Origin: Macrostomum hystrix
Lineage: Eukaryota > Animalia > Platyhelminthes
NCBI GenBank assembly: GCA_950097015.1
Contig: CATNEN010000041.1
Span: forward strand, 806,001-870,000
DNA: 64,000 nucleotides
Direction: 5' to 3'
Below the pieces are notes generated by a model. It was not told the origin of the DNA, searched no databases, and saw nothing but the letters and a program-made list of their open reading frames with translations. Below are positions 1-64,000 of the stretch, in pieces. Position 1 is the first letter of the stretch. Every line of letters starts with the position of its first letter. The translations under genes were made by a program, and so were the position numbers.

Positions 1-1009
1 GAAAATTAAGCCAAGTAGTTTATAATGGATTAAGCTTTTGGATTTTATGACGAGTACAATAATAAAAAAAAACCAACCCTAATTTTCTGGCAGACTTTCG
101 TCCACTTCGTAGAAATTGACTTAAAATGTTCAAATAAAGGAGTAGGTATTTGTGTTTCGTCTCATATAAAGCCTTCATTTTAAGACGAAGCTCTTGTCTA
201 AAGGCAAAAAATGATGGCTAGCGCACCTTGAATTCTTCGGAGCGAACTGACGAACGGAGGTCCTTAAAGAACTTCTCTGACCACTGCAATGTTTCGGAGT
301 GGGCGAGTTACTTTTAATGTGTGCTTACTGTCAGGTGAAGGCATGACAGCTCATCGACTTACCGATGACGCTTCTAGAAGAGCTATGAGCCTGTCATCCC
401 GGTTACAAAAGTACGCCACAATGTGCCGCCTTCTAGTTACCTGCTCCTGTAGAAAGAATGGATCGTAGCGGACGAGAAGCAATGACCAATATTTTGGTCA
501 AGAATTACAAAAGCCTTCAAGGTAGGTCTTTTTGCCCAAAGCGTTAGCGAAAATTTACCATGAGCATCTCAAGAGTTTTCTGCAGCTCGCGGCTGCGCTC
601 AGGGTCTGTCTCCGCTTCGCTCAGGTAGTGCAGTAGGATCCTGTGCAGGCAGCAGTAGACCCTGTCTGACAAGCAGCCAATGCGGTACAGGTGACTGAGG
701 AATCTGGAGTGCAGATGAAGATCTCTGTAAGTTGTTGTGCCATGCTACTTCACCGGTGACAAAGTGCACAGGCGAATTGCAGCTCAACTTACAGAATGCA
801 GTCCCGCTGTTGCAAGAGCATCGACCCATCGCATCCAGAGCATCGACATTCAAACTCCCTTCTGATAACGTCTGTAGCAATCACCTTCGCCCCTGGCTTC
901 GAGCAGGTCAGGTCTGGCTGGTATTCGAATGCGGATCGGCACTGCTGAGCAAGGACTCGAGCCTCTTCGGAGTCTAAGGTCAGCTGCAGACGAAATTAAA
1001 TTCAAACGA

Positions 1010-1132
1010 GCTGCTATAGCCAGACTGCCATAACTATGCTGCTATAGCCAGACTGCCATAACTATGCTGCTATAGCCAGACTGCCATAACTATGCTGCTA
1101 TAGCCAGACTGCCATAACTATGCTGCTATAGC
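1010..1132. repeat. 28-bp minisatellite (gctgctatagccagactgccataactat), ~4 copies, intronic
   Basis: Direct tandem periodicity. Confidence 0.97.
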
Positions 1133-3900
1133 GATATGGTGAGTGGGTGTGTGATATGGTGAGAGGGTGTTAGATATGGTGAGAGGGTGTTAGATATGGT
1201 GAGAGGGTGTTAGATATGGTGAGTGGGTGTGTGATATGGTGAGAGGGTGTGTGATATGGTGAGAGGGTGTTAGATATGGTGAGAGGGTGTTAGATATGGT
1301 GAGAGGGTGTTAGATATGGTGAGTGGGTGTTAGATATGGTGATTGGGTGTTAGATATTGTGAGAGGATGTGTGATATGGTGAGAGGGTGTTAGATATTGT
1401 GAGAGGGTGTTAGATATTGTGAGAGGGTGTTAGATATGGTGAGAGGGTGTTAGATATGGTGAGAGGGTGTTAGATATGGTGAGTGGGTGTGTGATATGGT
1501 GAGAGGGTGTGTGATATGGTGAGAGGGTGTTAGATATGGTGAGAGGGTGTTAGATATGGTGAGAGGGTGTTAGATATGGTGAGTGGGTGTTAGATATGGT
1601 GATTGGGTGTTAGATATTGTGAGAGGATGTGTGATATGGTGAGAGGGTGTTAGATATTGTGAGAGGGTGTTAGATATTGTGAGAGGGTGTTAGATATGGT
1701 GAGAGGGTGTTAGATATTGTGAGAGGGTGTTAGATATTGTGAGAGGGTGTTAGATATTGTGAGAGTGTGTGTGATATGGTGAGAGGGTGTGTGATATGGT
1801 GAGAGGGTGTTAGATATGGTGAGAGGGTGTTAGATATGGTGAGAGGGTGTTAGATATGGTGAGAGGGTGTTAGATATGGTGGAGGGTGTGCGATATGGTG
1901 AGCGGGTGTTAGATATGGTGAGTGGGTGTGTGATATGGTGAGAGGGTGTTAGATATGGTGAGAGGGTGTTAGATATGGTGAGAGGGTGTGTTATATGGTG
2001 AGAGGGTGTTAGATATGGTGAGAGTGTGTGTGATATGGTGAGATGGTGTTAGATATGGTGAGAGGGTGTTAGATATGGTGAGAGGGTGTTAGATATGGTG
2101 AGAGGGTGTTGGATATGGTGAGAGGGTGTTGGATATGGTGAGAGGGTGTTAGATATGGTGAGAGGGTGTTAGATATGGTGAGTGGGTGTTAGATATGGTG
2201 ATTGGGTGTTAGATATTGTGAGAGGATGTGTGATATGGTGAGAGGGTGTTAGATATTGTGAGAGGGTGTTAGATATTGTGAGAGGGTGTTAGATATGGTG
2301 AGAGGGTGTTAGATATGGTGAGAGGGTGTTAGATATGGTGAGTGGGTGTTAGATATGGTGAGAGGGTGTTAGATATTGTGAGAGGGTGTTAGATATTGTG
2401 AGAGGGTGTTAGATATGGTGAGTGGGTGTGTGATATGGTGAGAGGGTGTTAGATATGGTGAGAGGGTGTTAGATATGGTGAGAGGGTGTGTTATATGGTG
2501 AGAGGGTGTTAGATATGGTGAGAGTGTGTGTGATATGGTGAGATGGTGTTAGATATGGTGAGAGGGTGTTAGATATGGTGAGAGGGTGTTAGATATGGTG
2601 AGAGGGTGTTGGATATGGTGAGAGGGTGTTGGATATGGTGAGAGGGTGTTAGATATGGTGAGAGGGTGTTAGATATGGTGAGTGGGTGTTAGATATGGTG
2701 ATTGGGTGTTAGATATTGTGAGAGGATGTGTGATATGGTGAGAGGGTGTTAGATATTGTGAGAGGGTGTTAGATATTGTGAGAGGGTGTTAGATATGGTG
2801 AGAGGGTGTTAGATATGGTGAGAGGGTGTTAGATATGGTGAGTGGGTGTTAGATATGGTGATTGGGTGTTAGATATTGTGAGAGGATGTGTGATATGGTG
2901 AGAGGGTGTTAGATATTGTGAGAGGGTGTTAGATATTGTGAGAGGGTGTTAGATATGGTGAGAGGGTGTTAGATATGGTGAGAGGGTGTTAGATATGGTG
3001 AGTGGGTGTGTGATATGGTGAGAGGGTGTGTGATATGGTGAGAGGGTGTTAGATATGGTGAGAGGGTGTTAGATATGGTGAGAGGGTGTTAGATATGGTG
3101 AGTGGGTGTTAGATATGGTGATTGGGTGTTAGATATTGTGAGAGGATGTGTGATATGGTGAGAGGGTGTTAGATATTGTGAGAGGGTGTTAGATATTGTG
3201 AGAGGGTGTTAGATATGGTGAGAGGGTGTTAGATATTGTGAGAGGGTGTTAGATATTGTGAGAGGGTGTTAGATATTGTGAGAGTGTGTGTGATATGGTG
3301 AGAGGGTGTGTGATATGGTGAGAGGGTGTTAGATATGGTGAGAGGGTGTTAGATATGGTGAGAGGGTGTTAGATATGGTGAGAGGGTGTTAGATATGGTG
3401 AGTGGGTGTGCGATATGGTGAGCGGGTGTTAGATATGGTGAGTGGGTGTGTGATATGGTGAGAGGGTGTTAGATATGGTGAGAGGGTGTTAGATATGGTG
3501 AGAGGGTGTGTTATATGGTGAGAGGGTGTTAGATATGGTGAGAGTGTGTGTGATATGGTGAGAGGGTGTTAGATATTGTGAGAGGATGTGTGATATGGTG
3601 AGAGGGTGTTAGATATGGTGAGAGGGTGTTGGATATGGTGAGAGGGTGTTGGATATGGTGAGAGGGTGTTAGATATGGTGAGAGGGTGTGTGATATGGTG
3701 AGAGGGTGTTAGATATTGTGAGAGGGTGTTAGATATGGTGAGTGGGTGTTAGATATGGTGAGAGGGTGTGTGATATGGTGAGAGTGTGTTAGATATTGTG
3801 AGAGGGTGTTAGATATGGTGAGAGGGTGTGTGATATGGTGAGAATGTGTTAGATATTGTGAGAGGGTGTTAGATATGGTGAGAGGGTGTTAGGTGGTTAG
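1133..3900. repeat. 20-bp minisatellite (gatatggtgagagggtgtta), ~138 copies, intronic
   Basis: Direct tandem periodicity with variant units. Confidence 0.98.
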
Positions 3901-5533
3901 AGAGTATTAGATGCGATAGTGACAAAGTTGGCCTTGACGCGGGACACTTACACCTGGCCGAGAGCAGCAGGATTGCCACAGTTCCGAGGAGGGCTGGAAT
4001 TGAAAAGAAACGGAATTCTAAATAAAATCCGGTGGAATTCGGCTTGAAAGTTGTACTTCTCAACAGCTGAGATAAGCTGCTCGGAAACCAGGCCTGACCA
4101 CTGTAATCATAATATTCAGTGGCATATTTATGATACTATTTCTGCTTCGTCTTTAAAAAAAAAAAAACTCGGACCTTGTGAAGACTCGCATCGCTGTTGA
4201 GGGCTTTCAGTAACTCGTCGCGGCTTTCAGAGGCTTCTCTGGTGAGGCTGATCTTCTGCACCAAAAGTTTTCAGCGAAATTTTACTAGAATTTAGCTCGT
4301 TTGATTCAGATTTTAGAATTAAAATAAATTAATTTTTAACATCCGAACACCAAAATATCGAGTCTTGCAAGCCAAACCCTGTCGGTGTCTTCAGTAGCTC
4401 CTCCATTCTGAACAGTTCTCTTCTTCCTCACTGAAACTGGCGCAGTTGCTTCCATCAGGCCTGAGTTTTCCACCTCTGTTGACATTTCGTCAGGCATCTC
4501 AAGGCCGTCGCTCCACAGGTTCTTGAGCCTTTCCTGGGAGTAGCTGGAAGACATGATGCTTGCTGCTTAGGATTAGAAGCTTTGCTCTTGAAGGTCTTGA
4601 CGCTTGTGTATCGCTTGTCGGAATTCTCAAGGCCACTGCTCAAATCATGCAGCATTAGCTCCTAGTCTCTATGCAGCAAGCTTATTTCCAAGAAATTAGG
4701 CAAGCGCGACTTAAGTAGCTAAGGAATGGATTTCTAAGAAATTATTTGAACTTCAAAGAGAGAAATGTGAGCTGAGGTTGACATCTATGAGCTGACAAGC
4801 CATTGTTTTTTTAAGTACTCAAATTGTACACACAATTGTACACTCAAATTGTATCACACACATAGAGAGTGCTTACAAACAGTGTAATAGTAATAGTAAT
4901 AGTAATAGTAAAACTATTACTGAACTGTGAGCAAGCGCAGCCAGTTCTTTGAGACAGGCAGAAAGCAGCCACTAAGCTCCTATGCCGCAGCCAGTTCACT
5001 CTTGACTGCATTCATCGATTTCTGCTTTATTGCCGGTGGGGCTGCACAGGGGTCGGTAGCAATTCATCGTGCGGTCTTCTATGCGGGCGCAAGTACATTA
5101 TTCAAGAACAGAGGAGGGGTGCAGAATGGTAATGACAATTCGCGTGAGGGATTGTGCATAGAAATGTGAGTACACTAAAGCGGAACTTTCTAACAGTCTT
5201 CAGCTGGTAGTGACGCTCTGATCTACCATTTGAAACTGTTTTCTATTAGGGCCTTTTCTTAGGCCTCAATATCCTTAAAAAATTTACTTTTATTTTGAAA
5301 TTCACAAAGTTTCAATTATTGATTGAAAACATTGCATGAGGAAGTATCCTTGGCTTCCATTTGATTGTTGCTAACAGAACATCCGCTGCAGAAAATTGCA
5401 GCTGCATGCACTCGTGACTCTTGAATACAAAGCAGGAGGATTCGTACCAACAAAACCTAAAATCCCCAAAGGCCAATGAAACAGGTTTAGTCAGCCTCTG
5501 AAACTCCTCTCTGGCGCTTCAAAGCGACATCTC

Positions 5534-6216
5534 GGATCACCTGAGATACAGTCAGCAGGGATCACCTGAGATACAGTCTGCAGGGATCACCTGAGATACA
5601 GTCAGCAGGGATCACCTGAGATACAGTCAGCAGGGATCACCTGAGATACAGTCTGCAGGGATCACCTGAGATACAGTCAGCAGGGATCACCTGAGATACA
5701 GTCAGCAGGGATCACCTGAGATACAGTCTGCAGGGATCACCTGAGATACAGTCAGCAGGGATCACCTGAGATACAGTCAGCAGGGATCACCTGAGATACA
5801 GTCAGCAGGGATCACCTGAGATACAGTCAGCAGGGATCACCTGAGATACAGTCTGCAGGGATCACCTGAGATACAGTCAGCAGGGATCACCTGAGATACA
5901 GTCTGCAGGGATCACCTGAGATACAGTCAGCAGGGATCACCTGAGATACAGTCAGCAGGGATCACCTGAGATACAGTCAGCAGGGATCACCTGAGATACA
6001 GTCTGCAGGGATCACCTGAGATACAGTCAGCAGGGATCACCTGAGATACAGTCAGCAGGGATCACCTGAGATACAGTCAGCAGGGATCACCTGAGATACA
6101 GTCAGCAGGGATCACCTGAGATACAGTCAGCAGGGATCACCTGAGATACAGTCAGCAGGGATCACCTGAGATACAGTCAGCAGGGATCACCTGAGATACA
6201 GTCAGCAGGTCACCTG
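5534..6216. repeat. 25-bp minisatellite (cagggatcacctgagatacagtcag), ~27 copies
   Basis: Direct tandem periodicity. Confidence 0.97.
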
Positions 6217-6310
6217 ATGGTCCGCTACAATTTTATAATAAATCTCATCGAAAGGCGAGAACCCAAGCGCTGAAGAAAAATAACTGTATGGATAAAGAAT
6301 GAAGGAAATT

Positions 6311-6560
6311 CTCCCCGATCTGCAGCAGATTGACATGGAACTCCCCGATCTGCAGCAGATTGACATGGAACTCCCCGATCTGCAGCAGATTGACATGGAA
6401 CTCCCCGATCTGCAGCAGATTGACATGGAACTCCCCGATCTGCAGCAGATTGACATGGAACTCCCCGATCTGCAGCAGATTGACATGGAACTCCCCGATC
6501 TGCAGCAGATTGACATGGAACTCCCCGATCTGCAGCAGATTGACATGGAACTCCCCGATC
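6311..6560. repeat. 30-bp minisatellite (ctccccgatctgcagcagattgacatggaa), ~8 copies (fewer than 2 in copy B)
   Basis: Direct tandem periodicity; explains the repetitive ORFs at 6202-6730. Confidence 0.97.
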
Positions 6561-6665
6561 ATCGATCGACTCGGAATGTTGAATCGCTTGGTCAAAGCTC
6601 CGGTCAGCCGCCTCAGTCTGCTCCGGCGGCTCCGGCTGCAGTCGGTCTTGCTCCGCTGGCAGACC

Positions 6666-7612
6666 TCATGCGGGTTGCCGCTGGTTCGCAAGAGGCAGTG
6701 AGGTGACTGCGAGGAGTGACGAGAAGTCAAATAAAGCTTCTTGGGATCGAAAGCTGAAGATCATCCTGAAGATCGATATCGTTGGACTCGGGTTCAGAAT
6801 CAACGCTGGGTCCATCCAAGTCCTCCATTCGGTATTCGTCGGACATATCAGACAGTGATTCGTCACTTGCCTTGTACCAAGGGCGGTCACTCCGCCAAAT
6901 CCCCAGTCTGCTTCAGAAGTCAGATCCCATTCACAATCCCATTCAGAAGTTCCTTCCACTTTCTTTACCGCTTCCTGAGGCAAAAAGAGCTCCGATCCGT
7001 GACCACACACGCAGAGAGCAACTTTTTTGTCACTGCTGATCGCCTCTAGCCCAAAAAGTCTGGGGTCAAGCAGAGCCACCGCAGCGGCGCCGTCGATAAC
7101 GAAAACTCGTCCTCCTTCGCCTAGCAACCATGGGAGTTTACACTCAACGAAGTGAACTCTGCGCTTCACATTCGCAAAGCTGAGAATGATGAGGTTGAAA
7201 TGCTCATGCCAAGAAATGCTATTGACGAATTGTTCCATGTCGGAGCGGAGAAATTCCAGAGTGACCGGAATCCTTGACGAGATCAAGCTCTTCTTGGTCC
7301 GCAACTGTTCCAAAGGCCACTAGTACAGATCCACACCAGTGCAGTGCACGCTCCGAATACACATGCTGGACTTCTGATCGACAGCAGCAGCTGCACGAAG
7401 GCCAGCAGATCGCTGCCAGGACCTCAGCCTAGAGTCAGCACCTTGTAGTTAGCACCGGCTAGCCAAGATTGCAGACTTCAGCGGCTCCCTCATCAGTTCA
7501 CGAGCTTCCTCGGCAGCTCCTTGTCGGCACAGTCGCTCCGAAAGCTGTTGTCCGCGTAGAATCGCAGGCTGTTCTTTCCGCGGCTCGCCAGCCACTCCCC
7601 GAAAAGCGACAT
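6666..7612 (-). pseudogene. Class I SAM-dependent methyltransferase pseudogene, copy A
   Basis: Minus strand reads VLTLG*GPGSDLLAF...HCTGVDLY*WP...FNLIILSF...LLGEGGRVFVID, aligning with the intact ORF at 18002-19105 (VLSVGCGPGSELLAV...CVGVDKFWWP...FDLVVLSF...LLRTDGVICLID). In-frame stops at 7424-7426 and 7320-7322, plus frameshifts. Confidence 0.8.
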
Positions 7613-9796
7613 TTCTATTGCAGCTCATTCACAATGGCTGCAACTGATTTTAATGTTAAAATGTTACCACAGCCCCCTGCTCAACTGAGTTGTTTTCTAC
7701 AGCCCCCTACCTACAGCTTTAGTATTTTACTCTATACGGTGTACTCCAGACTCCAGACTGAACTCCAGGTCGTGATTTATGTTGTGCAATTGTTAAGCAT
7801 TGTTTAACGAATACTGGATTTTTTGTAGTTTTACAGTAGCCATAAAAGCATTGTTTCCCTGTACAAAGTGTACAATTAGCTTACCTCTGTGAGAAAATTA
7901 ACAGTTCGTTTCATTTTCACTTTTTTCTTTAAGTCAGAGAAAATGTTTTTCGATAAACTACTCTAAGTAGTACAATTTGCTTGAGGTGGCCTTCAGAACT
8001 AGCATTGTGTGCTATCATTCAGAGTGCAGTAAGGGTAGTTAAATCGCCACCTGAACTCTCGAACTAATGGCTGCTTGAGCTGCTGTCACACAACAGGGCG
8101 AAAAGATTGCCCCGAGTGAAGGGCGGGAAAGCCTGACCGGCTAACAATGAGACTGGTTCATTGTTCATTGGCTGCCGACATGTTCCATTGTTCGACACAC
8201 GACCGTCAAGTAGACAGAACCAACTGCTGGGGATATTCATGGAAAAATAAGATCACAGGAGGCCACGAGGCATTGTTGTGAGAGTTCACGGGAAAAAAAC
8301 AGCAAAAAATGGTCAGGGTACTGGTTCTACGCGCGCGTCCCGTCGTGGGACGACGAAAATAAGAAGCGCCTTGTTGCCTATTTTTTAATTCACAGCTTGT
8401 AATTAGAAAGAGAAAATGCATTTTGCCTGATTTGGTTTAAAAATAGTTCCATGGGTCTGAGTTTTAGACATGCTTTCGGTGATGATTTGCGAGTATGTGT
8501 CCAGAAACACAACTAGCATTTTAGGACTCTAGCATTTTTTCTTGCCCAGCCCGGTAGTTTTCAGTCTGCTCGTTTGCGGAAATTAGAAAACAGAACAGGG
8601 AAATCGATTTTTCATTGCTGGTACGCACTTTCACTGATATTGACATGGACGTGGGTGAATGAGGGACCAATGATCGGTTATAAGTGCTTGAATGTCTATG
8701 GTCACGAGTGCGCGCAATCACGATTGCATTCATGATCCTCGTAGATGATCTTGCCCATAGACTAAAGACTATAGGGCATCATACGATGCAACTGTCCTCG
8801 ATGGCAATGTTACTCTTTTCCATAGACTGATCTTAGTCATTTCTTAGCTTTTTGTTAAACGCACTCAAATATTTTGTTCGAAATTGTTGCTTTCTAGAGA
8901 CCATAGACAAAGGCGCGATTCCTTAGGTTTGTACTTTAAGTGTCTAGTTAAGCGAAGTGTACTTTACCGAACTGTAACCTTCGTTTTTTCTGGACTATTG
9001 ATTGCAGTCTGAGGGGATGGCCAGTAGAATAAAACTTCGATACGAAGCCCAACTGAGTCCTTTATTAGAGACTAAAGATTCGCCTGTCGGATGCATGTTT
9101 GCAGTGTAGTCGTTGCGCATTCAGTTGTGCCACGTGAACTGTTCTGTTGATTCAGTCGCCGGGGGCACCCAATTAAGTTTTCATACTGCAAACAGGCGGT
9201 GCTAGCAGCTGGGCATATCTGATGAAGCCCGGGCTGCTGCTGCTGCTGCTGCTGCTGAAAGTGCACCGCTTGGCGAGAAGTCGATAATGGCATCCAGCAA
9301 TAAAATTTCTGACAAGCGGGCCCAGTAAGGCAGCTTATTTGTACACAGTAAGGCAGCTCTCAAAATGATCCTTGATTGAATTCGAAAAGCACAAGGCTCA
9401 TTAGCAATGGGTTATGTGGAAGCGCATAACAAAGTTTCTGAATGTACAGAAACTTTCACGAGAAAGCTATCTAAAAATGATCTATACATCCATGCTAAAC
9501 CAAACTAAGCTGGATAAAAAGTCGACTGGTTGCCCTAGGAAACATCAAACTTTGTCAGGTGCAAGAAATAATGCAAAAAAAACGTTTCAAAAATTTAGAC
9601 CTTTTATTACCATTGTGCATTAGAGCTCGGAGGCGGCAGAGGAGAATCAGGGCGGGCTAAAAATAGAGCCAGCGTCTGAGACAATGGGATCCTCATAATA
9701 GCCAATGCCACACCATGCGGGGCAGTCTATGTAAATGGAAGTTTCTCCCAAAACAGAGAGGCTCAACTTTTCCGGTCTAGGAACTCTCTGAACCGG

Positions 9797-9873
9797 ATGC
9801 GGCCTCTGAGCTCCACACTGCTTTTGCTTGGCCTGCTGCTTGGGCCCAGCCTCTCGGAGGCCTCATCAGCGCA
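9797..9873 (+). pseudogene. Truncated 5' fragment (signal peptide only) of the PAN-mucin-glycine-rich gene
   Basis: MRPLSSTLLLLGLLLGPSLSEASSA is identical to the start at 28498, then runs into the 56-bp repeat and a TGA. Confidence 0.9.
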
Positions 9874-11016
9874 TTGATTATGAGCACACCTAGTAGGAGT
9901 GAGTTTCTTCAGTTCTTCAATGATGCGCATTGGTTATGAGCACACCTAGTAGGAGTGAGTTTCTTCAGTTCTTCAATGATGCGCATTGGTTATGAGCACA
10001 CCTAGTGGGAGTGAGTTTCTTCAGTTCTTCAATGATGCGCATTGGTTATGAGCACACCTAGTAGGAGTGAGTTTCTTCAGTTCTTCAATGATGCGCATTG
10101 GTTATGAGCACACCTAGTAGGAGTGAGTTTCTTCAGTTCTTCAATGATGCGCATTGGTTATGAGCACACCTAGTAGGAGTGAGTTTCTTCAGTTCTTCAA
10201 TGATGCGCATTGGTTATGAGCACACCTAGTAGGAGTGAGTTTCTTCAGTTCTTCAATGATGCGCATTGGTTATGAGCACACCTAGTAGGAGTGAGTTTCT
10301 TCAGTTCTTCAATGATGCGCATTGGTTATGAGCACACCTAGTAGGAGTGAGTTTCTTCAGTTCTTCAATGATGCGCATTGGTTATGAGCACACCTAGTAG
10401 GAGTGAGTTTCTTCAGTTCTTCAATGATGCGCATTGGTTATGAGCACACCTAGTAGGAGTGAGTTTCTTCAGTTCTTCAATGATGCGCATTGGTTATGAG
10501 CACACCTAGTAGGAGTGAGTTTCTTCAGTTCTTCAATGATGCGCATTGATTATGAGCACACCTAGTAGGAGTGAGTTTCTTCAGTTCTTCAATGATGCGC
10601 ATTGATTATGAGCACACCTAGTAGGAGTGAGTTTCTTCAGTTCTTCAATGATGCGCATTGATTATGAGCACACCTAGTAGGAGTGAGTTTCTTCAGTTCT
10701 TCAATGATGCGCATTGGTTATGAGCACACCTAGTAGGAGTGAGTTTCTTCAGTTCTTCAATGATGCGCATTGATTATGAGCACACCTAGTAGGAGTGAGT
10801 TTCTTCAGTTCTTCAATGATGCGCATTGGTTATGAGCACACCTAGTAGGAGTGAGTTTCTTTAGTTCTTCAATGATGCGCATTGATTATGAGCACACCTA
10901 GTAGGAGTGAGTTTCTTCAGTTCTTCAATGATGCGCATTGATTATGAGCACACCTAGTAGGAGTGAGTTTCTTCAGTTCTTCAATGATGCGCATTGGTTA
11001 TGAGCACACCTAGTAG
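9869..11016. repeat. 56-bp minisatellite (gcgcattggttatgagcacacctagtaggagtgagtttcttcagttcttcaatgat), ~20 copies
   Basis: Direct tandem periodicity, very homogeneous, no unique spacers. Confidence 0.98.
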
Positions 11017-11124
11017 TTCAGAATCTTTATTAACTCAGAAAAAAAGTTAAAAATAGATTCAGCCGTCTCAACTTTGAATAAGTGTAAAGTAATGCTTAAA
11101 AAATTCCTGCCGCGCATCTCGCAG

Positions 11125-14100
11125 TGTTTAGCTTCCTGCGAGCCCTGCGTCTCACCTGCTTCAAGGACCTGCTTTTCGTTGTGAACATTGTGCACCGGCC
11201 AAACATGAAGACACTCGTCAACATCGTTGTGAACACTATCTGCATGTGGTTTGTCTTCGCCGGGATCATGTACATGGTGAGATGGGCAAAGTTTAGGTGG
11301 TAAAACCGTATAGAATAAAATCCTTGTGAGCCCCGAAGATACTGAGATTGAAGCAAACAGGTTGCTCACTTGCAATATTTATATCAGAAGCATATATTCG
11401 GTTTTCACTCACTACGACCTGTATTTGTATAGTTTATCAACCTTTGAGAAACTGCAGTTTGACTTGATTTGAAACTTTTCTCTAATTGAGAAGATTTTAA
11501 CTTAACTCAACTGGCCCACGATTTTCCTATTTCAGACAGAGAATCTATCCGAGTTCACCATCTTCACAAAGGATTTGAAACTGTGCCCCCAGGATGCGTA
11601 TAACAATAAGATCGGAATGACCTTCTTCCGCAGCCTGTACTTTCTTCTGGTGACGGCCAGCAGCGTGGGTTACGGTGATATCACGCCCACCAGCATTCCC
11701 TCCAAGGTGGTCATCATAATCTTCGTGACTGTGGCTGTGGTAAGTCTCAGTACAGAGTGTATCATCCATGGCCCACAAAGACAATCATAGACTTTGAACA
11801 CCAACAGAAAACTAAAGTCCCGTGCATTCGACTTGAAAATTTTCGAACCCAGCAACTTGTCGAGCCCCTGGCCAATCGACTCCTAATCTATGGAAAATAA
11901 ATTAATAACAATATATTACACCTGCCCAAATGGGGCGAGATGTGCTACCGACAGTACAGAGGCAGCTGTTGCATCTGAAGGCTGCGTATGGCTGTTCAGT
12001 CCATGGACTGGTAAGGCGCCACAACCACCCTTAGTTACCCCGTCTAATGCTGGTACCGTTTAACAGCTGGGTGATTTGAAGAAATGCTGAATTTTGTGTC
12101 TTGCTATAGGACACAATTTTTCTTGGGGAGTCGCGAATCGCTGACTCCTGAACACACACGCAGACAGATCCCGTACGCAGGCACACGCTCACACAGGTGT
12201 GTACATCTGCCCTGACTTTCTCATCGTCAGGCAGTGTACACTTCACTGTGTCATCGAGGTTGGCCCTCAAGGGTGTAAATTGCGAGGCAAGCACTCAAGC
12301 TTTCTCTTGGCGGCTGCACCCCAAATGAATGTGGCCTCACCGTGGAATCGAGCTCAGGGACCTTGGTGCGAGGCTAACGCGTTAACCGCTCTGCCACGCA
12401 CCCCCGTCCCTGGTCAATCGAGTAGTTGCAGCAGTCACGCGATCACCCATACCTTGCAGACATTCATAGCCTCCATAATCCCTGACATCTACGCAGTCTG
12501 CTCCGTGCCGCAAAACTTCGGCAATCGTTCCTTCTACACTGGCGCTAGTGAAAAGTGAGTATGAAGCTTCCCGCCTCGCGCTTCACTGGCTTTTTCCCTG
12601 TGCGGCCGCCGCAATTTCTCAACTGCTGCATTTTAGGCACATTATTTACTGTGGCTCGTCACAACTGAGCAGGCTGAAGTCATTCTTCTGGAACCTTTAT
12701 CACAACATTGACGATGTGACTGAGGGAATTTTCAGAGTTTGCTTTTTGCAAAGGTGAGGTGCTTTATAGAAATCTTTTTAAATATATTTATTGATGGAAA
12801 ATAGAAAATGGAGCTTCGCCCCCAATCGAAAAACCTCCTTAGCTACCAGATCTCCGAGCAAATTACTTGGTTCCTACGTTCCTTCTGTGGTCGAGTCACG
12901 CTGGTCTTCGGTAGCCCCAACGAAGTTGACTTTCTGATGCAGAACTGCAAGCTCAACTCGGCGGAGGCTGTCATCCTCACCTCGGAAGCTGGAAACTCTC
13001 GATCGGAATTTGAAGCGGACAGGATCAACTACGTGCGCACCATTGGACTGAAGCTGTGCGCTCCGCAGAGCAGAATCATTGTGCAGATCAAGAGCATGTA
13101 TCACAAGGTCTGGCTGCTCTTTGCCCGCTTGCCACTTACTACATACTAAAATTTTCGTAACGTCGCATATTATCATAGAGACAAAACTGACGACAATAGT
13201 TGGGACTTTAAGAAGGCAAAACTAGGACTCACGATGGCAGCTCAAGAAGCACAGACTGGCATCCCTAAATCTGACAACCTTTGCAGCAATCCTTCCGAGC
13301 GTTGCCTCTCTGGCGCGCCCGCGCGAGCAAGCCGGGCTCTCTGCCACCGGACGCGGTCCTGTGCGACAACCAGATTCTGCTGGGCCTCATGGGTATCAAC
13401 TCGTTAGCGCCGGGCATGGCCACCTTGCTAATCAATCTGCTGAGCTACCGAGAGTCGCAAAGCTCGATTGATATTGACAATGGCAGCGGAAACAGTGCCA
13501 CAGGTGGGGGAAAAGGCGGAGCTAGCGAGGGTGGCGGCGAAGGGGGAGGCAACGCAGTCGGTGCTTCGCCCATTCGAGTCACAAACTGTAGCAGCTGGCG
13601 CAGCGCCTACAGCGCTGGCATCAAGGTGAAGTTCTACTGCGTCGGATTCACGGCCAAACATCGTGACCGAAGCTTCAAGTCTTTGGCTTTGGAAGCCTTT
13701 CAGGTCATTTTAAGTGCTCGTTTGTGTAATTTGAGTTTTTTTGTATCTGGTTTTACGTCGTATTAATATTTACAATTTCTGCTAAGATAGGATCAGTTGT
13801 ACTAAGAAAATGCTCTTAAAATAAGAGTCATTTTTGGTCCTTGTTGCCAGGCCCACAGTGTGCTCATGGTCGGAGTCTGCATGGTGGACAAGCTAACCGG
13901 CATGATGACCGGAGTCATCAACCCGGCATTCGACCCTGGCTTTATCATCAACCCCAGCACTATGAGGGCCTTCATAGTCAGTCGAGATGTCGAGTCGGTG
14001 CGCAGGTTCGCTGAAGGTCTGGCCAGCGGCTTCGGTGGCGTGCTGATTCATGGTGAGCCATCATGCCGCATTCGCCCTATGCAGTTCATGGCGGCACTTC

Positions 14101-16358
14101 CCACTATTCCGGTTGCGAATCAAGACTTCATTTATTCGCTGGAATGCACAAAACTAATTTCAGTTCAATGTGTACTCCTCCGTGACTATTTAATACATTA
14201 ATCTTAATGCTTCATTTCAAGGTGGCAGAAATAGAGAGCAGGAAAGTGGCGGAGATTATGGCAGTGGAGTTAACGGAGGCGGCGCAGGCGGCGCTAATAC
14301 CAGCAGCGGTCCTGAAGCGGGCAGTGAAAACGTAGTAGATTTAAAAGACGGTAACGAATACTTTGAATTCGACAAACTCATCCAGCCGAGCAGGAGCACT
14401 GGGGAGGGATACAAGCTCCAGCTTGAGAACATTGAGTAAGCCAAACTGTCAAACAAATTCATTAGTATCAAATTATATGCGAAAATAAGCTTTAAAGTGC
14501 TGACGCCCACAGCTCAAGTACCGGAGGGACTACCGAGGAGTCATCCGCAGTGGCAGGCATCAGTTTAAACTTGTCTGATGACTTTGGTATGTTTCTCAAA
14601 CTAAAAACTGAATTTTTCAAAGTATTCTTCTGGGCTTTTAAAATCCAATAATTTCGGTTTTGGCTTTAAAACATAGCAGAATGCCCCGAAGCTCAACCGC
14701 AGCTGCTAAGACCGGCGGTCCCTAAGTCCACGCATAATCAAAGAGCCAAGCCGCTGCACTCGACATTGGCGTTAGCTGCAAACACTTCAGGGCCACAAGA
14801 GGAGCGTCGCCTGGAGGAGTGGTACCGTGACAGAATTGACGCGCGCTGCGACAGTCCGCGTGAGCTTCACGCCGCCGAGCACGAATTCAACCCGCTGCTG
14901 GACATCACCGGCACGCTGCATTGGGCGCCGAACCGTCGCTGTCGGAAGTTTACCATCGACGAAGCGAAAACTATCAACTTCCGAGGCCACGTGCTGGTGG
15001 CCATCATCGGGCCACTGCAGCATCCAATCGGTCTGTCCTCGCTGGTGCTGCCATTGCGTAACTGCTCGATTCCGGTCGACCAGCTCAGCGACATTGTCAT
15101 TCTCGGAAACGCCGAGTCCATCGAGAAGCACGAGTGGCGCGGCATTCGCAACTTTCCCTTCATCTACGTGGTAGACGGCAACGGAGTATACCCGCAACAC
15201 CTGTTGTACTGTCGAGCTCAATGGGCCGCGGCGATGACTGTGATCAATTTGGCTCAGAGAAACAACGCGTTCTTGGACCCGTTCCTCACAGACAAGATGA
15301 CGCTGCTGTGTACAGAGAATCTGCGCGGCATCGGTGCCAAGAACTGTCACGTCACCTCGGAGCTGTTCTATTCGCCCAACGCTTACTGCTTCTCGGATCC
15401 AGCAGAGCGAATGGCGGACATCTCCGCGGCTGACGTGATGGACACACAGTCGTTCGCCGAGGGCCTCGTCGTATCCTCTCCGAACCTGACTGGTCTGCTT
15501 GCCTCTGTGTTCTTCTGTCCGGAGTCGCTGGCCTTCTTGGAGTCCATCATTCACGGCTCGAACCAGCCCAGCGTCGACGACTACCTCAGCCTGGACTTTT
15601 GCATCCCAAGCTGCCTGAGTCGGGGCGACTCCACGAACCTCAATCGGGTCTTCGGCTTCCGTCTGTTGCAGCTGGGGGCCGACGACTACCCGCTGCGCGA
15701 CATCTTCGAGCTGTTCGACTGCAAGGTTGGGTGAATTTCGCTAAACTTTTCATATTGGGCTGAGAGTGTCCCAAACTTGTGCTAGCTTTAACCAGAAAGG
15801 ACTTTTCTATAGTGCCAAAAACCAATTAATTCATATATTTTCTTAAAATGTTAAGCAGCTCTATTTATACGCGTAGTTGTTTATTTATCTGTCGTATAAG
15901 CAATTTTACAAACAAGGGGGTTAATTCCAACAAATCTATTTTCAATTTTTTATTTTTTCTTTTTTTACTGACATCCTTGATGGGTCACAGGAAATGAAAT
16001 GGGAGGACCTGCTTATCAGCTGCTTAGAAAAGTTCAGCATAATCTGCCTGGGTGTTTATCGTCGACGAAACGTCAGCCAAAAGAGCGCTGATTCGCCCTA
16101 TACGCATGACGGCTGGTTTGTGATGACCTACCCGGACGCTGAGACCCAGATTGACACGAAGGACAAGGTAACTTTCGCTGGGGTGTCTAGCTAGATTTAT
16201 AGATGTGGGCCTAGTGTCATTTTGTGTTCAAAATACTTCTTGTCCTGCTTCAAATGTCTACGGGAGCAATGCTCATTTCCCCAACTCGCTTTCAGATTTT
16301 CTGCTTTGCGCCACCCTCTCAGAGGCGAGGGACGTTGGTGTCATTTGTGAATTCGTGA
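11125..16358 (+). CDS. slo/KCNMA1-like: Slo/BK-family K+ channel alpha subunit, S4-S5-pore-S6-RCK1-RCK2; S0-S3 not found. Approximate exons: 11125-11276, 11536-11739, 12460-12554, 12637-12753, 12843-13107, 13287-13703, 13851-14052, two short linker exons at ~14222-14576, a long exon ending at 15725, 15991-16167, 16296-16358
   Basis: S4 FLRALRL; pore LYFLLVTASSVGYGDITP; S6 FIASIIPDI; RCK1 KHIIYCG, NSAEAVIL, DAVLCDNQILLG; RCK2 FRGHVLVAI, LVLPLR, EWRGIRNFP, TSEL, TQSFAEG; C-terminal ICLGVYR...IFCF. All introns are GT-AG and phase-compatible. Confidence 0.92.
11905..12405 (-). mobile_element. Composite tRNA-derived SINE in a Slo intron
   Basis: tRNA-like head (gtggcagagcgg...gctcgattc). 12140-12405 matches the SINE at 36178; 11905-12139 matches the SINE at 17096 from its B-box onward. 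Confidence 0.8.
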
Positions 16359-17095
16359 CTCATCAGTTTCCCGAGGTTAAATAGCAGCTGCGTCTCAGAC
16401 AGGATTAGCAGTTTGACATGGAGACCGAAGTACTCTTTACCATTGGAGTGTTCACCGATAAGGTGTCCGCTTCTCTTTCTAGGCTAATTTTAGACCAATT
16501 AATTATGAAGCAAATGTATAGGAATACAGAACTCACGTCTGCGGCAGCTTTCTGTCAAACTGAGTCAAGCCTCAGTCATAGTATTTATTGAGCTTATTTT
16601 TGAAGATGAAGTGAAATAAAATCGCAACAGAGGGCATATTAGATGCGATAGCGAAATAATGAAATCCTGATCCTCGCAACGCCATTAAAATCCTAATTTG
16701 AAATATTTGTCTCACGCTGGTCATAACCTCAGATACTGCATTATCTTATGTAATTAACAATCAAGTTATTAAGTAAGTAAAGTAAGTAATTAATTAATTA
16801 TTAGTATAGTGACTTAAGAAACTTAAGTAAAGTAAACAAGTATATTCACAGGTCATCACCACAGCTATAATGGTATCTGTGGTCATCACCTTTAGAAAAT
16901 GTCAACTACCGGAGAAGACTACTGTTAACGTCTACTGTTTCTTTTGATCTTCTGAAATAAATACGCGGGTTTGGTGCATCAAGGACATCCTAGTATAGAC
17001 TGAAAGGACTCTGAAAAGAAAGGCAGGTCTGAAATGAAGTTCCGATTGTTTGATTTGAACAAGAGTTTAGTCAAAATGAAAGAAGAGGTCAAGAA

Positions 17096-17400
17096 GAGGT
17101 TGTAGCCTAGTGGTTAGGGCGTCGGACTCACGACTTGAAGGGCGGGGGTTAGATTCCCGACTCCACTGAAACAATTTGTGTCCTTTAGCAAGACACTTAA
17201 CTCTGCATTGCTTCAGTTCACCCAGCTGTTAAATGGGTACCAGCATTAGCTGGGCTAATTGAAGGTGGGTGTGGCGTCCCCCCAGTCCATGGACTGAACA
17301 GCTGTACGCAGTCTTCAGATGCGCCGCGCAATAGCTGCGGCTGTGCTGTCGGCTGCACATCTGACCCGATTGGGACAGGTGTAATCAACTCAATGTAATC
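17096..17400 (+). mobile_element. tRNA-derived SINE with CORE-like central domain
   Basis: A-box tagcctagtggtt, B-box-like ggttagattcc, then tgtgtcctttagcaagacacttaactct...ctgttaaatggg resembling the CORE-SINE consensus; second copy at ~11.9-12.1 kb. Confidence 0.75.
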
Positions 17401-17497
17401 AATTGGTCAAAATAGGAAATAAAAACAATCAAACAATCAGTTGACTAGTGTCAAAAACCAGCAGCCCAAAGTTTCTATAACGAATCAAAAACGAATG

Positions 17498-20400
17498 TCA
17501 ATCCTTCTCGATGCCCTGGACCTCAAGTTCTGGTTGGAGATCATTGTGCTGACGCACGAGCAGCCAGCTCCCTGGTGGCCATTGATCAAGGCGAAAGCGA
17601 AGAAACTGTTCTGAATCACACAGTTGCTGTTGGCTGCCATCATCGAGCTGCACAGTCTCACAGGACCACGTCTGATTTGCTTCTCCTCTTGTGCTTTGTT
17701 TCAAAGTATCGGCCACCTCTTGGGCTAGCTGACTTGTGTCACATTCGTCCTTTTGGTTGTACAGAGTCTGAGCTGCCTTCACGAAGGCCGTGAGTATTAT
17801 TGAGGCCGGAAAGTTGGTGCTTCTCACAACGGAAAAGACTTTTTTGTCCACAGTTCCGCCTCGAGAACTGTAAAAAGCTTGAAACATCTCTTCTTGATCT
17901 CTTGTCTCGTCTCGTCTCGTCTCGCCCTAGAAAGCACAGTGTCGTAAATTGATACGACAATTAATAAGGTTTCATCTGTTTATTAATATCACAATGAAAT
18001 GTCATCTTACCCTGAGAGGCTGCTTTCGGTACTCGAAGCAAACTTTGGCTGGGAATGGGGCTTCACCAGTCTGCATATTTTGGTCCGTCCGTCCCGGCTG
18101 CGAGTCAATGCCGTCTGCGAGCTCTTCTCCGCGGAAGTTTTCGTTCTGAACTGTCGGCTTAGCTTCTGCTGGCTGACGATCGGTAGAGAGCCACACGGCT
18201 ATGGGGTGAAACCCTTCGTCCATCAGAGAAAGCACGGGGGAGACGTAGTTGTCGATAAGACATATAACACCGTCGGTCCGGAGAAGCTGAGCAAGGTCCG
18301 AGAAAAAGGCCCCGTTATTTTCCCCACCAGCGCCCACAAAGCTGAGAACAACAAGGTCGAATGCCCCAGGCTTCATATGACAGTCCTGCATGTTACTGTG
18401 CACAAACACGCTCTTCACTAGGGCTTGGGACTCGCGTGGTTGTGTCGCACGGCTTTGCCGAATCGGCTCTTTTTTGTTCAGAAGAATGAGGCTCTGCTTG
18501 AACAGGAATGCTGCCTTCGGCCACCAGAACTTGTCAACACCAACGCAATTGAGCGGGCGGGCTCCATGGTCCTGGTCAGCCCAGATCTCCATCACGGCCA
18601 GTAGCTCGCTGCCTGGACCGCAGCCCACAGACAGGACGCTGAAAGGTTCTCGAGCTGCTTCTTGGGTACTCATGCTCAAATCGAGCTGCTTCTTTATTAT
18701 TGCTTTGAATGAAGCTTTAAACAATTCCACCTTCTGTGGCATGTGTTTCTTTATATACCCATTAAGCATATCCTGGGATTCGTAGTAGAAAACCCTATCC
18801 TTGCACACCGCTTCTTCCCAGAGTTCCAGTGCCTGCGATTCTTCGGCAGTGAGGCTACGATTTTCGAACAGCGATTTCGAACAACCTTTAAGTAGACTGT
18901 CCAGAGTGGCCTGCAGCACCTGCTGCCACTGCTTCAGGTCTCCATCTACTGCCGCTGACCTCAGCATCCAGGAAATCAGCTCCACAACCAGCTCTTGGAG
19001 TGCAGGATTTTGCCTGCAAGCTAGCTCAATGAACCTAGGTTGTAATAAACAATAGCTCCTGAATGTTTTGTCAGATTGTGTAGTTTCCATGATCGAGTAA
19101 CTCACTTGAGGCAGTCCTTACGCTCAAGTCCGTCTTCCGCGACCCCATCTCCTGCAACAGCAGCATCGCTCCAGAGTCCCTGGCCAGTGAAGAATTCCCT
19201 GCACTGGGTCGCCAGATTCTCGATTCCTTCTGGCTTTGGATATAGCTGAAAATTAAGCCAAGTAGTTTATAATGGATTAAGCTTTTGGATTTTATGACGA
19301 GTACAATAATAAAAAAAAACCAACCCTAATTTTCTGGCAGACTTTCGTCCACTTCGTAGAAATTGACTTAAAATGTTCAAATAAAGGAGTAGGTATTTGT
19401 GTTTCGTCTCATATAAAGCCTTCATTTTAAGACGAAGCTCTTGTCTAAAGGCAAAAAATGATGGCTAGCGCACCTTGAATTCTTCGGAGCGAACTGACGA
19501 ACGGAGGTCCTTAAAGAACTTCTCTGACCACTGCAATGTTTCGGAGTGGGCGAGTTACTTTTAATGTGTGCTTACTGTCAGGTGAAGGCATGACAGCTCA
19601 TCGACTTACCGATGACGCTTCTAGAAGAGCTATGAGCCTGTCATCCCGGTTACAAAAGTACGCCACAATGTGCCGCCTTCTAGTTACCTGCTCCTGTAGA
19701 AAGAATGGATCGTAGCGGACGAGAAGCAATGACCAATATTTTGGTCAAGAATTACAAAAACCTTCAAGGTAGGTCTTTTTGCCCAAAGCGTTAGCGAAAA
19801 TTTACCATGAGCATCTCAAGAGTTTTCTGCAGCTCGCGGCTGCGCTCAGGGTCTGTCTCCGCTGCGCTCAGGTAGTGCAGTAGGATCCTGTGCAGGCAGC
19901 AGTAGACCCTGTCTGACAAGCAGCCAATGCGGTACAGGTGACTGAGGAATCTGGAGTGCAGATGAAGATCTCTGTAAGTTGTTGTGCCATGCTACTTCAC
20001 CGGTGACAAAGTGCACAGGCGAATTGCAGCTCAACTTACAGAATGCAGTCCCGCTGTTGCCTCGACCCATCGCATCCAGAGCATCGACATTCAAACTCCC
20101 TTCTGATAACGTCTGTAGCAATCACCTTCGCCCCTGGCTTCGAGCAGGTCAGGTCTGGCTGGTAATCGAATGCGGATCGGCACTGCTGAGCAAGGACTCG
20201 AGCCTCTTCGGAGTCTAAGGTCAGCTGCAGACGAAATTAAATTCAAACGAGCTGCTATAGCCAGACTGCCATAACTATGCTGCTATAGCCAGACTGCCAT
20301 AACTATGCTGCTATAGCCAGACTGCCATAACTATGCTGCTATAGCCAGACTGCCATAACTATGCTGCTATAGCCAGACTGCCATAACTATGCTGCTATAG

Positions 20401-23400
20401 CCAGACTGCCATAACTATGCTGCTATAGCCAGACTGCCATAACTATGCTGCTATAGCCAGACTGCCATAACTATGCTGCTATAGCCAGACTGCCATAACT
20501 ATGCTGCTATAGCCAGACTGCCATAACTATGCTGCTATAGCCAGACTGCCATAACTATGCTGCTATAGCCAGACTGCCATAACTATGCTGCTATAGCCAG
20601 ACTGCCATAACTATGCTGCTATAGCCAGACTGCCATAACTATGCTGCTGTAGCCAGACTGCCATAACTATGCTGCTATAGCCAGACTGCCATAACTATGC
20701 TGCTATAGCCAGACTGCCATAACTATGCTGCTATAGCCAGACTGCCATAACTATGCTGCTATAGCCAGACTGCCATAACTATGCTGCTATAGCCAGACTG
20801 CCATAACTATGCTGCTATAGCCAGACTGCCATAACTATGCTGCTATAGCCAGACTGCCATAACTATGCTGCTATAGCCAGACTGCCTTAACTATGCTGCT
20901 ATAGCCAGACTGCCATAACTATGCTGCTATAGCCAGACTGCCTTAACTATGCTGCTATAGCCAGACTGCCATAACTATGCTGCTATAGCCAGACTGCCAT
21001 AACTATGCTGCTATAGCCAGACTGCCATAACTATGCTGCTATAGCCAGACTGCCATAACTATGCTGCTATAGCCAGACTGCCTTAACTATGCTGCTATAG
21101 CCAGACTGCCATAACTATGCTGCTGTAGCCAGACTGCCATAACTATGCTGCTATAGCCAGACTGCCATAACTATGCTGCTATAGCCAGACTGCCATAACT
21201 ATGCTGCTATAGCCAGACTGCCATAACTATGCTGCTATAGCCAGACTGCCATAACTATGCTGCTATAGCCAGACTGCCATAACTATGCTGCTATAGCCAG
21301 ACTGCCATAACTATGCTGCTATAGCCAGACTGCCATAACTATGCTGCTATAGCCAGACTGCCATAACTATGCTGCTATAGCCAGACTGCCATAACTATGC
21401 TGCTATAGCCAGACTGCCATAACTATGCTGCTATAGCCAGACTGCCATTACTATGCCGCTATAGCCAGACTGCCATAACTATGCTGCTATAGCGATATGG
21501 TGAGTGGGTGTGTGATATGGTGAGAGGGTGTTAGATATGGTGAGAGGGTGTTAGATATGGTGAGAGGGTGTTAGATATGGTGAGAGGGTGTGTGATATGG
21601 TGAGAGGGTGTTAGATATTGTGAGAGGGTGTTAGATATTGTGAGAGGGTGTTAGATATGGTGAGAGGGTGTTAGATATGGTGAGAGGGTGTGTGATATGG
21701 TGAGAGGGTGTTAGATATGGTGAGAGGGTGTTAGATATTGTGAGAGGGTGTTAGATATGGTGAGAGGGTGTTAGATATTGTGAGAGGGTGTTAGATATGG
21801 TGAGCGGGTGTTAGATTTCGTGAGAGGGTGTTAGATATGGTGAGAGGGTATGGTGAGAGGGTGTTAGATTTCGTGAGAGGGTGTTAGATATGGTGAGTGG
21901 GTGTTAGATATGGTGAGAGGGTGTGTGATATGGTGAGAGGGTGTTAGATATGGTGAGAGGGTGTTAGATATTGTGAGAGTGTGTGTGATATGTTGAGAGG
22001 GTGTGTGATATGGTGAGAGGGTGTTAGATATGGTGAGAGGGTGTTAGATTTCGTGAGAGGGTGTTCGATATGGTGAGCGGGTGTTAGATATGGTGAGCGG
22101 GTGTTAGATTTCGTGAGAGGGTGTTAGATATGGTGAGAGGGTATGGTGAGAGGGTGTTAGATTTCGTGAGAGGGTGTTAGATATGGTGAGTGGGTGTTAG
22201 ATATGGTGAGAGGGTGTGTGATATGGTGAGAGGGTGTTAGATATGGTGAGAGGGTGTTAGATATTGTGAGAGTGTGTGTGATATGTTGAGAGGGTGTGTG
22301 ATATGGTGAGAGGGTGTTAGATATGGTGAGAGGGTGTTAGATTTCGTGAGAGGGTGTTCGATATGGTGAGCGGGTGTTAGATATGGTGAGCGGGTGTTAG
22401 ATTTCGTGAGAGGGTGTTAGATATGGTGAGAGGGTATGGTGAGAGGGTGTTAGATTTCGTGAGAGGGTGTTAGATATGGTGAGTGGGTGTTAGATATGGT
22501 GAGAGGGTGTGTGATATGGTGAGAGGGTGTTAGATATGGTGAGAGGGTGTTAGATATTGTGAGAGTGTGTGTGATATGTTGAGAGGGTGTTAGATATGGT
22601 GAGAGGGTGTTAGATTTCGTGAGAGGGTGTTCGATATGGTGAGCGGGTGTTAGATATGGTGAGAGGGTGTTAGATATGGTGAGCGGGTGTTAGATATGTT
22701 GAGAGGGTGTTAGATGGTTAGAGAGTATTAGATGCGATAGTGACAAAGTTGGCCTTGACGCGGGACACTTACACCTGGCCGAGAGCAGCAGGATTGCCAC
22801 AGTTCCGAGGAGGGCTGGAATTGAGAAAAAACAGAATTCTAAATAAAGACCGGTGGAATTCGGCTTGAGAATGTCGCTACTGCAGCCTGACCCCCATACC
22901 TGAAAGTTGTACTTCTCAACAGCTGAGATAAGCTGCTCGGAAACCAGGCCTGACCACTGTAATCATAATATTCAGTGGCATATATATGATACTATTTCTG
23001 CATCGTCTTTAAAAAAAAAAAAAACTCGGACCTTGTGAAGACTCGCATCGCTGTTGAGGGCCTTCAGTAACTCGTCGCGGCTTTCACAGGCTTCTCTGGT
23101 GCGGCTGATCTTCTGCACCAAAAGTTTTCAGCGAAATTTTACTAGAATTTAGCTCGTTTGATTCAGATTTTAGAACTAAAATAAATTAATTTTTAACATC
23201 CGAACACCAAAATATCGAGTCTTGCAAGCCAAACCCTGTCGGTGTCTTCAGTAGCTCCTCCATTCTGAACAGGAGGATTCGTACCAACAAAACCTAAAAT
23301 CCCCAAAGGCCAACAGTTCTCTTCTTCCTCACTGAAACTGGCGTAGTTGCTTCCATCAGGCCTGAGTTTTCCACCTTTGTTGTCATTTCGTCAGGCATCT

Positions 23401-23455
23401 GAAGGCCGTCGCTCCACAGGTTCTTGAGCCTTTCCTGGGAGTAGCTGGAAGACAT
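17498..23455 (-). CDS. 11-exon gene (~820 aa): MIF4G-like helical N-terminus plus class I SAM methyltransferase. Exons 23455-23235, 23112-23032, 22956-22900, 22814-22773, 20224-20040, 19971-19806, 19693-19610, 19530-19474, 19245-19106, 19058 (or 19034)-18011, 17926-17498. Exon 1 carries a 44-bp insertion
   Basis: Ten GT-AG introns with matching phases give one continuous frame once the insertion is discounted. Motif I VLSVGCGPGS, CVGVD, FDLVVLSF and LLRTDGVICLID identify the methyltransferase fold. The MIF4G call is by eye. Confidence 0.75.
20251..21493. repeat. 28-bp minisatellite, ~44 copies (copy B)
   Basis: Direct tandem periodicity. Confidence 0.98.
21494..22720. repeat. 20-bp minisatellite, ~61 copies, with a 293-bp higher-order repeat (copy B)
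   Basis: A shortened gggtatgg unit recurs at 21846, 22139 and 22432. Confidence 0.95.
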
Positions 23456-24434
23456 GATGCTTGCTGCTTAGGATTAGAAGCTTTGCTCTTGAAGGTCTTG
23501 ACGCTTGTGTATCGCTTGTCGGAATTCTCAAGGTCACTGCTCAAATCATGCAGCATTAGCTCCTAGTCTCTATGCAGCAAGCTTATTTCCAAGAAATTAG
23601 GCAAGCGCGACTTAAGTAGCTACGAAATGGATTTCTAAGAAATTATTTGAACTTCAAAGAGAGAAATGTGAGCTGAGGTTGACATCTATGAGCTGACAAG
23701 CCATTGTTTTTTAAGTACTCAAATTGTACACACAATTGTACACTCAAATTGTATCACACACATAGAGAGTGCTTGCAAACAGTGTAATAGTAATAGTAAT
23801 AGTAATAGTAAAACTATTACTGAACTGTGAGCAAGCGCAGCCAGTTCTTTGAGACAGGCAGAAAGCAGCAACTAAGCTCCTATGCCGCAGCCAGTTCACT
23901 CTGGACTGCATTCATCGATTTCTGTTTTATTGCCGGTGGGGCTGCACAGGGGTCGGTAGCAATTCATCGTGCGGTCTTCTATGAGGGCGCAAGTACATTA
24001 TTCAAGAACAGAGGAGGGGTGCAGAATGGTAATGACAATTCGCGTGAGGGATTGTGCATAGAAATGTGAGCACACTAAAGCGGAACTTTCTAACAGTCTT
24101 CAGCTGGTAGTGACGCTCTGATCTACCATTTGAAACAGTTTTCTATTAGGGCCTTTTCTTAGGCCTCAATATCCTTAAAAAAAATTTACTTTTATTTTGA
24201 AATTCACAAAGTTTCAATTATTGATTGAAAACATTGCATGAGGAAGTATCCTTGGCTTCCATTTGATTGTTGCTAACAGAACATCCGCTGCAGAAAATTG
24301 CAGCTGCATGCCTCGTGACTCTTGAATACAAACCAGGAGGATTCGTACCAACAAAACCTAAAATCCCCAAAGGCCAATGAAACAGGTTTAGTCAGCCTCT
24401 GAAACTCCTCTCTGGCGCTTCAAAGCGACATCTC

Positions 24435-24935
24435 GGATCACCTGAGATACAGTCAGCAGGGATCACCTGAGATACAGTCAGCAGGGATCACCTGGGATAC
24501 AGTCAGCAGGGATCACCTGAGATACAGTCAGCAGGGATCACCTGAGATACAGTCAGCAGGATCACCTGAGATACAGTCAGCAGGGATCACCTGAGATACA
24601 GTCAGCAGGGATCACCTGGGATACAGTCAGCAGGGATCACCTGAGATACAGTCTGCAGGGATCACCTGAGATACAGTCTGCAGGGATCACCTGAGATACA
24701 GTCAGCAGGGATCACCTGAGATACAGTCTGCAGGGATCACCTGGGATACAGTCAGCAGGGATCACCTGAGATACAGTCAGCAGGGATCACCTGAGATACA
24801 GTCTGCAGGGATCACCTGAGATACAGTCAGCAGGGATCACCTGAGATACAGTCAGCAGGGATCACCTGAGATACAGTCAGCAGGGATCACCTGAGATACA
24901 GTCAGCAGGGATCACCTGAGATACAGTCAGCAGGT
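24435..24935. repeat. 25-bp minisatellite, ~20 copies (copy B)
   Basis: Direct tandem periodicity. Confidence 0.97.
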
Positions 24936-25384
24936 CGCCTGATGGTCCGCTACAATTTTATAATAAATCTCATCGAAAGGCGAGAACCCAAGCGCTGAAG
25001 AAAAATAACTGTATGGATAAAGAATGAAGGAAATGTCATGAGGGCTAGAATGCACTCATCTAGGAACAAAATCTACACTACCGAGGTTCAGCATAAAGTT
25101 TATGCAAATTCTTTAAGTTAACAAGGGTGTCGTTTATAAAAAGAGAGACAAAATAAGAAAAAAGATTTGGTCGAATGCATTCTAAACTGCCTTTCACCCG
25201 ATCATATTAAAGTGACCTGGATTTTATGTCGACATGGAACTCCCCGATCTGCAGCAGATTGACATGGAACTCCCCGATCATCGATCGACACGGAATGTTG
25301 AATCGCTTGGTCAAAGCTCCGGTCAGCCGCTTCAGTCTGCTCCGGCGGCTCCGGCTGCGGTTGGTCTTGCTCCGCTGGCAGACC

Positions 25385-26322
25385 TCATGCGGGTTGCCGC
25401 TGGTTCGCAAGAGGCAGTGAGGTGACTGCGAGGAGTGACGAGAAGTCAAATAAAGCTTCTTGGGATCGAAAGCTAAAGATCATCCTGAAGATCGATATCG
25501 TTGGACTCGGGTTCAGAATCAACGCTGGGTCCATCCAAGTCCTCCATTCGGTATTCGTCGGACATATCAGACAGTGATTCGTCACTTGCCCTGTACCAAG
25601 GGCGGTCACTCCGCCAAATCCCCAGTCTGCTTCAGAAGTCAGATCCCATTCACAATCCCATTCAGAAGTTCCTTCCACTTTCTCTACCGCTTCCTGAGGC
25701 AAAAAGAGCTCCGGTCCGTGACCACACGGTCCGTGTCACTGCTGACCGCCTCTAGCCCAAAAAGTCTGGGGTCAAGCAGAGCCACCGCAGCGGCGCCGTC
25801 GATAACGAAGACTCGTCCTCCTTCGCCTAGCAACCATGGGATTTTACACTCAACGAAGTGAAATCTGCGCTTCACATCCGCAAAGCTGAGAATGATGAGG
25901 TTGAAATGATCATGCCAAGAAATGCTATTGACGAATTGTTCCATGTCGGAGCGGAGAAATTCCAGAGTGACCGGAATCCTTGACGAGATCAAGGTCTTCT
26001 TGGTCCGCAGCTGTTCCAAAGGCCATTAGTACAGATCCACACCAGTGCAGTGCACGCTCCGAATACACAGGCTGGACTTCTGATCGGCATTCTGCAGCAG
26101 CTGCACGAAGGCCAGCAGATCGCTGCCAGGACCTCAGCCTAGAGTCAGCACCTTGTAGTTAGCACCGGCTAGCCAAGATTGCAGACTTCAGCGGCTCCCT
26201 CATCAGTTCACGCGCTTCCTCGGCAGCTCCTTGTCGGCACAGTCGCTCCGAAAGCTCTTGTCCGCGTAGAAGCGCAGGCTGTTCTTTCCGCGGCTCGCCA
26301 GCCACTCCCCGAAAAGCGACAT
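25385..26322 (-). pseudogene. Class I SAM methyltransferase pseudogene, copy B
   Basis: VLTLG*GPGSDLLAFVQLLQNADQ...HCTGVDLY*WP...FNLIILSF; stops at 26134-26136 and 26026-26028 are at the same codons as in copy A. Confidence 0.8.
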
Positions 26323-28497
26323 TTCTATTGCAGCTCATTCACAATGGCTGCAACTGATTTTAATGTTAAAATGTTACCACAGCCCCCTGCTCAACTGAGT
26401 TGTTTTCTACAGCCCCCTACCTACAGCTTTAGTATTTTACTCTATACGGTGTACTCCAGACTCCAGACTGAACACCAGGTCGTGATTTATGTTGTGCAAT
26501 TGTTAAGCATTGTTTAATGAATACTGAATTTTTTGTAGTTTTACAGTAGCCATAAAAGCATTGTTTCCCTGTACAAATTGTACAATTAGCTTACCTCTGT
26601 GAGAAAATTAACAGTTCGTTTCATTTTCACTTTTTTCTTCAAGTCAGAGAAAATGTTTTTCGATAAACTACTCTAAGTAGTACAATTTGCTTGAGGTGGC
26701 CTTCAGAACTAGCATTGTGTGCTATCATTCAGAGTGCAGTAAGGGTAGTTAAATCGCCACCTGAACTCTCGAACTAATGGCTGCTTGAGCTGCTGTCACA
26801 CAACAGGGCGAAAAGATTGCCCCGAGTGAAGGGCGGGAAAGCCTGACCGGCTAACAATGAGACTGGTTCATTGTTCATTGGCTGCAGACATGTTCCATTG
26901 TTCGACACACGACCGTCAAGTAGACAGAACCAACTGCTGGGGATATTCATGGAAAAATAAGATCACAGGAGGCCACGAGGCATTGTTGTGAGAGTTCACG
27001 GGAAGAAAAACAGCAAAAAATGGTCAGGGTACTGGTTCTACGCGCGCGTCCCGTCGTGGGACGACGAAAATAAGAAGCGCCTTGTTGCCTATTTTTTAAT
27101 TCACAGCTTGTAATTAGAAAGAGAAAATGCATTTTGCCTGATTTGGTTTAAAAATAGTTCCATGGGTCTGAGTTTTAGACATGCTTTCGGTGATGATTTG
27201 CGAGTATGTGTCCAGAAACATAACTAGCATTTTAGGACTCTAGCATTTTTTCTTGCCCAGCCCGGTAGTTTTCAGTCTGCTCGTTTGCGGAAATTAGAAA
27301 ACAGAACAGGGAAATCGATTTTCATTGCTGGTACGCACTTTCACTGATATTGACATGGACGTGGGTGAATGAGGGACCAATGATCGGTTATAAGTGCTTG
27401 AATGTCTATGGTCACGAGTGCGCGCAATCACGATTGCATTCATGATCCTCGTAGATGATCTTGCCCATAGACTAAAGACTATAGGGCATCATACGATGCA
27501 ACTGTCCTCGATGGCAATGTTACTCTTTTCCATAGACTGATCTTAGTCATTTCTTAGCTTTTTGTTAAACGCACTCAAATATTTTGTTCGAAATTGTTGC
27601 TTTCTAGAGACCATAGACAAAGGCGCGATTCCTTAGGTTTGTACTTTAAGTGTCTAGTTAAGCGAAGTGTACTTTACCGAACTGTAACCTTCGTTTTTTC
27701 TGGACTATTGATTGCAGTCTGAGGGGATGGCCAGTAGAATAAAACTTCGATACGAAGCCCAACTGAGTCCTTTATTAGAGACTAAAGACTCGCCTGTCGG
27801 ATGCATGTTTGCAGTCGTTGCGCATTCAGTTGTGCCACGTGAACTGTTCTGTTGATTCAGTCGCCGGGGGCACCCAATTAAGTTTTCATACTGCAAACAG
27901 GCGGTGCTAGCAGCTGGGCATATCTGATGAAGCCCGGGCTGCTGCTGCTGCTGCTGCTGCTGAAAGTGCACCGCTTGGCGAGAAGTCGATAATGGCATCC
28001 AGCAATAAAATTTCTGACAAGCGGGCGCAGTAAGGCAGCTTATTTGTACACAGTAAGGCAGCTCTCAAAATGATCCTTGATTGAATTCGAAAAGCACAAG
28101 GCTCATTAGCAATGGGTTATGTGGAAGCGCATAACAATTGAAAGTACAGAAACTTTCACGAGAAAGCTATCTAAAAATGATCTATACATCCATGCTAAAC
28201 CAAACTCAGCTGGATAAAAAGTCGGCTGGTTGCCCTAGGAAACATCAAACTTTGTCAGGTGCAAGAAATAATGCAAAAAAAACGTTTCAAAAATTTAGAC
28301 CTTTTATTACCATTGTGCATTAGAGCTCGGAGGCGGCAGGAGAAGAATCAGGACGGGCTAAAAATAGAGCCAGCGTCTGAGACAATGGGATCCTCATAAT
28401 AGCCAATGCCACACCATGCGGGGCAGTCTATGTAAATGGAAGTTTCTCCCAAAACAGAGAGGCTCAACTTTTCCAGTCTAGGAACTCTCTGAACCGG

Positions 28498-30640
28498 ATG
28501 CGGCCTCTGAGCTCCACACTGCTTTTGCTTGGCCTGCTGCTTGGGCCCAGCCTCTCGGAGGCCTCATCAGCGCAGACAAGCTGTGTGGCCTCTAGGATGC
28601 GCCTGCAGCCGGTCCGAGGACTCTGCATCTCCAACACCTCTGCCGCAGGCGTCCGTCCGAGGCCTTCAGTCAACGCAGCTGCCTGCGCCCTACTCTGTGC
28701 AGTCGAGGCCACGTGCTCGGTCGCCGAATTCGACAGCGAAGCCTCCGTCTGCAGAATGGGAACCGCCTGCGACTTGCGCAACCTCTGGACGGCTGGCACC
28801 GGCGACAGCGGCTGCAACACTTGGCTGGTAGAGGACCGGACCGCCTGCCACAATAGCATTGCAGATGCAACTCGGAGCACAACAGCCACAACTCCGACAA
28901 CAACAACAAGTCCGACAACAACAACAAAAACTCCGACAACAACAACAACTCCGACAACAACAACTCCGACAACAACAACAACAACTACGACAACAACAAC
29001 AACAACAACTCCGACAACAACAACTCCGACAACAACAACTCCAACAACTTCAACAACAGCCACAACTACAACTCCGACCACAACTACAACTCCGACCACA
29101 ACTACAACTCCGACCACAACTACAACTCCGACCACAACTACAACTCCGACCACAACTACAACTCCGACCACAACTACCACAACTCCGACCACAACTACCA
29201 CAACTCCGACCACAACAACCACAACTCCGACCACAACAACCACAACTCCGACCACAACTACAACTCCGACCACAACAACCACAACTCCGACCACAACTAC
29301 CACAACTCCGACCACAACTACAACTCCGACCACAACTACAACTCCGACCACAACTACCACAACTCCGACTACAACTACCACAACTCCGACCACAACTACA
29401 ACTCCGACCACAACTACCACAACTCCGACCACAACAACGACAACTCCGACCACAACTACCACAACTCCGACCACAACAACCACAACTCCGACCACAACTA
29501 CCACAACTCCGACCACAACTACAACTCCGACCACAACTACCACAACTCCGACCACAACTACTACAACTCCGACCACAACTACAACAGCAGCTAAAACAAC
29601 TCCAACAACAACTTCAACAATAACGACTCCATCAACAACCACAACAACTTCGACATTGACTACCCCGAAATCAACTGTGCCGACCCCTACAACGCCATCA
29701 GCGGAAATAACATTTCGTAAGAGCCAAACTTTCCAGTTTTCTTGCATATTTAGATTTGTGGTTGGCGTATTTAAAGCGCTTTAATAAAGTGGCCCACTAG
29801 ACAGTAGGAGAAATCAGACCTCTGATTAAAGATCCGGCCCACTCCACAGCCGCTGGAAGCTCTGCACTCCAGACCTACATGCCTCCCCTACCGGGCGCCT
29901 GCTATAGAATTCGTGCGTGGGGCGCCCGAGGCGGCTCAAACGGTGGGTTCAATTCGGGTGGCAACGGCGCCTTCAAGGAGGCAAAATTCGTGCTTAGCGG
30001 TGTCCAGCTAACAGTGGTTGTTGGTGAGGCCGGCAGCGACGCCAGTAACAGTAATGGTGGCGCGGGCGGTGGAGGCGGCAGCTTTGTGTATGAGGCCTCG
30101 TCGACTTCGCTGCTCCTAGCAGCCGGTGGAGGTGGCGGAGCGGCCGAATCCTCAGCGGGGGTGGCGGGCGCCATCGGGCTGGATGGAGCCGCCTCCGCAA
30201 ACGTCGACAGCTACCAGGGCAGCGGCGGCACTGCTGGGAACGGCGCGCCCGCCGCTTCAAATACCTGCTGCGGTGGCAAAGGCGGCGGTGGCGCGGGCTG
30301 GCTGAGCAACGGCGGCTCCCAGAGCGGAGGCACCAACGGCGGTGGTGGCGCCTCACGCACAAGCGGCTGGGGCGGCGGCACCTCCTCGGGCAACGCGGGC
30401 CCCGGCGGCTTCGGTGGCGGTGGCGGCGGAGGAAAAAAGACCAGCAGCGCTGGAGGAGGGGGCGGCGGCGGCGGCTACTCGGGAGGCGGCGCTAGCGGCA
30501 GCGGTGGCGAGGGAGGCGGCGGCGGTAGCAGCTTCGCCGCAGCCGGGGCCGCAGGCATCCAGGGAACTGTCGGTGGAAACAGCCAGGCCGCCGGGCAAGT
30601 GAGCATCCAGTTGATCGGGCCGGCGTCGCTGTGTGCCTGA
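28498..30640 (+). CDS. Secreted protein (~669 aa): signal peptide, PAN/apple-like Cys domain, Thr/Pro mucin stalk, ALK/LTK-type glycine-rich domain; exons 28498-29716 and 29850-30640
   Basis: Hydrophobic N-terminus; CALLC...C...F......C pattern; PT5-6 repeats; phase-1 GTAAG...CAG intron joins the two ORFs in frame; YRIRAWGARGG...LTVVVGEAG...GGGGGSFV...LLLAAGGGGG matches the ALK/LTK Gly-rich domain pattern. Confidence 0.85.
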
Positions 30641-31799
30641 GACCATTGGTCTGAACTCTGGACATCTGGATCATCGTTGCTACTATGCATGGCTGAAACT
30701 GTAAAAATTCTTCACTCGATCCAAGCATGCCCCGCCAGCCCCTTGCTGGAATCCCTGCCTGCCTTGAATGCCTTTGCTTCAACAAGACGGATAAGATAGA
30801 TTCACTCGGTTAAAAAAGATCAAGTCTGATCAAAGGCTTAAAGTAAAACTGTTTTCTACGCCTGAAAACACAGTTTGGAGAGGATATTTTGCAAGAAGCA
30901 AATCAAAAGCCGAATCTGCTTATTCTGAAGCTGTGTATATTGGTAGACAAACAGATTAACAAAAAGTTTATTACAGCTCTGGTGGACGGGCTATAATTTC
31001 GTGCTAAAATAGCTGCTACAATAACTTTCGTGCTACAACAACAACTGGCCTCCTAAAGATTAGCAAGCTAAGAGGCGCGATGGGCCAGCAAGGCCCAGTA
31101 TAGTTAATGTACATCGCAATAGAATGGTATCTAGTGCTGGAGCATCAGACAAAACTCGAACTACTAAATAACTAAGAACTAGGAAATAAAGCAACATTTT
31201 ATAAATTAAAGACAACCGCAAGTCTAGAACGACATAAACTCAGGATACTACTCAATAATAGTGAGTAGCAACATGCGCACTTAAAACATCACACATATTT
31301 TTGTGACCTCAGACAACAGTAGAATTGCAGGCGAAAATGCAGAGATCAGCAGACACAGCAGATGCAGGCAGTCCAAGCAGTATTGAATATTTCATTCAGT
31401 AATTCAACAATCAACTATTTAAGCTCTGGTCATATAACAGAAAATATATAAGAATAACTAACTGATAGGCATATTGCAGAGCAGTTTGGGTTAAGCGCTT
31501 GGGGTTGTATAGAGATAACAAAGACACAAGCAGATTATAGCCATCTGAAGAGTGCGAGCTTATTTGCGGAACAGATAAACTGGATTAGCAGCATTCGGTT
31601 TCCTGTAAAACTGGCAAGATCTAAAAACTAAATATATTTATAATTCTCAATTCTATTGGTCACTATTGTACACCCGAGATAGTAGGAAAAGGCTAAAGAG
31701 GAAATACTTCCCATACGATGAGGGGTAGAGATACAACTCGGATCGAAGAGATAATCCAATAGACCGCACGGCAGCAGACCACATTGACAATGGATAGAT

Positions 31800-32030
31800 A
31801 GGCAGGGAGAGATGGGGCAGGGAGAGATGGGGCAGGGAGAGATGGGGCAGGGAGAGATGGGGCAGGGAGAGATGGGGCAGGGAGAGATGTGGCAGGGAGA
31901 GATGTGGCAGGGAGAGATGAATTAGGGGGCAGGGAGAGATGAGGTAGGGGGTAGATAAGAGGCAGGGAGAGATGTGGCAGGGAGAGATGTGGCAGGGAGA
32001 GATGAATTAGGGGGCAGGGAGAGATGAGGA
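31800..32030. repeat. Purine-rich ~15-bp tandem repeat (ggcagggagagatgg)
   Basis: Direct periodicity. Confidence 0.9.
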
Positions 32031-32178
32031 AGTTCGTTATTGGCTAGGGGGCTGGAGGTTGCCAACCGCTAGGAGACAGGAGACCATGGATAGTTGGACA
32101 CAGACAGTCTGGATGCACCTGGGAAATCTGAGGTGTGAATTGCACAATGGGAAAAAATCGCGCAGTTTGAAATCTCCT

Positions 32179-32793
32179 CTACTCGGCGCTCTCTACATCG
32201 TCCTCCTCTTCGGCGGCGCGGGCCCTGGCCATGAGTACGGCCTGGAACTCGTTGTAGTGCTGCCGGCGGAGCGCGTCGAACCGGCGCCGGTGCTCGCGCT
32301 CCTCCTCGGTCAGCTCCGAGTCATCGGCGTCAGCATCGTGATTCACTTCGCTGTCTGGAGCTTCTTCGCTCTCATCGGCGAGAGCCTCCGCCTCGGCCAC
32401 CGTCACCTCCAGCCGCTGTGCCAAAACGTCCGGCTGGATGGAGTCGCTGAAGCTGGCCCGACGCCGGTGCGACTTGACGCCGCTGCAGGACTCGCTCTCC
32501 GATGCCTCAGCGTCGCTGCCGCCGCCAGTCGACGAAGCAATGGACGCCTCATATGGCGTCGGCGCTTCGTCGATCTTCATGTGGCCATAGTCCTTGTCGT
32601 TCGGGTGGTAAGTGCGCAGGATATTCATCTCGTCCCACTGGAACAGCTTGCGGCCATCTGCGTCTGTGGGGCACTCAGCCGATGTCGATGGTGGCGTGGG
32701 CTCAGACTGCTGCCGCAGTGAGGAGCCACTGCAGTCAAAGCTGGCGCGGTGCTTCAGGATGCCTTTGCGAGGCTGGTTGGCGTGTGCCATCAA
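32179..32793 (-). CDS. PPP1R2: Protein phosphatase 1 inhibitor-2, intronless CDS
   Basis: KGILK (SILK motif), WDEMNILRTYHPNDKDYGHMKIDEAPTPY (IDE motif, GSK3 TP site), RRQHYNEF (HYNE motif). Confidence 0.95.
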   Translation of the reverse strand: MMAHANQPRKGILKHRASFDCSGSSLRQQSEPTPPSTSAECPTDADGRKLFQWDEMNILRTYHPNDKDYGHMKIDEAPTPYEASIASSTGGGSDAEASESESCSGVKSHRRRASFSDSIQPDVLAQRLEVTVAEAEALADESEEAPDSEVNHDADADDSELTEEEREHRRRFDALRRQHYNEFQAVLMARARAAEEEDDVESAE

Positions 32794-33380
32794 TGCTGTT
32801 GTTGAGGCTGAGAGTGAAGGTCGACCGATTGAAAACAGGTACTACATCCACAGGCTATGTGACAAGTTTTATATTTTTAACCATTTCTGAAACCTCTAGG
32901 ACAGAACTTCTCATTGCCAGTCTCAGTAATCTACAAATAACCTTAGGTCTGGGTTTTGAGTTTATTATCACTAGCTACTCTTGCTCTTTCTACCTTTTAC
33001 TAATTATAATTGTTGTTGCTTTGAAATATTAGGTGTAGCTACTATGAACAGTTTGGTCCTATTGTTGCCTTTAGATGATTTAATTACTATAACTATAAGC
33101 TATATCTAGTTTTAATCAACTGATAAATAGGGTTTGACAATGTAATGGCTAGATTGAAATATATAAAGGATTATAGATGTTTTTAAATAGAAATGTGATT
33201 TATCAGCTATGTAGTTTAAATGTTTAAGTATTTAAATCCAAAGAAGCTAAGAAAATTGCTCACACGCCCAATGATAATCACAGCTGCTTAAGCATGCCAA
33301 ATAGACAACAGTATTAATCTTCAGTATCTGCTACTATGCCATGGATTGGCTATGTCTTCTGAGATACTATCCTTTTTAAA

Positions 33381-34047
33381 CATATGTGACTTTTGCCACA
33401 TGTTAAACTGCTTGTTATGCATAGTCTGCATTTGCATGTTAAACTGCATGTTAAACTCTGCTATGTTAATGTTAAACTCTTGCATGCTAAACTCTTGTTA
33501 TTCTGCATGTTAAACTGCATTGAAATGCTCTTGCATCTCACATAACTGCCCACTAAACTCAGATTTGCTAGATATGAAATTTTTAACTATTTAGGCCTAA
33601 ACTAATAGACACAGCAATATACAAATTTAGAACGGTAACGGTAAGTAAAGTAACATATGGTTTATGTGCAGTTTAATGTGCAGTCTGTCCCACACAGTAA
33701 ATAGGCCTATACCATGGGTTTATATACTACTGACTATTAACTCGTGAAGTATGAAATATGTTGTTTAATAGGCCTACTTTAATACAAGGTCAGTCCTGCA
33801 CACTCAATATGTTTAAGTATATTACTAATTAATTACTAGTTGCATTTGAGGCATAAGCCAGTATATTAGTATATAGGACAGACTGCACATTAAACTGCAT
33901 ATTAATTACCATTTAAAAATTTTTGCATTGCTTTGTACATTGGTTTAAATAGTCAAAAATTCACATCTAGCAAATCAGAGTTTAGTTAGTGGTTTGAGAT
34001 GAGTAAACATTTCAATGCAGTTAAACATGCAACAAAAGTCATATATG
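33381..34047. repeat. Long imperfect inverted repeat (foldback/MITE-like)
   Basis: Perfect 24-bp inverted repeat at 33667-33690 / 33876-33899, with further matching blocks out to 33381 / 34047. Confidence 0.75.
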
Positions 34048-36177
34048 GATCTTTACATCATTATGTTAGCGTAAATCATAAAACATCAAGAATAGAGACT
34101 TGAAATAAATAGAAAATATACATATTAAACCAGAATTTCTAAAATAGTTTTATTTAACCCAAATACACCAAGGCCACCAGCCGAGGGAGAGTTCTAGGTT
34201 TAAAAAATCAGTAACCACGTCCACGATACTGAATTATCTCCTTCTTTGTGTGGTGTATAAAGTGTAGACCACTGAATTTTTACTTTTTCGCTTTTTACTT
34301 ATTAGCGTGTGAACTACAAATATGAAATATGTAAACTTGACAGAATTTAGTGCTTAATCTTGGAAAATTGCAAGTTTATAGAGTTGTTAAAAAACTTTTA
34401 CTGATAGTCTTTAAATCAAGACCAATCAAAGGACAGGGTTATAATTTCGCTTGCTTTTTAGGCAGTCGGTATTCAATGCGTCAGGCTTTTTGACTTGTCT
34501 AGTATATCCTTTTGCCTTAGGCCTAGTTATAAATTAGTTGCTTCTTATTTAAAACAACGAATAACGCGCATTTTTGTTAAATTGATGAGTAACTTAATCT
34601 ACTACTCATGTCTACAAAAGTAAAATAAATAGTCTAAAAGTAGTGTATAATAAATATTGTGGCAGCGCTTAGTATTAACAGCGCAGACGCTTTGTATGAT
34701 GAAGCGGATCTTTACTTTTTTATTTGCAAAATAGGGCCTACTCTATCTACCCACTGCTGTCTACATACACTATCGTATGCCATGCCTTAGCTGTTGATGT
34801 CTATCCTTTATCCCAGCTTGGGCTTCTTGAAATTTAATCCTGTAAAATACTTTGCGTTTTTCAATTGACTTGAAACTTCATCCACTGTCTTCTAGTGGGT
34901 CATAGACACTAGAAGACAGTGGGTTGTTGACTGACTATATGTTGTGTTGTAGCTTAAGCTTACTTTTAACTTTTAGTAATATGTATATTTATTTATTTAT
35001 TTAAATAAAACTAGTCTTGATTTACCTATTTTTATGAACCATAATTAACTATAAATAAATTAGGCCTAGCAAAAACATGAGCTTTATTGCAAGATTGTAG
35101 TTGTTGCTGTCGTTTTTCATCATTGTCATTGTGTCTGTTTCAGTTATATTTGGAGGTCCCTGGACACTTCATCACCTTACAACTTCGTCATCCAGATGAC
35201 AGTCTATCCAATATCACAGAGGGTGGATGACAAAATAACTTAGACTTGTATATATATACTTTGTCCTCTATAAAACAAAGGTTTTTAAAGTTAGAAGAGA
35301 ACCAACCCTCCCCACATTGTGTTGGCACCGATCTTTCAACTTTGTGGTCATAACTCTGCCATTGTCTGGTCCTAAGTCCAGAATGATAAAGGAGGAGGGG
35401 ACAGTCTCACTTTAGCCTCATTTTTACATATACTTGTACATGTATACAGAAGCATCTGTTAGGGCCTAATTGAATCTACAGACAACAATGCCTATTAGTG
35501 TAGATGACAAACTGACCAAGCTTTAAAGCATGCTGATTGGCTGGATGACGAAGTGTCCTACTTTCAAAGTGGATGAAAAAATTGTAAGATGGCAAGTGTT
35601 TAGTATCCTATTTGGATACCCCAAAGTCTTTAGATTGTATTAGTCTTCAATAGGTCTTCATGTCTATATTGAAGTTAAATCCAATTCATTATTCACAAGT
35701 TTAGGTGACCCAAAATCCTTTAATCACCATGTCCCATAGTTTCACTTAGGGTGGTATTCTTATATATTGTGGTCCCTGCAAAAGCCTTATAGGCAAAGTG
35801 CCACCCAGAAATTAATATGAGTAATCTTCAATAAGTCCCATTGACTCTATTGAAGATAAATATTATTTATTTGCCATTATCCTTAAAACAACACCCAACA
35901 AAAATTTTCTTCCAAAATTTCTAGGCCTAATTCCGTATATGCCACAAAGTGTGTTCATCCTGTGATAGGGTAGCCATTCCATAGAAAGTGGTTGTAGATA
36001 GAACAAAATTGTTTGTTGTTTTCAACTCAGCACCCTCAAAAAGCATTTATAGATACAGATTTATGTGCATGCTAAAACTAGAACTATTTTAGAGGATTAA
36101 AGTTCTAGAAGCCCCCTAGCTTCTGCAGTATCTGCTTTCCAACATCCTATAACATTTATTTAATATGGCTTTGATAG

Positions 36178-36541
36178 GGGGGTTAGTGGCAGAGCGGTTA
36201 ACGCGTTTGCCTCTTGCACCACAGTCCCTAAGTTCGATTCCACGGCAAGGCCACATTTATTTGGGGCGCAGCCGCAGAGAGAAGGCTTTGGGGCTTGTTG
36301 TGCAATTGACGCCCTTGAGGGCCAACCTCCAAGACACAGTGAAGTGTACACTGCCTGACGATGAGAAAGTCAGGGCAGATGTACACACCTGTGTGAGCGT
36401 ATGCCTGCCTACAGTATTTGTGTGCGTGTGTGCTCAGGAGTCAGCAAAATGGGCAGAATTGTCTCCTCGCTGGCTCAGGTCTAGTGTCACTAAATGATGT
36501 GCCACTGCCGGCAGCCCTCCTGCAATTAATATTATTATTAT
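36178..36541 (+). mobile_element. tRNA-derived SINE with 14-bp target-site duplication
   Basis: A-box gtggcagagcgg, B-box agttcgattc, (att)n tail; TSD tatggctttgatag at 36164-36177 and 36542-36555. Confidence 0.92.
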
Positions 36542-37480
36542 TATGGCTTTGATAGTACAATTTCCTGGTCCAATGCTAATAAATTATGTGTGATGCATTG
36601 ATATTGGATATTTTTTATACATGATACAATTAGATATAATATATAGGCTTAAAACGAAGGCCTAATGCCCAACTGCCAAAACAAGATTACTACCACAAAA
36701 CAAATCATATTGACTCATCAACATTGCCTTTCAAATTGACAAATGTCAATGGAAAGGAATAAGGAATTAAGGAAAAATGAAATAGCCAGCTTTCTTAGCT
36801 TATTCACATAGTCTACTGTACCTTCAATAGGCTTGATATTCATTTTCAAACCAGAATTCCTTTGGTAATAGACTCCTATGTTATTTTTTGTGGGTAGGCA
36901 AGTGATGAAAATTCAAAATTGTTTTAAAAAATATGTTGAATATATGAAATTAAAGATCTTAAAGTAAGTGTGTTAAGAGAACAATTGATCACCTTTTTGA
37001 ATCTATGAAATTCAAACATTTTTACAGTTTATATAAAATATTCACAAATTTATAATCATTTTCATTTAGGCCCTAGCTATTTTGAAAATTTAGGTAATTT
37101 TTTCTATGACCTGTGTTTTTTACTTTTAAACATTTTAAAATAACATTTTTTCAAGGTTTTATAAAAAAATGAGACTATAGCTAGTAATAAAAAATAAGTG
37201 TAATGTAACAAATGTAAATGTTAAAAAAACAATTATTTCTAGTGTAATTCTAATGATAAATATTTCTTTGTCTTCTGAATAAACTGATAAAGGTGGCTAA
37301 TATTTTCTTATTCTATACAAAGTGCAACAAATTAGTGTAGTAATATGTTACCCTCTCTTTAAAGCTCTAATTTTAATCAAGATTAAGGATTATTTTTTTA
37401 ATATTCATAAGAGACAAGCCTAGCACACATGTTTTGCTTCAGTTTTGAGATATAGCATTTATATTTATAAATAAGCTAGT

Positions 37481-37907
37481 CAAACAGTTGTAATATTGTG
37501 GTTTATTTATTGTATAGCCTAACATTTGTAATGCTTTGTGTCATGATGTTGCAAACAGTTGTAATATTGTGGTTTATTTATTGTATAGCCTAACATTTGT
37601 AATGCTTTGTGTCATGATGTTGCAAACACTTGTAATATTGTGGTTTATTTATTGTATAGCCTAACATTTGTAATGCTTTGTGTCATGATGTTGCAAACAG
37701 TTGTAATATTGTGGTTTATTTATTGTATAGCCTTACATTTGTAATGCTTTGTGTCATGATGTTGCAAACACTTGTAATATTGTGGTTTATTTATTGTATA
37801 GCCTAACATTTGTAATGCTTTGTGTCATGATGTTGCAAACACTTGTAATATTGTGGTTTATTTATTGTATAGCCTAACATTTGTAATGCTTTGTGTCATG
37901 ATGTTGT
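37481..37907. repeat. 71-bp tandem repeat, ~6 copies, just upstream of KDM4
   Basis: Direct periodicity. Confidence 0.95.
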
Positions 37908-38017
37908 CAATTTCATCTCCTATCACAAATTTCCGAATTAGCATATTTCCGAAATGCTATTATGATCTGTGAATTTTTGCAGTTGTAGGCTGAGCCCAGC
38001 CACAACCAGCTGCAACC

Positions 38018-41000
38018 ATGACCAGCCCAGGCTTGCAGTCCAGCCACAAGATTCAAACATTCTACCCGACCATAGAGGAATTCGCTGATTTCAATGCCTA
38101 CATTGAAAAGATTGAAGCCGCTGGGGCACACCTGGCTGGCATCTGTAAAATTGTGCCCCCACCCGAATGGGTGCCCCGCCGCGGTGGCTACAGCGACCTT
38201 GACCAACTGGTCATTCCTGGCCCCATCAAGCAGAAAGTTTGTGGAACTGGCGGCGTCTTCAGCCAGTGGAATGAGCTGCAGAAGCCGCTAACCGTGGCCA
38301 GCTTCCGCCAGCTGGCCAACAGCAGCAAGTACCAGACTCCAGCGCACACTGACATGGACCACCTGGAGAAGAAGTACTGGGCCAACCTCACCATCAATCC
38401 TGGTATCTATGGCGCTGATGTCAGTGGCTCAGTGACAGACCCGGAACAGACCTGCTGGAACATCGCCAAGCTGGGCAGCATTCTCGACGAAGTCGAGCTG
38501 GACTCCGGCGTCAAGATCGAAGGCGTGAACACGCCTTACCTCTACTTCGGAATGTGGAAAACCTCCTTTCCCTGGCACACTGAGGACATGGATCTGTACT
38601 CCATCAACTACATTCACTTCGGCGCAGACAAGCACTGGTACGCCGTGCCGCCAGCCCATGGCAGGAAGCTGGAGCGCCTGGCGCAGAGCTTCTTCGGCGC
38701 CTCCTACAAGAGCTGCCCGGCCTTCCTCAGGCACAAGACTACCCTCATTAGTCCCCAGGTGAGCAGGGCGAGACTTTTAAATTGCTCTTGTGAGTATTTG
38801 TCTGCTGCAATACTGACATAAGCTGGAGTCAGTCAGTGCCAAATGTTATGCCCTTTGTCATTATCAGCCTTTGATATCCGTGCCTGTTTGTCAGTGTCAG
38901 CCTTTGATATCCTTGCCTGTTTGTCATTATCAGCCTTTGAAATCCTTGCCTGTTTGTCAGTGTCAGCCTTTGATATCCTTGCCTGTTTGTCAGTGTCAGC
39001 CTTTGATATCCTTGCCTGTTTGTCAGTGTCAGCCTTTGATATCCTTGCCTGTTTGTCAGTGTCAGCCTTTGATATCCTTGCCTGTTTGTCAGTGTCAGCC
39101 TTTGATATCCTTGCCTGTTTGTCAGTGTCAGCCTTTGATATCCTTGCCTGTTTGTCAGTGTCAGCCTTTGATATCCTTGCCTGTTTGTCATTATCAGCCT
39201 TTGAACTCCTTGTCATTCAGTGTCAGCTATTATTCCCTGCTTGTCATTCAGTGTCAGCTATTATCCCCTGCTTGTCATTCAGTGTCAGCTATTATCCCCT
39301 GCTTGTCATTCAGTGTCAGCTATTATCCCCTGCTTGTCATTCAGTGTCAGCTATTATCCCCTGCTTGTCATTCAGTGTCAGCTATTGTCCCCTGCTTGTC
39401 ATTCAGTGTCAGCTATTATCCCCTGCTTGTCATTCAGTGTCAGCTATTATCCACTCCTTGTCATTCAGTGTCAGCTATTATCCACTCCTTGTCATTCCGT
39501 GTCAGCTATTATCCACTCCTTGTCATTCCGTGTCAGCTATTATCCACTGCTTGTCATTCAGTGTCAGTTATTATCCACTCCTTGTCATTCAGTGTCAGCT
39601 ATTATCCACTGCTTGTCATTCAGTGTCAGCTATTGTTCGGACTGCATATTGCTTCCATAGAGTCACTGATAGTTACTTTCACGCTTGAATTGTCGCAGGT
39701 GCTGCACAAGTACGGAGTGCCAGTGGAGAAGATCACACAGCGCCAGGGCGAGATCATGATCACTTTCCCGTACGGCTATCACAGCGGCTTCAACGTGGGT
39801 TTCAACTGCGCCGAAAGCACGAACTTCGCCAGCAGGCGGTGGATCTCCTACGGCAAGAAGGCCACTCTGTGCTGCTGCCAGAAGGACAGCGTCAAGATTG
39901 ACATGGGCGTCTTCGTGCGCAAGTTCCAGCCAGAGAAGTGAGTCTTGCTGCTTCTCTTCTTTTTTGTCTAGTGTCTGGATCTCTGATCCAGTGTCTAGAT
40001 CTCCGATCCATTGTCTAGATCTGTTATCCAGTGTGTAGATCTCCGATCCAGTGTGTAGATCTCCGATCCATTGTCTAGATCTGTTATCCAGTGTGTAGAT
40101 CTCCGATCCAGTGTGTAGATCTCCGATCCATTGTCTAGATCTGTTATCCAGTGTGTAGATCTCCGATCCAGTGTGTAGATCTCCGATCCATTGTCTAGAT
40201 CTGTTATCCAGTGTGTAAATCTCCGATCTATTGTCTAGATCTGTTATCCAGTGTTTAAATCTCCGATCCAGTGTGTAGATCTCCGATCCATTGTCTAGAT
40301 CTGTTATCCAGTGTGTAAATCTCCGATCTATTGTCTAGATCTGTTATCCAGTGTGTAAATCTCCGATCCATTGTCTAGATCTGTTATCCAGTGTGTAGAT
40401 CTCCGATCCATTGTCTAGATCTGTTATCCAGTGTGTAGATCTCCGATCCATTGTCTAGATCTATTATCCCGTGTGTAGATCTCCGATCCAGTGTGTAGAT
40501 CTGTTATCCAGTGTGTAGATCTCCGATCTAAATTGTCGCTTCACCGTCATGCGTCATCGTCTTTCCCGTCAGGCTCGACGACTGGCTGGAGGGCCGCGAC
40601 GTCAGCCCGCACCCTGAAGACGACGTTAAGCGGCAGCGCCGGCCGCAGTCAACACCGCCGCAGGCTGAATCCCAAGCTGCCACAGTGGCCACAACCACCG
40701 CCACTGCCGCCAGCACCGCCGGCGGCGACTGGGACGCGGGCAGCGACCATTCATCGGACATTCCATCCCTGACGCTCAGCGACGATCCCCGCCGGCACTG
40801 CGGACCCATCGAGCTGCTGCGCGAAGCCGCGCCAGCCACCATCGCCGAGTCCTCCGAGTCGACACCGTCGGCTGCTAGCGCAATGCCACCGGACTCCTGC
40901 CCTGTACAGTTCGGCGCCACCGGCCAGCGCTTTGTGGCCGCCCAGGGCGCCTTGTGGGCGGACGCACCGGCCAACCCGGCGGCAGAGGCGGCCCTGAACG

Positions 41001-44000
41001 AGCGGATGGCCCTGGTGGAACCGCACTGCGCCGTGTGCACCTTCTTCCTGCTGCCGGATCGCCGGGCTGAAGTCCTCCGGTCCGGCTTTTCGCCCAGGAA
41101 GCAGTGCCCGCAGAGCCGCTCCTCAGTGTGGCTGCCCGAGCTGCTGTTCGCCAAAGAGGGGCCGTTCGACCTGGGCCGATCTGTGGTTGAAGTTTCCTCG
41201 GTACTTCAGTGCGCCAGGTAGAGAAACCGCTTCTGACTACTGACACACATTAGGGTGTATGAAGCTTAAAATTTGCCTGAATATACATCGTTACTCCCAG
41301 CGTTCTCCTCATACTTACCTAACCTTGCTGACAATCGACCTCACCAAAGGTGTCGTGTGGCCGTGCACGCCTTCTGCTACGGCTGCCCGGAGGACACGCC
41401 AACAGCCGGCTGGCTCTGCGACCGCTGCTGCTCTGACACCGCCGCTGGCGTAGACCAGGCAGCCACAGCCGTCGCCCAGTGCCGCCTGTGCCGGCACCGC
41501 GGCGGCGCCCTGAAGCCGGCGATTCTGGCCGACGCCGACACTTCGCACTCATCCGCCGCCCGCGCCAAATTGATGTGGGCCCACGTGGCCTGCGCTCTGG
41601 CCGTGCGCGACGTTGTCTTCGGCGACCTGAACAGGCGGTCTCCCATTCTTTTGCCACTGCGACTGCCGGCCGGCGAAGCCAAGTCGGCCAAGTGGTGAGG
41701 GCCCGAGCTGTGGTGTATCGGGAAATTTATCCTCATCTACGGACGAATGAAATGGTCAGATTTAACTAGTTTTGTGATTCGTACTGACAGAAGTAAAATT
41801 AAAAAGAATTCAAGGGACAGTCGGTTGGGTTTTAAATGCATTCAGTTGAAATTTAGGGATTTCAGGGGAGATTCGTGTGAATTCTAGTGAGATTCGGGTG
41901 AGATTCGTATAAATCCAAGTGAGGTGCATATTGAGTCAGGTGAGATTCATTTCTAGATTCAGATAAGATTCAAGAGAATTTGGGTGAGTTTCCGAGGAAT
42001 TCAGGTGAGATTTTGGGGTCTCCAGTAGGATTTGAGAGATTCAGGTGAGATTTTGGGGTTTCCAGTAGGATTTGAGAGATTCAGGTGAGATTTTGGGGTT
42101 TCCAGTAGGATTTGAGGGATTCAGGTGAGATTTTGGGGTTTCCAGTAAGATTTGAGAGATTCAGGTGAGATTTTGGGGTTTCCAGTAGGATTTGAGAGAT
42201 TCAGGTGAGATTTTGGGGTTTCCAGTAGGATTTGAGAGATTCAGGTGAGATTTTGGGGTTTCCAGTAGGATTTGAGAGATTCAGGTGAGATTTTGGGGTT
42301 TCCAGTAGGATTTGAGAGATTCAGGTGAGATTTTGGGGTTTCCAGTAGGATTTGAGAGATTCAGGTGAGATTTTGGGGTTTCCAGTAGGATTTGAGAGAT
42401 TCAGGTGAGATTTTGGGGTTTCCAGTAGGATTTGAGGGATTCAGGTGTGATTCTAAGATTTAGCGCTTTCATGTACAGTTGCTCACAATCAATGCCACCG
42501 GATTGAGATTTTACCGCTAAAACTCGCACCAGGTGCTCCGTGTGCAACGGCAAGGTGGGACCGTACCCGCTGTGCAAGTGCTCCTATAGCTGCAGCACGC
42601 ATTTCCACCCGGGCTGCGCCTACTACTCTGGCGCCCTGATCGAGGTGTACGACTGGCCCTGGCCCTCCTGGATCACCTGCCGCAAGCACCGCGGCTCCTT
42701 CGCCGGCCTGGACTCGCAGCAGAGGCCACCAGCTCAGATCAGCGTCGGCGACCGTGTCATCGCCAAGCACCGGAATGGCCGGTACTATACTGGCCAGGTG
42801 GTCGAGCTGCATAGTGCGCACCAGTTCTCCGTGGACTTTCAGGACGGCTCCTACAGCGAGGATGTTCCTCGCTCCAGCTTCGTGGACCTAGCCGATGGCG
42901 CCGACATGCCCAAAGTTGGCGACATGACCAGGGTTATCTGGACTAACAATCAGGTCCGTTGGCTTGCAGCAATGGGGATTATTGGGTCTCTGAGTAGATC
43001 GGTTAGTGGGTCATAGGGTAGGTAGATTAGTGGGCCAGTGAGTAGGTGGATTAGTGGGCCAGTGAGTAGGTGGATTAGTGTGCCATTGGGTAGGTGGATT
43101 AGTGGGCCAGTGAGTTTGGATAAGTTTGATAAGCCGCGGCAACCATCGCTGCATCTCCAAGGTGTACACCGTGCGCTTCATGGGCAGCAGCGTGATTGAC
43201 GAATTTCGCGTCCGCTTCGCCACCGGTGACGAATGCCTGCTTGAACGGCGATTCGTCTACGCCGACGGTGAGGAGCTCCCGGCCAAGGTGCGAAACCGCC
43301 TGAGCCACTGCTCCGACCAGCGCAGCCTCGGCCACCTCAGCACCGGCCTGGCCGACGAGCGCAAGCTTCGTCGTCGTCGACGAGGCGGCGAGGGCGACGA
43401 TGACCGCGGCAGTTGCCATAGCAACGGAGGCGATGCCAAAGCTGATGAAGCACAAGACCTGGATGAGGCCCATAAGTCTGGGGATAACAAAGCCATCCAA
43501 GAACTCGATAATACTGTTGTTGCTCATGTTTCCGCTGCTTCATCGGAAGCTGTCAACGGCACACCTGTAGCTACGAACTCTCACTCTAACACAGTTCATC
43601 CTGCAAGGGGCGCTGGTGTTGGAAAATCCACTAGCGTTTCCAACGGCAACCGCGTTGCTAGGGAAGCCCGTGTCTCAAAGGCGACACGCGTGATTAGCGA
43701 TGTGCCTGTCGGCATCACAACCCGGCGTTCAAAGAGCGCATCTGACTTGAAGGGCGCCGCCAAGCCCACCATTGATGCAGAAACTCACGTTGCCAAGGAC
43801 GAAATTTTGGATGAATTTTCTGTTACTGTGAAAGCTGATATCGAGGATGCAGCTGTTGACGCCCCGACTGTTGCAGTTAATAAGGACTCGAATGGTGACA
43901 AGGATGTTGCAGTTAGGAGTTCAAGCGATAATAATGTCAACGAGGATCCGATTCCAATTAAGACTTCGAAGGTTGCCGTAATTGCATCTGTTGCCTCAGA

Positions 44001-44697
44001 TGCTCCAGATGATATTTCGCCTGTTTCTGTGGAAGCTCCTGTTGTAATGCAGGTTCCGGTTGCTATGGAAGCCTCGGTTGCTAGGACTTCGCCCATTGAT
44101 ATAAAAATTGAAGATGCTGAGGACATGACAATTGCTATGGATACCCCGGATGTCCAAGAATCCAAAAAGTCGCTGAAACGGGCGGCCGCGGCCAAGTCGA
44201 TAGAAGATCCGCCTCAGTTGGGCGTCCCTTCTTGTCGATCAGCATCGCCTTGTGCCGTAGCTCTAACAGCTCGAGAGCGGCGACTGCGCGGTAGGCACGC
44301 TTCCATGGAAACAATTGAAACCGGGGCCGACACAGACACCGTCGCCACGGCAACCCCAACCTTACCCAAGCGACCGCGACAGGGCACCAACGCTTCTTCT
44401 AAGACGCCGCCGGCTGGAATCAGCGCCATTGTGGACTCGCTGGAGAGCTTCCTGGTGGAGGATTTCTTCCCAGCTCCGCCGCCTCCGCCGCGCCAGTCCC
44501 CGGTACCTCTGCGCAGCAAATCTCGGCGTCGTCGACCCGACAGTCTTGGTGAGGATGTTGTTGCGAATTCCGCGTCAGCCGCGACTGCCACCAGCGACAT
44601 GGCTCCAGCCGCTGAGTCGGCTTCACCTACGACTGTGGTCGGCGAGGCCAGGCGTTACTCGCAGCGCCTGCGTGGCGCCGCCTCGCCGGAGTTCTGA
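38018..44697 (+). CDS. KDM4: KDM4/JMJD2 histone lysine demethylase (JmjN-JmjC-PHD-PHD-double Tudor, ~1308 aa); exons 38018-38758, 39699-39937, 40573-41217, 41350-41694, 42533-42953, 43162-44697
   Basis: FYPTIEEF...KIVPPPEW (JmjN); [38 protein letters not shown] (Fe/2-OG/Zn ligands intact); VHAFCYG and WAHVACAL (PHD); [11 protein letters not shown] and [11 protein letters not shown] (Tudors); intron phases consistent. Confidence 0.96.
38853..39635. repeat. Adjacent 33-bp and 31-bp minisatellites in KDM4 intron 1
   Basis: Direct periodicity; the two units share ttgtca.t.tcagc. Confidence 0.95.
39968..40527. repeat. 20-bp two-variant minisatellite in KDM4 intron 2
   Basis: tccagtgtgtagatctccga and tccattgtctagatctgtta units alternate. 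Confidence 0.95.
41998..42450. repeat. 40-bp minisatellite in KDM4 intron 4
   Basis: gattcaggtgagattttggggtttccagtaggatttgaga, ~11 copies. Confidence 0.96.
43020..43115. repeat. 24-bp repeat in KDM4 intron 5
   Basis: gtgagtaggtggattagtgggcca, ~4 copies. Confidence 0.88.
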
Positions 44698-44889
44698 GCG
44701 ACTGGGGGATCCGTGCGCTGTTCCTATGAAATAATTGAACAGAAGTACATTCCTCTGTAATCCGCTTGTCAGTCCGGCTCTGCACATGTTTATTGTGCTT
44801 GTTTTTGCTAGTCTTTGTTTTATATACCTGGTAACCGTTACGGCCTGAGTAGATTTTTTATAGTCTGCCACCGTCTTGGACAATGGTAG

Positions 44890-45367
44890 ACCTCAGATCC
44901 TCATGCTGAACAGCCACCCCCTCCATTCCCCTCAGATCCTCATGCTGAACAACCACCCCCTCCATTCCCCTCAGATCCTCATGCTGAACAGCCACCCCCT
45001 CCATTCCCCTCAGGTCCTCATGCCGAGCAGCCACCCCGTCCATTCCCCTCAGATCCTCATGCTGAGCAGCCACCCCTCCATTCCCCTCAGATCCTCATGC
45101 TGAGCAGCCACCCCCTCCATTCCCCTCAGATCCTCATGCTGAGCAGCCACCCCCTCCATTCCCCTCAGGTCCTCATGCCGAGCAGCCACCCCGTCCATTC
45201 CCCTCAGGTCCTCATGCTGAGCAGCCACCCCCTCCATTCCCCTCAGATCCTCATGCTGAGCAGCCACACCCTCCATTCCCCTCAGGTCCTCATGCTGAGC
45301 AGCCACCCCCTCCATTCCCCTCAGGTCCTCATGCTGAGCAGCCACCCCCTCCATTCCCCCAGATCCT
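44890..45367. repeat. 39-bp minisatellite 3' of KDM4
   Basis: Direct periodicity. Confidence 0.95.
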
Positions 45368-46239
45368 CCGTACTGATACACATAATGACAGCCAGGTATG
45401 TCAGATAAGGCCATGTATTTTTTCAATCCTCTGTGCCTGCTACCCCCTGCAGCAGGCAGTTCTGCCTAGCTGCGCTACTATTTTGAACCAAACTCTCTGG
45501 TTTAGTTGTCTTACAACTTGGTTTTTATTTCTCCTGCTTTTCTGTTTTTACTATCCAAGAACTTCTCAATAGCTGAACGATGATAAATGTTGTAAATATT
45601 CGCACTGATGTTGTGAAGATGTTGGCATTGAAAGTGTTCTTTAATCATTTGTGCATCCCAGTGTGATAAGCAGTGGATTGTCGCATTGCAGTTGTTTCCA
45701 ACTAATGTTTGTATTTCTCATATTTGTACTCGTATCTTGTTGATTATTTAAATCCAGCATATTTTCTGTTTTAATTCAATGTAATAAAGAGCACGCTGTA
45801 AGTGTTCCACATGTGCTGTCAAGTAATTAGCGATTAGCGATTAGCGCATTAGCGCACGGTTGGTTGGGCTCATCACTGACCATTGCCCAGTTGATTTTCG
45901 GGAATCTTCTGTCTGCCAGTTGAATAATTTTTTTCTTAAAGCCTCCCCTCTGTTTTTAAGCCTGCACCAATGAGTTTCTCACGTCTGTAAATTGCATCTG
46001 TGTACACCGGATCCACCTCTGCCCCACTGTACCTATGTCCTGTTTATGCCGCCGTTTGTTTTGCCTACATCTGTCACCGATTTCTAACTCCCTTTGACTT
46101 TTCTCTCCATTTCGCTCTAAATATATTCTTTGCCGTGCTTACTATCGGCAATGTGTCATCTTTTGGTGTTTGTGTGGACCAATTGCTTAATAACTGATGC
46201 TTTTTCCTTCCTCCTTTCCCTTCATTCTACAAGCGGTGC

Positions 46240-46790
46240 ACTTCCTACTGCCACCTGTCCTTTGGTGCACCAGCTACTGCCACCTGTCCTTCGGTGCACC
46301 AGCTACTGCCACCTGTCCTTTGGTGCACCAGCTACTGCCACCTGTCCTTCGGTGCACCAGCTACTGCCACCTGTCCTTTGGTGCACCAGCTACTGCCACC
46401 TGTCCTTCGGTGCACCAGCTACTGCCACCTGTCCTTCAGTGCACCAGCTACTGCCACCTGTCCTTCGGTGCACCAGCTACTGCCACCTGTCCTTCGGTGC
46501 ACCAGCTACTGCCACCTGTCCTTCGGTGCACCAGCTACTGCCACCTGTCCTTCAGTGCACCAGCTACTGCCACCTGTCCTTCAGTGCACCAGCTACTGCC
46601 ACCTGTCCTTCAGTGCACCAGCTACTGCCACCTTCGGTGCACCAGCTACTGCCACCTTCGGTGCACCAGCTACTGCCACCTTCGGTGCACCAGCTACTCC
46701 CACCTGTCCTTCAGTGCACCAGCTACTGCCACCTTCGGTGCACCAGCTACTCCCACCTGTCCTTCAGTGCACCAGCTACTGCCACCTTCG
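46240..46790. repeat. 29-bp minisatellite with 24-bp variants
   Basis: gcaccagctactgccacctgtccttcggt units. Confidence 0.95.
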
Positions 46791-48181
46791 TTGCATTAGC
46801 TACTAAAACCTACCGTCTCCCAATCCGTTCTTTGTATCGCAGATTTATCTTTAAAAATAAATATAATTGTCGTCGCTTGCTACTCATAAAAGCAGTTAGT
46901 AGTTTGCATTGAGTATAAAAAATAACTCCACTCAAATGACACAAAAATCCTGAAAGCCCTGGTCAAGTTCATCAATCTCCTGGGTACTTCTGACTGGTGT
47001 CCTTGGAAAGTAGAGTTAATGAGTTCTGAAGCAGCATATTCACTCGTACACGCTTGCAGGCAGTGACTTTTGTCTGATGTGGCTAGGAAATCAATTGGTA
47101 GGACCTCCTTTATCGGCAAGAGGTCCTGATGCGATTGTTTATGATCTCGCGGGCCTGCAGAAAGCAGTGACAGTTGCCGAGCCTCCTGTCACATTTATCT
47201 CTCCCGGCGTTTTTGTTTCTCACCCGGCGCTTTTGCCGGAAATTGCATGCCTCACCGCTGGGTCTCTCAGCTGCTGGCGGCCCACGCCACGGGGGACCTC
47301 GGAGTTATTTTTCACGAGTTCTGCGCCCAGATTTATTCGCCAAAGAATCTCCACCTGCACTTTTGCCGGACACTCGATCCAGAAAACTGCAATAGCCATA
47401 TGCGACCAAAACATCCAGAATTCACTGAGCAAATTGCGCCTATAAGGCCTCTGCGAATATCTGAACCAAACTCTTATAAACAACTGCTAATTGCGACGTA
47501 CCTTAGCTGAGTATTTTCCGCAGTTCTTTGCAGCGTCAAGTGCGTTTGGTCAACTCGACTCATTTTTAATTCAATTTTTTCATTCAGTGGTACTTCATTT
47601 CGATGGTGGTTCATTTTGGTGGCTCTTTGACATTTCATTACGTCCTTCATTCCTTCATTTCATATAGGACCGTGTGGTTAAGGTGTATTGTGACAGGCTT
47701 GGCTTACGGCCTTAAAAAGTCACGCAGGCATTCAGAGTTGCAAACAGTCAATCTTGACTTCCAAAGTGCAACAGCCTCGCTTTTGATGGGTGCACACTGC
47801 ACAGTCAGAAGACCCGCGACTGCTGTCGAAGTTCTCTCGCCCCATTCGCTCCCTGACGGCTGGAAAAGTTCAGCTTGCCTGGTCAACAGATTGCCAATTG
47901 GAAACTGGCCCGGGGCAGAAAGTGCGCCACACAAACCGGGGTGCGGGGCTCCACGGCTCATCTGCAGGGATCTTTGGACCAGAGAAGGCTGCAAATGAGC
48001 GGATAGGTGCTGCCCACCCCATGCCTTCCCGTCCCCGATTCCCCACTGCTGTCTCGCACCACCCTCCCTGGCGATCTTGCGCAGCAGCGATGTGCCGCGG
48101 ATAAAATAATAAAAGAAATGGGATAAAAAGCAGCAGGCGGGAAGTGAATTCCTCACAAGAAATCCCGGAGCGCAGTAGGAA

Positions 48182-49940
48182 ATGTCGCAGCATGAGGTCA
48201 GCCTCAGCCGGCCGGATCCCTCACAGCCGTGGGGCTTCCGCCTGCACGGCGGCGCGGAGTTCCAGTCGCCGCTGACTATCGAGAGCGTCGCCCCCGGGTC
48301 GGTCGCTGAGCGCTGCGGGCTTCGGGCGGGCGACCTGGTGCTGAGCATCAACGGAATCCGCGCCGGCGGCATGCAGCACGAGGCGGCGAAGATGGAGATC
48401 ATTCGGTCTGGCAACGATGTCAGCTTCGGCGTGCAGCGGGCAGGCGGCGCTGGTGCCAGCGCCGTCATCTGGCAACCGGCAGTTCAGCAGATGGGGCCAA
48501 AGCAGCAGCAGCAGCAGCAGCAGCTCAGGACTCAGCTAGTCGCTGTGCCCGCCGGTCCAGCCTTTAACGATCTTCCAAAGGTAGGTCCGCCCCAGCCTTC
48601 TCAGCTAACAAGCGGGCGAGTGGAACCTGTCAGTTCTAGTTTTCCGCCATTTAAATCTGCAGCGGCCGCTCAGCCCACTCGGCATCTCCGATCATATTTT
48701 GCTTTTTACAGCTTTGTCGACTGGGAGCCCCCAAGAGGCTGGCATTTCTGCGCCTGACATTTCCCGTTCGCAACCACTGCTTTGCACTTTTACTACCCTG
48801 CGGCTGCTCCCCATGGAAGTCTAGGGTGGGCGGATGCATGGCCAGTACGCCGACTCGACTTAAGAATAGACCACGGGCGTATTTCAAATACCCACTGCCT
48901 GCTTCCAAAACCAAATGACAGATTTTTGTGAAAGTCCACCATGTGGATCAATATTTTTCTTCATTTGCGACTAACAAATTTTCAAAGCGGTCCGAGTCAG
49001 CACGGTCGAAATACTCAGATTCTTGTCAAAGACCCTGGTGACAAGAACATTGTGACAGAGTTGAATATCTCGACGATGCCGATGTTTTGTGATTCTGGAT
49101 AGAGAGGAAATTTTAGCCCGTGTTCCGCATTTTCATGGAGATTGGTTGAATATTTAAAGAGATACAGAAAAAAGAAAAATGTGGCTATTTGAAATACCCC
49201 CGCGGTCTGCTAACGGATTCGCGCTCCAACACGGAGTGAATTTCGCTGGCGCTGCATTCAGTACAGTCCGTTGGCCTGGACAAGCCAGCGGACATTGCAG
49301 ACGAGCTGCGGTCTGGGCAGGGGTACAAGGGACAAGGAACACCGATTGATAGATGAACCTGTCCATCGGCATTGCCAAGGTGAGCAGTACGTCCCTGGCC
49401 GCGGGGACGCCGCAGTCGCCGGGACACGGCAGCGGTGGTGGCGGCTTCAATAGCAACCCGCGGCCGTTCAACATCGGCCGCACGGTGACGACCACCCCGG
49501 GCGGGCGCACCAAGCAGGTGTTCCACAACAACTACAACTCGCCATCGGGTCTGTACGCCAGCGGCTACGTGCAGGCCACCTTCGACAGCACCCTGCGCGC
49601 CGCCAGCCAGGATGTCGACGGCGGTGGCGACCATCAGCCGGCTGCGGCTTCTGCGGCAGCTGGCTCGCAGCCGGTGGCAGATCCAGCCATGCCGCGGCCC
49701 AACTTGGCCGGGGCGTCGATGTACTGTGGTGCCTGCGGCGACATGATCAAAGGAGTCTTTGTTCGCGTGCAGGGCCGCGTGCCGATGCACCCGGAGTGCC
49801 TGAAGTGCGTCAAGTGCGGCGTCGGGCTGCGGCACTGCGGCTATTTTTACATTGCGGAAAAACTGTACTGCGAGACCCACGCCAAGCAGGTGGCCGCGCC
49901 TCCGGAGCCTGGACTGAAGCCCGTGCCCGTGTACAAGTGA
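48182..49940 (+). CDS. PDLIM: PDZ-LIM protein (ALP/Enigma family: PDZ, ZM motif, one LIM); exons 48182-48580 and ~49353 (or 49380)-49940
   Basis: PWGFRLHGG...GLRAGDLVLSING (PDZ); VFHNNYNSPSGLY (ZM); CGAC...HPECLKCVKC...LYCETH (LIM). Confidence 0.92.
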
Positions 49941-50078
49941 ACCTGACTGTGTACAAGTGAACCTGACTGTGTACAAGTGAACCTGACTGTGTACAAGTGA
50001 ACCTGACTGTGTACAAGTGAACCTGACTGTGTACAAGTGAACCTGACTGTGTACAAGTGAACCTGACTGTGTACAAGT
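49930..50078. repeat. 20-bp minisatellite containing the PDLIM stop codon
   Basis: gtgtacaagtgaacctgact, ~7 copies. Confidence 0.95.
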
Positions 50079-50844
50079 GGTACTCAGAATCCAAGTTATC
50101 AGAATGCTGCTAAATGCTTTTAAGCTGGGTAAATAGCTAGCTTTCAGTACCCAACGTGCACTGTACTGTGCGAATGCTTGGTGGACCATCATCAGGTCGG
50201 TAAGGCACAAAACTGCCCGAATCCTTGGCTGCAATGTTTACCCGGCTGGAGCTGTCCCTCACGGGAACCAGCGAAGCCACTTATCGTAATAAAATGGACA
50301 CTGTTTATTGCGCTCGCGTGTTTATTTGTCCCGAGATCCGCAGCGCTGACTGGTGGATGCGGGTGCCCCAGACCCACCTCACCTGCTGCTCTGTGTGCAG
50401 TATTCGCGCCTGCCCTGTGCTCCATCATTTTACCTGCGTATCCACTGCTGATCTGCCCGGAGCTGCTTTGATTCTCACTCGGTCTCTAGCCGGGGCACTT
50501 GGCCCATGCCTAGACTAGCAATCCGCTTCGTCTCTCAAACCCTCTAATATAATTGATTATGTACCTTCGCTTGGCTGCAGCTATCCTCACGAACCTGTCC
50601 TTTGTGTCGCAGTGGAATCTGCGAAATTGGCCCGACACAGCAGACAGAAGCTGGTTTTTGCTGCGACTGACAGCTCCGGCTTCTCGTCTGCTTGTTTCTT
50701 TTCACTTTGCTTTTTACGGACTAATTGCTTCGTCGATGATAGGTGCATTACAATAAACGGTCTGATTCGCTTACTATTAAAATCTGTGCCTTCCACTCGG
50801 AGTGAATCCACAGCGTGGAAATTACAATCAAAGTAGGCGATGCC

Positions 50845-51806
50845 CACACATATCCTGATGCACAGCTCCCCACACTGATACTCACACAGATCCCCACACT
50901 GATACTCACACAGATCCCCACACAGATTCCCACACTGATACCCACACAGATCCCACACTGATACTCACACAGATCCCCACACAGATTCCCACACTGATAC
51001 CCACACAGATCCCCACACTGATACCCACACAGATCCCACACTGATACCCACACTGATCCCCACACTGATACCCACACAGATCCCCACACTGATACCCACA
51101 CAGATCCTGATGCACAGCTCCCCACACTGATACTCACACAGATCCCCACACAGATTCCCACACTGATACCCACACAGATCCCACACTGATACTCACACAG
51201 ATCCCCACACAGATTCCCACACTGATACCTACACAGATCCCCACACTGATACTCACACAGATCCCACACTGATACTCACACAGATCCCCACACAGATTCC
51301 CACACTGATACCCACACAGATCCCCACACTGATACCCACACAGATCCTGATGCACAGCTCCCCACACTGATACCCACACAGATCCCACACTGATACTCAC
51401 ACAGATCCCCACACTGATACCCACACAGATCCCACACTGATACTCACACAGATCCCCACACTGATACCCACACTGATACCCACACAGATCCTGATGCACA
51501 GCTCCCCACACTGATACTCACACAGATCCCCACACAGATTCCCACACTGATACCCACACAGATCCCACACTGATACTCACACAGATCCCCACACAGATTC
51601 CCACACTGATACCCACACAGATCCCCACACTGATACTCACACAGATCCCACACTGATACTCACACAGATCCCCACACAGATTCCCACACTGATACCCACA
51701 CAGATCCCCACACAGATACCCACACAGATCCTGATGCACAGCTCCCCACACTGATACCCACACAGATACCCACACTGATACCCACACTGATACCCACACT
51801 GATACC
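50845..51806. repeat. CA-rich complex minisatellite (cacacagatcccca / cacactgatac), left arm
   Basis: Variant ~12-bp subunits. Confidence 0.92.
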
Positions 51807-54000
51807 TGTGAGGAATTGAGTGAATCAGTCAGCAGTTTAATTGTCAGAAAGGTACGCACTCGCACCCGCATGCAGCGCGGGTCATTTATATTATTTTATC
51901 AGCACGTTGGCATCAATGTACATATATTATTTGAACAGTATCAATGTACATACTGGCTAGGATAGGCAGGTAATAAACTGACAACGTGCTCAGGCGTACA
52001 CTATTGCACTAAATGAAAAGTAAGCAGCGGAGCTCTTACATTTTCTTCCTCAAGGGAGTTTGACGCAAATATAAGCAATAGAAATAATAATTTACAAATA
52101 GCATTAGAAAATATTATGAGCGAATAGTATAGAGTAGCAGCGAAATACATTTGAAAATTCTGATCGTCAGTCACTAGCGCAAAATCATTGATTAGTCAAC
52201 TTGAAGCTGCAACCTGTCAGGCCGATTTCGAATCCGCTCGGGGTAGCGCCTCACCGAGCTGCCCGGTGGCTCAGCAGCCGCTGCCGTTGGCACCGACGCC
52301 GAGTCCGGAGCATTCGAAATCCCGCTAGCCGCATTCGATACCATGTGGCGTCGTACGATGCCGTCGCCGACCTGGACGTCATAGTTGCGCTGGGCCGCAG
52401 AAACCACGGTACCAGACACCCAGCCGGCGTCCTTGCTGAAGCCCTTGACTCGAACGATGTCGCCGACCTCGAAGCGTCGGGAAGACCGCCCTGACTGCGC
52501 CGCGGCGTCCTGTCGATCTCGAACCCGGTCCACCACTGACGGCCGCAGGAGGTCCAACCTGGAGCGCAGCCGGCGCCCGAATAGCAGCTCGCTGGGAGAC
52601 ACGCCGGTTGTTGAATGTGGCGTGATTTGGTATGCGAACAGGAAGTTTTGCAGCGCCGCAGCAGAGTGACCGGACTTTCTGATGTGCAGCTTCAGCTTCA
52701 GCGATTGTGAAATGACGGCCGTATAGGAACTGATGGAATCGATGGACACCATAGATGATGGCTAGAGCCTCTTTGTCCAGCTGCGAGTAGTTGCGTTGTG
52801 ACACCATCCGCCTCCATGCGCTGGAGTTCGCGGTCGACGCTTTCACGCTGTGCGTATGGTACGGGTCGAGCCTTGTAGAATCGCGGTGCGGCGCTGTCCT
52901 GAATATGCAGGCTGACTTCTCCTAGGCGGTACTTGCCCAGGCCTTCGGCGAATACCTCCGGAAACTGACGAACTAGATCGGCAGCTACGTCATCGGGATT
53001 TGCAGCTACCGTGTTCACCGAGGCGGTCAGCCCTGGCCAGTCCAGCCGGATTGCCGCCATCCAGTCGCGGCCCAGGAGTCAAGCGCTGCCTTCAGAGACC
53101 ACGAGCAGCGGAAGCGAAGCGGACTGACCGGCATGAACAACGTTTACCGTCACTTCGCCAACTGGACGGAACTCCTGGTCAGTGTTGGTGCGCAGAGTTG
53201 ACCTGAACGGGCGCAGCTGTAGGTGAGACAGGTGTGCCTCGTAGAACGCTTTCGGAACCAAACTGACGGCTGAGCCAGTGTCGAGTTCGAAGTGAGTCAG
53301 CACTTTCTCCACCTGCAGTGGCACCAGGATCGGAGATTTCGAAGCCGTTGAGAGGTGGTGAATCAGCTCAATTTCGTTATCCGCTTCGGAAGCCTCGGCT
53401 TCGTCGAGCAGCTTCACGGACTCTGGAGACCGACAGACCTTTTTGAGATGACCGACTCCGCCACAGCGATGGCATTTCGCGTTGCGAAACTTGCAGGTCT
53501 GGCGTGGATGAATGCCGCCGCAGCTATCACAGCTGCCCGCAGTGGGTGATGTAGCTCCAAGCGAGACCTTCTGCTTGTCGACGCGTTGTCTCCAAGCTGG
53601 TCCAGTCGAACCCGAAGTTGCGACTCTGTTGGTGGCAGGAGGGCGCGCCATCTCGCTGGAGTATTTGAGAGCCGACTCGAGGTCAGTGGCCAGCTTGATC
53701 ATTCCGCTGTACGAATGGTCGGAGCTCTCCAAGAGCTTGGCGCGGAGGGTGTCGCTCTGCATGCCGAATAGAAACTGATCTCGGAGTCGCTCTTCCAAAG
53801 ACGCGCCGAATTTGCAGTGGGCTGATGCGGACTTGAGCCCTGCTAGGAAGTCAGCAAAGGACTCTTCCTCGTGCTGGAGTCGGCGTGCAGCGCGGGTCAT
53901 TTATATTATTTTGTCAGCACGTTGACATCAATGTACATATATTACGTGCTCAGGCGTACAGTATTGCACTAAATGAAAAGTAAGCAGCGGAGCTCTCACA
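51807..54000 (-). mobile_element. Internally deleted Ty3/Gypsy LTR retrotransposon (2194 bp)
   Basis: Termini tgtgag...ctcaca; TSD atacc at 51802-51806 and 54001-54005; 3' LTR 51807-52040 with polypurine tract at 52041-52051; partial 5' LTR 53886-54000; Gag CHRCGGVGHLKKVC knuckle, protease FELDTGS, RNase H YSQLDKEALAII fragment, integrase tail TPHSTTGVSPSELLFGR. Confidence 0.92.
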
Positions 54001-54465
54001 ATACCCACACAGATCCCCACACAGATCCCCACACTGATACGCACACTGAAACCCACACAGATCCCCACACAGATCCCCACACAGATCCACACACAGATCC
54101 CCACACAGATCCCCACACTGATACCCACACAGATCCCCACACAGATCCCCACACAGATCCCCACACTGATACGCACACCGATACCCACACAGATGCCCAC
54201 ACTGATACGCACACTGATACCCACACAGATCCCCACACAGATCCCCACACAGATCCACACACAGATCCCCACACAGATCCCCACACTGATACCCACACAG
54301 ATCCCCACACAGATCCCCACACTGATACCCACACTGATTCCCACACTGATACCCACACTGATACCCACACAGATCCCCACACTGATACCCACACATATCC
54401 TGATGCACAGCTCCCCACACTGATACCCACACCGATACCCACACAGATCCCCACACTGATCCCAC
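54001..54465. repeat. CA-rich complex minisatellite, right arm
   Basis: Same subunits as 50845-51806. Confidence 0.92.
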
Positions 54466-55755
54466 ATGATTCCAAAGTGAACAGCAGTCCTTAGCTCGTA
54501 GTTGCATGGCGGGGGCAAGTTCTCAAATCTTATTTAATTTGAACAGCAGTTTCAGGGGTAGCCAGTTATCTCTGGCCTGAAGCAGCAGTGTGGAGCATTG
54601 TCAGCGGCCTTCAAAGTGTGCAAAACACACTTCCGCACTGCCAGCCCTCCCTAATTGGAGAGCCGAGCTCGGCCTAAACTCGTCCAGTGCAACGGCTTCC
54701 TGCTCTCAATGAGCGAACTCAGAAGGCCTCCCCTTAGTTCAGTCGATCTTTCTGAAGGCTTGAGTCACTATTCGGCGGGAGCAAAGGTGCAGCAATTTGA
54801 TCCTAGCGGAGGTTCAGGAGATAATTACCGGCCAATTCCCCGCCCGGCCGCATCATTACAGCTCAGAAGGGAGGCCGCTAGCCCCTCCCCTCCGGCAAAT
54901 TCTGCAGGACTCAAGACTCCTAAAAGGATTAACAAAAAGTCTTAATTTGGTTGCAGACTTGAAATCTGAGATTTTGGATTTACAAGGTTTGCAGCAAATC
55001 AAACAGAGCATTTCAGTGATGCAAAAAATCCGAAATTACATAAAACTAACGAACCGTTTCCTGAACAGAAGGTCGTGAAATTCGAATGAAGTATTGAGAC
55101 AACTTGTCACGATTGTGTAATCAGTTATTATACGCGCTAAAGTTAGAAATCAAAATTGTCATTGAAAGCGTAAATGTCAGGTTAAGGTCTGGGTGCCTGT
55201 CTCATTGCAGGAGTCTCATTTGAGCTTGAGAACCGCAGGTTGAAACTGTGAGTGCTGAGCAGCAGCTGGGACTTTCAGTCTCCAGTAAGGCGGGCTGGGC
55301 TGTGCTTCATGTAATTAGGCATAAAGGCAGCGACTGTCCCGCTGCTCATGCCCTTCATCTTGCGGCCCAGCTGCGTAGCCAACTTTCTGCTGAACGCCCC
55401 CCCCCTTAGTTCGGGGCCGCCTCGTTGATTTTCTCCCTGCTCGGCCTGCAGCAGACGGCAGTGATCCGATGCCTGACTTCGGACAATCGCTGGGTCCGGC
55501 TGCCAGTCCAGCTGCCCCCCACACACCGGCACAGCCAATAGCGGGTGGGCCCTGGGTTGGGGGGGGGTAGGGAAAGGGGGCGGCACTGCCTGATAAGCAG
55601 GCGAGCACAGATTTGAGAATGCGCGCTGACATTCTAGTTTGAGCTTGATCTCAGACGGCCGGTCAGAATAACAGCTCAGAATAGGACAGGCGCACGGCAA
55701 CATAGAGGGATTTGCGGATCGGCGGGGCTCGGGCCGCCTGAGGCGCGCAGCTGGA

Positions 55756-58700
55756 GTGGCGTGTTCACGAGGAGGCGGCGCCCCTGAGCGCAGCGGAGAG
55801 GGCGGCGGAGGAGCCCCTGAGCGCAGCGGAGAGGGCGGCGGAGGAGCCCCTGAGCGCAGCGGAGAGGGCGCCGGAGGAGCCCCTGAGCGCAGCGGAGAGG
55901 GCGCCGGAGGAGCCCCTGAGCGCAGCGGAGAGGGCGCCGGAGGAGCCCCTGAGCGCAGCGGAGAGGGCGCCGGAGGAGCCCCTGAGCGCAGCGTAGAGGG
56001 CGGAGGCGAAAGCCGTACGAGAGACGGAGCGGATGAAGCAATTGGAAGTTGCGTGGACGGCCGAGGAGTTGTTGTTGCAGGCGCTGGCGGGCAGCCGCAG
56101 CTTCAGGCATGTGCGGATCAGCTGGCCCGGCTGCAGCAGCTCGTAGCGGCTCGCCGGCTCTCCAGTGACGAGATCGTTGAGTCGCTGGCCGAGGCTAGTC
56201 GCCTTCTCCAGAGCGTCTTGCAGCAGCAGCGGGGTCCTCGCAGCCGGGAGGATGACGAAGATCTATTCAGAAAGCCTGGCGGCTCGGCCGAGGCGCCGCT
56301 GGAGGTACCAGAGAAGGTTCAGGAGTGGCTGAGCTTCACCTTCACCCGGCGGGCCAGCGAGGCCGTCTTCCGGCGCCGCCGGCTGCGCAGCCTGGCCACG
56401 GTGATCCAGACCGGCGTCTACATTGATCGCCTGTTCCGCAGGCGGCGGAGCCTTGCAGCTCCGGGCGTGTCGCTGCCAGCCGATGTCCGCGCCTTTCTGG
56501 ACCAGGGCGCCGCCTCCTGGCAGTTCGACCCGTTCCGCCTGGCGGAGCTCAGCCTAGGCCGGCCGGTGCGGGCGATGGGGCTGCACCTGTTCCAGCGGCT
56601 CGACCTCATCGAGAAGTTCAGCATCCCGGTGCCGGCGCTGGAGGCTTTCCTGGATGTGGTGGAGGAGGGCTACCGCCTGCACGGCAACCCGTACCACAAC
56701 TGCACGCACAGCGCTGACGTGGCGCAGACCTGCTGCTTCATCGTGCGCCAGCACGGCATGACGGGCTGGCTGAGCGACCTGGAGCTGCTCAGCCTGCTGT
56801 TCGCCGCCCTCGTGCACGATTTTGAGCACACCGGAACGACCAACGGCTTCCACGTGCAGACGGCCTCCCAGCTGGCCGTGTGCTACAACGACAAGGCGGT
56901 GCTGGAGAATCACCACGTCAGCGCGGTGTTCAAGCGCCTGCTCGACCCAGACTCCAGGTGCAACATCCTGCTCAACATGGGCCACGTGGAGTTCCGCCAG
57001 CTCCGCTCGCTGGTCATCGACATGGTGCTGGCCACGGACATGTCCACTCACTTCGCCCAGGTGTCCGCCATGAAGGAAGCCAGCCTGTGCCCGGAGAATC
57101 TGCCGCGGGTGGACATCCTGTCCTACATCCTGCACTCCGCTGACATCAGTCACCCGGCCAAGGACTGGCCGCTGCACGAGCGCTGGACCCATCTGCTCAG
57201 CGAGGAGTTTTTCGCCCAGGGCGACCGGGAGAAGCAGCTGGGGATGCAGTGCAGCCCGCTTTGCGACCGGGAGAAGACCCTCATCGCCGCCTCGCAAGTT
57301 GGTGAGCAGCTGGCAACTGGGATTCGAGCAGGCTGGGATACATTTCTGAAGTGCTAATATGAAAGATTCCTTGTAAAATAAAATGATGTGCTACTTTCAT
57401 AAAATAGGAATCCTAGTCAGAATAAGAATGAGGATCAGAGTTCAAAATGAGGATCAGAGTTCAGAATGAGGATCAGAGTTCAGAATGAGGATCAGAGTTC
57501 AGAATGAGGATCAGAGTTCAGAATGAGGATCAGAGTTCAGAATGAGGATCAGAGTTCAGAATGAGGATCAGAGTTCAGAATGAGGATCAGAGTTCAGAAT
57601 GAGGATCAGAGTTCAGAATGAGGATCAGAGTTCAGAATGAGGATCAGAGTTCAGAATGAGGATCAGAGTTGAGAATGAGGATCAGAGTTCAGAATGAGGA
57701 TCAGAGTTCAGAATGAGGATCAGAGTTGAGAATGAGGATCAGAGTTGAGAATGAGGATCAGAGTTCAGAATGAGGATCAGAGTTGAGAATGAGGATCAGA
57801 GTTGAGAATGAGGATCAGAGTTGAGAATGAGGATCAGAGTTGAGAATGAGGATCAGAGTTGAAAATGAGGATCAGAGTTGAAAATGAGGATCAGAGTTGA
57901 AAATGAGGATCAGAGTTGAAAATGAGGATCAGAGTTGAAAATGAGGATCAGAGTTGAGAATGAGGATCAGAGTTGAAAATGAGGATCAGAGTTGAAAATG
58001 AGGATCAGAGTTGAAAATGAGGATCAGAGTTGAAAATGAGGATCAGAGTTGAAAATGAGGATCAGAGTTCAGAATGAGTATCAGAGTCCAGAATGGGGAT
58101 CTGAGGATCAGAGTTAAGAATTGGAATCGCAGTTTAGAATTAGGTTCAGATTTAATCATTTAGAGTTTTTCGTGTTAGTCGAATCTAAAAATTTGTATTC
58201 GTAAAATAGACTGCCGCAGTGATAGCCGCAGTGAAAGGAGTCTGCATTTCTGCTGCCGGAAAAGCTCATAATGGAATTGTCGGCAGGCCATTAATTCTTG
58301 GAGTTGGCGAATGAAGGCTGCTAGTGGAAAGCCAGTTCTCCCATTTGGGATTTTCCATCTGCGGCAGGGGCTCAGCCTGCTGGGACGCTGCTTGGGCCAG
58401 GGGCGATTCGGGACATTGTGCCCAGTCTGGGAACTGGACCAGTTGCGCACCTCAAGCTCTCCCCACGCGCAGCACGAGCTGGCTGGGGTATTCGATTGCC
58501 AGGGATAGGGATGGCGACTGCCTTCCTTCCCAGCGGCTGCTCCTAGGAGAGCTTTCCTAGAAACTGTTGCACCAGGTGACTCCGGGTTGCCAGAAAAGCC
58601 GGGCCTGGGCAAACTGGCAGGGGAGAAAAGGGTAGGCGAGGCGACAGAGAGCAGAAAATTATGCAGCGAGGATAGAAGCACAGCGAAGGAGACAGAATTT

Positions 58701-60156
58701 AGGACAATAGTTTAAGAGAAACAATAGAAGAGAAAGCTCTTCGCTTTCTGGTCAAAGAAAAGAAAAGCGTGAGAGAGAGAGGAGAGGAGAGGAGAAGAGA
58801 GGAGAGAATGGGAGAGGATGGGAGAGGATAGGAGAGGATGGGAGAGAGAGGAGAGGATAGGAGAGGGGAGAAGTGGAAAGGAGAGGAGAGGAGATGAGAG
58901 TATGGGGCAGGTGAGGGGAGGAGAGGGGAGGAGAGGGGAGGAGAGGACAGGAGAGGAGAGGACAGTAGATTAGCGAAGAAAAAGCAAAGTGGAAGATAGC
59001 AGAGATCGTACATCCCTTGAACATTATGTTCCACTTCACTGGCGTGCGAAGCTGCTGACTGCCAGGGCTGCATTGAATTCGCACCAGCATGCGAGATGAA
59101 GAGGCAGCATTAGGGCTCAGGGTTCGAGGCAACACCTGCTGCCTGCATGGACAGTGGGGCAATGCTAGGAGCGAGGCAAATTGAGCAAATTAAATAACTG
59201 GTCAGGGACTGAACAGGAGAGAGGGAGGAGAGAAGGGAAAAATGAGAAACGAGATAAAGATAAAGGGGAGAGAGATTTGATACAGCTGTCGCATCTTTGC
59301 AGGGCTCGGGGATTCCACCTCGCCCCGACATCTCCAGCTGCACTTTACCTGCCAGTCCCGCAGAGAGATGGGGTGTCTGATGGAGCCGCAGGCCTGAGGG
59401 ATTCGCCATCTCGCCATGTTGAAGGAGGCCTGGAGAAGAGGTTGGGGAGAAGAGGATAGGAGGGAATGTCAGTCAGTCGCGAATTCACTTTTTTTCTTAA
59501 AAGATCTTCTCGCATTATTGACACGGGGGACGGGCAGGTACAAGAGTCCTTGAAGTCGCTGGCTGCTTGAGAAGGCAGGCGGGACTGGGGCTGCGGGGCT
59601 CAGACAGCAGGTCTGCGGCCAACTTTTTTGTTTCTCAATTCTGCAGGCAGCCTGAGAGATAGCCTCAGCTCTGCTGGGCCAAGCGAATCATCAAACAAAA
59701 TGATTCTCCTTGAGTCAATCGGTCCTGCTAATTGGGCCCGGGTTTGATGGGCTTGAGATCCCAATCGAGCTTGTGATCTTGTCCTGCCACTCGGCGCTCA
59801 CAATTCCAGGCTTCATCGAGTACGTCGTGGAGCCGTGCTTCCGCACCCTGCTCCAGCTGCTCAGCGGCATCCAGGACCTCATGGCCTCCGCTGGCAAGAA
59901 GAGCAGCGACGAAATTGACGAGCAGCGGAGCGAGGAGGCGGAGGAGGCCGAGAACTCGAAGCCGCCGCCGCCACAGCCGCAGCCGCCGATGTCGCCCGCG
60001 CCGCCGCCGACGAAAGAAGAGACGGGCTGGCGGCCGCTAGAACTGTTGGCCAGCAACAAGGAGCGCTGGCGCAGCCGGGCGGAGGCCGACGCCAGGCAGA
60101 TCATCAGCATCGAGGAGGCCGGCGAAGAGGACTCCGTGGCCGTCAGGAATGCGTGA
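55756..60156 (+). CDS. PDE1: Ca2+/calmodulin-dependent cyclic-nucleotide phosphodiesterase PDE1; 5' end unresolved; large exon ends at 57301, last exon 59810-60156
   Basis: PEKVQEWLSFTFTR...IQTGVYIDRLFRR (PDE1 N-domain); NPYHN, HDFEHTGTTN, LENHH, LATDM, HSADISHP, EFFAQGDRE, and SQV|GFIEY across a phase-1 intron. Confidence 0.94.
57428..58075. repeat. 19-bp minisatellite in the PDE1 intron
   Basis: gaatgaggatcagagttca with progressive variants. Confidence 0.96.
58770..58962. repeat. Purine-rich (ggaga)n low-complexity tract
   Basis: Composition. Confidence 0.85.
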
Positions 60157-60411
60157 CAGATCCATCGCCTGACTAAACTTCCCCTCTTAACATCAAAACG
60201 CCTGTCTGTCCGTCTGTCTGTTCATGCTAGCCATCGTGTGTCCATTTTTGTCGTTAGTTAGCCAAGGGTTAGTGGAACGGCAAAGGGAAGTGCGAAGGCA
60301 GAGGTCAGCAAACTTATTAGCTTGTTGGCCACGGAGAGAACCTAAAAGACGACAGTGGGCCGCATTAACTGTAGGAATTTGAGAAAGTAGAGATAAGTCA
60401 AAGGATGGATA

Positions 60412-61490
60412 AGACAGGAGAGAGACGAGACACGGGAGAGATGAGACACTGGATAAATAAGACAGGGAGAGATGAGACAGAGATGAGACACGGGAGAGAT
60501 GAGACACTGGATAAATAAGACAGGGAGAGATGAGACCGAGATGAGACACGGGAGAGATGAGACACTGGATAAATAAGACAGGGAGAGATGAGACAGAGAT
60601 GAGACACGGGAGAGATGAGACACTGGATAAATAAGACAGGGAGAGATGAGACCGAGATGAGACACGGGAGAGATGAGACACTGGATAAATAAGACAGGGA
60701 GAGATGAGACAGAGATGAGACACGGGAGAGATGAGACACTGGATAAATAAGACAGGGAGAGATGAGACCGAGATGAGACACGGGAGAGATGAGACACTGG
60801 ATAAATAAGACAGGGAGAGATGAGACCGAGATGAGACACGGGAGAGATGAGACACTGGATAAATAAGACAGGGAGAGATGAGACCGAGATGAGACACGGG
60901 AGAGATGAGACACTGGATAAATAAGACAGGGAGAGATGAGACAGAGATGAGACACGGGAGAGATGAGACACTGGATAAATAAGACAGGGAGAGATGAGAC
61001 CGAGATGAGACACGGGAGAGATGAGACACTGGATAAATAAGACAGGGAGAGATGAGACCGAGATGAGACACGGGAGAGATGAGACACTGGATAAATAAGA
61101 CAGGGAGAGATGAGACCGAGATGAGACACGGGAGAGATGAGACACTGGATAAATAAGACAGGGAGAGATGAGACAGAGATGAGACACGGGAGAGATGAGA
61201 CACTGGATAAATAAGACAGGGAGAGATGAGACCGAGATGAGACACGGGAGAGATGAGACACTGGATAAATAAGACAGGGAGAGATGAGACAGAGATGAGA
61301 CACGGGAGAGATGAGACACTGGATAAATAAGACAGGGAGAGATGAGACAGAGATGAGACACGGGAGAGATGAGACACTGGATAAATAAGACAGGGAGAGA
61401 TGAGACAGAGATGAGACACGGGAGAGATGAGACACTGGATAAATAAGACAGGGAGAGATGAGACAGAGATGAGACACGGGAAAGATGAGC
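60412..61490. repeat. 58-bp minisatellite, ~18 copies
   Basis: Direct periodicity. Confidence 0.96.
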
Positions 61491-61515
61491 CTCCCCATCT
61501 CCAGATAAGAGAGAG

Positions 61516-61624
61516 ATGAGACAGGATACTACAGGTGTTGGATGAGACAGGATACTACAGGTGTTGGATGAGACAGGATACTACAGGTGTTGGATGAGAC
61601 AGGATACTACAGGTGTTGGATGAG
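61516..61624. repeat. 26-bp tandem repeat, ~4 copies
   Basis: atgagacaggatactacaggtgttgg. Confidence 0.92.
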
Positions 61625-61639
61625 GCAACAGGCCGGATT

Positions 61640-61693
61640 TTGGGAGCTTCGAGGGCCGCATCTGGCCCGCGGGCCGGAGTTTGCCGACCCCTG
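61640..61693. mobile_element. Solo hAT (Charlie-like) terminal sequence
   Basis: gggccgcatctggcccgcgggccggagtttgccgacccctg; its reverse complement CAGGGGTCGGCAAACT...GGCCCGCGGGCC is a typical hAT end. No partner end found. Confidence 0.6.
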
Positions 61694-61967
61694 TGCTAAT
61701 AGAAGAGAAAAAATGTTAAGTTGCAATCGGGGTCAGTATAGGCACTGCATAAGTTGAAATTTGGTTAGCCAAGTCTGTTCTATGAAATATTACCAAGTAT
61801 GCTTTGACTCTTCTTTATTCTTGAAGCATGAGGTAGGCGCCATTCTGCACGGGATTCTACTGTATTCCTTAGTTCGGACTTGATATTGTTTTTTTCTGCT
61901 CAAAAATCGGATCGGCAGTCAGTCAGTCAGCGGATGCGGACTCTCGGGTGGTCCTATTGCACCCCAC

Positions 61968-62555
61968 TTACTTACTTACTTACTTTGCAGGGGGGCCTGG
62001 GGCACCTGACGCACAGACACAGGAACGGCATGCCCCCAGGCCGGCGAACTAGGCGAAAGCCGCCCATCGCGCCGCCTCCCCTGAGCAGGCACCTCACACA
62101 CACACAGCAGCAAGCCAAGCGGGGAAGGGGGCGGCAGCCGGAGTGCCTCTCACCCCAGGCCCGCACACGCACAGAGCAGACCAAGCCGGGAAGGCTGATA
62201 GAAATCAGTCCTCAGGGGGGGCCGGGTGGCGAGTGTACACTTTATCCAATCGCGCTGACGGAAATCCAAATGAGCGCGCGGCGGTGTACACCCGCCCCCC
62301 AGCCACCCCCCGCAAGGTCTCAAGCCCCAGCGCCAACGCACATAACTCATACAACGCAGAACAGGCACACAGAAGGTAGGAGCGAAGCTATTTTTCAAGC
62401 TTTGATTGCACGAAATATGGTGCACCTCCGCCGGTCGCTACTGTCCGAACCCCCCGAACAAGTACCGAAATTAATCGTGACTTGAAGGGTGAATCGAACT
62501 AGCGTCCTTTGGAGTGCGAGGCAGCGACGTTAGCCGCTGACCCCACTCGCCCCTT
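61968..62555 (-). mobile_element. tRNA-derived SINE (~590 bp) with 13-bp target-site duplication
   Basis: Minus-strand head GGGGCGAGTGGGGTCAGCGG...GTTCGATTC; (TAAG)n tail; TSD tattgcaccccac at 61955-61967 and 62556-62568. Confidence 0.88.
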
Positions 62556-62721
62556 TATTGCACCCCACAATGTCACATTCATTATATGGCGATTGGCTTT
62601 ATTGATATTTTAACTTTGTTCGCATCTTTAACGGTCATAATAAAACAACTGACCAACTTTGCTGAGCTGAGCTGAATCTTGTCCGATTGCTGACCTTCAA
62701 GTGTTTTAATTGCGTCACTCC

Positions 62722-62980
62722 AACATCCCGTCACTCGGACGTCCCATCACTCGGACATCCCATCACTTGGACATCCCATCACTCGGACATCCCATCACTC
62801 GGACGTCCCATCACTCGGACATCCCATCACTCGGACGTCCCATCACTCGGACGTCCCATCACTCGGTCATCCCATCACTCGGACATCCCATCACTCGGAC
62901 ATCCCATCACTCGGACATCCCATCACTCGGACATCCCATCACTCGGACGTCCCATCACTCGGACATCCCGTCACTCGGAC
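62722..62980. repeat. 16-bp minisatellite (catcccatcactcgga)
   Basis: Direct periodicity. Confidence 0.95.
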
Positions 62981-64000
62981 TCAGTCAGGCACTCAAAAAG
63001 TACACAAAATGACAAGCCACAAGTGGAAAAGCTTCTCTCTCTTGACAAGCCTATGTTTCTGTTATTTCATGTTGTCCAAACTTATCTGCGGGTGCTTCGC
63101 CTTGAATTCTTGCCGCATTCTTGGCCAGTTATAAATTTCCTCAGAAAAATAAGTCAGGAGAATGTTCCAGGTGAACACAAGGCAGGTGAGCTTCTCGGGT
63201 CTCTCAGCCGCAGTACACGGGAGCGCAGCCCCATAAATGAACAAGACATCAATTTCCCGGCAGGCAGGAAGCGGCTTGGACTTCCCTCGACCAGTCAGCG
63301 GCTCTCAATCTCTGTCCTCCCAGGCTCTAGTTGTGCTGCTCTGCGCCGTGAATTGCGGGCCTGCCAAGGCAAAATCTGCATGGCTATCGCGTTACGCAGC
63401 TGCTTAACCCCCCAACCCGCAATATAAACCAGCGATCAATAGGCAGACACAAATAATGTCCAGCCTGGGGCTCTTGGAGTGGCCTGCGAGCGTCTCGCAG
63501 CTGCTCCAATCCGTTGCTGGGGGAGGGGCTCTCGAACTATAGACGGACAAGTGTGAGTGTTACTGGGAAAGCTGGCGGGCATAGTGTAACGAGTGTAGAG
63601 GAGACTGGACGGTGTGAGAATCAGGCCGTAGCCATGTGTGGGAGCTGCAGGTATTCGCTGCACACGGGGGAGCTAAGGCCTGTCACGCTGGGGTGAGGGG
63701 CTAATCAGGCACTGACAGCCGGCCTGTCAGGCCCGCAGCCTGTTTGCTTTCCTTCTGTCTGGGCGCTGTTTGATCCCCTTGTAATTAATTTGTTTGCTCC
63801 AGCCGCACAACCGAAAGCCGGCACTAATCTGCAGGGACCTTCGCCCGTGACTGATGGACCGCACGCTTGCTTGACAATTCGGATCAACTGCATGGCTTGC
63901 AACCTCGCCGATTCGATTGAGATGTGGTCTGACGCACAAATATTTTAGTTTTGCAGGCATTCATGGCGTAGATTAACCTCGTATGTTAGTAGTAGAGCAG

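What the first reader, a model, noticed from the sequence alone, without database searches (positions are those of the whole stretch)
17498..23455. Hidden 11-exon gene apparently fusing a MIF4G-like domain to a SAM methyltransferase
Seen: the methyltransferase ORF (18002-19105) is not standalone. Small upstream exons and a downstream exon join it via ten phase-compatible GT-AG introns into a ~820-aa frame. Exons 3-8 give WSGLVSEQLISAVEKYNF...ARVLAQQCRSAF...HSRFLSHLYRIGCLSDRV...LQKTLEMLM...WSEKFFKDL. By eye these follow, in order, the eIF4G MIF4G helices (GVIDLIFEKAISEPNF...FRKLLLNRCQKEF...NIKFIGELFKLKMLTEAI...LECLCRLL...MDQYFNQM). Known: MIF4G domains are scaffolds in eIF4G, CBP80, UPF2, CWC22, CTIF and SLIP1; I know of none fused to a class I methyltransferase. 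Inference: a possibly undescribed cap-, RNA- or translation-linked methyltransferase, here in a locally expanded family.
Basis: partly seen in the sequence, partly recalled or inferred. Interest (0 to 1): 0.75.

Follow-up and report, generated by a model that had tools for sequence, protein, structure and literature searches.

The report
Flatworm methyltransferase gene, MIF4G unproven
The hidden multi-exon gene is real and encodes a Macrostomum-only SAM methyltransferase with an internally duplicated helical front part, but that part resembles a MIF4G domain only weakly, so the proposed fusion remains unproven.

Summary
On the minus strand, 17498-23455, small GT-AG-bounded exons join the methyltransferase ORF in one open frame. 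Every exon matches, in order, an RNA-seq-derived Macrostomum lignano protein (BOX15_Mlig012580g1; 51% identity in the enzyme part), and the exon lengths match.

That gives 12 exons and about 809 aa.

The genome fits the M. hystrix assembly. In 1.84 billion representative proteins the only relative is the M. lignano cluster.

Exon 10 folds as a class I SAM methyltransferase with intact cofactor motifs and no specific subfamily.

The front part is two tandem copies of a ~140-aa helical module (hhalign 94.9%).

MIF4G is not established. Pfam, PDB-sequence and BLAST tests are negative. Profile-profile scores are sub-threshold (P 0.0004-0.014, probability 3-34%) and confined to helices 3a-4a. However, the protein-language-model search puts MIF4G-labelled clusters first among named clusters (0.89).

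I put true MIF4G-like homology at about 0.3.

The scan met this gene before as its 98-99% identical tandem copy (s1-286163). It is an ordinary lineage-specific enzyme unless the fold is confirmed.

The parts
23333..23455 (-). Exon 1 with the start codon (41 aa).
   Evidence: ATG at 23455 and donor GTGAGG after 23333. M. lignano exon 1 encodes 40 aa. 16 of 41 residues are identical to P0003 1-41.
23208..23264 (-). Possible 57-nt cassette exon (19 aa). Unverified.
   Evidence: AG/GT-bounded, phase 0, and the same length as the 19-aa cassette exon of M. lignano P0003, but with no real sequence similarity (score 15).
23032..23112 (-). Exon 2 (27 aa)
   Evidence: GT-AG borders, phase 0. 13 of 27 residues identical to P0003 60-86, z 11.8.
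22900..22956 (-). Exon 3 (19 aa), start of helical module A
   Evidence: GT-AG borders. It matches the 19-aa exon that P0003 and P0005 have and the P0001 isoform skips.
22773..22814 (-). Exon 4 (14 aa)
   Evidence: The donor GTAAGT after 22773 gives phase 0. It matches P0003 106-116.
20251..22733 (.). Two minisatellite arrays that fill intron 4: 28 bp x 44 copies and 20 bp x 63 copies
   Evidence: Tandem Repeats Finder. The matching M. lignano intron is about 85 nt.
20040..20224 (-). Exon 5 (185 nt). It carries the helix-3a-like motif.
   Evidence: One continuous exon; the apparent 13-nt gap is too short to be an intron. It aligns to P0003 121-168. Its best match in the MIF4G profile is at helix 3a, but this is not significant alone.
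19806..19971 (-). Exon 6 (166 nt). It carries the RFIGEL-like motif.
   Evidence: 26 of 55 residues identical to P0003, z 15. hhalign against the MIF4G alignment A3 gives score 18.5, P 0.031. The peptide occurs only in the two tandem copies in the genome.
19610..19693 (-). Exon 7 (28 aa)
   Evidence: GT-AG borders, phase 0. z 8.4 against P0001.
19474..19530 (-). Exon 8 (19 aa), start of helical module B and a paralogue of exon 3
19325..19366 (-).
   Evidence: Acceptor ttttaag, donor GTTGGT, phase 0. 7 of 14 residues identical to P0003 268-281. It is also present in copy A at 78-119.
19106..19245 (-). Exon 9 (140 nt)
   Evidence: The donor GTGAGT begins at 19105. 14 of 20 residues identical to P0001 322-341, z 15.6.
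18011..19034 (-). Exon 10: the end of module B plus the class I SAM methyltransferase core
17498..17926 (-). Exon 11: a 142-aa C-terminal region of unknown fold, plus the stop codon
   Evidence: Phase 0 junction. 35 of 111 residues identical to P0001 648-760, z 13. The peptide occurs only in the two tandem copies.
1..4554 (-). 5' two-thirds of tandem copy A of the same gene. Exons 1-5 lie at 4432-4554, 4175-4255, 4044-4100, 3952-3993 and 795-983. The remaining exons lie below 795 and beyond the window start.
   Evidence: tblastn shows 90-100% identity. The segmental duplication is shown.

Best explanation
This is a real protein-coding gene of a Macrostomum flatworm; the assembly statistics fit M. 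hystrix. It has about 12 exons and encodes about 809 residues.

The protein has three parts:
- an all-helical N-terminal region, made of a short leader plus two tandem copies (A and B) of a ~140-residue helical module;
- a class I (Rossmann-fold) SAM-dependent methyltransferase core with intact cofactor-binding motifs;
- a ~140-residue C-terminal region of unknown fold.

The most likely mechanism is as follows. The core binds S-adenosylmethionine and transfers the methyl group to a substrate that is still unknown. The duplicated helical modules and the C-terminal region serve as lineage-specific surfaces for binding a substrate or a partner.

Shown here: the gene structure, the orthology, the methyltransferase fold and motifs, and the internal duplication.
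Inferred: catalytic activity and a scaffold role for the helical modules.
Not established: that the helical modules are MIF4G domains. The similarity is limited to one or two helices and stays below every family threshold.

The gene sits in a recent ~19-kb tandem duplication and belongs to a methyltransferase family expanded in this genome.
For: - Gene model and phases.
- Collinear, significant per-exon matches to M. lignano P0001/P0003, and the same exon lengths in the M. lignano locus L017.
- M. lignano Mlig gene models are built from RNA-seq (StringTie/TACO/TBONE/TransDecoder): PMC5730564.
- The only library relative among 1.84e9 representatives is the M. lignano cluster.
- G000 has 220 Mb in 42 contigs, as does the published M. 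hystrix assembly.
- Internal duplication: hhalign of module A against module B gives probability 94.9%, E 4.5e-8, over 127 columns. Smith-Waterman on P0003 gives z 6.0, with 0 of 1000 shuffles reaching it. The two modules start with matching 57-nt and 42-nt exon pairs.
- Tandem copy A is intact.
Against: - I had no transcript data for this species, so the splicing of exons 1-4 across the 2.5-kb minisatellite intron rests on conservation with M. lignano.
- The window's own exon 10 is below the Pfam cut-off (23.0 against 27 bits).
- Weak but consistent MIF4G signals mean that 'lineage-specific helical module' may understate what the N-terminal region is.
Confidence: 0.62

Rival explanations
1. 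The N-terminal region is a very divergent MIF4G-type HEAT-repeat scaffold, possibly two tandem MIF4G-like modules as in UPF2 or CBP80 (that comparison is from memory). It is fused to a class I methyltransferase, so the enzyme would be recruited to a DEAD-box helicase, a cap-binding complex or another RNA-protein complex and would methylate RNA or a translation or mRNP protein.
For: - The ESM Atlas feature search with P0003 60-345, named clusters only, ranks a cluster that is 20% MIF4G first (0.89, 177 of 256 shared features) and a cluster that is 11% MIF4G third. A MIF4G+MA3 cluster appears at rank 26.
- hhalign of the two-species N-terminal profile against a 12-sequence MIF4G profile scores 32.3 (P 0.001, probability 21.6%). 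The reversed query scores 14.1. Sixty column shuffles have mean 13.7 and maximum 19.7.
- Module A alone reaches probability 33.5%.
- Genuine divergent MIF4G domains of the same genome, used as leave-one-out controls, score 15.7-38.8.
- The tool's own hhalign, P0003 against A3, gives a collinear 113-column alignment over helices 2a-4a (score 29.5, P 0.0089).
- The helix-3a motif scores z 3.4 on its own at the collinear position.
- MA3 and W2 control profiles give nothing.
Against: - PF02854 gives no hit at E<=10 on P0001 or P0003, and none in the window when the genome was scanned.
- phmmer against PDB sequences finds no MIF4G chain at E<=10.
- BLASTP against real MIF4G genes of the same genome finds nothing.
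- HH probabilities never exceed 34%.
- The signal sits in about 26-45 residues. The C-terminal half of the domain scores z 0.2, and module B shows no signal (P 0.23-0.25).
- Adding module B to the profile lowers the score.
- An Atlas score under 0.9 is, by the tool's own calibration, a lead only.
- The single-sequence AF2 model was unusable (pLDDT 40).
Confidence: 0.3
2. The model joins what are really separate or dead units. The upstream exons belong to another transcript (flatworm genes are often cut by spliced-leader trans-splicing), or the locus is a decaying duplicate that makes no protein.
For: - There is no transcript evidence for this species in hand.
- M. lignano models of this locus differ from one another: P0006 starts in mid-module A, and P0001 and P0007 are fused to an upstream gene.
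- Intron 4 is swollen by 2.5 kb of minisatellites.
Against: - All 12 exons keep an open frame, GT-AG borders and compatible phases in both tandem copies.
- The GenBank M. lignano model P0003, built from RNA-seq, spans the first exon to the last in one 726-aa product with the same exon lengths.
- Exon peptides are 32-51% identical across species with no frame disruption.
Confidence: 0.06

Closest known systems
Macrostomum lignano BOX15_Mlig012580g1 (PAA65732.1; UniProt A0A267EYB4 and A0A1I8FYA5), an uncharacterised 'Methyltransf_25/methyltransferase domain-containing protein'
   Same: Ortholog. It has the same collinear architecture: leader, two helical modules, methyltransferase core and C-terminal region. 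The exon lengths and order are the same. Identity is 51% in the enzyme core, about 42% in the N-terminal part and about 32% in the C-terminal part.
   Different: It comes from a different species. It has a 19-aa cassette exon with no clear counterpart here. Its intron 4 equivalent is about 85 nt instead of 2.5 kb. No function has been assigned to it.
Generic class I SAM-dependent methyltransferases (Pfam Methyltransf_23/11/25). Structural neighbours include SABATH carboxyl methyltransferases (6c8s, 2eg5), CheR (5ftw), GtmA/TmtA (5jgk, 5egp), Bud23 (4qtu), CARNMT1 (5yf1), NTM1 (7d8d) and RNMT (8q8g).
   Same: Seven-stranded Rossmann-like fold, a GxGxG motif I, an acidic residue at the end of strand 2, and a helical cap in front of the core.
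MIF4G domain (PF02854) of eIF4G, CWC22, UPF2 and NOM1-type proteins
   Same: All-helical. There is a local match to the helix 3b/4a signature (RFIGEL...C..LL type) and, more weakly, to helix 3a, in the same order and with similar spacing. The nearest named clusters in protein-language-model feature space are MIF4G-labelled.
   Different: It fails the Pfam model. There is no signal for helices 4b-5b or for repeat 1. The internal period is about 140 residues (a two-module duplication), not a recognisable set of five ~40-residue HEAT hairpins. No partner-binding residues could be checked.
Trypanosoma brucei EIF4E5-EIF4G1 complex, which includes a partner protein carrying a methyltransferase domain (PMC4105752, seen; details from memory)
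   Same: It is a precedent for a MIF4G scaffold and a methyltransferase-domain protein working in one complex.
   Different: There the two are separate polypeptides, and the partner is a cap-formation-type enzyme. I saw only the search listing and did not read the paper.

Membership tests
MIF4G domain (PF02854) | Match to the Pfam MIF4G model at or above the gathering score (30.8 bits) | tested here: not met
   There is no PF02854 hit at E<=1 on P0001 or at E<=10 on P0003 and window exons 5 and 6. The six-frame scan of the whole genome at E<=10 found 14 MIF4G places, none of them in the window. The exons are short, which limits the six-frame test.
MIF4G domain (PF02854) | Profile-profile homology to MIF4G families over most of the domain | tested here: inconclusive
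   hhalign gives probability 1.6-34% and P 0.0004-0.03. Confident columns cover only helices 3a-4a. The score is above reversed and shuffled controls and inside the range of genuine divergent MIF4G controls.
MIF4G domain (PF02854) | Fold: five antiparallel helical hairpins (HEAT-like) forming a right-handed solenoid | tested here: inconclusive
   AF2 on P0003 without an alignment gave pLDDT 40.3 and pTM 0.24. Only the secondary structure (all helices over residues 1-402) is usable. Only two diverged orthologues exist, so no deep alignment could be built.
MIF4G domain (PF02854) | Binding of a DEAD-box helicase or other known MIF4G partner | not testable with these tools
   Needs a pull-down or co-immunoprecipitation.
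Class I SAM-dependent methyltransferase (Methyltransf_23, PF13489, and clan) | Match to a Pfam class I methyltransferase model above the cut-off | tested here: met
   Met for the ortholog P0003 (28.7 bits against a 27-bit cut-off). The window's exon 10 itself scores 23.0 bits, below the cut-off, with four further sub-threshold methyltransferase families.
Class I SAM-dependent methyltransferase (Methyltransf_23, PF13489, and clan) | Cofactor motifs: glycine-rich motif I and an acidic residue at the end of strand 2 | tested here: met
   G137, C138, G139, G141 and G165, V166, D167 are invariant in the 11-sequence family alignment A4. They lie at strand 1 and strand 2 of the model.
Class I SAM-dependent methyltransferase (Methyltransf_23, PF13489, and clan) | Seven-stranded Rossmann-like fold | tested here: met
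Class I SAM-dependent methyltransferase (Methyltransf_23, PF13489, and clan) | SAM binding and methyl transfer | not testable with these tools
   Needs recombinant protein.

The most novel reading that the evidence does not exclude
The duplicated N-terminal helical modules are true, very divergent MIF4G-type HEAT domains. It would be a genus-restricted enzyme that is brought to an mRNP, helicase or translation complex and methylates RNA or protein there.
Probability: 0.3. Interest if true: 0.6.

Novelty: new member of a known kind. Interest (0 to 1): 0.33.

Why it matters
As it stands, this is a lineage-specific, fast-evolving class I methyltransferase with accessory regions of unknown fold. 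Its ortholog is already in the databases as an uncharacterised protein. That is useful for annotating the M. hystrix genome but not surprising.

It would matter more if the helical modules turn out to be MIF4G-like. A scaffold domain known for recruiting DEAD-box helicases and cap-binding complexes, fused to a methyltransferase, would point to a new way of targeting methylation to mRNPs. It would also give a simple handle, pull-down of the partner, for finding the substrate.

The internal duplication of a ~140-residue module, with its exon pair preserved, is a tidy example of domain growth by exon-block duplication.

Tried and rejected
1. The word search with exon 10 found nothing, because full-length relatives fall outside its length window.
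2. P0002, the second hit of the representative search, is a repeat protein that shares only a short GY..KHMP-like word. I rejected it as spurious.
3. My first exon model had a 13-nt 'intron' inside exon 5 and the wrong donor for exon 4. Both broke the frame and were corrected.
4. MAFFT alignment of the exon fragments to P0003 scattered the fragments (A2). It was not used for folding. In the sandbox the exon rows were placed one by one instead.
5. AF2 on P0003 alone gave pLDDT 40, so no fold search was run on that model.
6. The last word search, meant to collect many MIF4G sequences, returned only five, so the MIF4G profile stayed thin (Neff about 3-4).
7. A parallel shuffle run was killed by the sandbox and a -norealign run timed out. 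The shuffles were repeated serially.
8. Merging modules A and B into one profile did not raise the MIF4G score.
9. The profile of the methyltransferase family against PDB sequences gave only motif-I-level hits (YcgJ, RNMT, BamL; E >= 0.014). I did not take the RNMT hit as evidence for a cap link.
10. A full-text search for Mlig012580 found no paper.
11. Divergence between the two tandem copies is too low (0.3-0.4%) to test for selection.
All searches used single exons by reference or the M. lignano ortholog as the full-length proxy.

Full report
**What is in the sequence**

I rebuilt the model from the raw sequence.

Two of my first borders were wrong and had to be fixed. Exon 4 uses the GTAAGT donor after 22773. 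Exon 5 is a single 185-nt exon. Intron 4 (2548 nt) is filled by two minisatellites, 28 bp x 44 copies and 20 bp x 63 copies.

Exons were used one at a time by reference. The full-length orthologous protein from the database served as the proxy for the whole product.

**Is the model more than chance?**

A HMMER search of 1.84 billion representative proteins with exon 10 found one true relative, P0001 (766 aa, E 8e-59, 51% identity). The match lies at residues 377-627 of that protein, so it sits inside a much longer protein. A second hit, P0002, is a repeat protein and spurious.

P0001 is a Macrostomum lignano protein. Its 90% cluster holds the GenBank models BOX15_Mlig012580g1, g2 and g4.

Every exon peptide of the window aligns to this protein in the same order. 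Shuffle z-scores run from 4.5 to 100, with exon 5 weaker at 2.7. Exons 3 and 4 are absent from the P0001 isoform but present in P0003 and P0005.

Mapping P0003 back onto its own genomic locus L017 gives exons of 40, 19, 27, 19, about 15, 50 and 52 aa, then about 14 aa, a long exon and 115 aa. The lengths and order match the window.

M. lignano 'Mlig' gene models are built from RNA-seq with StringTie, TACO, TBONE and TransDecoder (PMC5730564). In that species, therefore, the upstream exons and the methyltransferase exon are joined in one mRNA.

- Exon 1 most likely runs to 23333 (41 aa against 40 aa in M. lignano).
- The corrected model has 12 exons and 809 aa.
- A 57-nt cassette at 23264-23208 is possible but unsupported.

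**Organism and genomic setting**

The assembly has 220,453,370 bases in 42 contigs. These are the figures published for Macrostomum hystrix (PMC10468722).

The gene lies in a tandem segmental duplication with an offset of about 19 kb. Window 1-9873 matches 19248-28574 at about 98-99% identity.

Copy A has all exons intact. Exons 1-5 are in the window at 4554-795, and the remaining exons lie at lower coordinates, running past the window start into L001. The 3' halves of the two copies differ by 0.3-0.4% in exons and introns alike, which is too little to test for selection. Copy A is what the scan examined earlier as s1-286163.

Exon 6 and exon 11 peptides occur nowhere else in the genome. More distant methyltransferase paralogues (25-31% identity, core only) lie on the same contig at about 767-783 kb and on other contigs. 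This confirms a locally expanded family.

**The enzyme part**

Pfam gives Methyltransf_23 at 28.7 bits (cut-off 27) on the ortholog and 23.0 bits on the window's exon 10. Methyltransf_11, 25, 31 and 34 are sub-threshold.

An alignment of exon 10, the ortholog and nine paralogous ORFs (A4) shows these invariant positions:
- motif I (G137, C138, G139, G141);
- G165, V166, D167 at the end of strand 2;
- D226 at strand 4;
- D261, N262 after strand 5;
- W72, K78 and Y93 in the helical cap.

AF2 with this alignment gave pLDDT 72.6 and pTM 0.71, with the canonical seven strands. Foldseek found at least 500 PDB matches at E<=0.001; the listed ones are methyltransferases apart from the SpnF cyclase.

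The family profile against PDB sequences gave only motif-I-level hits at E >= 0.014.

**The N-terminal part: what it is**

The single-sequence AF2 model of P0003 is unusable for tertiary structure (pLDDT 40). It does predict helices throughout residues 1-402.

A new result is an internal duplication.
- P0003 residues about 86-230 (window exons 3-7) are homologous to residues about 248-380 (exons 8, 8b, 9 and the start of exon 10).
- Smith-Waterman gives z 6.0, with 0 of 1000 shuffles reaching it.
- Profile-profile comparison gives probability 94.9%, E 4.5e-8, over 127 columns.
- Both modules begin with a 57-nt exon followed by a 42-nt exon, so the duplicated block included its exon structure.

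**The MIF4G question**

Negative results:
- No PF02854 hit on P0001 or P0003 at E<=1 and E<=10.
- The PF02854 scan of the whole genome at E<=10 found 14 genuine MIF4G places (eIF4G-, UPF2- and CWC22-like by my reading of the ORFs) but none in the window.
- phmmer against all PDB sequences at E<=10 found no MIF4G chain.
- BLASTP of P0003 against two genuine MIF4G ORFs of the same genome found nothing.

Signals in favour:
- The ESM Atlas feature search with the N-terminal part of P0003 placed a cluster that is 20% MIF4G at rank 5 overall (0.88).
- Restricted to named clusters, that cluster was first (0.89, 177 shared features). A cluster that is 11% MIF4G was third, and a MIF4G+MA3 cluster was at rank 26. 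By the tool's own calibration, scores under 0.9 are leads only.
- I built a MIF4G profile from seven ORFs of this genome plus five database proteins. I compared it with a two-species profile of the N-terminal region, in which each window exon is a separate row.
- That comparison gave score 32.3, P 0.001, probability 21.6%, over 26 columns at P0003 166-191.

Controls:
- The reversed query scored 14.1. Sixty column shuffles had mean 13.7, sd 2.3 and maximum 19.7.
- Genuine divergent MIF4G domains, left out of the profile and tested as single sequences, scored 15.7-38.8.
- MA3 and W2 profiles scored 11.6-13.8.

Further runs:
- The tool's own hhalign gave P0003 against A3 a score of 29.5, P 0.0089, probability 4.5%, over 113 collinear columns.
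- Window exon 6 alone scored 18.5, P 0.031.
- Exon 5 alone placed its best match at helix 3a, but this was not significant.
- Splitting the domain showed where the signal lies: core z 8.7, N-flank (helix 3a) z 3.4, C-flank z 0.2, and mismatched halves z 0-0.5.
- Module B has no signal, and merging it into the profile lowers the score slightly.

**Weighing the evidence**

It covers roughly 45 residues and fails every accepted family threshold.

The language-model result is partly independent, but it is below the tool's own line.

I therefore put true MIF4G-type homology at about 0.3. The earlier follow-up on copy A said that nothing supports MIF4G. I agree that the assignment is not established, but I find weak, reproducible support that keeps it open.

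**Mechanism, as far as it can be stated**

Shown: one gene, a class I methyltransferase fold with an intact SAM site, two duplicated helical modules, and a private C-terminal region.

Inferred: the core transfers a methyl group from SAM to an unknown acceptor, and the helical modules and C-terminal region provide binding surfaces for a substrate or partner.

The rapid divergence between the two Macrostomum species (about 42% identity in the N-terminal part, 51% in the core, 32% in the C-terminal part) and the restriction to this genus argue for a lineage-specific role rather than a core translation function.

**Novelty**

The ortholog is already deposited as an uncharacterised methyltransferase-domain protein. 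I found no paper on it. I file this gene as a new member of a known kind, a class I methyltransferase with lineage-specific accessory regions. The MIF4G fusion is the open novel case.

Noticed in passing
window 1-9873 and 19248-28574: A tandem segmental duplication with an offset of about 19 kb and 98-99% identity. It carries this gene, a second degenerate methyltransferase-like gene and several minisatellites. It could also be an assembly duplication of haplotypes; I did not test that.
   Followed up: partly
window 25792-26310 (-) and 7176-7459 (-): A second, distant methyltransferase paralogue in each duplicated unit (about 34% identity to P0001 433-606). The copy at 25792-26310 has 4 TGA and 1 TAA inside the match, and the IDN motif reads IDG. 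It may be a pseudogene or split by introns.
   Followed up: no
G000 C11:6079464-6079820, C1:14635976-14636332 and at least 12 further places (L022, L023): A methyltransferase-like fragment (about 30% identity to P0001 440-555, with one in-frame TAG) sits in a dispersed repeat. Two sampled loci share several kb at 94-98% identity, including internal tandem repeats. It may be a mobile element carrying a dead copy of this enzyme family.
   Followed up: partly
window 28498-29784 (+): A 428-aa ORF with a signal-peptide-like start, a Cys-containing head and a long Thr/Pro repeat. It looks like a secreted mucin-type protein. The complementary strand carries a mirror ORF of Val/Gly repeats.
   Followed up: no
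window 5534-6217, 6311-6560, 9869-11016, 24435-24934, 37481-37910, 38854-39634, 39964-40528, 41994-42452: Many further minisatellite arrays (offsets between copies run from about 20 to 71 bp) at high copy identity. The window is unusually rich in them.
   Followed up: no
P0001, P0007 and P0004 (M. lignano database models): The UniProt models P0001 and P0007 carry 78 and about 316 extra N-terminal residues. In P0007 these begin with the same residues as the neighbouring 178-aa protein P0004. These models probably fuse two genes of one trans-spliced transcription unit. The GenBank model P0003 starts at the methionine that matches the window's exon 1.
   Followed up: partly
G000 C7:8588533-8703918: Four tandem eIF4G-like MIF4G exons lie within about 115 kb (PF02854 scores 63-66 bits each). 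This suggests a local expansion of an eIF4G-type gene in this genome.
   Followed up: no
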